Part shown: piece by piece, positions 1 to 64,000 of the stretch | How the letters are laid out: each line of letters starts with the position of its first letter | How positions within the stretch are numbered: position 1 is the first letter of the stretch | From: Eledone cirrhosa | Taxonomy: Eukaryota | Length of the DNA stretch: 64,000 nt | Direction: 5' to 3' | Assembly (NCBI GenBank): GCA_964016885.1 | Contig: OZ024764.1 | Location: forward strand, 5,084,001 to 5,148,000 | Notes under the pieces: generated by a model | Seen by the model: the letters and a program-made list of their open reading frames with translations, nothing else | Told to the model about the DNA's origin: nothing | The model's database searches: none | Translations under genes and position numbers: made by a program

Positions 1-209
1 TATAGAGGACTACATCCACAATCCACCAGACATTTTCCCTACCAACACCCCACACAAGTTCCCAAACCTCACCATAAAGTGGTCCCGCTGCAGCCATGAC
101 AAACGTGTCCAGTCCACACTGTACAGTGGTCTTGTAGGTGTCTTGCCAAAAATCAATATTGGGCCTTAAAACCTTGAGTCCCTTTTGTTCTGTGTATGAA
201 CATAAATAA

Positions 210-545
210 TTGTTTCTACTTTTGGCACAAGGCCAGCAATTATCCAGTGCATTACTGGTACTTTATTTTATCGACCCCGTAAGGATGAAAGGCAAAGTTA
301 ACCTCGGCGGGATTTGAACTCAGATCATACAGGGAGGTAACTATGCTTCAAAGCATGGCGTCCGACTCTCTACCGATACTGCCAATCCACCGCCTGAACA
401 TAAATAAATAATTGGTTCTACTTTAGGCACAAGGCCAGCAATTACCTAGTACATTACTGGTACTTTATTTTATCGACTCCGTAAGGATGAAAGGCAAAGT
501 CAACCTCGGAGGGATTTGAACTCAGATCGGAAAGGGACGTAACTA
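210..545 (-). mobile_element. tandem tRNA-derived SINEs, octopus type (full 210-394, 5'-truncated 410-545)
   Basis: Minus strand reads GGCGGTGGATTGGCAGTATCGG (box A)...GAGTTCAAATCC (box B)...TTTGCCTTTCATCC...GGTCGATAAAATAAAGTACCAG. Copies at 6755-7141, 8107-8186, 20889-21223, 30229-30615, 31582-31662, 45854-46039, 52064-52450, 53429-53509. Confidence 0.8.
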
Positions 546-623
546 AATAAATAATGTAGTATATATATATGTATTTGTGTGTGTATCTATTTATATATTT
601 AAGTATATTTTTTGTAATCACAG

Positions 624-665
624 GACTGATACAGAGGAGGGTACCGCTCCAGAAAATAATGACGA
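624..665 (+). pseudogene. 42-nt micro-exon copy with inactivated donor (phase-2 peptide TDTEEGTAPENND)
   Basis: Acceptor ...ttttttgtaatcacAG intact; 42 nt homologous to 8267-8308, but the donor reads GAAAGT instead of GTAAGT, the TTTAAC branch motif reads TTTAAG and 6 nt are missing downstream. Confidence 0.6.
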
Positions 666-723
666 GAAAGTTTTACATACTATCTAACCATTATTCTATC
701 TGTTCCTTCCCGTCTCTCTCTCT

Positions 724-758
<35 letters not shown>

Positions 759-883
759 AGGTGTATTACTGGTTGTGTAAAACGGTCCAATAAATTTTTG
801 TTAGCAATATTAAGTCTCCACGCTTTTGTATATCTCCAATTCCATTTAAGGGAACAGCTAGATGATGTAAAACGGAGTATTTC

Positions 884-984
884 TATCAAAATGAAAATCC
901 GAAGGCAAGGTAAAATTTCCAATCATTTTAATCACGTCGTGATTGAAATGATTGGAAATCTTACCTTCCTTCGGATTTTCATTT

Positions 985-989
<5 letters not shown>
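884..989. repeat. ~105-bp near-perfect palindrome (fold-back/MITE-like) downstream of class A exons
   Basis: TATCAAAATGAAAATCCGAAGG...AATCACG T CGTGATT...CCTTCGGATTTTCATTTTGATA; copies near 7487, 8518, 21557, 30968, 32009, 46361, 52803, 53840. Confidence 0.9.
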
Positions 990-1020
<31 letters not shown>

Positions 1021-1039
1021 CTCTGTCTCTTATAAACCA

Positions 1040-1397
1040 CGTTGGCTATTATGACACTCTCTCCAACATAGAGAGCTATGTTGGCTAATATAAACTATCT
1101 CTCTCTATGTTGGCTATTATGACTCTCTCTCTCTCTCTCTCTCCCTCCCTCTCTATGTTGGCTAATATGACTCTCTCTCCCTCTCTATGTTGGCTATTAT
1201 GACTCTCTCTCTCTCTATGTTGGCTATTATGACTCTCTCTCTCTCTATGTTGGCTATTATGACTCTCTCTCTCTCTATGTTGGCTATTATGTCTCTCTCT
1301 CTCTATCTATGTTGGCTATTATGACTCTCTCTCTCTATTTATGTTGGCTATTATGTCTCTCTCTCTCTATCTATGTTGGCTATTATGTCTCTCTCTG
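1040..1397. repeat. ~30-bp minisatellite (ATGTTGGCTATTATGA(CT)n)
   Basis: Variable copy number in each class A cassette: 7643-7829, 8670-8902, 24440-24857, 31120-31304, 32160-32414, 46505-46702, 52967-53150, 53991-54245. Confidence 0.92.
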
Positions 1398-1711
1398 TTC
1401 AAGCTTTATGAAGTTAGTTGAACATCTTCAAAGTCCTCCCATATTCGCCTTGTCTAATATGCGTTCTTGTACCTGATTATTTCCACCAAATCTCCTGGGA
1501 TGTTATAAACCATGATGGCTACCTATCTCACAATTTCTCTCCTGCCCACCCCCTCACACCACCATAGTCTATTCGACCAATCAAACCTCAGCAACATGTC
1601 CCCCACCCATTACCAACCCCAACAAACTCTGCCATTACTACTACTTCTACTTTTCTTCTAGCCCTTACCAGCCCCAACAAACCCTGACATTATTACTACT
1701 ATTGTCCTTCT

Positions 1712-3139
1712 AGCTATGGGCTGAGGATAAATGGGGCTACCCCAAATTAATAAATGAATATGAATCCGCGAGTTACCAAGCACCCATGCAAAGCTTTAAT
1801 TCAGAGACAGGAAGCATACACACCCCACTGCAAAAATTCACCCTTTCCCACGAGTGGTGGCAAATGCCCAAAACTCCGAGTTGGAACCATCAATGTAAGC
1901 ACAATGAAAGGAAGAGCAGGAGAAATTGTAGAGATGCTAGAGCGAAAGAAAATTGATGTATGCTGTGTGCAAGAGACTAGATGGAGAGCAGAGTCCGCTG
2001 GAGTCCTTGCAGGCAGAAGTCAGTGCTACCAATTTGTCTGGGTAGCAAATGACAACAGGATGGGAGGTGTAGCTATCCTATTAGCTGACAAATGGGTAGA
2101 TAAGGTAATCTCAGTGAACAGGGTGAATGCAAGAATAATGAAACTTGGACTAGTCCTGAATAAAACAATTGCCACAATAATATCAGCTTACGCACCCCAA
2201 TTGGGGTTGCCAGCTGACTATAGCGGGGAATTTAGTTTAGAGGTCGGTGTCCACCAGGGCTCTGTTCTTAGCCCACTCCTGTTCGTTGAAGTATTGCAAG
2301 CAATAACGGAGGTGATTATGACCGGTGCCCATGGGAACTCCTATATGCGGATCATCTCACACTTATAGCCGAATCTATGGTGGAACTATACTTGCTCAGT
2401 ATGTAGAAAGGAGTAGGCTGGCTGCAAAAGGCTTTCCCCTCAAAATGAAAAGCAGACTGTATGATGTGGGTATACGAATAGCAATGTTACATAGTAGTGA
2501 AACCTTGGCGCCGTCTGTGGAAGACTTGCATAGATTAGAAAGAAATGAAGCCTGCATGCTCCGATGGATGTGTAATAGTAATATACGCGAACGGCAAAGC
2601 ATAAATGAATTGAGAGAGTGACTGAGCATAAGAGGAATGAAATGCTGTGTGCAGGAGAGGAGGTTGCATTGGACATGTGATGCGTATGAAGGATGACAGC
2701 TGTATAAAAAGGTGTAGAGCAGTAGAAGTCGATGGAAGCCGTAGAGTGGGGAGACCCAAGAAGAGCTGGGATGAGGTGATAAAAGCCGACCTTACCCAGT
2801 TGCACCTCTCAAAGGCGATGACACAGGACCGTCACCTCTGGCATCAAGCAGTAATACAGAAGACCTGACTCCCCAGGGCTACAAGCGGAAGCTGAAGCGT
2901 ATGCTCCCACCCTCTCCGACTGTACAGTGGACGTATAGGCGCCACAGACAAAAAGCACCCAGGACTCACTGTAAATGAGGTTGGTGTTAGGAAGGGCATC
3001 CAGCTGTAGGAATCAAGCCAGAATCAGTTCCTGTATGAGCAAGACAAGGTCAGCTGAACAGACACTGCCCACAACAGGACAACCCGTCTAACCCATGCTA
3101 GCGTGGAAGAATGGACGTAAAACAGTGATGAAGATGATA
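1712..3139 (+). mobile_element. internally deleted RTE-clade LINE (APE N-terminus fused to RT middle and C-terminus, 3' UTR, (TGA)n-like tail)
   Basis: ORF 1754-2368: RVGTINV...DVCCVQETRW...GVAILL...ISAYAPQ (endonuclease) joined directly to VGVHQGSVLSPLLF (RT); downstream GHVMRM...GRPKKSW. Confidence 0.9.
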
Positions 3140-5260
3140 TATCATATATGCCAGTGTACAAGTTGACATTTGGAGCCTAAAAATATCTCTCCAAAACCAG
3201 GGGTCGACTTGTCTGCTGAATATAGTATGTTACCTTTACCACTGAGGGGTAAACAGTGAAACTGCCTGCCTAACACTTGTTGTACACCACTTACCATAAC
3301 TCTAGCAACCCACCACATTTATTTCTACTGAATCTCATATTTGTTAAGTTTAACGTAGAGATTATAGTAATATCAATGTCTTGCTGTAGCTTATAGGGTA
3401 GGTTACTGTTGGGTAGGTTACTGTAGCGTAGGTTACCATAGGGTAGGTTACTGTAGGGTAGGTTACGATAGGGCAGGATACTGTAGGGTAAGTTACTGGA
3501 GGGTAGGTTACCATAGGGTAGGTTACCGTAGGGTAGGTTACCATTGGGTAGGTTATTATAGGGTAGGTTACCACAGGGTAGGTGACCATAGAATAGGTTA
3601 CTGTAGGGTATTTTACCATAGGGTAGGTTACCTTATGGTAGGTTACCTTAAGGTAGGTTACCATAGGGTAAGTTACCATAGGGTAGGTTACCTTAGGGTA
3701 GGTGACCATAGTGTAGGCTACCATAGGTTAGGTTCTGTATGGTAGGTTAGGTTACTATAGGGTAGGTTACCATAGGGTAGGTTACGATAGGGTTAGTTAC
3801 CATAGGGTAGGTTACCATAGCGTAGGTTACTATTGGGTAGGTTACCATAGGGTAGGTTACTGTAGGTTAGGTTACGTAGGGTAGGTTACCATAGGGTAGG
3901 TTGCCATAGAGTAGGTTATTATAGGGTAGGTTACCATAAGGTAGATTACCTCAGGGTATGTTACCATAGGGTAGGTTACTGTAGGGTAGGTTACCATAGT
4001 GTAGGATACCTTAAATTAGGTTACCACAGGAAAAGTTACCATATGGTAGGTTACTGTAGGTTAGGTTACCATAGGGTAGGTTATCATAGGTTAGGTTACC
4101 AAAGGGTAGGTTACTATAGGTTGTTACCATTGGGTAGGTTACTGTAGGGTAACATAGGTTACCATAGTGTAGGTTAATATAACATAGGTCACCATAGTGT
4201 AGGTTACCTTAGATTAGGTTACCACAGGATAGGTTACCATATGGTAGGTTACTGTAGGTTAGGTCACCATAGGGTAGGTTACTATAGGGTAGGCTACTAT
4301 AGGTTGTTACCATAGGGTAGGTTACTATAGGTTGTTACCATAGGGTAGGTTACTATAGGTTGTTACCATAGAGTAGGTTACAATATGGTTGGTTACCATA
4401 GTGTAGGTTACTATAACATTGGTTACCATAGTGTAGGTTACCTTAATTTAGGTTACCATAGGTTAGGTTACCGTATCGTAGGTTACTGTAGGTTAGGTTA
4501 CAATAGGGTAGGTTACTATAGGGTAGGCTACCAATGATAGGTTATGATGGGTTAGGTTCCATAGGGTAGGTTACCACAGTATATGTTACCATATGGTAGG
4601 TTAGGTTACCATAGGGTAGGTCACCATAGTGTAGGTTACTTTAGATTAGGTTACCATAGGGTAGGTTACCACAGGATAAGTTACCATATGGTAGGTTACT
4701 ATAACATAGGTTACCAAAGTGTAGGTTTCTATAGGTTGTTACCATAGGGTAGGTTACTGTAGGGTAGGTTACTGTAAGGTAGGTTACCATAGGGTAGGAT
4801 ACTGTAGGGTAGGTTACCAGAGGGTAGGTTATTATAGTATAGGTTACCGTAGGGTAGGTTTCCATGAAGTAGGTGACCATAGGGTAGGTTACTATAAGTT
4901 AGGTTACCATAGGGTAGGTTTCCATGAAGTAGGTTACCACAGGGTAGGTTAACATAAATTAGGTTACCTTAGGGTAGGTTACCATAAGTTAGGTTACCAT
5001 ACGGTAGGTTACCATAGGTTTGTTAAGGTTAGGCTAGGCTGGTCTACACGGTGAGTTAAAACTCACTTGTGACTGTAGTGTTTTAGAAGAAGTGTCTTAA
5101 TCTTTCGTGCACCACTAAATTTTTTAACTATTTCCCCTGAAACTGCCTTATTTTGGGGAGGTTATCTTATCAATCGAATAGCGTCCTAAATCTAAATTAC
5201 ACCTCAGAATTTTAGGGGCCACGCTATGTACCGGATAGACTTGTACACCGGCATATATAT
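3140..5260. mobile_element. non-autonomous TIR DNA transposon (Tc2/pogo-like ends) enclosing the 15-bp minisatellite
   Basis: Left TATCATATATGCCAGTGTACAAGT versus right ACTTGTACACCGGCATATAT(GGTA); subterminal GTCGACTT-type motifs; TA context. Copies at 26597-28734, 33984-35744, 48445-50568, 55815-57575; truncated at 10473-11849, 36991-37580, 58822-59411. Confidence 0.65.
3393..5035. repeat. 15-bp minisatellite (GGTTACCATAGGGTA)n
   Basis: Degenerate tandem array; others at 10725-11695, 26850-28510, 34236-35525, 36991-37435, 48698-50345, 56067-57355, 58822-59265. Confidence 0.95.
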
Positions 5261-5574
5261 ATATGCAAAGAGAGCGAGAGAAACAGCGGGAGTGAGAGAG
5301 ATACATTAAAACAATAACAGAGGTCTGACTGGAGAATTTACTTTAGAATTTTAAGAGAAAAGAGGAAGGTTTCAGACTTCTGGAATTCCTTCACGAAAAT
5401 GTCCTATTTATCTGTAACACAAACTTCAAAAAATGAGACAACCACTTAATAACCTATAGATCATGTGAGCCCACCAGCTAGATAGATTTCCTTGTTACCA
5501 GAAGACAGAGTGACTGTTATAAACACAAAGTCCCTCCCTAGTGAAGAATGCACCTCCCAACATACCTTAGGAGA

Positions 5575-6695
5575 TAAACTGGAAGAAAAGAGTAGAGATC
5601 AAAATCAAAAGGTCTTAAAGTCAATTTGGTAAAGACTAAAGTTCTAGTAAGTAGAAAGGAAAACAGGGCCCAGATCTCTTCAGGTAAACTGTCCTGCTCA
5701 GTGTGCAGAAAAGGAGTAGGTAGAAATTCCATCCTATGTCCCATATAGAAATGATGGGTACACAAAAGATGTCGTGGGATCTCAGGGAGGCTAACAAAGA
5801 ACGTAGCTTCTACATGTGGCCAATGAACAGGGGCAGGAAATATCAAGAGCTCTCGGGTTACAATCTCCTTCAAATACCCAGAAGTCTCTGTAGAGGTGGT
5901 AGATAGTTTCTGTTACCTAGGTGACTAAATCAGCAGTGGAGGAGGGTGGTCCCAAAACTCAGTAACAAGAGTGAGATTAGATTGGAGAAAGTGCAGGGAT
6001 CTACTACTACTGCTAACAACAAAAAGTTTTTCCCTCAAAATGAAGGGCAGACTGTATGATGCAGGTATACAAACAACAATGTTGCACAGCAGCGAGACCT
6101 GGGCACTGTGTGTAGAAGATCTGTAAAGATTGGAAAGAAATGAAGCCTCCATGCTTCAATGGATGTGCCATAGTAATATATGCAAATGGCAAAACATAAA
6201 TGTACTGCGAGAGAAATTAGGCATAAGAGGGATTAGATGCAGTGTGCAGGAGAGGGATTGTTTTGGTATAGACATGTGATGTGTATGAAGGGTGACAGCT
6301 GTATAAAAAGGTGCCGAACAAACAAAGTTGACAGAAACCGTGGAGTGGGCAGGTCTAGGAAGACATGGGATGAGGTAAGGAAAGCTGACTTTGCACAATT
6401 ACACCTCGCTAAGGCAATGACACAGGAGGGTGACCTCTGGCGCTATGCACAATTATAGAGGACCTGCCCTCATAAATCCACGAGCTGAGGCATATATCTA
6501 GTATGTAACACCTTCCCCACCATCATCCCTCCCAAACACCTTCACCCCTATAACTACATCCACAATCCACCAGACATTTTCCCTACCAACACCCCACACA
6601 AGTTCCCAAACCTCACCATAAAGTGGTCCTGCTGCAGCCATGACAAATGTGCCCAGTCCACACTGTACAGTGGTCTTGTAGGTGTCCTGCCAAAA
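5575..6695 (+). mobile_element. decayed RTE LINE 3' half (KGLKVNLVKTKV, PHD-type Cys cluster, RT C-terminus, 3' UTR)
   Basis: Stop-riddled frames CSVCRKGVGRNSILC and RHVMCMK...GRSRKTW. Related copies at 12640-13420, 20215-20830, 29045-30170, 36370-36990, 45281-45795, 50885-52000, 58200-58820. Confidence 0.85.
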
Positions 6696-7231
6696 ATCAA
6701 TATTGGGCCTTAAAACCTTGAGTCCCTTTTGTTCTGTGTATGAACATAAATAATTGTTTCTACTTTTGGCACAAGGCCAGCAATTATCCAGTGCATTACT
6801 GGTACTTTATTTTATCGACCCCGTAAGGATGAAAGGCAAAGTTAACCTTGGCGGGATTTGAACTCAGATCATAAAGGGAGGTAACTATGCTTCAAAGCAT
6901 GGCGTCCGACTCTCTACCGATACTGCCAATCCACCGCCTGAACATAAATAAATAATTGTTTCTATTTTAGGCACAAGGCCAGCAATTACCCAGTACATGA
7001 CTGGTACTTTATTTTATCGACCCCGTAAGGATGAAAGGCAAAGTTAACCTCGGCGGGATTTGAACTCAGATCATAAAGGGACGTAACTCTATGCTTCAAA
7101 GCATGGTGTCCGACTCTCTACCGATACTGCCAATCCACCACCCTGAACATAAATAAATAATGTAATATATATATATATGTATGTGTGTGTGTATCTATTT
7201 ATATATTTAACTATATTTTTTGTAATCACAG

Positions 7232-7273
7232 GACTGTTCCACTGCAGAGTTCCGTTAGAGGAAACAGTGACGA
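7232..7273 (+). CDS. 42-nt symmetric micro-exon, class A (phase-2 peptide TVPLQSSVRGNSD)
   Basis: tttaac...ttttttgtaatcacAG | GACTGTTCCACTGCAGAGTTCCGTTAGAGGAAACAGTGACGA | GTAAGT; length 3n. Confidence 0.65.
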
Positions 7274-7577
7274 GTAAGTTTTAGTTTTACACACTATCTA
7301 ACCATTATTCTATCTGTTCCTTCCCGTCTCTCTCTCTCTTTATATATATATATATATATGTATATATAGTAAGATGTATTATTGGTTGTGTAAAACGGTC
7401 CAATAAATTTTTGTTAGCAATATTAAGTTCTCCACGCTTTTGTATATCTCCAATTCCATTCAAGGGAACAGCTAGATGATGTAAAAAAATCCGAAGGCAA
7501 GGTAAAATTTCCAATCATTTTAATCATGTCGTGATTAAAATGATTGGAAATCTTACCTTCCCTTCGGATTTTCATTT

Positions 7578-7623
<46 letters not shown>

Positions 7624-8266
7624 CTCTGTCTCTTATAAACCACGTTGGCTATTATGACACTCTCTCCAACATAGAGAGCTATGTTGGCGATTATGACTCT
7701 CTCTCTCCCTCTCTATGTTGGCTATTATGACTCTCTCTCTCTCTATGTTGGCTATTATGACTCTATCTCTCTATGTTGGCTATAATGACTCTCTCTCTCT
7801 ATTTATGTTGGCTATTATGTCTCTCTCTGTACAAAGTTAATGAAGTTAGATGAACATCTTCAAAGTCCTCCCATATTCGCCTTGTCTAATATGCGTTCTT
7901 GTACCTGATTATTTCCCCCAAATCTCCTGGGATGTTATAAACCATGATGGCTACCTATCTCACAATTTCTCTCCTGCCCACCCCCTCACACCACCATAGT
8001 CTATTCGACCAATCAAACCTCAGCAACATGTCCCCCACCCATTAAAAACCCCAACAAACTCTGCCATTACTACTACTTCTACTTTTCTTCTAGCCCTTAC
8101 CAGCCCTTTATTTTATCGACCCCGTAAGGATGAAAGGCAAAGTTAACCTCGGCGGGATTTGAACTCAGATCGGAAAGGGACGTAACTAAATAAATAATGT
8201 AATATATATATATGTATTTGTGTGTGTATCTATTTATATATTTAACTATATTTTTTGTAATCACAG

Positions 8267-8308
8267 GACTGATACAGAGGAGAGTACCGCTCTAGAAAAG
8301 AATGACGA
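8267..8308 (+). CDS. 42-nt symmetric micro-exon, class A (TDTEESTALEKND)
   Basis: Canonical CAG/GTAAGT borders; phase 0 (TGA) and phase 1 (TAG) are closed, phase 2 is open. Confidence 0.65.
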
Positions 8309-8372
8309 GTAAGTTTTAGTTTTACATACTATCTAACCATTATTCTATCTGTTCCTTCCCGTCTCTCTCTCT

Positions 8373-8410
<38 letters not shown>

Positions 8411-9217
8411 AGGTGTATTATTGGTTGTGTAAAACGGTCCAATAAATTTTTGTTAGCTTTTGTATATCTCCAATTCCATTCAAGGGAACAGCTAGATGAT
8501 GTAAAACGGAGTATTTGTATCAAAATGAAAATCCAAAGGCAAGGTAAAATTTCCAATCATTTTAATCTCGCCGTGATTAAAATGATTGCAAATCTTACCT
8601 TGCCTTTGGATTTTCATTTTGATATATATATATATATGTATATATATGACTCTGTCTCTTATAAACCACGTTGGCTATTATGACACTCTCTCCAACATAG
8701 AGAGCTATGTTGGCTAATATGACTCTCTCTCTCTCTCTCTCCCTCTCTATGTTGGCTATTATGACTCTCTCTCTGTCCCACTCTATGTTGGCTATTATGA
8801 CGCTCTCTCTCTCTCTATGTTGGCTATTATGACTCTCTCTCTCTCTATGTTGGCTATTATGTCTCTCTCTCTCTATCTATGTTGGCTATTATGTCTCTCT
8901 CTGTTCAAGGTTTATGAAGTTAGTTGAACATCTTCAAAGTCCTCCCATATTCGCCTTGTCTAATATGCGTTCTTGTACCTGATTATTTCCCCCAAATCTC
9001 CTGGGATGTTATAAGCCATGATGGCTACCTATCTCACAATTTCTCTCCTGCCCACCCCCTCATACCACCATAGTCTATTCGACCAATCAAACCTCAGAAA
9101 CATGTCCCCACCCATTACCAACCCCAACAAACTCTGCCATTACTACTACTTCTACTTTTCTTCTAGCCCTTACCAGCCCCAACAAACCCTGACATTATTA
9201 CTACTATTGTCCTTCTA

Positions 9218-10472
9218 GCCATGGGCTGAGGATAAATGGGGCTACCCCAAATTAATAAATGAATATGAAACCGCGAGTTACCAAGCACCCATGCAAAGCT
9301 TTAATTCAGAGACAGGAAGCATACACACCCCACTGCAAAAATTCACCCTTTCCCACGAGTGGTGGCAAATGCCCAAAACTCCGAGTTGGAACCATCAATG
9401 TAAGCACAATGAAAGGAAGAGCAGGAGAAATTGTAGAGATGCTAGAGCGAAAGAAAATTGATGTATGCTGTGTGCAAGAGACTAGATGGAGAGCAGAGTC
9501 CGCTGGAGTCCTTGCAGGCAGAAGTCAGTGCTACCAATTTGTCTGGGTAGCAAATGACAACAGGATGGGAGGTGTAGCTATCCTATTAGCTGACAAATGG
9601 GTAGATAAGGTAATCTCAGTGAACAGGGTGAATGCAAGAATAATGAAACTTGGACTAGTCCTGAATAAAACAATTGCCACAATAATATCAGCTTACGCAC
9701 CCCAATTGGGGTTGCCAGCTGACTATAGCGGGGAATTTAGTTTAGAGGTCGGTGTCCACCAGGGCTCTGTTCTTAGCCCACTCCTGTTCGTTAAAGTATT
9801 GCAAGCAATAATGGAGGTGATTATGACCGGATGCCCATGGGAACTCCTATATGCGGATCATCTCACACTTATAGCCGAATCTATGGTGGAACTATACTTG
9901 CTCAGTATGTAGGAAAGGAGTAGGCTGGCTGCAAAAGGTTTTCCCCTCAAAATGAAAAGCAGACTGTATGATGTGGGTATACGAATAGCAATGTTACATA
10001 GTAGTGAAACCTGGGCGCCGTCTGTGGAAGACTTGCATAGATTAGAAAGAAACGAAGCCTGCATGCTCCGATGGATGTGTAATAGTAATATACGCAAACG
10101 GCAAAGCATAAATGAATTGAGAGAGTGACTGAGCATAAGAGGAATGAAATGCTGTGTGCAGGAGAGGATGTTGCATTGGACATGTGATGCGTATGAAGGA
10201 TGACAGCTGTATAAAAAGGTGTAGAGCAGTAGAAGTCGATGGAAGCCGTGGAGTGGGGAGACCCAAGAAGAGCTGGGATGAGGTGATAAAAGCCGGACTC
10301 ACTGTAAATGAGGTTGGTGTTAGGAAGGGCATCCAGCTGTAGGAATCAAGCCAGAATCAGTTCCTGTATGAGCAAGACAAGGTCAGCTGAACAGACACTG
10401 CCCACAACAGGACAACCCGTCTAACCCATGCTTGCGTGGAAGAATGGACGTAAAACAGTGATGAAGATGATA
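9218..10472 (+). mobile_element. internally deleted RTE LINE, copy 2
   Basis: ORF 9259-9912 near-identical to 1754-2368; YADH at the RT active site. Confidence 0.9.
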
Positions 10473-11849
10473 TATCATATATGCCAGTGTACTATTTGAC
10501 ATTTGGAGCCTAAAAATATCTCTCCAAAACCAGGGGTCGACTTGTCTGCTGAATATAGTATGTTACCTTTACCACTGAGGGGTAAACAGTGAAACTGCCT
10601 GCCTAACACTTGTTGTACACCACTTACCATAACTCTAGCAACCCACCACATTTATTTCTACTGAATCTCATATTTGTTAAGTTTAACGTAGAGATTATAG
10701 TAATATCAATGTCTTGCTGTAGCTTATAGGGTAGGATACTGTAGCGTAGGTTACCATAGGGCAAGTTACTGTAGGGTAGGTTACTATAGGGTAGGTTACC
10801 ATAGGGTAGGTTACTGTCTGGTAGGTTACTGTAGGGTAGGTTACTGTCTGGTAGGTTACCATAGGGTAGGTTACTGTATGGTAGGTTACTGTAGGGTAGG
10901 TTACTGTATGGTAGGTTACCATAGGGTAGGTTACTGTAGGTTAGGTTACTATAGGGTAGGTTACTATAGGGTAGGTTGCGATAGGGTATGTGACCATAGC
11001 GTAGGTTACTATAGGGTAGGTTACCATAGGGTAGGTTACTACAGAGTAGGTTATTATAGGGTAGGTTACCATAAGGTAGGTTATTATAGGGTAGGTTACC
11101 ATAGGGTAGATTACTATAGTGTAGGTTACCATAGGGTAGGTTACCATAGGGTAAGTTACCTCAGGGTAGGTTACTATAGGGTAGGTTACCATGGGGTAGG
11201 TTACCATAGGCTATATTATCATATGGTAGGTTACGGTAGGGTAGGTTACTATAACATAGGTTACCATAGGGTAGATTACTATAGGGTAGGTTACCATAGG
11301 GTAGGTTACCATGGGGTAGGTTACCATAGGCTATATTATCATATGGTAGGTTACTATACGGTAGGTTACTGTAGGGTAGGTTACCATAAGGTAGGTTACT
11401 GTAGGGTAGGTTACCATAGGGTAGGTTAAGGTAGGGTAGGTTACTATAACATAGGTTACCATAGTGTAGATTACCTTAAATTAGGCTACCATAGGGTAGG
11501 TTACTATAACATAGGTTACCATAGTGTAGGTTACCATAGGGTGGCTTACCATGGGTTAGGTTACTATAGGGTTGGTTGCCATAGAGTAGGTTACCATGGA
11601 ATAGGTTGCCATAGGGTATGTTACCATACCATAGGGCTGGTTATCATAGGGTAGGTTATTATAAGGTAGGTTACCATATGTTTGTTAAGGTTAGGCTAGG
11701 CTGGTCTACTCGGTGAGTTAAAACTCACTTGTGACTGTAGTGTTATAGAAGAAGTGTCTTAATCTTTAGTGCGCCACTAAATTTTTTAACTATTTCCCCT
11801 GAAACTGCCTTATTTTTTGGGTGTCGTCTTATGAATCGAATAGTGTCGT

Positions 11850-12485
11850 ATAGGACTATCTGGCATGTTTTCTATGGCTGGATGCCCTTCCTAACACCAA
11901 CCACGTTTACAGTGTGGGGACTGGGAGGTTTTTACCATGTTAACTACACGGCCAATTTACAGCGTGGACTGTGTGTTTTATTGTCATGACACCTACACAA
12001 CCTCATTTATTTAGAACTGGATGTTGTGTCACCAACATAACTTTACAGAGATGGGGGTGGGGGTAGGGGTAGTGGGATGGGGGCGTATATTTGGTTAAGA
12101 GGTGCCTACTGACTGTAGGTTTCGTTTTGTACTTAGGCAAGGCGGGTCTTCTGTATTACTGCGTAGCGCCAAAGAGCTCGGTCCAGTGACATTGTCTTAG
12201 AGAGGTGTAAGTGTGTAAGGTCGGAATTTATCAAATCGTCCCAGGTTTTTCTGGGTCTGCCTACTCCGTAACTTCCGTCAATTTTGATCACCCTGCACTT
12301 TTTTATACAGCTGTCGTCTTACATGCGCATCACGTGACCATACCAACGTAGTCTTCTCTCGAGTAAACAGCATCTGATCCCTCTTATTCCTAATTTCTCA
12401 CTTAGTTCATTTATGCTTTGCCGTTCACGTATATTACTATTACACATCCAGCGGCGTATTCATGCTTCGTTCCTCTCCAGTCTGA
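11850..12485 (-). mobile_element. RTE LINE C-terminus and 3' UTR fragment
   Basis: Homologous to 13960-14595 (RRLRWYGHVMRM on the - strand). Confidence 0.8.
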
Positions 12486-13459
12486 AACAAACTTCAACAA
12501 ATGAGACAACCACTTAATAACCTATAGATCAAGTGAGCCCACCAGCCAGATAGATTTCATTGTTACCAGAAGACAGAGTGACTGTTATAAACACAAAGTC
12601 CCTCCCTAGTGAAGAATGCACCTCCCAAAATACGTTAGGAGACAACCTGGAAGAAAAGAGTATAGATCAAAATCAAAAGGTCTTAAAGTCAATTTGGTAA
12701 AGACTAAAGTTCTAGTAAGTAGAAAGGAAAGCTGGGCCCAGATCTCTTCAGGTAAACTGTCCTGCTCAGTGATATATGCAAATGGCAATATATGTAAATG
12801 GCAAAACATAAATGTACTGGGAGAGAAATTAGGCATAAGAGGGATTAGATGCAGTGTGCAGGAGAGGGATTGTTTTGGTACAGACATGTGATGTGTATGA
12901 AGGGTGACATCAATATAAAAAGGTGCATAACGCACAAAGTTGACAGAAGCCGTGGAGTGGGCAGGTCTAGGAAGACTTAGGATGAGGTAAGGAAAGCTGA
13001 CTTTGTACAATTACACCTAGCTAAGGCAATACAGGATGGTGACCTCTGGCGCTATGCACAATTATAGAGGACCTGCCCTCATAAATCCACGAGCTGAGGC
13101 ATATATCTAGTATGTAACACTTTCCCCACCATCATCCCTCCCAAACATCTTAATTGATGTTATCATCCCACCCCTATAACTACATCAACAATCCACAAGA
13201 CATTTTCCCCACCAACACCACACACAAGTTCCCAAACCTCACCATAACGTGGTCCCACTGCAGCCATGACAAATGTGCCCAGTTCACTCTGTAAAGTGGT
13301 ATTGTAGGTGTCCCTACAAAAAGCACCCAGCACACTGTGCAAATGTGGTTGGCATTAGAAAGGACATCCAACCATAAAAACCAAGCTAAAATCAGTTCCA
13401 TGTGAGTGAAACATGGTCCTCTGACCTGATCTCCCACAATGGGACAACCCAGCCAACAC

Positions 13460-13810
13460 ATTGCCATTACTTAAGTGCCTTTCCAGAGATCAAGGCCACC
13501 TGGCACACACAAGTCAGTCAGAGAACACCTTCTTTATTTAAGGCTTTTAACATCTCGAGCCAGATTTCATCTTCCCCAGCAGTTTTACCACATTTGAGCA
13601 CTTTAACTGCTCTTGTGACCTCAGCCTCTGAGAGATTAGTCACCACTCCCAGATACACCTCATCTACATCCAAAGATGCTGTTGTGATCGGGTTTAGGAG
13701 GTCAGCAGCATATTCTCCCACCTTGTGAGGATGCACCTTTCTGAAGATAAGAGAACCCAGGTTTCATACTTGATAGCAGGTGTGGAGGAGGGCTTCATAT
13801 TACGAAGTCG
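13460..13810 (-). mobile_element. fragment of a different RTE-like LINE (RT entry region)
   Basis: ORF 13518-13736: SEAEVTRAVKVLKCGKTAGEDEIWLEMLKAL. Confidence 0.75.
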
Positions 13811-13867
13811 GTGGATGATCTGCCAAAACATTTTATGTGCATATGTATGTATATATATACATATATA

Positions 13868-15712
13868 TCATCATCATCGTTTAATGTCCATCTTCTACGC
13901 TAGCATGGGTTTGGACGGGAATTTTCCCACTTGAGGCAAGATTGGTTATCTTGCACGTATAGGACTGTCTGGCAGGTTTTCTACGGCTGGATGCCCTTCC
14001 TAACACCAACCACGTTTACAGTGTGGACTGGGAGGTTTTTACCGTGTTACCTACACGGCCACATTACAGCGTGGACTGTGTTTTTTTTTGTCGTGACACC
14101 TACACGACCTCATTATTTCGGGCTGGATGTTGTGGTACCAACATAACTTTACATCGAGAGGGGTGGTGTGGATGGGGTGGGGGTAGTTGGGCGGGGGTGT
14201 ATTTTGGTAAGAGGTGCCTACTGAGTGTAGGTTTCGCTTTGCACTTAGGCAAGGCGGGTCTTCTGTATTACTGCATAGCGCCAAAGATCTCGGTCCAGTG
14301 ACATTGTCTTGGAGAGGTGTAAGTGTGTGAGATCGGAATTTATCAATTCGTCCCAGGGTTTTCTGGGTCTGCCTACTCCGAAACTACCATCTATTTTGAT
14401 CGCCCTGCACTTTTTTATACAGCTGTCGTCTTTCATGCGCATCACGTGACCATACCAACGTAGTCTTCTCTCGAGTAAACAACATCTGATCCCTCTTATT
14501 CCTAATTTCTCACTTAGTTCATTTATGCTTTGCCGTTCACGTATATTACTATTACACATCCAGCGGAGCATGCAAGCTTCGTTCCTCTCCAGTCTGCGTA
14601 TATGCTCTGCACACAATGCCCAGGTCTCACTGCCATGTAACATTGCTGTTCGTATACAGGCATCATACAGCCTGCCTTTCATTTTTAGAGAGAACCCTTT
14701 AGCGGCCAATAGTGGTATAATCTCTCTGAACTTTTTCCATCCAGTTCTGACTCTAGCTACTGTACTTTCAGAGCACCCTCCACCACTGCTGATTTTGTCA
14801 CCCAAGTAACGGAAGGTGTCCACTATATCTATAAAAGCATCTGTGCAATGGAATGAGCTAGTATTCTGTGGGCACTTTCCCGCTACTTATTGCACCTGAG
14901 CACCGGCCACATATAAAATCTATATTCTTAGTTAGCTTACCTGTGATCCCACTACATCTTTTATGCACCCACACTTTGCATTTGGGACATAAAAGGGAGT
15001 TTCTGCCTACTCCTTTCCTGAGCATGGCCATTTCCCAGATGGGATCAGTGCCCTATTTTCCCTCCTACATACTAGAACTTTAGTCTTAGGCAGGTTAATT
15101 TTAAGGCTTTTTGATTCTAGGCCATGCTTCCATGTTTCGAATTTCTTCTCTAGTTCAGCCATTGATTCAGCTATAAGCGTTAGATCATATGCGTATAGGA
15201 GTTCCCATGGGCAGCCACTCTTGAACTCCTCTGTTATAGCATGAAGGGCAATAATAAATAGTAGGGGGCTGAGGACGGAGCGCTGATGAACACCAACTTT
15301 TACGCTAAACTCTTCACTATATTCGTTGTTAATTCTAACCTTGCTGACTGTTTCTTTATACATGGCTTGTATAGCTCTCACAAGCCATTCATCAACACCT
15401 AGTTTTCTGAGAGCCCACCAGATAATGGGGCGTTGGACTCTGTTAAAGGCGTTCCCCAAGTGAAAAAAAGCTAAGTAAAGGGGTTTACTTTTAGCTAGGT
15501 ACTTCTCCCGTAGTTGTCATACAATGAAAAGAGCGTCTGTGATACTTTTACTTGACACAAACCCAAACTGCATTTCATCTAGATCAATTCTCCCTCTGAT
15601 TAGTTGCGCTATTACTTTTTCTGTGACCCTCATGAACTGGTCTATTAATTTAATGCCTCTATAGTTTCCCCTATCTAGGGCATCTCCTTTACCCTTGTAG
15701 CAGTTAATGATG
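13868..15712 (-). mobile_element. 5'-truncated RTE LINE (RT domain to tail)
   Basis: ORFs 15007-15459 (AFNRV, GVHQRSVLSPLLF, LLYAYD) and 14245-14823 (FRYLG, RRLRWYGHVMR); (CAT)n tail at ~13868. Confidence 0.9.
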
Positions 15713-16138
15713 ATGATATATATATAAAAGAATTAGGATTTCGCTTCAAGCATATCTTTATACAATATGTATAAATATTTTGTATCTCCAAAGAAATACG
15801 GTTTTAGGAAGCCTTAGCTCTGCAAACCCTGGGGGGGGGGGGGGGGGGGCTAACGTCCTCTGCTGATGTCCAGCAGAAGCAAGGGGGACAACCGTCTATG
15901 CATTTCAGGCTTAACTGGCCATCGTCAGGACAGTCCCGCTCACTGCTTGCGACTGCTGGCCAGTTAAGCATGAAATGCATAGACGGTTGTCCCCCTTGCT
16001 TCTGCTGGACACCACCAGAGGCCTTGAAACCTTAAGTCCCTTTTGCTCTGTGTATGAACAGAAATAAATAATGTAATATATATATATGTGTGTGTGTGTA
16101 TCTATTTATATATTTAACTATATTTTTTGTAATCACAG

Positions 16139-16180
16139 GAGGCTTGATATGGAGAGAGATCTTTTATACTACGATTATAG
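16139..16180 (+). CDS. 42-nt symmetric micro-exon, highly divergent (RLDMERDLLYYDY)
   Basis: Same class A acceptor and donor flanks (aatcacAG / GTAAGTTTTAGTTTTACACACTATCTAACC), exactly 42 nt, interior nearly unrelated to the other copies. Confidence 0.65.
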
Positions 16181-16295
16181 GTAAGTTTTAGTTTTACACA
16201 CTATCTAACCTTTATACAATCTGCTCCTTCCCGTCTCTCTCTCTCTCTCTCTCTCTATTGCTCCAGTTTACTCAGCTGTAGAAATGAGATGATAG

Positions 16296-16328
16296 GATAT
16301 GCTTCACTAATATAAAAAAGAAATTGAT
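16296..16328 (+). pseudogene. class B micro-exon remnant (possible 33 nt, ICFTNIKKKL) with native acceptor replaced by a SINE fragment
   Basis: Class B donor GTAAGTGTTACCTTAACATACTGTCTAACC at 16329; the upstream AG comes from a SINE piece matching ~35875-35912; only phase 2 is open. Confidence 0.4.
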
Positions 16329-16715
16329 GTAAGTGTTACCTTAACATACTGTCTAACCATTGTTTAATCTGCTCCTTCCTCTACCTCTCCCTTTATACAC
16401 ACACACACATATATACCCCTATATATATATGTATACACACACACACACAAATATATACAGATATATACACACATATATATATAATCACATATATATATAC
16501 ATATATACAAGCGAGACACGGCCTGCTGACCAATCTCGCCTTAAGTGGGACAAAACCGTCCAACCCATGCTAGCATGGAAGATGGACTTTAAATGATGAT
16601 GATATATACACACTGACACATATATATACATATATATATACACATATATATACGCATATATTTATACATATATATATATACACATATATATACGCATATA
16701 TATATATATATATAT

Positions 16716-16826
16716 GAGTTCAAGTCCACCGAGGTTAACTTTGCCTTTCATCTTTACGAGGTCGATAAAATAAAGTACCAGTGGTGTACTGGGGTAATCG
16801 CTGGCCTTGTGCCAAAAGTAGAAACT
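16716..16826 (+). mobile_element. 5'-truncated SINE of the same family, + strand
   Basis: GAGTTCAAGTCC...CTTTGCCTTTCATC...GTGCCAAAAGTAGAAAC; copies at 39326, 42106, 44828, 61157 and 63935. Confidence 0.75.
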
Positions 16827-17157
16827 ATAATTATATATATATAACCAAAGATTAATATAGTTCGTTGATTACTCAACGAATACAGTTGTACAATAGATTA
16901 GAAGAACTCAACAGTGAAAGTTTTCCTGGACTTTTTAATATTAACAAATGAAAAATATTCTCATAATCAAAATATATACTTTATTATATACATTTCAAAG
17001 GTATATGACATACCTCTACGGTCTTGATTCTTCAATTCCAGTATTGGCAGTGACTATATATTTATAGGCAAAATGAATAATGAAAGAGTTGCAAGCCGTT
17101 AAAACATATCTTTATAAAGCTCTTACATATGTTATATATATATATATATATATATAT

Positions 17158-17410
17158 CATCATCATCATTTTATGTCCGCTTTTCCCTGCTTGCAAGGGT
17201 AGGGCTCTCACCACCACCGGCCATGTTTTTCGTGGTCTTCCTCTACTGCGTCTTCCTTCTACTGGGATTTTTTAGCACCTCTTTACCCAGCGGTCATCCT
17301 CGATGCACATCACTTGTCCATACCATCTCAGCCTTCTCTCCTGCACATCACAACTTATCCCCAGTTTCTCTATCAACTCATCTATGCTCTTGTCGTTCAC
17401 GCACATTGAC
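17158..17410 (-). mobile_element. short RTE 3' end (copies 40025-40262, 42762-42998, 61854-62091)
   Basis: (CAT)n tail, TTTTATGTCCGCTTTTCC terminus and degenerate RT C-terminal sequence. Confidence 0.7.
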
Positions 17411-17755
17411 ACACACACACACATATAAGGGATAACAAAATATCGTTATAGGTAATCCAGGTAGAGGTTGTGAATACTCTGTATTGTGGTTAGTCTTAGT
17501 CTACAGCGTTGTTTGACTCAACAAGAGGTTTCCGTAGGTGGCAAGTATTTGAGTTCTCTTGAATTCCTATGTAAGTTTATCTTGGAGTAATAATATTGAA
17601 AGCGTGAAGAATAACATGGTCAACAGTACAAAAAAAGGTTTTTATTTACAGTATTAACAATTGTTTCACTGATTAAGTTGTCTAAAAATTGCTGAACACT
17701 TGAAGCTGTGCCACTCAATTTTAAATATGTTGTTAGCTTAACTAGATCATCAGAA

Positions 17756-17790
<35 letters not shown>

Positions 17791-18199
17791 TACAAATTAT
17801 GTCCATAGAACCATTTGATAAGATATATACACCATTTCCTCTCCCAATTAGCATAATCAACCACACAAAAAATCAATTAGACCAGGCTATAAGATTAAAA
17901 GGCACCTATGATAAAATAGTAGATAAATAAAAGACAGCATTTCAATAGCATGTGGAAATCAATTAAATATATCGTCAACCATACACAATTAGGTATAAAA
18001 TTAAAGTTAGAAGAAAAAATGCATATACACATACCAGGATTACGTTTCTACCCTTTAGGGTTTCGTTCGCATTTGGAAATATACTATCAAGGATAAATTC
18101 GATATAAATTCTATAAATTTATCAAGGATAAATTTATAGTATATTGCTCTGATTATTTAATTTATTAATTCATCATTGAGCCACATCGTGAATGGTTGC

Positions 18200-18341
18200 C
18201 AAAAACATATATATCTATGACTTTGTCTAGTTTGTGTATATGTAAATCTTTATATCGATTGTTCCTTATGTAGCACAGCCTTTCAGATTCCATCTTTGCG
18301 CACAAGTCTACAGCAAGCTGGTTGAAGAGTACTCTTGCATG
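18200..18341 (-). mobile_element. Helitron Rep/Hel fragment
   Basis: ARVLFNQLAVDLCAKMESERLCYIRNN matches the Helitron-like N-terminal motif LFQQFxVDxYxKIExxRLxYIRxNQ; it is cut by the adjacent RTE. Confidence 0.7.
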
Positions 18342-19860
18342 GTGGAACAGCAACGTAGTAAGTAAGGCAATCAAAGATATGAAGATGGGGAAGGCAACCG
18401 GTCCATCGGGTATAGCTGCCGAGATGCTGAAGGCATCTGGGTCTGTAGGTCACACTATAACCACACGTATTGTTAACCCGTTAATACTAGAAGGTGTCAT
18501 ACCAAAAGATTGGTGCAGTAGCATCATTGTCAACTGTTACAAAAGTAAAGGTGATGCACTAGATAGAGGAAACTATAGAGGTATAAAGCTGATGGACCAG
18601 GTCATGAAAGTAACAGAAAGAGTTATAGCACAGTTGATTAGGGACCGGGTGAAACTAGACGAGATGCAATTTGGGTTTGTACCAGGAAGAGGCACCACTG
18701 ATGCCCTCTTCCTTGTCAGGCAGTTACAGGAAAAGTACCTAGCTAAAAGTAAGCCACTCTACCTGGCATTTGTTGACCTTGAGAAAGCCTTTGACAGAGT
18801 TCCACGTGCTGTAATCTGGTAGGCTCTTAGAAAACTAGGAGTAGATGAATAGCTTGTGAAAGTGGTACAAGCCATGTATAGGGGAGCAGTCAGCAAAGTT
18901 AGGATTAGCAATGAGTATAGCGAGGAATTTAGCGTACAGGTTGGGGTCCACCAGGGCTCTGTTCTTAGGCCCCTCCTGTTCATCATTGTCCTGCAGGCAA
19001 TAACGGAGGACTTTAAGACCGGATGCCCATGGGAACTCCTGTATGCTGATGACCTCGCACTTATAGCTGAATCTATGGTAGAACTAGAGAAGAAATTCCA
19101 AACTTGGAAGCAGGGACTAGAAAGAAAGGGTCTCAAAGTCAACATGACAAAGACTAAGGTCCTTGTAAGTAGACGAGAAAACAGAACCCAGATCCCCTCA
19201 GGGAAATGGCCTTGCTCAGTATGTAGGAAAGGTGTAGGTAGGAACTCCATTCTCTGCCCCAAATGCAAACAATGAGTACACAAGAGATGTAGCGGGATCT
19301 CAGGAAGCTTAATTAAGAATGTAGGCTTCACATGCAGCAGCTGTGCTGGGACAGCAAGCAACAAACAGCCACAGGAAACAAGTACCACCAATCTCTGGGA
19401 GGGCTCTGTAGAAACAGTAGACAGCTTCTGCTACCTAGGTGACCGAATTAGCAGCGGAGGTGGGTGTTCAGAAAGTACAATAACTAGGGTAAGAATGGGA
19501 TGGAAGAAGTTTAGGGAACTACTATCACTGCTAGCTGCAAAAGGCCTCTCCCTCAAAATGAAAGGCAGACTGTATGATGCGTGTATCCGAACAGCGATGT
19601 TGCATGGTAGTGAGACCTGGGCGCTGAAGGTGGAAGACTTACGTAGATTAGAGAGAAACGAAGCCTGCGTAACAGTAATATACGCGAACGACAAAGCATA
19701 AATGAATTGAGAGACTGAGCATAAGAGGAATCAAATGCTGTGTGCAGGAGAGGCGGTTGCGCTGGTATGGACATGTGATGCGTATGAAGGATGACAGCTG
19801 CATAAAAAGTTGCAGAGCACTAGAAGTCGATGGAAACCACGGTGTGGGGAGACCCAAGAT
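18342..19860 (+). mobile_element. RTE LINE RT fragment with stops
   Basis: ORFs 18322-18822 (GKATGPSGI, NYRGIKL, QFGFVPGRGT, AFVDLEKAFDRV) and 18856-19275 (LLYADD, WPCSVCRKG). Confidence 0.92.
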
Positions 19861-21302
19861 GAGGAGAGAAAGAGTGTGAGAGAGAGAGAGTGAGAGAAAG
19901 AGAGGGAGTGAAAGAGAGAAATAGAGGGATTGAGAGAGATACGTTAAAACAATAACAGAAGGTCTGACTGGAGAATTTACTTTAGAATTTTAAGAGAAAA
20001 GGGGAAGGTTTCAGACTTCTGGAATTCCTTCACGAAAATGTCCTATATATCTGGAACACACACTTCAAAAAAATGAGACAACCACTTAATAACCTATAGA
20101 TCATGTGAGCCCACCAGCTAGATAGATTTCATTGTTACCAGAAGACAGAGTGACTGTTATAAACACAATGTCCCTCCCTAGTGAAGAATGCACCTCCCAA
20201 AATACCTTAGAAGACAACCTGGAAGAAAAGAGTAGAGATCAAAATCAAAAGGTCTTAAAGTCAATTTGGTAAAGACTAAAGTTCTAGTAAGTAGAAAGGA
20301 AAACAGGGCCCAGATCTCTTCAGGTAAACTGTCCTGCTCAGTGTGCAGAAAAGGAGTAGGTATAAATTCCCATCCTATGTCCCATATATATATCCTATGT
20401 CCCATATATATATCCTATGTCCCATATATACTGTGAGAGGATTTAGGCATAAGAGGGGTTAGATTCAGTGTGCAGGAGTGCGATTGTTTTGGCATAGACA
20501 TGTGATGTGTATGAAGGGTGACAGCTGTATAAAAAGGTGCCAAACAAACAAAGTTGACAGAAACCGTGGAGTGGGCAGGTCTAGGAAGACTTGGGATGAG
20601 GTAAGGAAAGCTGACTTTGTACAATTACACCTAGCTAAGGCAATGACACAGGATGGTGACCTCTGGCGCTATGCACAATTATAGAGGACTACATCCACAA
20701 TCCACCAGACATTTTCCCTACCAACACCCCACACAAGTTCCCAAACCTCACCATAAAGTGGTCCCGCTGCAGCCATGACAAACGTGTCCAGTCCACACTG
20801 TACAGTGGTCTTGTAGGTGTCCTGCCAAAAATCAATATTGGGCCTTAAAACCTTGAGTCCCTTTTGTTCTGTGTATGAACATAAATAATTGTTTCTACTT
20901 TTGGCACAAGGCCAGCAATTATCCAGTGCATTACTGGTACTTTATTTTATCGACCCCGTAAGGATGAAAGGCAAAGTTAACCTCGGCGGGATTTGAACTC
21001 AGATCATACAGGGAGGTAACTATGCTTCAAAGCATGGCGTCCGACTCTCTACCGATACTGCCAATCCACCGCCTGAACATAAATAAATAATTGTTTCTAC
21101 TTTAGGCACAAGGCCAGCAATTACCTAGTACATTACTGGTACTTTATTTTATCGACTCCGTAAGGATGAAAGGCAAAGTCAACCTCGGAGGGATTTGAAC
21201 TCAGATCGGAAAGGGACGTAACTAAATAAATAATGTAATATATATATATGTATGTGTGTGTGTATCTATTTATATATTTAACTATATTTTTTGTAATCAC
21301 AG

Positions 21303-21344
21303 GACTGATACAAAGGAGAGTACCGCTCTAGAAAAGAATGAGGA
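21303..21344 (+). CDS. 42-nt symmetric micro-exon, class A (TDTKESTALEKNE)
   Basis: CAG/GTAAGT borders, 42 nt, only phase 2 open. Confidence 0.65.
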
Positions 21345-21682
21345 GTAAGTTTTAGTTTTACATACTATCTAACCATTATTCTATCTGTTCCTTCCCGTTT
21401 CTCTCTCTCTTATATATATATATATAGTAAGATGTATTATTGGTTGTGTAAAACGGTCCAATAAATTTTTGTTAGCAATATTAAGTCCTCCACGCTTTTG
21501 TATATCTCCAATTCCATTCAAGGGAACAGCTAGATGATGTAAAACGGAGTATTTGTATCAAAATGAAAATCCAAAGGCAAGGTAAAATTTCCAATCATTT
21601 TAATCACGTCGTGATTGAAATGATTGGAAATCTTACCTTCCTTCGGATTTTCATTTTGATATATATATATATATATATATAT

Positions 21683-23341
21683 ATGAATATAGACATAGAA
21701 TATTCGAAAATATTCTGTATGTTTATAATAAACATTTTGAAGACCTAATCGCTATAGAATAGAATACGTCACGTATTACAATTAGATTCTCGACAAAAGC
21801 AAGGGAAGTAATCTACGCGTTTCATTCTTATTAGAAATCTTCAGGACTACATATCCAGTGCTTTTATCGAGAATGACACAGCTAGAGACTTATAGAATAC
21901 TTAGCTGTGTACAGGAACTGGTTTGAAAGAGCGGTTGCCGGTCCGGCAGAAATTAGAAATTGGAATAAATGCTCTGAAATAGCGATATATATGTGAATAT
22001 AGACATAGAATATTCGAAAATATTCTGTATGTTTATAATAAACATTTTGAAGACCTAATCGCTATAGAATAGAATACGTCACGTATTACAATTAGATTCT
22101 CGACAAAAGCAAGGGAAGTAATCTACGCGTTTCATTCTTATTAGAAATCTTCAGGACTACATATCCAGTGCTTTTATCGAGAATGACACAGCTAGAGACT
22201 TATAGAATACTTAGCTGTGTACAGGAACTGGTTTGAAAGAGCGGTTGCCGGTCCGGCAGAAATTAGAAATTGGAATAAATGCTCTGAAATAGCGATATAT
22301 ATGTGAATATAGACATAGAATATTCGAAAATATTCTGTATGTTTATAATAAACATTTTGAAGACCTAATCGCTATAGAATAGAATACGTCACGTATTACA
22401 ATTAGATTCTCGACAAAAGCAAGGGAAGTAATCTACGCGTTTCATTCTTATTAGAAATCTTCAGGACTACATATCCAGTGCTTTTATCGAGAATGACACA
22501 GCTAGAGACTTATAGAATACTTAGCTGTGTACAGGAACTGGTTTGAAAGAGCGGTTGCCGGTCCGGCAGAAATTAGAAATTGGAATAAATGCTCTGAAAT
22601 AGCGATATATATGTGAATATAGACATAGAATATTCGAAAATATTCTGTATGTTTATAATAAACATTTTGAAGACCTAATCGCTATAGAATAGAATACGTC
22701 ACGTATTACAATTAGATTCTCGACAAAAGCAAGGGAAGTAATCTACGCGTTTCATTCTTATTAGAAATCTTCAGGACTACATATCCAGTGCTTTTATCGA
22801 GAATGACACAGCTAGAGACTTATAGAATACTTAGCTGTGTACAGGAACTGGTTTGAAAGAGCGGTTGCCGGTCCGGCAGAAATTAGAAATTGGAATAAAT
22901 GCTCTGAAATAGCGATATATATGTGAATATAGACATAGAATATTCGAAAATATTCTGTATGTTTATAATAAACATTTTGAAGACCTAATCGCTATAGAAT
23001 AGAATACGTCACGTATTACAATTAGATTCTCGACAAAAGCAAGGGAAGTAATCTACGCGTTTCATTCTTATTAGAAATCTTCAGGACTACATATCCAGTG
23101 CTTTTATCGAGAATGACACAGCTAGAGACTTATAGAATACTTAGCTGTGTACAGGAACTGGTTTGAAAGAGCGGTTGCCGGTCCGGCAGGAATTAGAAAT
23201 TGGAATAAATGCTCTGAAATAGCGATATATATGTGAATATAGACATAGAATATTCGAAAATATTCTGTATGTTTATAATAAACATTTTGAAGACCTAATC
23301 GCTATAGAATAGAATACGTCACGTATTACAATTAGATTCTC
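21683..23341 (-). repeat. 310-bp tandem array (5.3 copies), each full unit with a minus-strand minimal hammerhead; Penelope pLTR/retrozyme-like
   Basis: Unit starts recur at 21991, 22301, 22611, 22921 and 23231; the copies are essentially identical and inserted in a (TA)n tract. Confidence 0.9.
21808..21850 (-). ncRNA. minimal type-I hammerhead ribozyme motif (further - copies 22118-22160, 22428-22470, 22738-22780, 23048-23090)
   Basis: Reverse complement of the motif at 23572-23614. Confidence 0.7.
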
Positions 23342-24393
23342 GACGTATTCTATTCTATAGCGATTAGGTCTTCAAAATGTTTATTATAAACATACAGAAT
23401 ATTTTCGAATATTCTATGTCTATATTCACATATATATCGCTATTTCAGAGCATTTATTCCAATTTCTAATTTCTGCCGGACCGGCAACCGCTCTTTCAAA
23501 CCAGTTCCTGTACACAGCTAAGTATTCTATAAGTCTCTAGCTGTGTCATTCTCGATAAAAGCACTGGATATGTAGTCCTGAAGATTTCTAATAAGAATGA
23601 AACGCGTAGATTACTTCCCTTGCTTTTGTCGAGAATCTAATTGTAATACGTGACGTATTCTATTCTATAGCGATTAGGTCTTCAAAATGTTTATTATAAA
23701 CATACAGAATATTTTCGAATATTCTATGTCTATATTCACATATATATCGCTATTTCAGAGCATTTATTCCAATTTCTAATTTCTGCCGGACCGGCAACCG
23801 CTCTTTCAAACCAGTTCCTGTACACAGCTAAGTATTCTATAAGTCTCTAGCTGTGTCATTCTCGATAAAAGCACTGGATATGTAGTCCTGAAGATTTCTA
23901 ATAAGAATGAAACGCGTAGATTACTTCCCTTGCTTTTGTCGAGAATCTAATTGTAATACGTGACGTATTCTATTCTATAGCGATTAGGTCTTCAAAATGT
24001 TTATTATAAACATACAGAATATTTTCGAATATTCTATGTCTATATTCACATATATATCGCTATTTCAGAGCATTTATTCCAATTTCTAATTTCTGCCGGA
24101 CCGGCAACCGCTCTTTCAAACCAGTTCCTGTACACAGCTAAGTATTCTATAAGTCTCTAGCTGTGTCATTCTCGATAAAAGCACTGGATATGTAGTCCTG
24201 AAGATTTCTAATAAGAATGAAACGCGTAGATTACTTCCCTTGCTTTTGTCGAGAATCTAATTGTAATACGTGACGTATTCTATTCTATAGCGATTAGGTC
24301 TTCAAAATGTTTATTATAAACATACAGAATATTTTCGAATATTCTATGTCTATATTCACATATATATCGCTATTTCAGAGCATTTATTCCAAT
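23342..24393 (+). repeat. inverted continuation of the 310-bp array (3.4 copies)
   Basis: Reverse complement of 22269-23320, separated from it by a 21-nt spacer (23321-23341). Confidence 0.9.
23572..23614 (+). ncRNA. minimal type-I hammerhead ribozyme motif (further + copies 23882-23924, 24192-24234)
   Basis: GTAGTC-CTGAAGA-t TTCT aata AGAA t-GAAA-CGCG-TA-GATTAC: stem I GTAGTC/GATTAC, core CUGANGA...GAAA...UH, palindromic CGCG in place of stem III. Pair 10.1-11.1 is a non-canonical U.U. Confidence 0.7.
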
Positions 24394-25167
24394 ATATATA
24401 TATATATATATGTATATATATGACTCCTCTTATAAACCACGTTGGCTATTATGACTCTCTCTTTCCCTCTCTATGTTGGCTATTATGACTCTCTCTCTCT
24501 CCCTCCCTCCCTCTCTATGTTGGCTATTATGACTCTCTCTCTCTCTATGTTGGCTATAATGACTCTCTCTCTCTATGTTGGCTATAATGACTCTCTCTCT
24601 CTATCTATGTTGGCTATTATGTCTCTCTCTCTCTATCTATGTTGGCTATTATGTCTCTCTCTCTCTCTATCTATGTTGGCTAATATGACTCTCTCTCTCT
24701 CTCTCTATGTTGGCTATTATGACTCTATCTCTCTCTATGTTGGCTATTATGTCTCTCTCTCTCTATCTATGTTGGCTATTATGACTCTCTCTCTCTATTT
24801 ATGTTGGCTATTATGTCTCTCTCTCTCTATCTATGTTGGCTATTATGTCTCTCTCTGTTCAAGCTTTATGAAGTTAGTTGAACATCTTCAAAGTCCTCCC
24901 ATATTCGCCTTGTCTAATATGCGTTCTTGTACCTGATTATTTCCCCCAAATCTCCTGGGATGTTATAAACCATGATGGCTACCTATCTCACAATTTCTCT
25001 CCTGCCCACCCCCTCACACCACCATAGTCTATTCGACCAATCAAACCTCAGAAACATGTCCCCACCCATTACCAACCCCAACAAACTCTGCCATTACTAC
25101 TACTTCTACTTTTCTTCTAGCCCTTACCAGCCCCAACAAACCCTGACATTATTACTACTATTGTCCT

Positions 25168-26596
25168 AGCTATGGGCTGAGGATAAATGGGGATACCCCA
25201 AATTAATAAATGAATATGAATCCGCGAGTTACCAAGCACCCATGCAAAGCTTTAATTCAGAGACAGGAAGCATACACACCCCACTGCAAAAATTCACCCT
25301 TTCCCACGAGTGGTGGCAAATGCCCAAAACTCCGAGTTGGAACCATCAATGTAAGCACAATGAAAGGAAGAGCAGGAGAAATTGTAGAGATGCTAGAGCG
25401 AAAGAAAATTGATGTATGCTGTGTGCAAGAGACTAGATGGAGAGCAGAGTCCGCTGGAGTCCTTGCAGGCAGAAGTCAGTGCTACCAATTTGTCTGGGTA
25501 GCAAATGACAACAGGATGGGAGGTGTAGCTATCCTATTAGCTGACAAATGGGTAGATAAGGTAATCTCAGTGAACAGGGTGAATGCAAGAATAATGAAAC
25601 TTGGACAAGTCCTGAATAAAACAATTGCCACAATAATATCAGCTTACGCACCCCAATTGGGGTTGCCAGCTGACTATAGCGGGGAATTTAGTTTAGAGGT
25701 CGGTGTCCACCAGGGCTCTGTTCTTAGCCCACTCCTGTTCGTTGAAGTATTGCAAGCAATAACGGAGGTGATTATGACCGGTGCCCATGGGAACTCCTAT
25801 ATGCGGATCATCTCACACTTATAGCCGAATCTATGGTGGAACTATACTTGCTCAGTATGTAGAAAAGGAGTAGGCTGGCTGCAAAAGGCTTTCCCCTCAA
25901 AATGAAAAGCAGACTGTATGATGTGGGTATACGAATAGCAATGTTACATAGTAGTGAAACCTTGGCGCCGTCTGTGGAAGACTTGCATAGATTAGAAAGA
26001 AATGAAGCCTGCATGCTCCGATGGATGTGTAATAGTAATATACGCGAACGGCAAAGCATAAATGAATTGAGAGAGTGACTGAGCATAAGAGGAATGAAAT
26101 GCTGTGTGCAGGAGAGGAGGTTGCATTGGACATGTGATGCGTATGAAGGATGACAGCTGTATAAAAAGGTGTAGAGCAGTAGAAGTCGATGGAAGCCGTA
26201 GAGTGGGGAGACCCAAGAAGAGCTGGGATGAGGTGATAAAAGCCGACCTTACCCAGTTGCACCTCTCAAAGGCGATGACACAGGACCGTCACCTCTGGCA
26301 TCAAGCAGTAATACAGAAGACCTGACTCCCCAGGGCTACAAGCGGAAGCTGAAGCGTATGCTCCCACCCTCTCCGACTGTACAGTGGACGTATAGGCGCC
26401 ACAGACAAAAAGCACCCAGGACTCACTGTAAATGAGGTTGGTGTTAGGAAGGGCATCCAGCTGTAGGAATCAAGCCAGAATCAGTTCCCGTATGAGCAAG
26501 ACAAGGTCAGCTGAACAGACACTGCCCACAACAGGACAACCCGTCTAACCCATGCTAGCGTGGAAGAATGGACGTAAAACAGTGATGAAGATGATA
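25168..26596 (+). mobile_element. internally deleted RTE LINE, copy 3
   Basis: ORF 25210-25824. Confidence 0.9.
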
Positions 26597-29500
26597 TATC
26601 ATATATGCCAGTGTACAAGTTGACATTTGGAGCCTAAAAATATCTCTCCAAAACCAGGGGTCGACTTGTCTGCTGAATATAGTATGTTACCTTTACCACT
26701 GAGGGGTATACAGTGAAACTGCCTGCCTAACACTTGTTGTACACCACTTACCATAACTCTAGCAACCCACCACATTTATTTCTACTGAATCTCATATTTG
26801 TTAAGTTTAACGTAGAGATTATAGTAATATCAATGTCTTGCTGTAGCTTATAGGGTAGGTTACTGTTGGGTAGGTTACTGTAGCGTAGGTTACCATAGGG
26901 TAGGATAGTGTCTGGTAGGTTACCATAGGGTAGGTTACGATAGGGCAGGATACTGTAGGGTAAGTTACTGGAGGGTAGGTTACCATAGGGTAGGTTACCG
27001 TAGTGTAGGTTACCATTGGGTAGGTTATTATAGGGTAGGTTACCACAGGGTAGGTGACCATAGAATAGGTTACTGTAGGGTATTTTACCATAGGGTATGT
27101 TACCATAGGGTAGGTTACCTTATGGTAGGTTACCTTAAGGTAGGTTACCATAGGGTAAGTTACCATAGGGTAGGTTACCTTAGGGTAGGTGACCATAGTG
27201 TAGGCTACCATAGGTTAGGTTCTGTATGGTAGGTTAGGTTACTATAGGGTAGGTTACGATAGGGTTAGTTACCATAGGGTAGGTTACCATAGCGTAGGTT
27301 ACTATTGGGTAGGTTACCATAGGGTAGGTTACTGTAGGTTAGGTTACGTAGGGTAGGTTACCATAGGGTAGGTTGCCATAGAGTAGGTTATTATAGGGTA
27401 GGTTACCATAAGGTAGATTACCTCAGGGTATGTTACCATATGGTAGGTTACCATATGGTAGGTTACCATAGGGTAGGTTACTGTAGGGTAGTTTACCATA
27501 GTGTAGGATACCTTAAATTAGGTTACCACAGGAAAAGTTACCATATGGTAGGTTACTGTAGGTTAGGTTACCATAGGGTAGGTTATCATAGGTTAGGTTA
27601 CCAAAGGGTAGGTTACTATAGGTTGTTACCATTGGGTAGGTTACTGTAGGGTAACATAGGTTACGATAGTGTAGGTTAATATAACATAGGTCACCATAGT
27701 GTAGGTTACCTTAGATTAGGTTACCACAGGATAGGTTACCATATGGTAGGTTACTGTAGGTTAGGTCACCATAGGGTAGGTTACTATAGGGTAGGCTACT
27801 ATAGGTTGTTACCATAGGGTAGGTTACTATAGGTTGTTACCATAGAGTAGGTTACAATATGGTTGGTTACCATAGTGTAGGTTACTATAACATTGGTTAC
27901 CATAGTGTAGGTTACCTTAATTTAGGTTACCATAGGTTAGGTTACCGTATCGTAGGTTACTGTAGGTTAGGTTACAATAGGGTAGGTTACTATAGGGTAG
28001 GCTACCAATGATAGGTTATGATGGGTTAGGTTCCATAGGGTAGGTTACCACAGTATATGTTACCATATGGTAGGTTAGGTTACCATAGGGTAGGTCACCA
28101 TAGTGTAGGTTACTTTAGATTAGGTTACCATAGGGTAGGTTACCACAGGATAAGTTACCATATGGTAGGTTACTATAACATAGGTTACCAAAGTGTAGGT
28201 TTCTATAGGTTGTTACCATAGGGTAGGTTACTGTAGGGTAGGTTACTGTAAGGTAGGTTACCATAGGGTAGGATACTGTAGGGTAGGTTACCAGAGGGTA
28301 GGTTATTATAGTATAGGTTACCGTAGGGTAGGTTTCCATGAAGTAGGTGACCATAGGGTAGGTTACTATAAGTTAGGTTACCATAGGGTAGGTTTCCATG
28401 AAGTAGGTTACCACAGGGTAGGTTAACATAAATTAGGTTACCTTAGGGTAGGTTACCATAAGTTAGGTTACCATACGGTAGGTTACCATAGGTTTGTTAA
28501 GGTTAGGCTAGGCTGGTCTACTCGGTGAGTTAAAACTCACTTGTGACTGTAGTGTTTTAGAAGAAGTGTCTTAATCTTTCGTGCACCACTAAATTTTTTA
28601 ACTATTTCCCCTGAAACTGCCTTATTTTGGGGAGGTTATCTTATCAATCGAATAGCGTCCTAAATCTAAATTACACCTCAGAATTTTAGGGGCCACGCTA
28701 TGTACCGGATAGACTTGTACACCGGCATATATATATATGCAAAGAGAGCGAGAGAAACAGCGGGAGTGAGAGAGATACATTAAAACAATAACAGAGGTCT
28801 GACTGGAGAATTTACTTTAGAATTTTAAGAGAAAAGAGGAAGGTTTCAGACTTCTGGAATTCCTTCACGAAAATGTCCTATTTATCTGTAACACAAACTT
28901 CAAAAAATGAGACAACCACTTAATAACATATAGATCATGTGAGCCCACCAGCTAGATAGATTTCCTTGTTACCATAAGACAGAGTGACTGTTATAAACAC
29001 AAAGTCCCTCCCTAGTGAAGAATGCACCTCCCAACATACCTTAGGAGACAAACTGGAAGAAAAGATTATAGATCAAAATCAAAAGGTCTTAAAGTCAATT
29101 TGGTAAAGACTAAAGTTCTAGTAAGTAGAAAGGAAAACAGGGCCCAGATCTCTTCAGGTAAACTGTCCTGCTCAGTGTGCAGAAAAGGAGTAGGTAGAAA
29201 TTCCATCCTATGTCCCATATAGAAATGATGGGTACACAAAAGATGTCGTGGGATCTCAGGGAGGCTAACAAAGAACGTAGCTTCTACATGTGGCCAATGA
29301 ACAGGAGATGGAAATATCAAGAGCTCTCGGGTTACAATCTCCTTCAAATACCCGAAAGTCTCTGTAGAGGTGGTAGATAGTTTCTGTTACCTAGGTGACT
29401 AAATCAGCAGTGGAGTAGGGTGGTCCCAAAACTCAGTAACAAGAGTGAGATTAGATTGGAGAAAGTGCAGGGATCTACTACTACTGCTAACAACAAAAAG

Positions 29501-30705
29501 TTTTTCCCTCAAAATGAAGGGCAGACTGTATGATGCAGGTATACAAACAACAATGTTGCACAGCAGCGAGACCTGGGCACTGTGTGTAGAAGATCTGTAA
29601 AGATTGGAAAGAAATGAAGCCTCCATGCTTCAATGGATGTGCCATAGTAATATATGCAAATGGCAAAACATAAATGTACTGCGAGAGAAATTAGGCATAA
29701 GAGGGGTTAGATGCAGTGTGCAGGAGAGGGATTGTTTTGGTATAGACATGTGATGTGTATGAAGGGTGACAGCTGTATAAAAAGGTGCCGAACAAACAAA
29801 GTTGACAGAAACCGTGGAGTGGGCAGGTCTAGGAAGACATGGGATGAGGTAAGGAAAGCTGACTTTGCACAATTACACCTCGCTAAGGCAATGACACAGG
29901 AGGGTGACCTCTGGCGCTATGCACAATTATAGAGGACCTGCCCTCATAAATCCACGAGCTGAGGCATATATCTAGTATGTAACACCTTCCCCACCATCAT
30001 CCCTCCCAAACACCTTCACCCCTATAACTACATCCACAATCCACCAGACATTTTCCCTACCAACACCCCACACAAGTTCCCAAACCTCACCATAAAGTGG
30101 TCCTGCTGCAGCCATGACAAATGTGTCCAGTCCACACTGTACAGTGGTCTTGTAGGTGTCCTGCCAAAAATCAATATTGGGCCTTAAAACCTTGAGTCCC
30201 TTTTGTTCTGTGTATGAACATAAATAATTGTTTCTACTTTTGGCACAAGGCCAGCAATTATCCAGTGCATTACTGGTACTTTATTTTATCGACCCCGTAA
30301 GGATGAAAGGCAAAGTTAACCTTGGCGGGATTTGAACTCAGATCATACAGGGAGGTAACTATGCTTCAAAGCATGGCGTCCGACTCTCTACCGATACTGC
30401 CAATCCACCGCCTGAACATAAATAAATAATTGTTTCTATTTTAGGCACAAGGCCAGCAATTACCCAGTACATGACTGGTACTTTATTTTATCGACCCCGT
30501 AAGGATGAAAGGCAAAGTTAACCTCGGCGGGATTTGAACTCAGATCATAAAGGGACGTAACTCTATGCTTCAAAGCATGGTGTCCGACTCTCTACCGATA
30601 CTGCCAATCCACCACCCTGAACATAAATAAATAATGTAATATATATATATATGTATGTGTGTGTGTATCTATTTATATATTTAACTATATTTTTTGTAAT
30701 CACAG

Positions 30706-30747
30706 GACTGTTCCACTGCAGGGTTCCGCTAGAGGAAACAGTGACGA
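30706..30747 (+). CDS. 42-nt symmetric micro-exon, class A (TVPLQGSARGNSD)
   Basis: CAG/GTAAGT borders; 2 substitutions versus 7232-7273. Confidence 0.65.
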
Positions 30748-31068
30748 GTAAGTTTTAGTTTTACACACTATCTAACCATTATTCTATCTGTTCCTTCCCG
30801 TCTCTCTCTCTCTCTTTATATATATATATTTATATATACTAAGGTGTATTATTGGTTGTGTAAAACGGTCCAATAAATTTTTGTTAGCAATATTAAGTCC
30901 TCCACGCTTTTGTATATCTCCAATTCCATTCAAGGGAACAGCTAGATGATGTAAAACGGAGTATTTCTATCAAAATGAAAATCCGAAGGCAAGGTAAAAT
31001 TTCCAATCATTTTAATCACATCGTGATTAAAATGATTGGAAATCTTACCTTCCTTTGGATTTTCATTT

Positions 31069-31102
<34 letters not shown>

Positions 31103-31741
31103 CTGTCTCTTATAAACCACGTTGGCTATTATGACACTCTCTCCAACATAGAGAGCTATGTTGGCGATTATGACTCTCTCTCTCCCTCTCTATGTTGGCT
31201 ATTATGACTCTCTCTCTCTCTATGTTGGCTATTATGACTCTATCTCTCTATGTTGGCTATAATGACTCTCTCTCTCTCTATGTTGGCTATTATGTCTCTC
31301 TCTGTTCAAGCTTTATGAAGTTAGTTGAACATCTTCAAAGTCCTCCCATATTCGCCTTGTCTAATATGCGTTCTTGTACCTGATTATTTCCCCCAAATCT
31401 CCTGGGATGTTATAAACCATGATGGCTACCTATCTCACAAGTTCTCTCCTGCCGACCCCCTCACACCACCATAGTCTATTCGACCAATCAAACCTCAGCA
31501 ACATGTCCCCCACCCATTAAAAACCCCAACAAACTCTGCCATTACTACTACTTCTACTTTTCTTCTAGCCCTTACCAGCCCTTTATTTTATTGACCCCGT
31601 AAGGATGAAAGGCAAAGTTAACCTCGGCGGGATTTGAACTCAGATCGGAAAGGGACGTAACTAAATAAATAATGTAATATATATATATGTATTTGTGTGT
31701 GTATCTATTTATATATTTAACTATATTTTTTGTAATCACAG

Positions 31742-31783
31742 GACTGATACAAAGGAGAGTACCGCTCTAGAAAAGAATGACAA
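31742..31783 (+). CDS. 42-nt symmetric micro-exon, class A (TDTKESTALEKND)
   Basis: CAG/GTAAGT borders, 42 nt, only phase 2 open. Confidence 0.65.
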
Positions 31784-31847
31784 GTAAGTTTTAGTTTTAC
31801 ATACTATCTAACCATTATTCTATCTGTTCCTTCCCGTCTCTCTCTCT

Positions 31848-31901
<54 letters not shown>

Positions 31902-32728
31902 AGGTGTATTATTGGTTGTGTAAAACGGTCCAATAAATTTTTGTTAGCTTTTGTATATCTCCAATTCCATTCAAGGGAACAGCTAGATGATGTAAAACGG
32001 AGTATTTGTATCAAAATGAAAATCCAAAGGCAAGGTAAAATTTCCAATCATTTTAATCTCGCCGTGATTAAAATGATTGCAAATCTTACCTTGCCTTTGG
32101 ATTTTCATTTTGATATATATATATATATGTATATATATGACTCTGTCTCTTATAAACCACGTTGGCTATTATGACACTCTCTCCAACATAGAGAGCTATG
32201 TTGGCTATTATGTCTCTCTCTCTCTCTATCTATGTTGGCTAATATGACTCTCTCTCTCTCTCTCTATGTTGGCTATTATGACTCTATCTCTCTCTATGTT
32301 GGCTATTATGTCTCTCTCTCTCTATCTATGTTGGCTATTATGACTCTCTCTCTCTCTATGTTGGCTATTATGTCTCTCTCTCTCTATCTATGTTGGCTAT
32401 TATGTCTCTCTCTGTTCAAGGTTTATGAAGTTAGTTGAACATCTTCAAAGTCCTCCCATATTCGCCTTGTCTAATATGCGTTCTTGTACCTGATTATTTC
32501 CCCCAAATCTCCTGGGATGTTATAAGCCATGATGGCTACCTATCTCAAAATTTCTCTCCTGCCCACCCCCTCATACCACCATAGTCTATTCGACCAATCA
32601 AACCTCAGAAACATGTCCCCACCCATTACCAACCCCAACAAACTCTGCCATTACTACTACTTCTACTTTTCTTCTAGCCCTTACCAGCCCCAACAAACCC
32701 TGACATTATTACTACTATTGTCCTTCTA

Positions 32729-33983
32729 GCCATGGGCTGAGGATAAATGGGGCTACCCCAAATTAATAAATGAATATGAATCCGCGAGTTACCAAGCACC
32801 CATGCAAAGCTTTAATTCAGAGACAGGAAGCATACACACCCCACTGCAAAAATTCACCCTTTCCCACGAGTGGTGGCAAATGCCCAAAACTCCGAGTTGG
32901 AACCATCAATGTAAGCACAATGAAAGGAAGAGCAGGAGAAATTGTAGAGATGCTAGAGCGAAAGAAAATTGATGTATGCTGTGTGCAAGAGACTAGATGG
33001 AGAGCAGAGTCCGCTGGAGTCCTTGCAGGCAGAAGTCAGTGCTACCAATTTGTCTGGGTAGCAAATGACAACAGGATGGGAGGTGTAGCTATCCTATTAG
33101 CTGACAAATGGGTAGATAAGGTAATCTCAGTGAACAGGGTGAATGCAAGAATAATGAAACTTGGACTAGTCCTGAATAAAACAATTGCCACAATAATATC
33201 AGCTTACGCACCCCAATTGGGGTTGCCAGCTGACTATAGCGGGGAATTTAGTTTAGAGGTCGGTGTCCACCAGGGCTCTGTTCTTAGCCCACTCCTGTTC
33301 GTTAAAGTATTGCAAGTAATAATGGAGGTGATTATGACCGGATGCCCATGGGAACTCCTATATGCGGATCATCTCACACTTATAGCCGAATCTATGGTGG
33401 AACTATACTTGCTCAGTATGTAGGAAAGGAGTAGGCTGGCTGCAAAAGGTTTTCCCCTCAAAATGAAAAGCAGACTGTATGATGTGGGTATACGAATAGC
33501 AATGTTACATAGTAGTGAAACCTGGGCGCCGTCTGTGGAAGACTTGCATAGATTAGAAAGAAACGAAGCCTGCATGCTCCGATGGATGTGTAATAGTAAT
33601 ATACGCAAACGGCAAAGCATAAATGAATTGAGAGAGTGACTGAGCATAAGAGGAATGAAATGCTGTGTGCAGGAGAGGATGTTGCATTGGACATGTGATG
33701 CGTATGAAGGATGACAGCTGTATAAAAAGGTGTAGAGCAGTAGAAGTCGATGGAAGCCGTGGAGTGGGGAGACCCAAGAAGAGCTGGGATGAGGTGATAA
33801 AAGCCGGACTCACTGTAAATGAGGTTGGTGTTAGGAAGGGCATCCAGCTGTAGGAATCAAGCCAGAATCAGTTCCTGTATGAGCAAGACAAGGTCAGCTG
33901 AACAGACACTGCCCACAACAGGACAACCCGTCTAACCCATGCTTGCGTGGAAGAATGGACGTAAAACAGTGATGAAGATGATA
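32729..33983 (+). mobile_element. internally deleted RTE LINE, copy 4
   Basis: ORF 32770-33423. Confidence 0.9.
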
Positions 33984-35761
33984 TATCATATATGCTAGTG
34001 TACTATTTGACATTTGGAGCCTAAAAATATCTCTCCAAAACCAGGGGTCGACTTGTCTGCTGAATATAGTATGTTACCTTTACCACTGAGGGGTAAACAG
34101 TGAAACTGCCTGCCTAACACTTGTTGTACACCACTTACCATAACTCTAACAACCCACCACATTTATTTCTACTGAATCTCATATTTGTTAAGTTTAACGT
34201 AGAGATTATAGTAATATCAATGTCTTGCTGTAGCTTATAGGGTAGGTTACCATACGGTAGGGTACTGTAGGGTAGGTTACCATAGGGCAGGTTACTGTAG
34301 GGTAGGATACTGTCTGGTAGGTTACCATAGGGTAGGTTACTGTAGGGTAGGTTACTATAGGGTAGGTTACTGTAGGGTAGGTTACTGTAGGGTAGGTTAC
34401 TATAGGGTAGGTTACTGTATGGTAGATTACTCTAGGCTAGGTTACCATAGGGTAGGTTACTGTAGTGTAGGTTACCATAGGGTAGGTTACCACAGAGTAG
34501 GTGACCATAGGGTATGTTATTATAGGGTAGGTAACTGTAGGTTAGGTTACTGTAGGGTAGGTTACCTTATGGTAAGTTACTATAGGGTAGGTTACCATAG
34601 TGTAGGTTACCTTATGGTAAGTTACTATAGGGTAGGTTACCATAGGGTAGGTTACCTTAGTGTAGGTAAGAATAGGGTAGGTTACCATAGGTTAGGTTAC
34701 CATAGGTTAGGTTACTGTAGGGTAGGTTACCATAAGGTAGGTTACCATAGGGTAGGTTACTGTAGGGTAGGTTACCATAGGGTAGGTTACTGTAGGTAGG
34801 TTACCGTAGGTTAGGTTACTGTAGGGTAGGTTAACATAGGGTATGTTAGCATAGGGTTGGTTACCATAGGTTAAGTTCATATAGGTTGTTACCATATTGT
34901 AGGTTACTGTAGGGTAGGTTGCTATAGGGTAGGTTATCGTAGAGTAGGTTACCATAAGGTAGGTTACCGTAGGGTAGGTTACTATAGGGTAGGGTATCAT
35001 AGGATAGGTTACCATAGAGTAGGTTACCTTAGGGTAGTTTACTATAAGATAGGTTACCATAGTGTAGCTTACCATAGGGTAGGTTGTTACCATAGGCAAG
35101 GTTACTATAGGGTGGGTTACCATAGGGTAGTTTATGATATGGTTGGTTACCATAGTGTAGGTTACTATAACATAGGTTACCATAGTGTAGGATACCTTAG
35201 ATTAGGTTACCACAGGATAGGTTACTGTAGGTTAGGTTACCATATGGTAGGTTACCATAGGTTAGGTTAGCAATGGGTAGGTTACTATAGGTTGTTACCA
35301 TAAGGTAGGTTACTGTATGGTGGGTTACCATAGGGTAGGGTACCATAAAGTAGGTTATTATAGTGTAGGTTACCTTAGGATAGGTAACCATAGGGTAGGT
35401 TACTATGGGGTAAGTTACCATAGGGTAGGTTCCCATAGGGTAGGTTAACATAAGCTAGGTTACCTCAGGGTAGGTTACCATACCATAAAGTAGGTTACCA
35501 TAGGTTTGTTAAGGTTAGGCTAGGCTGGTTTACTCGGTGAGTTAAAACTCACTTGTGACTGTAGTGTTTTAGAAGTGTCTCAATCTTTCATGCACCACTA
35601 AATTTTTTAACTATTTCCCCTGAAACTGCCTTATTTTTGGGGGTCATCTTATCAATCGAATAGCGTCCTAAATCTAAATTATACTTCAGAATTTTAGGGG
35701 CCGACTTATGTACCGGATAGACTTGTACACCGGCATATATGGTATATATATATATATGCAT

Positions 35762-35903
35762 GGAGGCACATGGCTTAGTGGTTAGAGCATTGGTCATGCA
35801 ATCGAAAGGTTGTGAGTTCAATTCTCAGACCGGGTGATGTGTTGGTTCCTTGAGCAAGACACTTTATTTCACATTGCTCCAGTTTACTCAGCTGTAGAAA
35901 TGA
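35762..35903 (+). mobile_element. second tRNA-derived SINE with CORE-like domain (copy 57593-57734)
   Basis: TGGCTTAGTGGTTAGAGC box A, GAGTTCAATTCT box B, then CCTTGAGCAAGACACTTT resembling the CORE motif. Confidence 0.7.
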
Positions 35904-37579
35904 GATGATAGGGACTGGGGTCCCTATCATTCCACTGCAAAGTGGTCGTGGAGGTGCCACGGCAAAAAAAGCACCCAGCACTCACTGTAAATGAGGTTGG
36001 TGACAGGAAGGGAATACAGCTGTAGAAATCAAGCCAGAATCAGTTCCCGTCCCGCCCTTGCAAGCAGGGAAAAGTGGACGTAAAATGAAATGATGAAAGA
36101 GAGATAGAGAGAAAGAGAGGGAGTGAGAGAGATACGTTAAAACAATAACAGAAGGTCTGACTGGAGAATTTACTTTAGAATTCCTTCACGGAAATGTCTT
36201 ATTTATCTGTAACACAAACTTCAAAAAACAAGACAACCACTTAATAATCGATAGATCAAGTGAGCCCTCCAGCTAGATAGATTTCCTTGTTACCAGAAGA
36301 TAGAGTGACTGTTATAAACACAAAGTCCTTCCCTAGTGAAGAATGCACCTCCCAACATACCTTAGAATACAACCTGGAAGAAAAGAGTATAGATCAAAAT
36401 CAAAAGGTCTTAAAGTCAATTTGGTAAAGACTAAAGTTCTAGTAAGTAGAAAGGAAAACTGGGCCCAGATCTCTTCAGGTAAACTGTCCTGCTCAGTGTG
36501 CAGAAAAGGAGTAGGTAGAAATTCCATCCTATGTCCCATATAGAAATGATGGGTACACAAAAGATGTTGTGGGATCTCAGGAAGGCTAACAAAGAACGTA
36601 GCTTCTACATGTGGCCAGTGAACAGGGGCAGGAAATATCAAGAGCTCTCGAGTTACAATCTCCTTCAAATGCCCAAATGTCTCTGCAGAGGTGGTAGATA
36701 GTTTCTGTTACTTAGGTGACTAAATCAGCAGTGGAGGAGGGTGGTCCAAAAACTCAGTAACAAGAGTGAGATTAGATTGGAGAAAGTGCAGGGATCTACT
36801 ACTACTGCTAACTACAAAACATTTTTCCATCAAAATGAAGGGCCGACTGTATGATGCAGGTATACAAACAACAATGTTGCACAGCAGCGAGACCTGGGCA
36901 CTGTGTGTAGAAGATCTGTAAAGATTGGAAAGAAATGAAGCCTCCATGCTTCAATGGATGTGCCATAGTAATATATGCAAATGGCAAAACATAGGTTACC
37001 ATTGGGTAGGTTACTGTAGGGTAGGGTACCATAGGGTGGGTTACCATAGCGTAGATTACTGAATGGTAGGTTACATTTCGTTAGGTTACTGTAGGGTCGG
37101 TTACCATAGGGTAGGTTACCATAGGGTGGGTTACCATAGGGTAGGTTACTGTAGGGTAGGTTACCATAGGGTAGTTATGTAGGGTAGGTTACCATAGTGT
37201 AGGTTACTGTAGGGTAGGTTACCATAGAGTAGGATACTGTAGGGTAGGTTACCATAGGTTAGGTCACTGTAGGGTAGGTTACCATAGGGTAGGTTATTAT
37301 AGGGTAGGTTACCATAGGTTAGGTTACTATAGGGTTGGTTGCCATAGGGTATGTTACCATAGGGTAGGTTACTATAAGGTAGGTTACCATACCATAGGTT
37401 AGGTTACCATATGTTTGTTAAGGTTAGGCTAGGCTGGTTTACTCGGTGAGTTAAAACTCACTTGCGACTGTAGTGTTTTAGAAGAAGTGTCTTAATCTTT
37501 AGTGCGCCACTAAATTTTTTAACTATTTCCCCTGAAACTGCCTTATTTTTTGGGTGTCGTCTTATGAATCGAATAGTGT

Positions 37580-38524
37580 CGTATAGGACTATCTGGCATG
37601 TTTTCTATGGCTGGATGCCCTTCCTAACACCAACCACGTTTACAGTGTGGGGACTGGGAGGTTTTTACCATGTTAACTACACGGCCAATTTACAGCGTGG
37701 ACTGTGTGTTTTATTGTCATGACACCTACACAACCTCATTTATTTAGGACTGGATGTTGTGTGACCAACATAATTTTACAGAGATGGGGGTGGGAGTAGT
37801 GGGGTGGGGGCGTATATTTGGTTAAGAGGTGCCTACTGACTGTAGGTTTCGCTTTGTACTTAGGCAAGGGTGGTCTTCTGTATTACTGCGTAGCGCCAAA
37901 GATCTTGGTTCAGTGACATTGTCTTGGAGAGGTGTAAGTGTGTGAGATCGGAATTTATCAATTCGTCCCAGGGTTTTCTGGGTCTGCCTACTCCGTGGCT
38001 ACCATCTATTTTGATCGCCCTGCACTTTTTTATACAGCTGTCGTCTTTCATGCGCATCACGTGACCATACCAACGTAGTCTTCTCTCGAGTACACAACAT
38101 CTGATCCCTCTTATTCCTAATTTCTCACTTAGTTCATTTATGCTTTGCCGTTCACGTATATTACTATTACACATCCAGCGGAGCATGCAAACTTCATTCC
38201 TCTCCAGTCTGCGTATATCCTCTGCACACAATGCCCAAGTCTCACTGCCATGTAACATTGTTGTTCGTATGCAGGCATCATACAGCCTGCCTTTCATTTT
38301 TAGAGAGAACCCTTTAGCGGCCAATCGTACAATGAAAAGAGCGTCTGTGATACTTTTACCTGACACAAACCCAAACTGCATTTCATCTAGATCAATTCTC
38401 TCTCTGATTAGTTGCGCTATTACTTTTTCTGTGACCCTCATGAACTGGTCAATTAATTTAATGCCTCTATAGTTTCCCCTATCTAGGGCATCTCCTTTAC
38501 CCTTGTAGCAGTTAATGATGATGA
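37580..38524 (-). mobile_element. RTE LINE fragment with in-frame internal deletion (copy 59411-60355)
   Basis: ORF 37860-38573 joins ...DALFIVR directly to LAAKGFSL..., a deleted version of 13868-15712. Confidence 0.88.
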
Positions 38525-38651
38525 TATATATATAAAAGAAATAGGATTTCGCTTCAAGCATATCTTTATACAATATGTATAAATATTTTGTATCTCCAAA
38601 GAAATACGGTTTTAGGAAGCCTTAGCTCTGCAAACCCTGGGGGGCTAACGT

Positions 38652-38816
38652 CCTCTGGTGATGTCCAGCAGAAGCAAGGGGGACAACCGTCTATGCATTT
38701 CAGGCTTAACTGGCCATCGTCAGGACAGTCCCTCCCACTGCTTGCGACTGCTGGCCAGTTAAGCATGAAATGCATAGACGGTTGTCCCCCTTGCTTCTGC
38801 TGGACATCACCAGAGG
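38652..38816. repeat. 165-bp inverted repeat (65-bp arms, 35-nt loop) upstream of class B exons
   Basis: CCTCTGGTGATGTCCAGCAGAAG...AACTGGCCA / TGGCCAGTT...CTTCTGCTGGACATCACCAGAGG with one mismatch; copies at 15857, 41432, 44171, 60483, 63261. Confidence 0.92.
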
Positions 38817-38934
38817 CCTTGAAACCTTAAGTCCCTTTTGTTCTGTGTATGAACAGAAATAAATAATGTAATATATATATGTATGTATGTGTGTGTATCT
38901 ATTTATATATTTAACTATATTTTTCTCATTACAG

Positions 38935-38964
38935 GAACACCACTAATTTCTTCGAAAAATGTAT
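38935..38964 (+). CDS. 30-nt symmetric micro-exon, class B (NTTNFFEKC)
   Basis: tttaac...tttttctcattacAG | GAACACCACTAATTTCTTCGAAAAATGTAT | GTAAGT; a competing GTATGT donor lies 4 nt upstream. Confidence 0.6.
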
Positions 38965-39550
38965 GTAAGTGTTACCTTAACATACTGTCTAACCATTGTT
39001 TAATCTGCTCCTCCCTCTACCTCTCCCTTTATACACACACACACATATATACCCCTATATATATATGTATACACACACACACACAAATATATACACATAT
39101 ATACATATATATATACACACATATATATATAATCACATATATATATACATATATACAAGCGAGACACGGCCTGCTGACCAATCTCGCCTTAAGTGGGACA
39201 AAACCGTCCAACCCATGCTAGCATGGAAGATGGACTTTAAATGATGATGATATATACACACTGACACATATATATATACATATATATATACACATATATA
39301 TACGCATATATTTATATATATATATGAGTTCAAGTCCGCCGAGGTTAACTTTGCCTTTCATCTTTACGAGGTCGATAAAATAAAGTACCAGTGGTGTACT
39401 GGGGTAATCGCTGGCCTTGTGCCAAAAGTAGAAACTATAATTATATATATATAACCAAAGATTAATATAGTTCGTTGATTGCTCAACGAATACAGTTGTA
39501 CAATAGATTAGAAGAACTCAACAGTGAAAGTTTTCCTGGACTTTTTAATA

Positions 39551-39815
39551 TTAACAAATGAAAAATATTCTCATAATCAAAATATATACTTTATTATATA
39601 CATTTCAAAGGTATATGACATACCTCTACGGTCTTGATTCTTCAATTCCAGTATTGCAGTCACTGCCAATACTGGAATTGAAGAATCAAGACCGTAGCGC
39701 TATGTCATAATCATATATTTTGTCTGATGAGGACGTACTGAAAAAACAACAATATATATAATATAGTATATATTTTGATTATGCGAATATTTTTCATTTG
39801 TTAACATTTTGAATA

Positions 39816-39820
<5 letters not shown>
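39551..39820. repeat. nested fold-back element downstream of class B exons
   Basis: Inner arms TATGACATA..CTACGGTCTTGATTCTTCAATTCCAGTATTG / CAATACTGGAATTGAAGAATCAAGACCGTAG..TATGTCATA; outer arms TTAACAAATGAAAAATATTC.. / ..GAATATTTTTCATTTGTTAA. Copies at 42331 and 61382; half copies at 16941 and 45064. Confidence 0.85.
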
Positions 39821-39885
<65 letters not shown>

Positions 39886-39951
39886 AGGTAAAATTAATAA
39901 TGAAAGAGTTGCAAGCCTTTAAAACATATCTTTATAAAGCTCTTACATATG

Positions 39952-40027
<76 letters not shown>

Positions 40028-41712
40028 TCATTATCATTTTATGTCCGCTTTTCCCTGCTTGCAAGGGTTGGGCTCTCACCACCACTGGCCATGTTTTTCG
40101 TGGTCTTCCTTTTACTGGGATTTTTTAGCACCTCTTTACCCAGCAGTCATCCTCGATGCGCATCACTTGTCCATACCATCTCAGTCTTCTCTCCTGCACA
40201 CCACAACTCATCCCCAGTTTCTCTCTCAACTCATCTATGGTCTTGTCGTTCACGCACATTGACACACACACACACACACACATATATATATTAATTCTAT
40301 TGACTGATTAATAGCTCTTGTTAATTTTAAAACCATTCTGTTGAGAGCTTAATTCGTTCTGTGATATTTTGCAATTTTGCAATAACACACATACTGAATT
40401 CATCCGCCAAAACTAAGGGCTGTCCCCCCCCCCCCCCTGTGAAGCCCCACGTGGGTTTTGATAACGGTCAGTCCTTGGCTTGGCACTGAACTAAAAGCCT
40501 GTTGAGAAAGTGACTTCCTTGTTCGATCATCATACCAAAAGCTTAACATTATTTGTCTAAGTAGACAGTACTTGATTTAGGAGTTGCAGAAACCCAATAC
40601 TGGATATTACCAACCTTCCAGGGGTCCGGGTATAATTTTCCATCATATTTTATTTGTTTTACTCGAATTACTTGGTCGTGTCTATGGCTGTGCGGATAAT
40701 TGTTTAACCATCGTCTCAGTGTGTTTGGCCTTTTAACTTATGTTGTTGCTCTAGTTCACTAGCTTCTATGGAGCGCCTGCCACACATCTCGGAAGTTGTT
40801 TTTCGTTAATTTCCAATAGCAGAAATGCAATTCTCGCTAATTTATATATATATATATATATATATACACGTATAAGGGATAACAAAATATCGTTATAGGT
40901 AATCCAGGTAGAAGTTGTGAATACTCTGTATTGTGGTTAGTCTTAGTCTACGGCGTTGTTTGACTCAACAAGAGGTTTCCGTAGGTGGCAAGTATTTGAG
41001 TTCTCTTGAATTTCTATGTAAGTTTATCTTGGAGTAATAATATTGAAAGCGTGAAGAATAACATGGTCAACAGTACAAAAGAAGGTTTTTATTTACAGTA
41101 TTAACAATTGTTTCACTGATTAAGTTGTCTAAAAATCGCTGAAAACTTAAAGCTGTGCCACTCAATCTACTATATATATTGGAAGTGGTCGGACGTTGTA
41201 TATTTAAGTAAATAAGTAGGTGTAGTCGGATAAACGTCGAAACGGCTTGGTAGAATGCAGCGAAAATTTACACAGTTATGCAGAATTGTAGCAGTTAATG
41301 ATGATATATATGTAAAAGAAATAGGATTTCGCTTCAAGCATATCTTTATACAATATGTATAAATATTTTATATCTCCAAAGAAATACGGTTTTAGGAAGC
41401 CTTAGCTCTGCAAACCCTGGGGGGCTAACGTCCTCTGGTGATGTCCAGCAGAAGCAAGGGGGACAACCGTCTATGCATTTCAGGCTTAACTGACCATCGT
41501 CTGGACAGTCCCTCCCACTGCTTGCGACTGCTGGCCAGTTAAGCATGAAATGCATAGACGGTTGTCCCCCTTGCTTCTGCTGGACATCACCAGAGGCCTT
41601 GAAACCCTAAGTCCCTTTTGTTCTGTGTATGAACAGAAATAAATAATGTAATATATATATATGTATGTGTGTGTATCTATTTATATATTTAACTATATTT
41701 TTCTCATTACAG

Positions 41713-41742
41713 GAACACCACTAATTTCTCCAAAACAGTTAC
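41713..41742 (+). CDS. 30-nt symmetric micro-exon, class B (NTTNFSKTV)
   Basis: cattacAG | GAACACCACTAATTTCTCCAAAACAGTTAC | GTAAGT. Confidence 0.65.
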
Positions 41743-42595
41743 GTAAGTGTTACCTTAACATACTGTCTAACCATTGTTTAATCTGCTCCTCCCTCTACCT
41801 CTCCCTTTATACACACACACACATATATACCCCTATATATATATGTATACACACACACACACAAATATATACACATATATACATATATATATACACACAT
41901 ATATATATAATCACATATATATATACATATATACAAGCGAGACACGGCCTGCTGACCAATCTCGCCTTAAGTGGGACAAAACCGTCCAACCCATGCTAGC
42001 ATGGAAGATGGACTTTAAATGATGATGATATATACACACTGACACATATATATATACATATATATATATACACATATATATACGCATATATTTATATATA
42101 TATATGAGTTCAAGTCCGCCGAGGTTAACTTTGCCTTTCATCTTTACGAGGTCGATAAAATAAAGTACCAGTGGTGTACTGGGGTAATCGCTGGCCTTGT
42201 GCCAAAAGTAGAAACTATAATTATATATATATAACCAAAGATTAATATAGTTCGTTGATTACTCAACGAATACAGTTGTACAATAGATTAGAAGAACTCA
42301 ACAGTGAAAGTTTTCCTGGACTTTTTAATATTAACAAATGAAAAATATTCTCATAATCAAAATATATACTTTATTATATACATTTCAAAGGTATATGACA
42401 TACCTCTACGGTCTTGATTCTTCAATTCCAGTATTGCAGTCACTGCCAATACTGGAATTGAAGAATCAAGACCGTAGCGCTATGTCATAATCATATATTT
42501 TGTCTGATGAGGACGTACTGAAAAAACAACAATATATATAATATAGTATATATTTTGATTATGCGAATATTTTTCATTTGTTAACATTTTGAATA

Positions 42596-42641
<46 letters not shown>

Positions 42642-42707
42642 AGGTAAAATGAATAATGAAAGAGTTGCAAGCCTTTAAAACATATCTTTATAAAGCTCTT
42701 ACATATG

Positions 42708-42763
<56 letters not shown>

Positions 42764-44451
42764 TCATTATCATTTTATGTCCGCTTCTCCCTGCTTGCAA
42801 GGGTTGGGCTCTCACCACCACTGGCCATGTTTTTCGTGGTCTTCCTTTTACTGGGATTTTTTAGCACCTCTTTACCCAGCAGTCATCCTCGATGCGCATC
42901 ACTTGTCCATACCATCTCAGTCTTCTCTCCTGCACACCACAACTCATCCCCAGTTTCTCTCTCAACTCATCTATGGTCTTGTCGTTCACGCACATTGACA
43001 CACACACACACACACATATATATATATTAATTCTATTGACTGATTAATAGCTCTTGTTAATTTTAAAACCATTCTGTTGAGAGCTTAATTCGTTCTGTGA
43101 TATTTTGCAATTTTGCAATAACACACATACTGAATTCATCCGCCAAAACTAAGGGCTGCCCCCCCCCCCCCCCCTGTGAAGCCCCACGTGGGTTTTGATA
43201 ACGGTCAGTCCTTGGCTTGGCACTGAACTAAAAGCCTGTTGAGAAAGTGACTTCCTTGTTCGATCATCATACCAAAAGCTTAACATTATTTGTCTAAGTA
43301 GACAGTACTTGATTTAGGAGTTGCAGAAACCCAATACTGGATATTACCAACCTTCCAGGGGTCCGGGTATAATTTTCCATCATATTTTATTTGTTTGACC
43401 CGAATTACTTGGTCGTGTCTATGGCTGTGTGGATAATTGTTTAACCATCGTCTCAGTGTGTTTGGCCTTTTAACTTATGTTGTTGCTCTAGTTCACTAGC
43501 TTCTATGGAGCGCTTGCCACACATCTCGGAAGTTGTTTTTCGTTAATTTCCAATAGCAGAAATGCAATTCTCGCTAATTTATATATATATATATATATAT
43601 ATATACACGTATAAGGGATAACAAAATATCGTTATAGGTAATCCAGGTAGAAGTTGTGAATACTCTGTATTGTGGTTAGTCTTAGTCTACGGCGTTGATT
43701 GACTCAACAAGAGGTTTCCATAGGTGGCAAGTATTTGAGTTCTCTTGAATTTCTATGCAAGTTTATCTTGGAGTAATAATATTGAAAGCGTGAAGAATAA
43801 CATGGTCAACAGTACAAAAGAAGGTTTTTATTTACAGTATTAACAATTGTTTCACTGATTAAGTTGTCTAAAAATCGCTGAAAACTTAAAGCTGTGCCAC
43901 TCAATCTACTATATATATTGGAAGTGGTCGGACGTTGTATATTTAAGTAAATAAGTAGGTGTAGTCGGATAAACGTCGAAACGGCTTGGTAGAATGCAGC
44001 GAAAATTTACACAGTTATGCAGAATTGTAGCAGTTAATGATGATATATATGTAAAAGAAATAGGATTTCGCTTCAAGCATATCTTTATACAATATGTATA
44101 AATATTTTGTATCTCCAAAGAAATACGGTTTTAGGAAGCCTTAGCTCTGCAAACCCTGGGGGGCAAACGTCCTCTGGTGATGTCCAGCAGAAGCAAGGGG
44201 GACAACCGTCTATGCATTTCAGGCTTAACTGGCCATCGTCTGGACAGTCCCTCCCACTGCTTGCGACTGCTGGCCAGTTAAGCGTGAAATGCATAGACGG
44301 TTGTCCCCCTTGCTTCTGCTGGACATCACCAGAGGCCTTGAAACCCTAAGTCCCTTTTGCTCTGTGTATGAACAGAAATAAATAATGTAATATATATATA
44401 TGTATGTGTGTGTATCTATTTATATATTTAACTATTTTTTTCTCATTACAG

Positions 44452-44487
44452 CACCAATCACACACTTTCCAAGTACGAGAATATTAT
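44452..44487 (+). CDS. 36-nt symmetric micro-exon, class B (TNHTLSKYENI)
   Basis: cattacAG | CACCAATCACACACTTTCCAAGTACGAGAATATTAT | GTAAGT; same flanks as the 30-nt copies, 6 nt longer. Confidence 0.65.
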
Positions 44488-46127
44488 GTAAGTGTTACCT
44501 TAACAAACTGTCTAACCATTGTTTAATCTGCTCCTTCCTCTACCTCTCCCTTTAATACACACACACACATATATACCCCTATATATATATGTATACACAC
44601 ACACACACAAATATATACACATATATACATATATATATACACACATATATATACATATATACAAGCGAGACACGGCCTGCTGACTAATCTCGCCTTAAGT
44701 GGGACAAAACCGTCCAACCCATGCTAGCATGGAAGATGGACTTTAAATGATGATGATATATATACACTGACACATATATATACATATATACAAATATATA
44801 TACGCATATATCTATATATATATATATGAGTTCAAGTCCGCCGAGGTTAACTTTGCCTTTCATCTTTACGAGGTCGATAAAATAAAGTACCAGTGGTGCA
44901 CTGGGGTAATCGCTGGCCTTGTGCCAAAAGTAGAAACTATATTTATATATATATAACTAAAGATTAATATGGTTCGTTGATTACTCAACGAATACAGTTT
45001 TACAATAGATTAGAAGCACCCAACAGTGAAATTTTCCTGGAGTTTTTAATATTATTCAAAATATTAACAAATGAAAAATATTCTCATAATCAAAATATAT
45101 ACTTTATTATATATATTTCAAAGGTATATGACATACCTCTACGGTCTTGATTATTCAATTCCACTATTGGCAGTGACTATATATTTATAGGCAAAATGAA
45201 TAATGAAAGAGTTGCAAGCCGTTAAAACATATCTTTATAAAGCTCTTACATATGTTATATATATATATATCATCATCATCAGCAGCGAGACCTGGGCACT
45301 GTGTGTAGAAGATCTGTAAAGATTGGAAAGAAATGAGCCTCCATGCTTCAATGGATGTGCCATAGTAATATATGCAAATGGCAAAACATAAATGTACTGT
45401 GAGAGGATTTAGGCATAAGAGGGATTAGATGCAGTGTGCAGGAGTGGGATTGTTTTGGTATAGACATGTGATGTGTATGAAGGGTGACAGCTGTATAAAA
45501 AGGTGCCAAACGCACAAAGTTGACAGAGGCCGTGGAGTGGGCAGGTCTAGGAAGACTTGGGATGAGGTAAGGAAAGCTGATTTTGCACAATTACACCTAG
45601 CTAAGGCAATGACACAGGATGGTGACCTCTGGCGCTATGCACAATTATAGAGGACTACATCCACAATCCACCAGACATTTTCCCTACCAACACCCCACAC
45701 AAGTTCCCAAACCTCACCATAAAGTGGTCCCGCTGCAGCCATGACAAATATGTCCAGTCCACACTGTACAGTGGTATTGTAGGTGTCCTGCCAAAAATCA
45801 ATATTGGGCCTTAAAACCTTGAGTCCCTTTTGTTCTGTGTATGAACATAAATAATTGTTTCTACTTTTGGCACAAGGCCAGCAATTATCCAGTGCATTAC
45901 TGGTACTTTAATTTATCGACCCCGTAAGGATGAAAGGCAAAGTTAACCTTGGCGGAATTTGAACTCAGATCATACAGGGAGGTAACTTTGCTTCAAAGCA
46001 TGGCGTCCGACCCTCTACCGATACTGCCAATCCACCGCCTGAACATAAATAAATAATGTAATATATATATATATGTATGTGTGTGTGTATCTATTTATAT
46101 ATTTAACTATATTTTTTGTAATCACAG

Positions 46128-46169
46128 GTCTGATTCACTGCCGAGGTCCACTATAGGAAACAGTGACGA
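46128..46169 (+). CDS. 42-nt symmetric micro-exon, class A (SDSLPRSTIGNSD)
   Basis: aatcacAG | GTCTGATTCACTGCCGAGGTCCACTATAGGAAACAGTGACGA | GTAAGT; phases 0 and 1 contain stops. Confidence 0.65.
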
Positions 46170-47016
46170 GTAAGTTTTAGTTTTACACACTATCTAACCA
46201 TTATTCTATCTGTTCCTTCCCGTCTCTCTCTCTCTTTATATATACTAAGGTGTATTATTGGTTGTGTAAAACGGTCCAATAAATTTTTGTTAGCAATATT
46301 AAGTTCTCCACGCTTTTGTATATCTCCAATTCCATTCAAGGGAACAGCTAGATGATGTAACAAAATCCGAAGGCAAGGTAAAATTTCCAATCATTTTAAT
46401 CATGTCGTGATTAAAATGATTGGAAATCTTACCTTCCCTTCGGATTTTCATTTTGATATATATATATATATATATATAAATATGACTCTGTCTCTTATAA
46501 ACCACGTTGGCTATTATGACACTCTCTCCAACATAGAGAGCTATGTTGGCTAATATGACTCTCTCTGTATGTTGACTATAATGACTCTCTCTCTATGTTG
46601 GCTATTATGACTCTCTCTCTCTCTATGTTGGCTATTATGACTCTCTCTCTCTCTCTATGTTGGCTATAATGACTCTCTCTCTCTCTATTATGTCTCTCTC
46701 TGTTCAAGCTTTATGAAGTTAGATGAACATCTTCAAAGTCCTCCCATATTCGCCTTGTCTAATATGCGTTCTTGTACCTGATTATTTCCCCCAAATCTCC
46801 TGGGATGTTATAAACCATGATGGCTACCTATCTCACAATTTCTCTCCTGCCCACCCCCTCACACCACCATAGTCTATTCGACCAATCAAACCTCAGAAAC
46901 ATGTCCCCACCCATTACCAACCCCAACAAACTCTGCCATTACTACTACTTCTACTTTTCTTCTAGCCCTTACCAGCCCCAACAAACCCTGACATTATTAC
47001 TACTATTGTCCTTCTA

Positions 47017-48444
47017 GCCATGGGCTGAGGATAAATGGGGCTACCCCAAATTAATAAATGAATATGAATCCGCGAGTTACCAAGCACCCATGCAAAGCTT
47101 TAATTCAGAGACAGGAAGCATACACACCCCACTGCAAAAATTCACCCTTTCCCACGAATGGTGGCAAATGCCCAAAACTCCGAGTTGGAACCATCAATGT
47201 AAGCACAATGAAAGGAAGAGCAGGAGAAATTGTAGAGATGCTAGAGCGAAAGAAAATTGATGTATGCTGTGTGCAAGAGACTAGATGGAGAGCAGGGTCC
47301 GCTGGAGTCCTTGCAGGCAGAAGTCAGTGCTACCAATTTGTCTGGGTAGCAAATGACAACAGGATGGGAGGTGTAGCTATCCTATTAGCTGACAAATGGG
47401 TAGATAAGGTAATCTCAGTAAACAGGGTGAATGCAAGAATAATGAAACTTGGACTAGTCCTGAATAAAACAATTGCCACAATAATATCAGCTTACGCACC
47501 CCAATTGGGGTTGCCAGCTGACTATAGCGGGGAATTTAGTTTAGAGGTCGGTGTCCACCAGGGCTCTGTTCTTAGCCCACTCCTGTTCGTTGAAGTATTG
47601 CAAGCAATAACGGAGGTGATTATGACCGGTGCCCATGGGAACTCCTATATGCGGATCATCTCACACTTATAGCCGAATCTATGGTGGAACTATACTTGCT
47701 CAGTATGTAGAAAAGGAGTAGGCTGGCTGCAAAAGGCTTTCCCCTCAAAATGAAAAGCAGACTGTATGATGTGGGTATACGAATAGCAATGTTACATAGT
47801 AGTGAAACCTGGGCGCCGTCTGTGGAAGACTTGCATAGATTAGAAAGAAATGAAGCCTGCATGCTCCGATGGATGTGTAATAGTAATATACGCGAACGGC
47901 AAAGCATAAATGAATTGAGAGAGTGACTGAGCATAAGAGGAATGAAATGCTGTGTGCAGGAGAGGAGGTTGCATTGGACATGTGATGCGTATGAAGGATG
48001 ACAGCTGTATAAAAAGGTGTAGAGCAGTAGAAGTCGATGGAAGCCGTAGAGTGGGGAGACCCAAGAAGAGCTGGGATGAGGTGATAAAAGCCGACCTTAC
48101 CCAGTTGCACCTCTCAAAGGCGATGACACAGGACCGTCACCTCTGGCATCAAGCAGTAATACAGAAGACCTGACTCCCCAGGGCTACAAGCGGAAGCTGA
48201 AGCGTATGCTCCCACCCTCTCCGACTGTACAGTGGACGTATAGGCGCCACAGACAAAAAGCACCCAGGACTCACTGTAAATGAGGTTGGTGTTAGGAAGG
48301 GCATCCAGCTGTAGGAATCAAGCCAGAATCAGTTCCTGTATGAGCAAGACAAGGTCAGCTGAACAGACACTGCCCACAACAGGACAACCCGTCTAACCCA
48401 TGCTAGCGTGGAAGAATGGACGTAAAACAGTGATGAAGATGATA
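47017..48444 (+). mobile_element. internally deleted RTE LINE, copy 5
   Basis: ORF 47058-47672. Confidence 0.9.
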
Positions 48445-51400
48445 TATCATATATGCCAGTGTACAAGTTGACATTTGGAGCCTAAAAATATCTCTCCAAA
48501 ACCAGGGGTCGACTTGTCTGCTGAATATAGTATGTTACCTTTACCACTGAGGGGTAAACAGTGAAACTGCCTGCCTAACACTTGTTGTACACCACTTACC
48601 ATAACTCTAGCAACCCACCACATTTATTTCTACTGAATCTCATATTTGTTAAGTTTAACGTAGAGATTATAGTAATATCAATGTCTTGCTGTAGCTTATA
48701 GGGTAGGTTACTGTTGGGTAGGTTACTGTAGCATAGGTTACCATAGGGTAGGATAGTGTCTGGTAGGTTACCATAGGGTAGGTTACGATAGGGCAGGATA
48801 CTGTAGGGTAAGTTACTGGAGGGTAGGTTACCATAGGGTAGGTTACCGTAGTGTAGGTTACCATTGGGTAGGTTATTATAGGGTAGGTTACCACAGGGTA
48901 GGTGACCATAGAATAGGTTACTGTAGGGTATTTTACCATAGGGTATGTTACCATAGGGTAGGTTACCTTATGGTAGGTTACCTTAAGGTAGGTTACCATA
49001 GGGTAAGTTACCATAGGGTAGGTTACCTTAGGGTAGGTGACCATAGTGTAGGCTACCATAGGTTAGGTTCTGTATGGTAGGTTAGGTTACTATAGGGTAG
49101 GTTACCATAGGGTAGGTTACGATAGGGTTAGTTACCATAGGGTAGGTTACCATAGCGTAGGTTACTATTGGGTAGGTTACCATAGGGTAGGTTACTGTAG
49201 GTTAGGTTACGTAGGGTAGGTTACCATAGGGTAGGTTGCCATAGAGTAGGTTATTATAGGGTAGGTTACCATAAGGTAGATTACCTCAGGGTATGTTACC
49301 ATATGGTAGGTTACCATAGGGTAGGTTACTGTAGGGTAGTTTACCATAGTGTAGGATACCTTAAATTAGGTTACCACAGGAAAAGTTACCATATGGTAGG
49401 TTACTGTAGGTTAGGTTACCATAGGGTAGGTTATCATAGGTTAGGTTACCAAAGGGTAGGTTACTATAGGTTGTTACCATTGGGTAGGTTACTGTAGGGT
49501 AACATAGGTTACGATAGTGTAGGTTAATATAACATAGGTCACCATAGTGTAGGTTACCTTAGATTAGGTTACCACAGGATAGGTTACCATATGGTAGGTT
49601 ACTGTAGGTTAGGTCACCATAGGGTAGGTTACTATAGGGTAGGCTACTATAGGTTGTTACCATAGGGTAGGTTACCATAGAGTAGGTTACAATATGGTTG
49701 GTTACCATAGTGTAGGTTACTATAACATTGGTTACCACAGTGTAGGTTACCTTAATTTAGGTTACCATAGGTTAGGTTACCGTATCGTAGGTTACTGTAG
49801 GTTAGGTTACAATAGGGTAGGTTACTATAGGGTAGGCTACCAATGATAGGTTATGATGGGTTAGGTTCCATAGGGTAGGTTACCACAGTATATGTTACCA
49901 TATGGTAGGTTAGGTTACCATAGGGTAGGTCACCATAGTGTAGGTTACTTTAGATTAGGTTACCATAGGGTAGGTTACCACAGGATAAGTTACCATATGG
50001 TAGGTTACTATAACATAGGTTACCAAAGTGTAGGTTTCTATAGGTTGTTACCATAGGGTAGGTTACTGTAGGGTAGGTTACTGTAAGGTAGGTTACCATA
50101 GGGTAGGATACTGTAGGGTAGGTTACCAGAGGGTAGGTTATTATAGTATAGGTTACCGTAGGGTAGGTTTCCATGAAGTAGGTGACCATAGGGTAGGTTA
50201 CTATAAGTTAGGTTACCATAGGGTAGGTTTCCATGAAGTAGGTTACCACAGGGTAGGTTAACATAAATTAGGTTACCTTAGGGTAGGTTACCATAAGTTA
50301 GGTTACCATACGGTAGGTTACCATAGGTTTGTTAAGGTTAGGCTAGGCTGGTCTACTCGGTGAGTTAAAACTCACTTGTGACTGTAGTGTTTTAGAAGAA
50401 GTGTCTTAATCTTTCGTGCACCACTAAATTTTTTAACTATTTCCCCTGAAACTGCCTTATTTTGGGGAGGTTATCTTATCAATCGAATAGCGTCCTAAAT
50501 CTAAATTACACCTCAGAATTTTAGGGGCCACGCTATGTACCGGATAGACTTGTACACCGGCATATATATATATGCAAAGAGAGCGAGAGAAACAGCGGGA
50601 GTGAGAGAGATACATTAAAACAATAACAGAGGTCTGACTGGAGAATTTACTTTAGAATTTTAAGAGAAAAGAGGAAGGTTTCAGACTTCTGGAATTCCTT
50701 CACGAAAATGTCCTATTTATCTGTAACACAAACTTCAAAAAATGAGACAACCACTTAATAACATATAGATCATGTGAGCCCACCAGCTAGATAGATTTCC
50801 TTGTTACCATAAGACAGAGTGACTGTTATAAACACAAAGTCCCTCCCTAGTGAAGAATGCACCTCCCAACATACCTTAGGAGACAAACTGGAAGAAAAGA
50901 TTATAGATCAAAATCAAAAGGTCTTAAAGTCAATTTGGTAAAGACTAAAGTTCTAGTAAGTAGAAAGGAAAACAGGGCCCAGATCTCTTCAGGTAAACTG
51001 TCCTGCTCAGTGTGCAGAAAAGGAGTAGGTAGAAATTCCATCCTATGTCCCATATAGAAATGATGGGTACACAAAAGATGTCGTGGGATCTCAGGGAGGC
51101 TAACAAAGAACGTAGCTTCTACATGTGGCCAATGAACAGGAGATGGAAATATCAAGAGCTCTCGGGTTACAATCTCCTTCAAATACCCGAAAGTCTCTGT
51201 AGAGGTGGTAGATAGTTTCTGTTACCTAGGTGACTAAATCAGCAGTGGAGTAGGGTGGTCCCAAAACTCAGTAACAAGAGTGAGATTAGATTGGAGAAAG
51301 TGCAGGGATCTACTACTACTGCTAACAACAAAAAGTTTTTCCCTCAAAATGAAGGGCAGACTGTATGATGCAGGTATACAAACAACAATGTTGCACAGCA

Positions 51401-52540
51401 GCGAGACCTGGGCACTGTGTGTAGAAGATCTGTAAAGATTGGAAAGAAATGAAGCCTCCATGCTTCAATGGATGTGCCATAGTAATATATGCAAATGGCA
51501 AAACATAAATGTACTGCGAGAGAAATTAGGCATAAGAGGGGTTAGATGCAGTGTGCAGGAGAGGGATTGTTTTGGTATAGACATGTGATGTGTATGAAGG
51601 GTGACAGCTGTATAAAAAGGTGCCGAACAAACAAAGTTGACAGAAACCGTGGAGTGGGCAGGTCTAGGAAGACATGGGATGAGGTAAGGAAAGCTGACTT
51701 TGCACAATTACACCTCGCTAAGGCAATGACACAGGAGGGTGACCTCTGGCGCTATGCACAATTATAGAGGACCTGCCCTCATAAATCCACGAGCTGAGGC
51801 ATATATCTAGTATGTAACACCTTCCCCACCATCATCCCTCCCAAACACCTTCACCCCTATAACTACATCCACAATCCACCAGACATTTTCCCTACCAACA
51901 CCCCACACAAGTTCCCAAACCTCACCATAAAGTGGTCCTGCTGCAGCCATGACAAATGTGTCCAGTCCACACTGTACAGTGGTCTTGTAGGTGTCCTGCC
52001 AAAAATCAATATTGGGCCTTAAAACCTTGAGTCCCTTTTGTTCTGTGTATGAACATAAATAATTGTTTCTACTTTTGGCACAAGGCCAGCAATTATCCAG
52101 TGCATTACTGGTACTTTATTTTATCGACCCCGTAAGGATGAAAGGCAAAGTTAACCTTGGCGGGATTTGAACTCAGATCATACAGGGAGGTAACTATGCT
52201 TCAAAGCATGGCGTCCGACTCTCTACCGATACTGCCAATCCACCGCCTGAACATAAATAAATAATTGTTTCTATTTTAGGCACAAGGCCAGCAATTACCC
52301 AGTACATGACTGGTACTTTATTTTATCGACCCCGTAAGGATGAAAGGCAAAGTTAACCTCGGCGGGATTTGAACTCAGATCATAAAGGGACGTAACTCTA
52401 TGCTTCAAAGCATGGTGTCCGACTCTCTACCGATACTGCCAATCCACCACCCTGAACATAAATAAATAATGTAATATATATATATATGTATGTGTGTGTG
52501 TATCTATTTATATATTTAACTATATTTTTTGTAATCACAG

Positions 52541-52582
52541 GACTGTTCCACTGCAGGGTTCCGCTAGAGGAAACAGTGACGA
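52541..52582 (+). CDS. 42-nt symmetric micro-exon, class A (TVPLQGSARGNSD)
   Basis: Identical to 30706-30747 with canonical borders. Confidence 0.65.
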
Positions 52583-52903
52583 GTAAGTTTTAGTTTTACA
52601 CACTATCTAACCATTATTCTATCTGTTCCTTCCCGTCTCTCTCTCTCTCTTTATATATATATATTTATATATACTAAGGTGTATTATTGGTTGTGTAAAA
52701 CGGTCCAATAAATTTTTGTTAGCAATATTAAGTCCTCCACGCTTTTGTATATCTCCAATTCCATTCAAGGGAACAGCTAGATGATGTAAAACGGAGTATT
52801 TCTATCAAAATGAAAATCCGAAGGCAAGGTAAAATTTCCAATCATTTTAATCACATCGTGATTAAAATGATTGGAAATCTTACCTTCCTTTGGATTTTCA
52901 TTT

Positions 52904-52949
<46 letters not shown>

Positions 52950-53588
52950 CTGTCTCTTATAAACCACGTTGGCTATTATGACACTCTCTCCAACATAGAG
53001 AGCTATGTTGGCGATTATGACTCTCTCTCTCCCTCTCTATGTTGGCTATTATGACTCTCTCTCTCTCTATGTTGGCTATTATGACTCTATCTCTCTATGT
53101 TGGCTATAATGACTCTCTCTCTCTCTATGTTGGCTATTATGTCTCTCTCTGTTCAAGCTTTATGAAGTTAGTTGAACATCTTCAAAGTCCTCCCATATTC
53201 GCCTTGTCTAATATGCGTTCTTGTACCTGATTATTTCCCCCAAATCTCCTGGGATGTTATAAACCATGATGGCTACCTATCTCACAAGTTCTCTCCTGCC
53301 CACCCCCTCACACCACCATAGTCTATTCGACCAATCAAACCTCAGCAACATGTCCCCCACCCATTAAAAACCCCAACAAACTCTGCCATTACTACTACTT
53401 CTACTTTTCTTCTAGCCCTTACCAGCCCTTTATTTTATTGACCCCGTAAGGATGAAAGGCAAAGTTAACCTCGGCGGGATTTGAACTCAGATCGGAAAGG
53501 GACGTAACTAAATAAATAATGTAATATATATATATGTATTTGTGTGTGTATCTATTTATATATTTAACTATATTTTTTGTAATCACAG

Positions 53589-53630
53589 GACTGATACAGA
53601 GGAGAGTACCGCTCTAGAAAAGAATGACAA
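53589..53630 (+). CDS. 42-nt symmetric micro-exon, class A (TDTEESTALEKND)
   Basis: Canonical borders; one substitution (K->E) versus its counterpart 31742-31783. Confidence 0.65.
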
Positions 53631-53694
53631 GTAAGTTTTAGTTTTACATACTATCTAACCATTATTCTATCTGTTCCTTCCCGTCTCTCTCTCT

Positions 53695-53732
<38 letters not shown>

Positions 53733-54559
53733 AGGTGTATTATTGGTTGTGTAAAACGGTCCAATAAATTTTTGTTAGCTTTTGTATATCTCCAATTCCA
53801 TTCAAGGGAACAGCTAGATGATGTAAAACGGAGTATTTGTATCAAAATGAAAATCCAAAGGCAAGGTAAAATTTCCAATCATTTTAATCTCGCCGTGATT
53901 AAAATGATTGCAAATCTTACCTTGCCTTTGGATTTTCATTTTGATATATATATATATATGTATATATATGACTCTGTCTCTTATAAACCACGTTGGCTAT
54001 TATGACACTCTCTCCAACATAGAGAGCTATGTTGGCTATTATGTCTCTCTCTCTCTCTATCTATGTTGGCTAATATGACTCTCTCTCTCTCTCTCTATGT
54101 TGGCTATTATGACTCTATCTCTCTCTATGTTGGCTATTATGTCTCTCTCTCTCTATCTATGTTGGCTATTATGACTCTCTCTCTCTCTATGTTGGCTATT
54201 ATGTCTCTCTCTCTCTATCTATGTTGGCTATTATGTCTCTCTCTGTTCAAGGTTTATGAAGTTAGTTGAACATCTTCAAAGTCCTCCCATATTCGCCTTG
54301 TCTAATATGCGTTCTTGTACCTGATTATTTCCCCCAAATCTCCTGGGATGTTATAAACCATGATGGCTACCTATCTCAAAATTTCTCTCCTGCCCACCCC
54401 CTCATACCACCATAGTCTATTCGACCAATCAAACCTCAGAAACATGTCCCCACCCATTACCAACCCCAACAAACTCTGCCATTACTACTACTTCTACTTT
54501 TCTTCTAGCCCTTACCAGCCCCAACAAACCCTGACATTATTACTACTATTGTCCTTCTA

Positions 54560-55814
54560 GCCATGGGCTGAGGATAAATGGGGCTACCCCAAATTAATAA
54601 ATGAATATGAATCCGCGAGTTACCAAGCACCCATGCAAAGCTTTAATTCAGAGACAGGAAGCATACACACCCCACTGCAAAAATTCACCCTTTCCCACGA
54701 GTGGTGGCAAATGCCCAAAACTCCGAGTTGGAACCATCAATGTAAGCACAATGAAAGGAAGAGCAGGAGAAATTGTAGAGATGCTAGAGCGAAAGAAAAT
54801 TGATGTATGCTGTGTGCAAGAGACTAGATGGAGAGCAGAGTCCGCTGGAGTCCTTGCAGGCAGAAGTCAGTGCTACCAATTTGTCTGGGTAGCAAATGAC
54901 AACAGGATGGGAGGTGTAGCTATCCTATTAGCTGACAAATGGGTAGATAAGGTAATCTCAGTGAACAGGGTGAATGCAAGAATAATGAAACTTGGACTAG
55001 TCCTGAATAAAACAATTGCCACAATAATATCAGCTTACGCACCCCAATTGGGGTTGCCAGCTGACTATAGCGGGGAATTTAGTTTAGAGGTCGGTGTCCA
55101 CCAGGGCTCTGTTCTTAGCCCACTCCTGTTCGTTAAAGTATTGCAAGTAATAATGGAGGTGATTATGACCGGATGCCCATGGGAACTCCTATATGCGGAT
55201 CATCTCACACTTATAGCCGAATCTATGGTGGAACTATACTTGCTCAGTATGTAGGAAAGGAGTAGGCTGGCTGCAAAAGGTTTTCCCCTCAAAATGAAAA
55301 GCAGACTGTATGATGTGGGTATACGAATAGCAATGTTACATAGTAGTGAAACCTGGGCGCCGTCTGTGGAAGACTTGCATAGATTAGAAAGAAACGAAGC
55401 CTGCATGCTCCGATGGATGTGTAATAGTAATATACGCAAACGGCAAAGCATAAATGAATTGAGAGAGTGACTGAGCATAAGAGGAATGAAATGCTGTGTG
55501 CAGGAGAGGATGTTGCATTGGACATGTGATGCGTATGAAGGATGACAGCTGTATAAAAAGGTGTAGAGCAGTAGAAGTCGATGGAAGCCGTGGAGTGGGG
55601 AGACCCAAGAAGAGCTGGGATGAGGTGATAAAAGCCGGACTCACTGTAAATGAGGTTGGTGTTAGGAAGGGCATCCAGCTGTAGGAATCAAGCCAGAATC
55701 AGTTCCTGTATGAGCAAGACAAGGTCAGCTGAACAGACACTGCCCACAACAGGACAACCCGTCTAACCCATGCTTGCGTGGAAGAATGGACGTAAAACAG
55801 TGATGAAGATGATA
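54560..55814 (+). mobile_element. internally deleted RTE LINE, copy 6
   Basis: ORF 54601-55254. Confidence 0.9.
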
Positions 55815-58800
55815 TATCATATATGCTAGTGTACTATTTGACATTTGGAGCCTAAAAATATCTCTCCAAAACCAGGGGTCGACTTGTCTGCTGAATATAG
55901 TATGTTACCTTTACCACTGAGGGGTAAACAGTGAAACTGCCTGCCTAACACTTGTTGTACACCACTTACCATAACTCTAACAACCCACCACATTTATTTC
56001 TACTGAATCTCATATTTGTTAAGTTTAACGTAGAGATTATAGTAATATCAATGTCTTGCTGTAGCTTATAGGGTAGGTTACCATACGGTAGGGTACTGTA
56101 GGGTAGGTTACCATAGGGCAGGTTACTGTAGGGTAGGATACTGTCTGGTAGGTTACCATAGGGTAGGTTACTGTAGGGTAGGTTACTATAGGGTAGGTTA
56201 CTGTAGGGTAGGTTACTGTAGGGTAGGTTACTATAGGGTAGGTTACTGTATGGTAGATTACTCTAGGCTAGGTTACCATAGGGTAGGTTACTGTAGTGTA
56301 GGTTACCATAGGGTAGGTTACCACAGAGTAGGTGACCATAGGGTATGTTATTATAGGGTAGGTAACTGTAGGTTAGGTTACTGTAGGGTAGGTTACCTTA
56401 TGGTAAGTTACTATAGGGTAGGTTACCATAGTGTAGGTTACCTTATGGTAAGTTACTATAGGGTAGGTTACCATAGGGTAGGTTACCTTAGTGTAGGTAA
56501 GAATAGGGTAGGTTACCATAGGTTAGGTTACCATAGGTTAGGTTACTGTAGGGTAGGTTACCATAAGGTAGGTTACCATAGGGTAGGTTACTGTAGGGTA
56601 GGTTACCATAGGGTAGGTTACTGTAGGTAGGTTACCGTAGGTTAGGTTACTGTAGGGTAGGTTAACATAGGGTATGTTAGCATAGGGTTGGTTACCATAG
56701 GTTAAGTTCATATAGGTTGTTACCATATTGTAGGTTACTGTAGGGTAGGTTGCTATAGGGTAGGTTATCGTAGAGTAGGTTACCATAAGGTAGGTTACCG
56801 TAGGGTAGGTTACTATAGGGTAGGGTATCATAGGATAGGTTACCATAGAGTAGGTTACCTTAGGGTAGTTTACTATAAGATAGGTTACCATAGTGTAGCT
56901 TACCATAGGGTAGGTTGTTACCATAGGCAAGGTTACTATAGGGTGGGTTACCATAGGGTAGTTTATGATATGGTTGGTTACCATAGTGTAGGTTACTATA
57001 ACATAGGTTACCATAGTGTAGGATACCTTAGATTAGGTTACCACAGGATAGGTTACTGTAGGTTAGGTTACCATATGGTAGGTTACCATAGGTTAGGTTA
57101 GCAATGGGTAGGTTACTATAGGTTGTTACCATAAGGTAGGTTACTGTATGGTGGGTTACCATAGGGTAGGGTACCATAAAGTAGGTTATTATAGTGTAGG
57201 TTACCTTAGGATAGGTAACCATAGGGTAGGTTACTATGGGGTAAGTTACCATAGGGTAGGTTCCCATAGGGTAGGTTAACATAAGCTAGGTTACCTCAGG
57301 GTAGGTTACCATACCATAAAGTAGGTTACCATAGGTTTGTTAAGGTTAGGCTAGGCTGGTTTACTCGGTGAGTTAAAACTCACTTGTGACTGTAGTGTTT
57401 TAGAAGTGTCTCAATCTTTCATGCACCACTAAATTTTTTAACTATTTCCCCTGAAACTGCCTTATTTTTGGGGGTCATCTTATCAATCGAATAGCGTCCT
57501 AAATCTAAATTATACTTCAGAATTTTAGGGGCCGACTTATGTACCGGATAGACTTGTACACCGGCATATATGGTATATATATATATATGCATGGAGGCAC
57601 ATGGCTTAGTGGTTAGAGCATTGGTCATGCAATCGAAAGGTTGTGAGTTCAATTCTCAGACCGGGTGATGTGTTGGTTCCTTGAGCAAGACACTTTATTT
57701 CACATTGCTCCAGTTTACTCAGCTGTAGAAATGAGATGATAGGGACTGGGGTCCCTATCATTCCACTGCAAAGTGGTCGTGGAGGTGCCACGGCAAAAAA
57801 AGCACCCAGCACTCACTGTAAATGAGGTTGGTGACAGGAAGGGAATACAGCTGTAGAAATCAAGCCAGAATCAGTTCCCGTCCCGCCCTTGCAAGCAGGG
57901 AAAAGTGGACGTAAAATGAAATGATGAAAGAGAGATAGAGAGAAAGAGAGGGAGTGAGAGAGATACGTTAAAACAATAACAGAAGGTCTGACTGGAGAAT
58001 TTACTTTAGAATTCCTTCACGGAAATGTCTTATTTATCTGTAACACAAACTTCAAAAAACAAGACAACCACTTAATAATCGATAGATCAAGTGAGCCCTC
58101 CAGCTAGATAGATTTCCTTGTTACCAGAAGATAGAGTGACTGTTATAAACACAAAGTCCTTCCCTAGTGAAGAATGCACCTCCCAACATACCTTAGAATA
58201 CAACCTGGAAGAAAAGAGTATAGATCAAAATCAAAAGGTCTTAAAGTCAATTTGGTAAAGACTAAAGTTCTAGTAAGTAGAAAGGAAAACTGGGCCCAGA
58301 TCTCTTCAGGTAAACTGTCCTGCTCAGTGTGCAGAAAAGGAGTAGGTAGAAATTCCATCCTATGTCCCATATAGAAATGATGGGTACACAAAAGATGTTG
58401 TGGGATCTCAGGAAGGCTAACAAAGAACGTAGCTTCTACATGTGGCCAGTGAACAGGGGCAGGAAATATCAAGAGCTCTCGAGTTACAATCTCCTTCAAA
58501 TGCCCAAATGTCTCTGCAGAGGTGGTAGATAGTTTCTGTTACTTAGGTGACTAAATCAGCAGTGGAGGAGGGTGGTCCAAAAACTCAGTAACAAGAGTGA
58601 GATTAGATTGGAGAAAGTGCAGGGATCTACTACTACTGCTAACTACAAAACATTTTTCCATCAAAATGAAGGGCCGACTGTATGATGCAGGTATACAAAC
58701 AACAATGTTGCACAGCAGCGAGACCTGGGCACTGTGTGTAGAAGATCTGTAAAGATTGGAAAGAAATGAAGCCTCCATGCTTCAATGGATGTGCCATAGT

Positions 58801-60765
58801 AATATATGCAAATGGCAAAACATAGGTTACCATTGGGTAGGTTACTGTAGGGTAGGGTACCATAGGGTGGGTTACCATAGCGTAGATTACTGAATGGTAG
58901 GTTACATTTCGTTAGGTTACTGTAGGGTCGGTTACCATAGGGTAGGTTACCATAGGGTGGGTTACCATAGGGTAGGTTACTGTAGGGTAGGTTACCATAG
59001 GGTAGTTATGTAGGGTAGGTTACCATAGTGTAGGTTACTGTAGGGTAGGTTACCATAGAGTAGGATACTGTAGGGTAGGTTACCATAGGTTAGGTCACTG
59101 TAGGGTAGGTTACCATAGGGTAGGTTATTATAGGGTAGGTTACCATAGGTTAGGTTACTATAGGGTTGGTTGCCATAGGGTATGTTACCATAGGGTAGGT
59201 TACTATAAGGTAGGTTACCATACCATAGGTTAGGTTACCATATGTTTGTTAAGGTTAGGCTAGGCTGGTTTACTCGGTGAGTTAAAACTCACTTGCGACT
59301 GTAGTGTTTTAGAAGAAGTGTCTTAATCTTTAGTGCGCCACTAAATTTTTTAACTATTTCCCCTGAAACTGCCTTATTTTTTGGGTGTCGTCTTATGAAT
59401 CGAATAGTGTCGTATAGGACTATCTGGCATGTTTTCTATGGCTGGATGCCCTTCCTAACACCAACCACGTTTACAGTGTGGGGACTGGGAGGTTTTTACC
59501 ATGTTAACTACACGGCCAATTTACAGCGTGGACTGTGTGTTTTATTGTCATGACACCTACACAACCTCATTTATTTAGGACTGGATGTTGTGTGACCAAC
59601 ATAATTTTACAGAGATGGGGGTGGGAGTAGTGGGGTGGGGGCGTATATTTGGTTAAGAGGTGCCTACTGACTGTAGGTTTCGCTTTGTACTTAGGCAAGG
59701 GTGGTCTTCTGTATTACTGCGTAGCGCCAAAGATCTTGGTTCAGTGACATTGTCTTGGAGAGGTGTAAGTGTGTGAGATCGGAATTTATCAATTCGTCCC
59801 AGGGTTTTCTGGGTCTGCCTACTCCGTGGCTACCATCTATTTTGATCGCCCTGCACTTTTTTATACAGCTGTCGTCTTTCATGCGCATCACGTGACCATA
59901 CCAACGTAGTCTTCTCTCGAGTACACAACATCTGATCCCTCTTATTCCTAATTTCTCACTTAGTTCATTTATGCTTTGCCGTTCACGTATATTACTATTA
60001 CACATCCAGCGGAGCATGCAAACTTCATTCCTCTCCAGTCTGCGTATATCCTCTGCACACAATGCCCAAGTCTCACTGCCATGTAACATTGTTGTTCGTA
60101 TGCAGGCATCATACAGCCTGCCTTTCATTTTTAGAGAGAACCCTTTAGCGGCCAATCGTACAATGAAAAGAGCGTCTGTGATACTTTTACCTGACACAAA
60201 CCCAAACTGCATTTCATCTAGATCAATTCTCTCTCTGATTAGTTGCGCTATTACTTTTTCTGTGACCCTCATGAACTGGTCAATTAATTTAATGCCTCTA
60301 TAGTTTCCCCTATCTAGGGCATCTCCTTTACCCTTGTAGCAGTTAATGATGATGATATATATATAAAAGAAATAGGATTTCGCTTCAAGCATATCTTTAT
60401 ACAATATGTATAAATATTTTGTATCTCCAAAGAAATACGGTTTTAGGAAGCCTTAGCTCTGCAAACCCTGGGGGGCTAACGTCCTCTGGTGATGTCCAGC
60501 AGAAGCAAGGGGGACAACCGTCTATGCATTTCAGGCTTAACTGGCCATCGTCAGGACAGTCCCTCCCACTGCTTGCGACTGCTGGCCAGTTAAGCATGAA
60601 ATGCATAGACGGTTGTCCCCCTTGCTTCTGCTGGACATCACCAGAGGCCTTGAAACCTTAAGTCCCTTTTGTTCTGTGTATGAACAGAAATAAATAATGT
60701 AATATATATATGTATGTATGTGTGTGTATCTATTTATATATTTAACTATATTTTTCTCATTACAG

Positions 60766-60795
60766 GAACACCACTAATTTCTTCGAAAAATGTAT
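60766..60795 (+). CDS. 30-nt symmetric micro-exon, class B (NTTNFFEKC)
   Basis: Identical to 38935-38964. Confidence 0.6.
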
Positions 60796-61646
60796 GTAAG
60801 TGTTACCTTAACATACTGTCTAACCATTGTTTAATCTGCTCCTCCCTCTACCTCTCCCTTTATACACACACACACATATATACCCCTATATATATATGTA
60901 TACACACACACACACAAATATATACACATATATACATATATATATACACACATATATATATAATCACATATATATATACATATATACAAGCGAGACACGG
61001 CCTGCTGACCAATCTCGCCTTAAGTGGGACAAAACCGTCCAACCCATGCTAGCATGGAAGATGGACTTTAAATGATGATGATATATACACACTGACACAT
61101 ATATATATACATATATATATACACATATATATACGCATATATTTATATATATATATGAGTTCAAGTCCGCCGAGGTTAACTTTGCCTTTCATCTTTACGA
61201 GGTCGATAAAATAAAGTACCAGTGGTGTACTGGGGTAATCGCTGGCCTTGTGCCAAAAGTAGAAACTATAATTATATATATATAACCAAAGATTAATATA
61301 GTTCGTTGATTGCTCAACGAATACAGTTGTACAATAGATTAGAAGAACTCAACAGTGAAAGTTTTCCTGGACTTTTTAATATTAACAAATGAAAAATATT
61401 CTCATAATCAAAATATATACTTTATTATATACATTTCAAAGGTATATGACATACCTCTACGGTCTTGATTCTTCAATTCCAGTATTGCAGTCACTGCCAA
61501 TACTGGAATTGAAGAATCAAGACCGTAGCGCTATGTCATAATCATATATTTTGTCTGATGAGGACGTACTGAAAAAACAACAATATATATAATATAGTAT
61601 ATATTTTGATTATGCGAATATTTTTCATTTGTTAACATTTTGAATA

Positions 61647-61714
<68 letters not shown>

Positions 61715-61780
61715 AGGTAAAATTAATAATGAAAGAGTTGCAAGCCTTTAAAACATATCTTTATAAAGCTCTTACATATG

Positions 61781-61856
<76 letters not shown>

Positions 61857-63541
61857 TCATTATCATTTTATGTCCGCTTTTCCCTGCTTGCAAGGGTTGG
61901 GCTCTCACCACCACTGGCCATGTTTTTCGTGGTCTTCCTTTTACTGGGATTTTTTAGCACCTCTTTACCCAGCAGTCATCCTCGATGCGCATCACTTGTC
62001 CATACCATCTCAGTCTTCTCTCCTGCACACCACAACTCATCCCCAGTTTCTCTCTCAACTCATCTATGGTCTTGTCGTTCACGCACATTGACACACACAC
62101 ACACACACACATATATATATTAATTCTATTGACTGATTAATAGCTCTTGTTAATTTTAAAACCATTCTGTTGAGAGCTTAATTCGTTCTGTGATATTTTG
62201 CAATTTTGCAATAACACACATACTGAATTCATCCGCCAAAACTAAGGGCTGTCCCCCCCCCCCCCCTGTGAAGCCCCACGTGGGTTTTGATAACGGTCAG
62301 TCCTTGGCTTGGCACTGAACTAAAAGCCTGTTGAGAAAGTGACTTCCTTGTTCGATCATCATACCAAAAGCTTAACATTATTTGTCTAAGTAGACAGTAC
62401 TTGATTTAGGAGTTGCAGAAACCCAATACTGGATATTACCAACCTTCCAGGGGTCCGGGTATAATTTTCCATCATATTTTATTTGTTTTACTCGAATTAC
62501 TTGGTCGTGTCTATGGCTGTGCGGATAATTGTTTAACCATCGTCTCAGTGTGTTTGGCCTTTTAACTTATGTTGTTGCTCTAGTTCACTAGCTTCTATGG
62601 AGCGCCTGCCACACATCTCGGAAGTTGTTTTTCGTTAATTTCCAATAGCAGAAATGCAATTCTCGCTAATTTATATATATATATATATATATATACACGT
62701 ATAAGGGATAACAAAATATCGTTATAGGTAATCCAGGTAGAAGTTGTGAATACTCTGTATTGTGGTTAGTCTTAGTCTACGGCGTTGTTTGACTCAACAA
62801 GAGGTTTCCGTAGGTGGCAAGTATTTGAGTTCTCTTGAATTTCTATGTAAGTTTATCTTGGAGTAATAATATTGAAAGCGTGAAGAATAACATGGTCAAC
62901 AGTACAAAAGAAGGTTTTTATTTACAGTATTAACAATTGTTTCACTGATTAAGTTGTCTAAAAATCGCTGAAAACTTAAAGCTGTGCCACTCAATCTACT
63001 ATATATATTGGAAGTGGTCGGACGTTGTATATTTAAGTAAATAAGTAGGTGTAGTCGGATAAACGTCGAAACGGCTTGGTAGAATGCAGCGAAAATTTAC
63101 ACAGTTATGCAGAATTGTAGCAGTTAATGATGATATATATGTAAAAGAAATAGGATTTCGCTTCAAGCATATCTTTATACAATATGTATAAATATTTTAT
63201 ATCTCCAAAGAAATACGGTTTTAGGAAGCCTTAGCTCTGCAAACCCTGGGGGGCTAACGTCCTCTGGTGATGTCCAGCAGAAGCAAGGGGGACAACCGTC
63301 TATGCATTTCAGGCTTAACTGACCATCGTCTGGACAGTCCCTCCCACTGCTTGCGACTGCTGGCCAGTTAAGCATGAAATGCATAGACGGTTGTCCCCCT
63401 TGCTTCTGCTGGACATCACCAGAGGCCTTGAAACCCTAAGTCCCTTTTGTTCTGTGTATGAACAGAAATAAATAATGTAATATATATATATGTATGTGTG
63501 TGTATCTATTTATATATTTAACTATATTTTTCTCATTACAG

Positions 63542-63571
63542 GAACACCACTAATTTCTCCAAAACAGTTAC
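63542..63571 (+). CDS. 30-nt symmetric micro-exon, class B (NTTNFSKTV)
   Basis: Identical to 41713-41742. Confidence 0.65.
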
Positions 63572-64000
63572 GTAAGTGTTACCTTAACATACTGTCTAAC
63601 CATTGTTTAATCTGCTCCTCCCTCTACCTCTCCCTTTATACACACACACACATATATACCCCTATATATATATGTATACACACACACACACAAATATATA
63701 CACATATATACATATATATATACACACATATATATATAATCACATATATATATACATATATACAAGCGAGACACGGCCTGCTGACCAATCTCGCCTTAAG
63801 TGGGACAAAACCGTCCAACCCATGCTAGCATGGAAGATGGACTTTAAATGATGATGATATATACACACTGACACATATATATATACATATATATATATAC
63901 ACATATATATACGCATATATTTATATATATATATGAGTTCAAGTCCGCCGAGGTTAACTTTGCCTTTCATCTTTACGAGGTCGATAAAATAAAGTACCAG

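What the first reader, a model, noticed from the sequence alone, without database searches (positions are those of the whole stretch)
21683..24393. 310-bp tandem array carrying minimal hammerhead ribozymes (retrozyme / Penelope pLTR-like)
Each full unit contains GTAGTC-CUGAAGA-stem II-GAAA-CGCG-UA-GATTAC. This is a type-I hammerhead whose stem III is reduced to one pair plus a palindromic CGCG, the form known from Penelope-like elements and metazoan non-LTR retrozymes that cleave as dimers. There are eight motifs at 310-nt spacing (5 on -, 3 on +). Cleavage would release 310-nt monomers able to circularise. Near-identical units and absence from sister cassettes indicate a very recent insertion into a (TA)n tract. 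The three + strand motifs would lie in the intron of the putative micro-exon pre-mRNA.
Basis: partly seen in the sequence, partly recalled or inferred. Interest (0 to 1): 0.75.

Follow-up and report, generated by a model that had tools for sequence, protein, structure and literature searches.

The report
Hammerhead retrozyme with Penelope-type insertion scars
A 310-base non-coding unit carrying a predicted self-cutting RNA motif sits as two back-to-back tandem arrays inside a TA microsatellite that is empty in eight sister copies, so it is likely a young parasite pasted in by a Penelope-type jumping gene: a known kind of element, but an unusually clean record of how it likely moves.

Summary
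Observation confirmed: eight identical type I hammerhead motifs at 310-nt spacing (5 minus, 3 plus). The array is two arms joined 5'-to-5' by a 3-bp overlap (5.36 and 3.39 units, one substitution), both 3' ends in a (TA)n tract that is empty in 8 of 8 sister cassettes. One 3' end is 26-35 nt longer, like the Penelope-like element (PLE) 'tail'. The main end falls on the unit's own (AT)4 patch and recurs in 10 contigs of run X1, where the family is very abundant. All units share an allele held by 0.9% of X1 depth, pointing to one template. An older hammerhead family in the window keeps 12 of 12 pairs and the same U·U, so that mismatch is unlikely to be fatal. Best reading: a non-LTR retrozyme mobilised by PLE reverse transcriptase-endonuclease from a circular or multimeric RNA. 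Cleavage, circles and the PLE partner are untested; the active dimer fold is boundary-dependent in silico. Read-through from the host intron would fold into a long hairpin that hides the ribozymes. Near-identical units under 17 other organism labels may be contamination or horizontal spread; unresolved.

The parts
21684..23344 (-). Left arm, 1661 nt = 5.36 units; 5' end at unit position 20 (23344), 3' end at unit position 130 (21684), or 139 (21675) if one mismatch and shared TA letters are allowed. Unit position 1 = first base after the predicted cut.
23342..24393 (+). Right arm, 1052 nt = 3.39 units; 5' end at unit position 44, 3' end at position 163-165
23342..23344 (.). 5'-to-5' junction of the two arms; 3 bases (GAC) belong to both
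24359..24393 (+). Extension of the right 3' end over the left 3' end: 35 nt (26 nt if the left end is position 139); candidate PLE 'tail'
   Evidence: tail of 30-40 bp described in PMC8557442 and PMC11167929
23572..23614 (+). Type I hammerhead motif: 6-bp stem I, CUGAAGA, U·U plus 4-bp stem II, GAA, ACGCGU palindrome, predicted cut after 23608
23882..23924 (+). Hammerhead motif, predicted cut after 23918
24192..24234 (+). Hammerhead motif, predicted cut after 24228
23048..23090 (-). Hammerhead motif, predicted cut after 23054 (minus strand)
22738..22780 (-). Hammerhead motif
22428..22470 (-). Hammerhead motif
22118..22160 (-). Hammerhead motif
21808..21850 (-). Hammerhead motif
23609..23918 (+). 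One cut-to-cut monomer (310 nt); predicted circular fold -67.8 kcal/mol, 58% paired, no reading frame over 59 codons
23548..23636 (+). Predicted long extension of stem I that closes each hammerhead into a hairpin (-31.9 kcal/mol for 23545-23640)
21659..21683 (.). Left part of the (TA)n target tract
24394..24421 (.). Right part of the (TA)n target tract
21303..21344 (+). Upstream 42-nt micro-exon-like segment (AG...GTAAG); the insertion lies in the putative intron that follows it (host context, not part of the element)

Best explanation
This is a young insertion of a 310-nt non-coding, hammerhead-bearing repeat (a non-LTR retrozyme), two tandem arrays joined back to back inside a (TA)n tract, likely written there by the reverse transcriptase-endonuclease of a Penelope-like element. 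Shown: the geometry, the empty sister sites, the motif, the shared rare haplotype, the recurring 3' end. Inferred steps: (1) a tandem locus elsewhere is transcribed; (2) neighbouring hammerheads would pair through ACGCGU, swap stem I strands and cut after GUA, probably slowly or with protein help, releasing 310-nt monomers; (3) a host ligase would close them into circles, in which stem III cannot form, so they would be stable; (4) a PLE protein would nick both strands of (TA)n and prime cDNA internally, once at the unit's own (AT)4 patch (positions 130-139) and once about 30 nt further on (163-165); (5) each cDNA would run several times round the circle (or along a multimer), 5.4 and 3.4 rounds, and the two truncated ends would join through 3 shared bases. 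In host read-through RNA the two arms would pair into a hairpin of about 1 kb that hides the ribozymes.
For: Arms 5'-to-5' with both 3' ends in (TA)n, right end 26-35 nt longer; PMC8557442 describes an inverted 5'-truncated copy, a 30-40-bp tail at one end and (TA)n bias for PLEs (passages), and PMC11167929 ties the tail to two internal RT start sites and AT-rich cleavage. 8 of 8 sister sites empty, flanks 215/219 to 194/198 aligned bases identical, against one substitution inside 2.7 kb. In run X1, 647 contigs lie on the unit; the best-supported loose end is at position 139 followed by (AT)n (10 contigs), another at 170 followed by (TA)n (1 contig); positions 132-139 are the longest TA run of the unit. 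All 9 occurrences of position 20 carry G, an allele with 3,950 of 428,585 depth in X1 (0.9%), so both arms come from one template lineage. The 5 variable sites listed spare the structure: N7, two loop II bases, U·U to A-U, G·U to A-U. Against the older window family 12 of 12 pairs are kept, 6 with changes on both sides. Circular fold z = -4.05, 0 of 150 shuffles as stable.
Against: No autonomous PLE was seen: no whole genome is held, and 29 of the 61 frames of 100+ codons in 1-46,500 (repeat-derived and duplicate frames left out) gave only Exo_endo_phos and RVT_1 fragments, no GIY-YIG. The active double-hammerhead fold is the minimum-energy structure in only 7 of 28 transcript boundaries and lies 1.4-10.8 kcal/mol higher in 21 of 28; it was absent from all 6 longer transcripts tried. 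Rfam support is weak. 8 of 9 Xenopus retrozyme dimers did not cleave in vitro (10.64898/2026.07.22.740005), and the hammerhead of the anole PLE needed protein and was dispensable for insertion in vitro. The X1 loose ends are short (median 12 nt), only 6 of 38 are shown, and an expanded internal (AT)n could mimic them; a third cluster at position 154 (6 contigs) looks like a deletion variant. The covariation count rests on 2 distinct sequences (11 of 500 shuffles reach it). The antisense strand folds as well as the sense strand (z = -4.29). Identical units do not separate a circle from a multimer or from later DNA-level expansion.
Confidence: 0.72

Rival explanations
1. A PLE enzyme inserted a short back-to-back seed (little more than one unit per arm) copied from linear RNA, and the arrays then grew at DNA level by unequal crossing-over; ribozyme cleavage and circles play no part.
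For: Each arm begins and ends at different unit positions (20 to 130, 44 to 165), so a seed would carry a direct repeat able to expand. The 2026 preprint favours local amplification of a pLTR-derived unit. Hammerhead mutants did not affect insertion of the anole PLE in vitro. The active fold is boundary-dependent.
Against: Both arms would have had to expand separately while gaining one substitution in 2.7 kb and while 8 sister sites stayed empty. The family's listed variants keep the hammerhead and its long stem, which suggests selection at the RNA level.
Confidence: 0.17
2. The unit is a viroid-like RNA circle that moves between hosts and is reverse-transcribed into their genomes; this locus is one integration.
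For: 20 of 24 listed runs, under 18 organism labels and 17 studies, hold 56-97% of the unit's sampled words. In X10 and X11 the unit is one 340-nt contig (310 + 30, the signature of a closed cycle in these assemblies) with only 4 differences each.
Against: Every difference in X10 and X11 is an allele that also segregates in X1; neither run shows a flank; depth is 13.8 and 34.2 against hundreds of thousands in X1; one holder is a 4-million-letter run; 0 of 12.8 million raw reads from another sample of organism B lie on the unit (about 1 to 9 reads expected per genomic unit for genomes of 5 to 0.5 Gb, with the tool's caveat that the organism's presence in that run was not shown). A tandem DNA repeat also assembles as a cycle. 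Carry-over of a very abundant repeat between libraries explains all of this. No match in viral, prokaryote or metagenome collections.
Confidence: 0.07
3. An assembly or library artefact (fold-back chimera) or an ordinary satellite whose hammerhead look is chance.
For: Long perfect inverted repeats can come from fold-back chimeras (general knowledge); the junction itself was not checked in reads, since the stretch laid began at 23342; Rfam match is below threshold.
Against: The flanks are not mirrored: left and right flanks continue the host cassette exactly as in 8 empty sisters; the arms start and end at different unit positions; 0 of 20,000 shuffles give the motif; covariation with a second family.
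Confidence: 0.04

Closest known systems
Animal non-LTR retrozymes (Cervera and de la Pena 2020, PMC7229834; Li, Clavereau and Pollet 2026, 10.64898/2026.07.22.740005)
   Same: Tandem non-coding unit in the 150-450-bp range, GC under 50%, one type I hammerhead per unit with weak stem III, highly self-paired predicted circle, no LTR or protein; U·U at the base of stem II as in axolotl HHR_Amex2.
   Different: Two arrays in opposite orientation with unequal 3' ends in a (TA)n tract; the words inverted, tail and microsatellite do not describe retrozyme insertions in the main text of either paper (supplements not seen). Expression and circles not shown here.
Pseudo-LTR hammerheads and insertion structure of EN+ Penelope-like elements (Neptune, Poseidon, Naiad; PMC4209133, PMC8557442, PMC11167929)
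   Same: Palindromic stem III needing a partner; inverted 5'-truncated copy joined at the 5' end; one end longer by about 30 nt; microsatellite target; dual hammerheads on opposite strands were noted for Schistosoma PLE remnants.
   Different: No RT-EN frame; both arms are multimers of a small unit; stem II is 4 bp over U·U instead of the long helix II with G10.1-C11.1 of the minimal PLE motif; the main start site matches the target by 8-10 nt, whereas the anole PLE starts at a site not homologous to the cut DNA.
Non-autonomous Chlamys elements such as MRC1 (PMC8557442, passage)
   Same: Non-coding PLE dependants that insert as multicopy head-to-tail arrays.
   Different: Green algal, mostly without canonical hammerheads; here an animal-type element with a hammerhead in every unit.

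Membership tests
Type I hammerhead ribozyme | Core CUGANGA / GAAA / UH with stems I and II in type I topology | tested here: met
   weak Rfam HH9 alignment over the whole model
Type I hammerhead ribozyme | Standard pair at 10.1-11.1 | tested here: not met
   U·U in all 8 copies; A-U in 17% of X1 depth and in X11; an active U·U precedent in PMC7229834
Type I hammerhead ribozyme | Stem III able to form (in cis or as a dimer) | tested here: inconclusive
   Not in a single motif (pair probability 1e-5); ACGCGU self-duplex -9.5 kcal/mol; double-hammerhead fold is the minimum in 7 of 28 boundaries
Type I hammerhead ribozyme | Site-specific self-cleavage | not testable with these tools
   needs transcription assay
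Animal non-LTR retrozyme | Tandem non-coding repeats of 150-450 bp, GC under 50%, hammerhead in consecutive units | tested here: met
   310 bp, GC about 0.34, 5 and 3 consecutive motifs, longest frame 59 codons
Animal non-LTR retrozyme | Highly self-paired predicted circular monomer | tested here: met
   -67.8 kcal/mol, z -4.05, 0 of 150 shuffles
Animal non-LTR retrozyme | Dispersed multicopy family, insertion into new sites | tested here: met
   647 contigs in X1; 8 of 8 sister sites empty
Animal non-LTR retrozyme | Expressed as linear and circular monomer RNA | not testable with these tools
   the one run search listed no holder on record as RNA, which says nothing either way
Animal non-LTR retrozyme | Sequence kinship with the pLTR of a PLE in the same genome | not testable with these tools
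   no genome held; no GIY-YIG among 29 window frames scanned
Autonomous EN+ Penelope-like element | Single ORF with RT and GIY-YIG endonuclease | tested here: not met
   no frame over 59 codons in the unit
PLE-type insertion | Inverted 5'-truncated copy joined at the 5' end | tested here: met
PLE-type insertion | 30-40-bp tail at one end only | tested here: inconclusive
   26-35 nt here depending on shared TA letters; X1 ends at 139 (10 contigs) and 170 (1 contig), 31 apart; 32 loose ends not shown
PLE-type insertion | AT-rich or (TA)n target | tested here: met
Plant LTR retrozyme | Type III hammerhead in LTRs, PBS and PPT, 4-bp TSD | tested here: not met
   type I topology, tandem units, no LTR pair; definition
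tRNA-derived SINE | tRNA-like head with Pol III A and B boxes | tested here: not met
   ARAGORN 0 genes; no exact A or B box on either strand with recalled consensus patterns

The most novel reading that the evidence does not exclude
The 310-nt unit is a hammerhead RNA circle that is spreading right now between unrelated animal species (near-identical under 18 organism labels), and this locus records one integration in which a Penelope-type enzyme copied a single circle 5.4 and 3.4 times from the two nicked strands, priming on the circle's own (AU)4 patch: a retroviroid-like agent of animals.
Probability: 0.1. Interest if true: 0.88.

Novelty: new member of a known kind. Interest (0 to 1): 0.5.

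Why it matters
Which enzyme moves animal retrozymes, and whether the template is a circle, is still open: the papers read name PLEs as candidates from co-occurrence and kinship of sequence and say the mechanism remains to be shown. This locus offers the missing kind of evidence, the scars of one fresh insertion with eight pre-insertion controls beside it: inverted 5' junction, unequal 3' ends, (TA)n target, one template haplotype. A very abundant, nearly uniform family makes the question testable by counting ends genome-wide. The back-to-back layout also predicts self-silencing in read-through RNA, which would explain how such an element is tolerated in an intron.

Tried and rejected
Own genome: none held, so no copy count or PLE partner search. 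Rfam at gathering score: 0 matches in 64 kb. Exact-pattern scans for the hammerhead region: 0 in viral contigs, 0 in prokaryote genomes, 0 in metagenomes. Run search: no RNA holder listed. Earlier findings: nothing by sequence, by place or by a second word set; one architectural parallel by words. Coding role: rejected, longest frame 59 codons. tRNA or Pol III head: not found. My first result that the double hammerhead is the minimum-energy fold did not survive a boundary test and is reported as boundary-dependent. Horizontal transfer from the run list alone: not accepted after laying 4 of the 24 runs. An in-script search for inverted repeats printed nothing and was repeated with the repeat finder. 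The Lunse et al. paper on dimer-cleaving PLE hammerheads is not held; I saw it only as cited in a review. Literature searches for a described retrozyme with these insertion marks or in cephalopods found none, but the library lacks most subscription papers and I read no supplements.
Full report
OBSERVATION. The window holds two 310-bp arrays, 21675-23344 (5.4 copies) and 23342-24393 (3.4 copies), which are reverse complements of each other. Eight identical hammerhead cores lie 310 nt apart, five on the minus and three on the plus strand. Each has a 6-bp stem I, CUGAAGA, a U·U over a 4-bp stem II, GAA and the palindrome ACGCGU, with the predicted cut after the A at 23608. A type I descriptor that I wrote for this class hits the unit and 0 of 20,000 shuffles. 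Rfam finds nothing at gathering score and a weak full-length HH9 match at 16 bits, E 0.59. The arrays differ by one substitution (23190) and one boundary mismatch (21683).

GEOMETRY. Numbering the unit from the first base after the cut, the plus arm runs from position 44 (23342) to 163-165 (24393), and the minus arm from position 20 (23344) to 130 (21684), or 139 (21675) if one mismatch and shared TA letters are allowed. The arms therefore meet 5' to 5', sharing three bases, and both 3' ends point outward into a (TA)n tract; the right end is 26-35 nt longer. The same tract is empty in 8 of 8 sister cassettes (973, 7566, 8608, 31057, 32099, 46442, 52892, 53930), whose left flanks differ from the filled one by 4-5 substitutions in about 200 bases. 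The insertion is thus younger than the cassette duplications, and since the flanks are not mirrored it is not a simple fold-back chimera (the junction was not checked in reads). PMC8557442 (passages seen) lists for PLE insertions an inverted 5'-truncated copy, a 30-40-bp tail at one end and a bias for microsatellites; PMC11167929 (parts 1-2 of 4 read) shows cleavage of AT-rich DNA on both strands and two internal RT start sites whose spacing equals the tail. The match to this locus is my inference.

THE FAMILY. The run search listed 24 runs; 20 hold half or more of the sampled words, under 18 organism labels and 17 studies; none is on record as RNA. I laid 4 of the 24 on 23342-23708. In X1 (organism A, possibly the window's own source and so not independent) 647 contigs lie on the unit, 307 at 99% or more, with summed depth up to about 640,000 while several single pieces have depth 11-48: a very abundant, uniform family, though the tool warns that depth is no copy number. 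Five variable sites are listed: N7 of the core, two loop II bases, U10.1 to A (restoring a pair; 57,180 of 333,111) and G to A at 23628, where G·U becomes A-U in the long stem I extension. The window's G is held by 3,950 of 428,585 depth (0.9%), yet all 9 occurrences in both arms carry it: one template lineage made both arms. Of 38 loose ends 6 are shown; the best supported is at position 139 followed by (AT)n (10 contigs, median 12 loose letters), one at 170 is followed by (TA)n (1 contig), and one at 154 (6 contigs) looks like a deletion variant. Positions 132-139 are the longest TA run in the unit, so the main end coincides with the one patch that could pair with a nicked (TA)n primer. An expanded internal (AT)n in some copies could mimic part of this signal.

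OTHER ORGANISMS. X10 and X11 each hold one contig of 340 nt, with a joint that goes back 310 in X11; 30-mer terminal repeats mark circular contigs in these assemblies (10.1101/2024.07.30.605881, passages). Each differs from the window unit at 4 sites, all alleles found in X1; depth is 13.8 and 34.2 and no flank is seen. Raw reads from another sample of organism B gave 0 of 12.8 million (about 1 to 9 reads expected per unit for assumed genomes of 5 to 0.5 Gb; the tool calls this no test unless the organism is shown in the run). One holder, X13, has only 4 million letters. Carry-over of an abundant repeat fits best, but close relatives at low coverage or true horizontal spread are not excluded. 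Pattern scans of viral, prokaryote and metagenome collections gave 0 matches.

IS THE RIBOZYME PLAUSIBLE? A second, older hammerhead family lies in the window (minus 15928, 38723, 60554). Aligned with the array motif, all 12 pairs of stems I, II and the palindrome are kept, 6 with changes on both sides; with 2 distinct sequences this is modest (11 of 500 shuffles reach it; slid partners pair in 27-50% of cells). That family has the same U·U at the base of stem II, and the axolotl HHR_Amex2 with such a U·U cleaves, better as a dimer (PMC7229834, parts 2-4 of 6 read). A single motif cannot form stem III (pair probability 1e-5). In 23545-23945 the unconstrained minimum-energy fold is the double hammerhead, -108.5 against -101.3 kcal/mol, with stem III probabilities 0.89-0.99. 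This is not robust: it is the minimum in 7 of 28 boundary choices, 1.4-10.8 kcal/mol above it in 21, and absent from 6 of 6 longer transcripts. Each motif first closes into its own -31.9 kcal/mol hairpin, so strand exchange is needed; slow or protein-assisted cleavage is the fair prediction, in line with low activity of PLE motifs (PMC4209133, parts 1-2 of 4 read), protein dependence in the anole element and 1 of 9 Xenopus dimers cleaving (10.64898/2026.07.22.740005, parts 1-3 of 5 read). The cut-to-cut monomer folds as a circle at -67.8 kcal/mol (z -4.05, 0 of 150 shuffles; the antisense strand is as stable) and has no frame over 59 codons.

HOST CONTEXT. A plus-strand transcript meets the antisense arm first; folding 22730-23945 gives -1063.7 kcal/mol with 589 pairs across the junction, against -312.6 for the arms folded apart, and the hammerhead core is paired with its complement. 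Read-through RNA would thus hide the ribozymes and form long double-stranded RNA; only transcripts starting inside an arm could yield monomers (six complete ones). No promoter was identified. The RT fragments in the window are of the Exo_endo_phos / RVT_1 kind, and no GIY-YIG was found in 29 of 61 long frames scanned. The repeat landscape is animal-like; a cephalopod host is a recalled guess that I did not test.

MECHANISM. Shown: motif, geometry, empty sites, shared rare allele, recurring end. Inferred: transcription of a tandem source, dimer cleavage, ligation by a host enzyme (RtcB circularised axolotl and mussel monomers in vitro), PLE-driven nicking of (TA)n on both strands, internal priming at two sites about 30 nt apart, more-than-unit copying, and joining of the truncated ends by 3 shared bases (confidence 0.72). 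Rivals: short PLE-made seed plus DNA-level expansion (0.17), an inter-host RNA circle (0.07), artefact or chance (0.04).

COMPARISON AND NOVELTY. It meets the sequence-level definition of an animal non-LTR retrozyme; expression, cleavage and kinship to a resident PLE could not be tested. It is not an autonomous PLE, but it is inserted like one. The family kind is known, and the PLE link has been proposed from co-occurrence and phylogeny (PMC7761336 and PMC6765202, passages). I found no description of retrozyme arrays with inverted junction, tail and (TA)n target in the two main papers (word searches) or in nine library searches; supplements were not seen and may show such cases, and non-autonomous multicopy Chlamys insertions are a precedent in algae. 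An earlier unchecked note from this scan describes a ribozyme-free tandem element with similar marks in another genome. Verdict: new member of a known kind, with a useful mechanistic record; interest 0.5.

Noticed in passing
window 15857-16021, 38652-38816 and the copy around 60554: An older back-to-back hammerhead element: 65-nt inverted arms, one complete type I motif (palindrome AUGCAU, U·U at the base of stem II) and one truncated copy; shares a 9-nt pyrimidine-rich motif just 3' of the cut site with the array unit, a possible recognition signal.
   Followed up: partly
window 39547-39808, with copies around 42504 and 61555: Nested inverted repeats (58 and 43 nt) next to (TA)n with a CUGAUGA...GAAA core that fails my hammerhead descriptor; possibly a third, decayed family of the same kind.
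   Followed up: partly
window 21550-21667 and the eight sister cassettes: The (TA)n target directly follows a 118-nt imperfect palindrome of unknown origin.
   Followed up: no
window 7232-63571, plus strand: Thirteen micro-exon-like segments (42 or 30 nt, same phase, AG...GTAAG) in duplicated cassettes; most read as Ser/Thr/acidic-rich peptides, suggesting a repetitive protein growing by cassette duplication.
   Followed up: partly
window 3393-5018, 10725-11678, 26850-28492, 34237-35482, 48698-50327, 56068-57313: Long arrays of a 15-bp G-rich unit with strong strand skew (telomere-like look), up to 109 copies.
   Followed up: no
runs X4-X20, X10 and X11 laid: The unit appears near-identical under 17 other organism labels, as a flankless 340-nt cyclic contig in both such runs laid; if carry-over, it is a handy marker of cross-library contamination in public data.
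   Followed up: partly
window 1754-2365, 9259-9909, 15010-15516, 18274-19272, 37863-38621: Decayed LINE-type fragments (Exo_endo_phos, RVT_1) inside the cassettes.
   Followed up: no

Follow-up and report, generated by a model that had tools for sequence, protein, structure and literature searches.

Introduction

Exon divergence above that of introns is found in venom and gamete-recognition genes, which encode exposed or secreted proteins and occur as gene families. In the excerpts of PMC4350168 considered here, the Schistosoma MEGs are described as having many very small symmetrical exons, which make up most of the coding region and whose skipping keeps the reading frame. They evolve rapidly, with dN/dS just above 1 in three MEGs, and their products are secreted or gland-associated at the host interface, while in VAL-6 the MEG-like part is one segment of an otherwise ordinary gene. 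Dscam arrays, according to the part of PMC3236188 used here, hold tandem duplicates of internal exons by the dozen, with paralogues that have diverged. These exons are 130–160 nt long, extracellular and mutually exclusive, and neither gene conversion nor positive selection was found there among the paralogues. M13 peptidases have a type II membrane layout and the motifs VNAFY and ENIAD, and undergo lineage-specific expansions with loss of catalytic residues; most of the inactive neprilysin-like members of Drosophila are predicted to be secreted (excerpts of PMC2259306 and PMC8223033). For active neprilysins a four-motif rule applies that includes HExxH and a C-terminal CxxW (excerpt of PMC8223033). 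The protease "tripwire" regions of NLRP1 and CARD8, as covered by the excerpt of PMC8591160, form a rapidly evolving cytoplasmic N-terminal stretch with short linear motifs.

Exons that outrun their introns are usually sought in toxins and surface receptors. Here a single gene shows the pattern, across about 100 duplicated micro-exons. The explanation that we consider probable is that tandem, frame-preserving micro-exons standing before a transmembrane exon are under positive selection for the tail peptides that they encode, with their introns being homogenised.

Results

Divergence of the window exons

The window, i.e. the whole stretch of 64,000 nucleotides that was analysed (1..64000, + strand), lies entirely inside the micro-exon array (G000:C25:4,871,418-5,399,532) of the M13-like gene P1. 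All window exons given below are on the + strand. A triplet of class B micro-exons is located at 38935..38964 (30 nt, NTTNFFEKC), 41713..41742 (30 nt, NTTNFSKTV) and 44452..44487 (36 nt, TNHTLSKYENI, the end of which is Tyr-x-x-hydrophobic). Each is of phase 2-2, with a CAG acceptor and a GTAAGT donor, and the three belong to the ~107 micro-exon cassettes of an array that spans 528 kb. The first 2.78-kb class B cassette, composed of intron flank, exon and intron flank, extends over 38505..41290 (+ strand), with limits that are approximate and read off the sequence. A near-perfect inverted repeat (38652..38816, unstranded; 65-nt arms, 98% complementary) precedes the class B acceptor by ~120 nt and recurs at class B cassettes.

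The sequence-only reading had claimed that these exons diverge far faster than their introns, citing six mismatches within the last 13 nt of the 30-nt exons at 38935 and 41713. This count is exact in the alignment, and the translations FEKC and SKTV that it gave correspond to the sole frame that is always open. In full codons the pair shows 5 replacement changes and 0 silent ones. Between the flanks of both exons there are 14 differences in 1,885 non-microsatellite bases, with at most 2 per 30-nt window, compared to 6 of 30 in the exon (binomial P 8.6e-8). Exon 44452 is indeed rewritten and 6 nt longer, yet its flanks differ from those of the other two only at 11/580 and 12/590 positions. Over the local unit, 465 of 467 non-exon, non-repeat 30-nt windows had at most 4 mismatches (mean 1.3%), such that the six exons of the unit, at 12.5–38.9% divergence, stand clearly above the flank windows. 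Divergence is confined to the exons, with a sharp boundary at the splice sites. Overall the micro-exons diverge roughly 25 times as much as the surrounding intron DNA.

Structure of the array

The triplet is part of a 21.8-kb higher-order unit (30706..52540, + strand) with the exon order A,A,B,B,B,A. The unit is present in three copies, of which the next starts at 52541 and the third lies beyond the window; neighbours are 99.8% and 98.6–99.8% alike. Class A micro-exons of the unit are found at 30706..30747, 31742..31783 and 46128..46169 (42 nt, SDSLPRSTIGNSD). In the following copy class A micro-exons are located at 52541..52582 and 53589..53630, and class B micro-exons at 60766..60795 and 63542..63571 that equal the sequences of exons 38935 and 41713 exactly. 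Upstream of the unit we found class A micro-exons at 624..665 (donor GT lost), 7232..7273, 8267..8308, 16139..16180 (divergent, RLDMERDLLYYDY) and 21303..21344, as well as a class B micro-exon at 16296..16328, in which repeat-derived sequence with AG at its end stands in place of the usual acceptor.

Throughout the array the micro-exons measure 27–78 nt, corresponding to modules of 9–26 residues, and the flanks are 97–99% alike. Damage affects the donors of five cassettes, and in four the acceptor is replaced. Five 78-nt exons open with what seems to be a complete 30-nt exon, as if an intron had been lost exactly, and three 57-nt hybrid exons carry internal acceptor sequence, which indicates joins at the DNA level. 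No third exon class was seen in 3,418 unmasked spacer bases of one unit, and an Rfam search of the window gave no match.

Reading frame

All 53 distinct exon sequences have a length divisible by three, are of phase 2-2 and are free of stops in phase 2, while the other two phases are open in only 14 and 32 of the 53. Random changes would be expected to put a stop in 10–27% of the exons. The 97 intact exons, when joined, give an open frame of 1,278 codons, and stop codons do not arise across any pairing of exons. For 24 of 27 B-to-A junctions the joined sequence would spell ATG. An in-frame start codon for P1 was sought and not found, including around a TATA-bearing element with a short closed ORF (C25:4,857,76x) that is common to P1, P2 and P3. 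An open stretch at C25:4,861,0xx was considered as Ig-like and rejected, as a stop follows and the context is repeat-like.

Tyr-x-x-hydrophobic motifs were present at 22 of 33 Tyr compared to 6.6 in shuffles; this excess is not independent evidence, since the motifs descend from one ancestral position. Gln-small-residue sites, which resemble viral protease sites, are present in the class A exons of both P1 and P4, with few independent cases.

The host gene and its paralogues

Downstream of the array follow the transmembrane exon (C25:5,413,283) and 19 further exons of an M13 (neprilysin-like) gene, the last at C25:5,629,413; both positions are outside the window. The ordinary exons of P1 encode a 633-residue membrane-plus-ectodomain part, and the array precedes the membrane helix. 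Pfam M13 profiles (Peptidase_M13 / M13_N), applied to single exons, matched four of the seven exons tested (E 4e-5 to 0.013, each below the curated cut-off), and in a genome profile search the last exon was above the cut-off (25.2 bits). The best matches among solved structures (PDB) were endothelin-converting enzyme 1 (ECE-1) and neprilysin. Both VNAFY and ENIAD are found in P1, P2 and P3. The zinc motif HExxH is seen as HEIFH in P2 and P4 and is absent in P1 (HKIFH) and P3 (HQIFH), the Glu-to-Lys change of P1 being one base in one assembly. P1–P3 end in LLFW and thus lack the CxxW of the four-motif rule, and P1 has also lost a conserved Cys.

The predicted topology fits a type II layout: the first constant exon has a single hydrophobic run with basic residues before it, and the highest 19-residue hydropathy within the array chain is 0.49. 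As it stands before the helix, the array is predicted to encode a tail on the cytoplasmic side, at most 1,278 residues long. A mucin-like extracellular nature of this chain was rejected, given 36 glycosylation sequons versus 28 ± 4 in shuffled sequence and the position of the array. Searches for protein homologues with single exons, a weak test with queries of 42–59 residues, returned no relatives; two repetitive proteins that matched were judged spurious. Over the four paralogues the number of micro-exons ranges from 1 (P3) over 4–6 and 9 to ~107 (P1).

Splicing

Run X4 provided a 150-nt contig consisting of exactly the transmembrane exon, preceded by the end of a class B exon and followed by exon 2, with no intron cover. 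X4 is treated as RNA solely from this exon-exact contig; the public run search listed no RNA. At one site the contig has the P2 letter and is not assignable to P1. It shows, for the gene family and not specifically for P1, that a micro-exon of this type is joined by splicing to the transmembrane exon, and this is the only splice junction seen. The contig reaches 11 nt into an exon end that is common to 7 of 46 class B copies, which argues against a free choice of the last exon in that sample, bearing in mind that contigs drop rare forms. X4 also contains 74% of the sequence words from a stretch with introns in it, for which retained introns are the sole explanation offered.

Replacement excess in class A and constant exons

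As possible causes of the pattern the sequence-only reading had named diversifying selection, intron homogenisation by gene conversion that spares the exons, and targeted exon replacement. The first of these is supported by class A, where silent sites diverge at the level of the flanks (pS 0.021, flank 0.021) and replacement sites well above it (pN 0.079), resulting in a pN/pS of 3.75 (P 0.009, 17 tree edges; such counts on 30–42-nt exons are approximate and not independent). Between P1 and P3 the transmembrane exon has 23 replacement and 2 silent changes at a flank divergence of 6/131, and all 20 constant exons together gave pS 0.037, flank 0.038 and pN 0.062 (P 0.034). The replacement excess was not significant for P1–P2 (P 0.40) and P1–P4 (P 0.11; 12 exons, two poorly aligned). 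Differences between P1 and P2 sit mainly in exons (22/1,902 vs 8/2,489 in flanks), and in the P4 array exon divergence is 6.6% versus 1.4% in the flanks. These sequence comparisons show amino-acid selection on class A and on the transmembrane exon, with silent change at about the intron rate and replacements ~4-fold higher or more.

Silent excess in class B and alternative explanations

For class B, pN/pS was 0.95 and silent sites diverge ~13 times as much as the flanks. Replacement changes show no excess over silent ones, and the case for selection on class B peptides therefore rests on frame conservation and on the analogy to class A. Among 14 class B cassettes the flanks are 0.2–2.9% apart and the exons 29%. 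The four-gamete test fails for 200 of 990 pairs of class B flank sites. Close class B pairs have 10 silent and 20 replacement changes, the silent ones comparing to ~1.5 expected, with 7 isolated (P 4e-6 and 9e-4). The silent excess and the incompatible flank pairs support, for class B, an intron homogenisation that spares the exons.

The same two results, the 10 silent changes and the 200 incompatible pairs, speak against recent tandem duplication with amino-acid selection alone, in which the cassettes would simply be young, their introns not homogenised and their exons ahead. Such a history would account fully for class A. Also in line with it are the flat flank divergence of ~1% over 2.6 kb with no halo at the exon, the flank tree, on which cassettes with identical exon types mostly cluster, and the 11-fold overall excess in class B (93 substitutions vs 8.5 expected). 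On balance we regard it as distinctly unlikely. Intron divergence adjoining class B exons was not raised and was lowest within 600 nt upstream. A simple model of selection plus conversion predicts a rise there, such that its absence counts against the explanation we prefer. Some of the class B silent changes may represent slippage in runs of Thr codons or parts of multi-base events.

An exon-targeted process, i.e. RNA-templated rewriting or local hypermutation that alters micro-exons and spares introns, would produce the sharp splice-site boundary and the class B silent excess. It would also fit the clustering of class B changes, 30 of 51 of which lie within 2 nt of another, and the resemblance of the five 78-nt exons to exact intron loss. 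We nevertheless consider it very unlikely, as the exons show no A-to-G bias (10/51 exon changes vs 21/122 flank sites), silent sites of class A and of the constant exons change at the intron rate, and the three 57-nt hybrids point to DNA-level joins. Targeted exon replacement is, by the first two of these results, without positive support, and A-to-I editing written back into DNA was rejected given the lack of A-to-G bias. A neutral or decaying repeat array with unused exons, or one that the assembly has partly created, is hardly credible: the three near-identical units, the damaged donors and replaced acceptors, the missing catalytic Glu and conserved Cys of P1 and one P1 letter missing from all public contigs compared would agree with it, but neutral DNA would not hold 53 of 53 exons in frame and stop-free at 25x the flank divergence, errors would not concentrate the P1–P2 differences in exons, the region has no N gaps, and an artefact could alter copy number but not make 53 different exons.

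Discussion

In the explanation that we prefer, classes A and B may derive from one ancestral micro-exon (single in P3), with separate expansions in P1 and in P4. Unequal crossing-over together with gene conversion is the likely reason why the introns have stayed alike. Conversion tracts may stall at the diverged exon, or be selected against when overwriting it, and through conversion that spares the exon, silent sites of class B would seem older than the introns around them. Most exons would be translated at least sometimes, constitutively or by skipping, and a fixed basic exon would stand before the membrane helix.

The pattern points to a conflict that acts on a peptidase-like protein at its inner tail and membrane helix, while the catalytic residue of this protein is being lost. 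For the selective agent we tentatively favour intracellular antagonists, e.g. effectors or proteases of pathogens. The reasons are that no other parts change as fast as the tail and the membrane helix, and that two of the four paralogues have lost the catalytic Glu. A library of sorting or signalling motifs seems rather unlikely, and reproductive recognition is a quite doubtful candidate. Similarly improbable in our judgement is that the catalytically dead neprilysin serves as a membrane-anchored bait or sensor, which would present more than 50 spliceable peptides (protease baits, Tyr-based motifs) in a tail of up to ~1,300 residues, with an arms race exon by exon and interchangeable introns. 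If true, this would be an invertebrate route to variable immune recognition from inside the cell.

The locus has built-in controls in its two exon classes, the four paralogues with 1, 4–6, 9 and ~107 micro-exons, and the 20 ordinary exons. It is therefore an unusually clean system, in which positive selection could be told apart from gene conversion and from targeted mutation at a resolution of 30 bases. Such arrays are likely missed by gene annotation pipelines. A literature search outside subscription journals listed no study of this gene and none describing arrayed micro-exons in the tail of an M13 protein.

Comparison with known systems

The parallel to venom, recognition and gamete-interaction loci that had been drawn holds for the excess of exon over intron divergence. 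It does not extend to the product, since the exons encode a predicted cytoplasmic tail and not a toxin or binding surface, and P1 differs from those genes in having an intragenic array for an inner tail. With the NLRP1/CARD8 tripwire, as described in the excerpt, the predicted P1 tail would share a rapidly evolving cytoplasmic N-terminal stretch of short modules. This likeness is a functional analogy only; unlike those proteins, P1 is without a FIIND or CARD domain and without a known signalling output.

Like the inactive M13 proteins covered by the two excerpts, P1 has VNAFY and ENIAD and a predicted type II layout, and belongs to a lineage-specific expansion with loss of catalytic residues. 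Unlike most inactive Drosophila members, which are predicted to be secreted, it keeps its membrane helix behind the long predicted tail, and the excerpts of PMC2259306 and PMC8223033 describe no tail exon array for M13 proteins. As far as the Dscam excerpt goes, P1 resembles Dscam in that its internal exons form a tandem series of dozens of diverged duplicates. It differs in its shorter exons (27–78 nt) and in flanks that are 97–99% alike and show recombination, and the X4 contig argues, for its sample, against a free choice of the last exon. With the Schistosoma MEGs and VAL-6, within the excerpt used, P1 shares very small symmetrical exons whose skipping would keep the frame, rapid evolution and a MEG-like segment in an ordinary gene. 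In contrast to the MEGs described there, its array stands before a 633-residue part encoded by ordinary exons, is made of tandem duplicates with near-identical flanks over 528 kb, encodes the predicted cytoplasmic tail of an M13 protein, and has diverged between duplicates within one genome.

Divergence of the class B exons ends at the splice sites

The three class B micro-exons at 38935-38964, 41713-41742 and 44452-44487 of the window are each preceded by CAG and followed by GTAAGT. Alignment of the first two confirmed the 6 changes in the last 13 exon bases that the sequence-only reading had described, while the flanks were changed at 14 of 1,885 non-microsatellite bases (P 8.6e-8). For a wider control we aligned one 22-kb unit against the entire array and scored it in 30-nt windows. 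Non-exon windows had a mean mismatch of 1.3% and 465 of 467 carried at most 4 mismatches, both exceptions coming from one place, whereas the six exons of the unit differed by 12.5-38.9%. In agreement with the earlier claim that divergence stops at the splice sites, diversity changed abruptly there, from 0.016-0.031 in the class B flanks to mostly 0.2-0.7 at exon positions.

Architecture of the array

In the 664 kb around the window (C25:5,084,001-5,148,000) 103 cassettes were identified via their acceptor (C25:4,871,418-5,399,532), and 4 more have the acceptor replaced by repeat DNA. The strict donor pattern is present in 97 of the 103, namely 51 class A (42 nt) and 46 class B exons (27-36 or 78 nt); of the other six cassettes, one keeps its donor but has a change in the flank, and the donors of five are damaged. 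A search of the 3.0 Gb genome for the exact donor pattern gave 51 matches, of which 48 fall in the array and the other 3 in a single paralogue. The 97 exons comprise 53 distinct sequences, all divisible by 3 in length and free of stops in phase 2, while the other two phases are open in only 14 and 32 of the 53. Concatenated in order they provide 1,278 codons with zero stops, and across all pairings no stop codon is created by joining exon ends. By strong indirect evidence the array is coding, and the original observation is real.

Five 78-nt class B exons (L007:8553, L009:4128, L011:1029, L019:2424, L036:8123) start with an apparently complete 30-nt exon and look as if an intron had been lost exactly. 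Three 57-nt hybrid exons have the acceptor inside and a weakened donor. Arrays of a 15-bp satellite lie in class A spacers (window 3393-5018, 10725-11678, 26850-28492, 34237-35482, 36992-37391, 48698-50327, 56068-57313 and 58823-59222). A 310-bp tandem repeat (window 21675-24393) reverses its orientation at about 23,343 (5.4 copies, 3.4 reversed), forming a large palindrome.

Host gene and paralogues

At 13.8 kb beyond the last micro-exon, a phase-2 exon codes for a hydrophobic helix; 19 further exons follow up to C25:5,629,520, and the joint product is unbroken over 633 residues. The last exon of this gene, P1, matches the Pfam M13 profile above cut-off, and 4 of 7 single exons match below it; the PDB matches of the zinc-motif exon are ECE-1 and neprilysin. 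VNAFY and ENIAD, catalytic motifs according to the accessible part of PMC2259306, are both intact. Since P1 has HKIFH in place of HExxH and lacks the C-terminal CxxW, it would be classed as neprilysin-like and not as an active neprilysin under the rule as worded in the available text of PMC8223033. Basic residues precede the helix and the translated array chain contains no hydrophobic run, so that the micro-exons are predicted to encode a cytoplasmic tail.

A TATA-bearing element (C25:4,857,750-4,859,100; L053:3750-5100), common to P1 and its paralogues P2 and P3, with a short closed ORF and then a donor behind it, is a candidate first exon; in P1 and P2 it is broken by about 1.1 kb of 26-bp satellite. 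The intron preceding the exon ahead of the zinc motif is filled by ~150 kb of 46-bp satellite (C25:5,458,474-5,617,354; L082-L097), whose unit copies the acceptor and first bases of that exon, providing thousands of decoy acceptors (exact motifs: P1 1,919, P2 105, P3 26, P4 41). The exon itself differs between P1 and P2 by 5 changes in 46 nt.

All four gene copies are located on C25. P2 (7.16-7.32 Mb, in inverted orientation, some 99% alike to P1) has a duplicated pair in addition to four micro-exons, P3 a single micro-exon, and P4 its own array of 7 class A and 2 class B exons with different peptides. The zinc motif is HEIFH in P2 and P4 and HQIFH in P3, such that in the assembly sequence the catalytic Glu (L098:6-73, C25:5,618,006 in P1) is present in P2 and P4 but replaced by Lys in P1 and by Gln in P3. 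Because the micro-exon flanks are the same in all four copies, we infer a single ancestral micro-exon that expanded separately in P1 and in P4. For a lone last exon of the family (C25:24,978,256-24,978,339, minus strand; L142:8256-8339) the genome search gave no matching zinc-motif or transmembrane exon. Several canonical M13 genes lie elsewhere, three clustered at C24:7.50-7.83 Mb and others on C2 and C3.

Probable selection and intron homogenisation

Substitutions were counted on minimum-spanning trees of distinct exons, using equal-length pairs only. In class A, 39.5 changes are replacements and 3.5 are silent (pS 0.021, the same as in the flanks; pN 0.079; P 0.009), and one pair has identical 160-nt flanks with 7 replacements in the exon. 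In full codons, 38935 and 41713 differ by 5 replacement and 0 silent changes. The single-copy transmembrane exon shows 23 replacement and 2 silent changes and two in-frame gaps between P1 and P3, with 6 changes in 131 flank bases. For all constant exons, i.e. the ordinary exons from the transmembrane exon onward, the same comparison gave pS 0.037, flank 0.038 and pN 0.062 (P 0.034); the excess was not significant for P1 versus P2 or P4. Diversifying selection, one of three causes proposed initially, is supported for class A and the transmembrane exon, where replacements are in excess and silent changes resemble the flanks. Alone it is insufficient for class B, with pS 0.109, pN 0.103 and flanks of 0.008 (22 tree edges, 11 joins being omitted as unalignable without gaps). 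Close class B pairs show 10 silent changes where about 1.5 are expected; judged from these counts, class B would need more than amino-acid selection.

The second proposal, homogenisation of introns that spares the exons, fits this class. Among 14 cassettes the flanks are 0.2-2.9% apart (2.6 kb upstream, 1.1 kb downstream) compared to 29% and 1.5 gaps per pair for the exons, and 200 of 990 flank site pairs fail the four-gamete test, i.e. the flanks have recombined. Recombination together with near-alike flanks around diverged exons is what homogenised introns around retained exon lineages would leave. Counting against it, no halo of older divergence was found in the DNA beside the class B exon, and slippage in Thr runs may account for part of the silent changes. 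If the micro-exons were altered by a targeted, RNA-templated process, sharp edges and 78-nt exons opening with a whole 30-nt exon would be accounted for, but the lack of A-to-G bias (10 of 51 exon changes vs 21 of 122 flank sites) and the normal silent rates in class A and constant exons speak against such targeted replacement, the third proposal.

A near-perfect 65-bp inverted repeat (window 38652-38816, and other class B cassettes) forms a predicted hairpin (-148 kcal/mol, z -17.8) some 120 nt upstream of class B acceptors; more hairpins lie in the same spacer near 39,540-39,810. The 65-bp-armed hairpin might favour breakage and conversion, or might cause exon skipping by pairing between cassettes. 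Probably it belongs to a dispersed repeat (1,094 candidates).

Splicing

A 150-nt contig (depth 116) of the public run X4, one sample from one study whose record bears no RNA label, covers the transmembrane exon exactly and without intron cover, preceded by 11 bases from the end of a class B exon and followed by the initial 26 bases of exon 2. Unlike in X4, introns are covered in runs X1-X3. At one site the contig, like every DNA contig covering that site, has the letter of P2, so that P1 cannot be named as its source. On the 5' side the contig stops where P1 and P2 begin to differ in their last exons, and on the 3' side where P3 and P4 would merge in their transmembrane exons. With 31-letter words, such ends suggest that several paralogues are expressed. 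Just 7 of the 46 class B copies have the 11-base end, which speaks against the last exon being chosen freely in the X4 sample; the window's exons are predicted to be included. A transmembrane-exon variant (L047:5283-5395) missing from the assembly is present in two DNA runs, with two codon deletions and five substitutions, by our reading all replacements, and is probably an allele. The assembly's letter at L047:5342 was in none of the public contigs searched.

Possible function and known systems

Of three readings of the tail, the likeliest, held tentatively, is that of diversifying short modules in conflict with intracellular antagonists. The argument for it is indirect: change is fastest in the tail and the membrane helix, and two replacements of the catalytic Glu have occurred, by different residues. 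Alternatively, the tail may supply a collection of motifs for sorting or signalling. Tyr-x-x-hydrophobic is such a motif and ends 21 of the 46 class B copies, but these ends have a single common origin.

In the literature searched we found no prior publication on a P1-type gene. For the conflict reading, the tripwire regions of NLRP1 and CARD8, as presented in the accessible portion of PMC8591160, would be a functional analogue of the tail, although P1 has no signalling domain. The array is likened in how it works to the Schistosoma micro-exon gene segment but lacks defining features of these genes, as far as the excerpt of PMC4350168 sets them out. With the Dscam arrays, in the sections of PMC3236188 at hand, it shares tandem exon duplication, while it differs in exon size, location and conversion.
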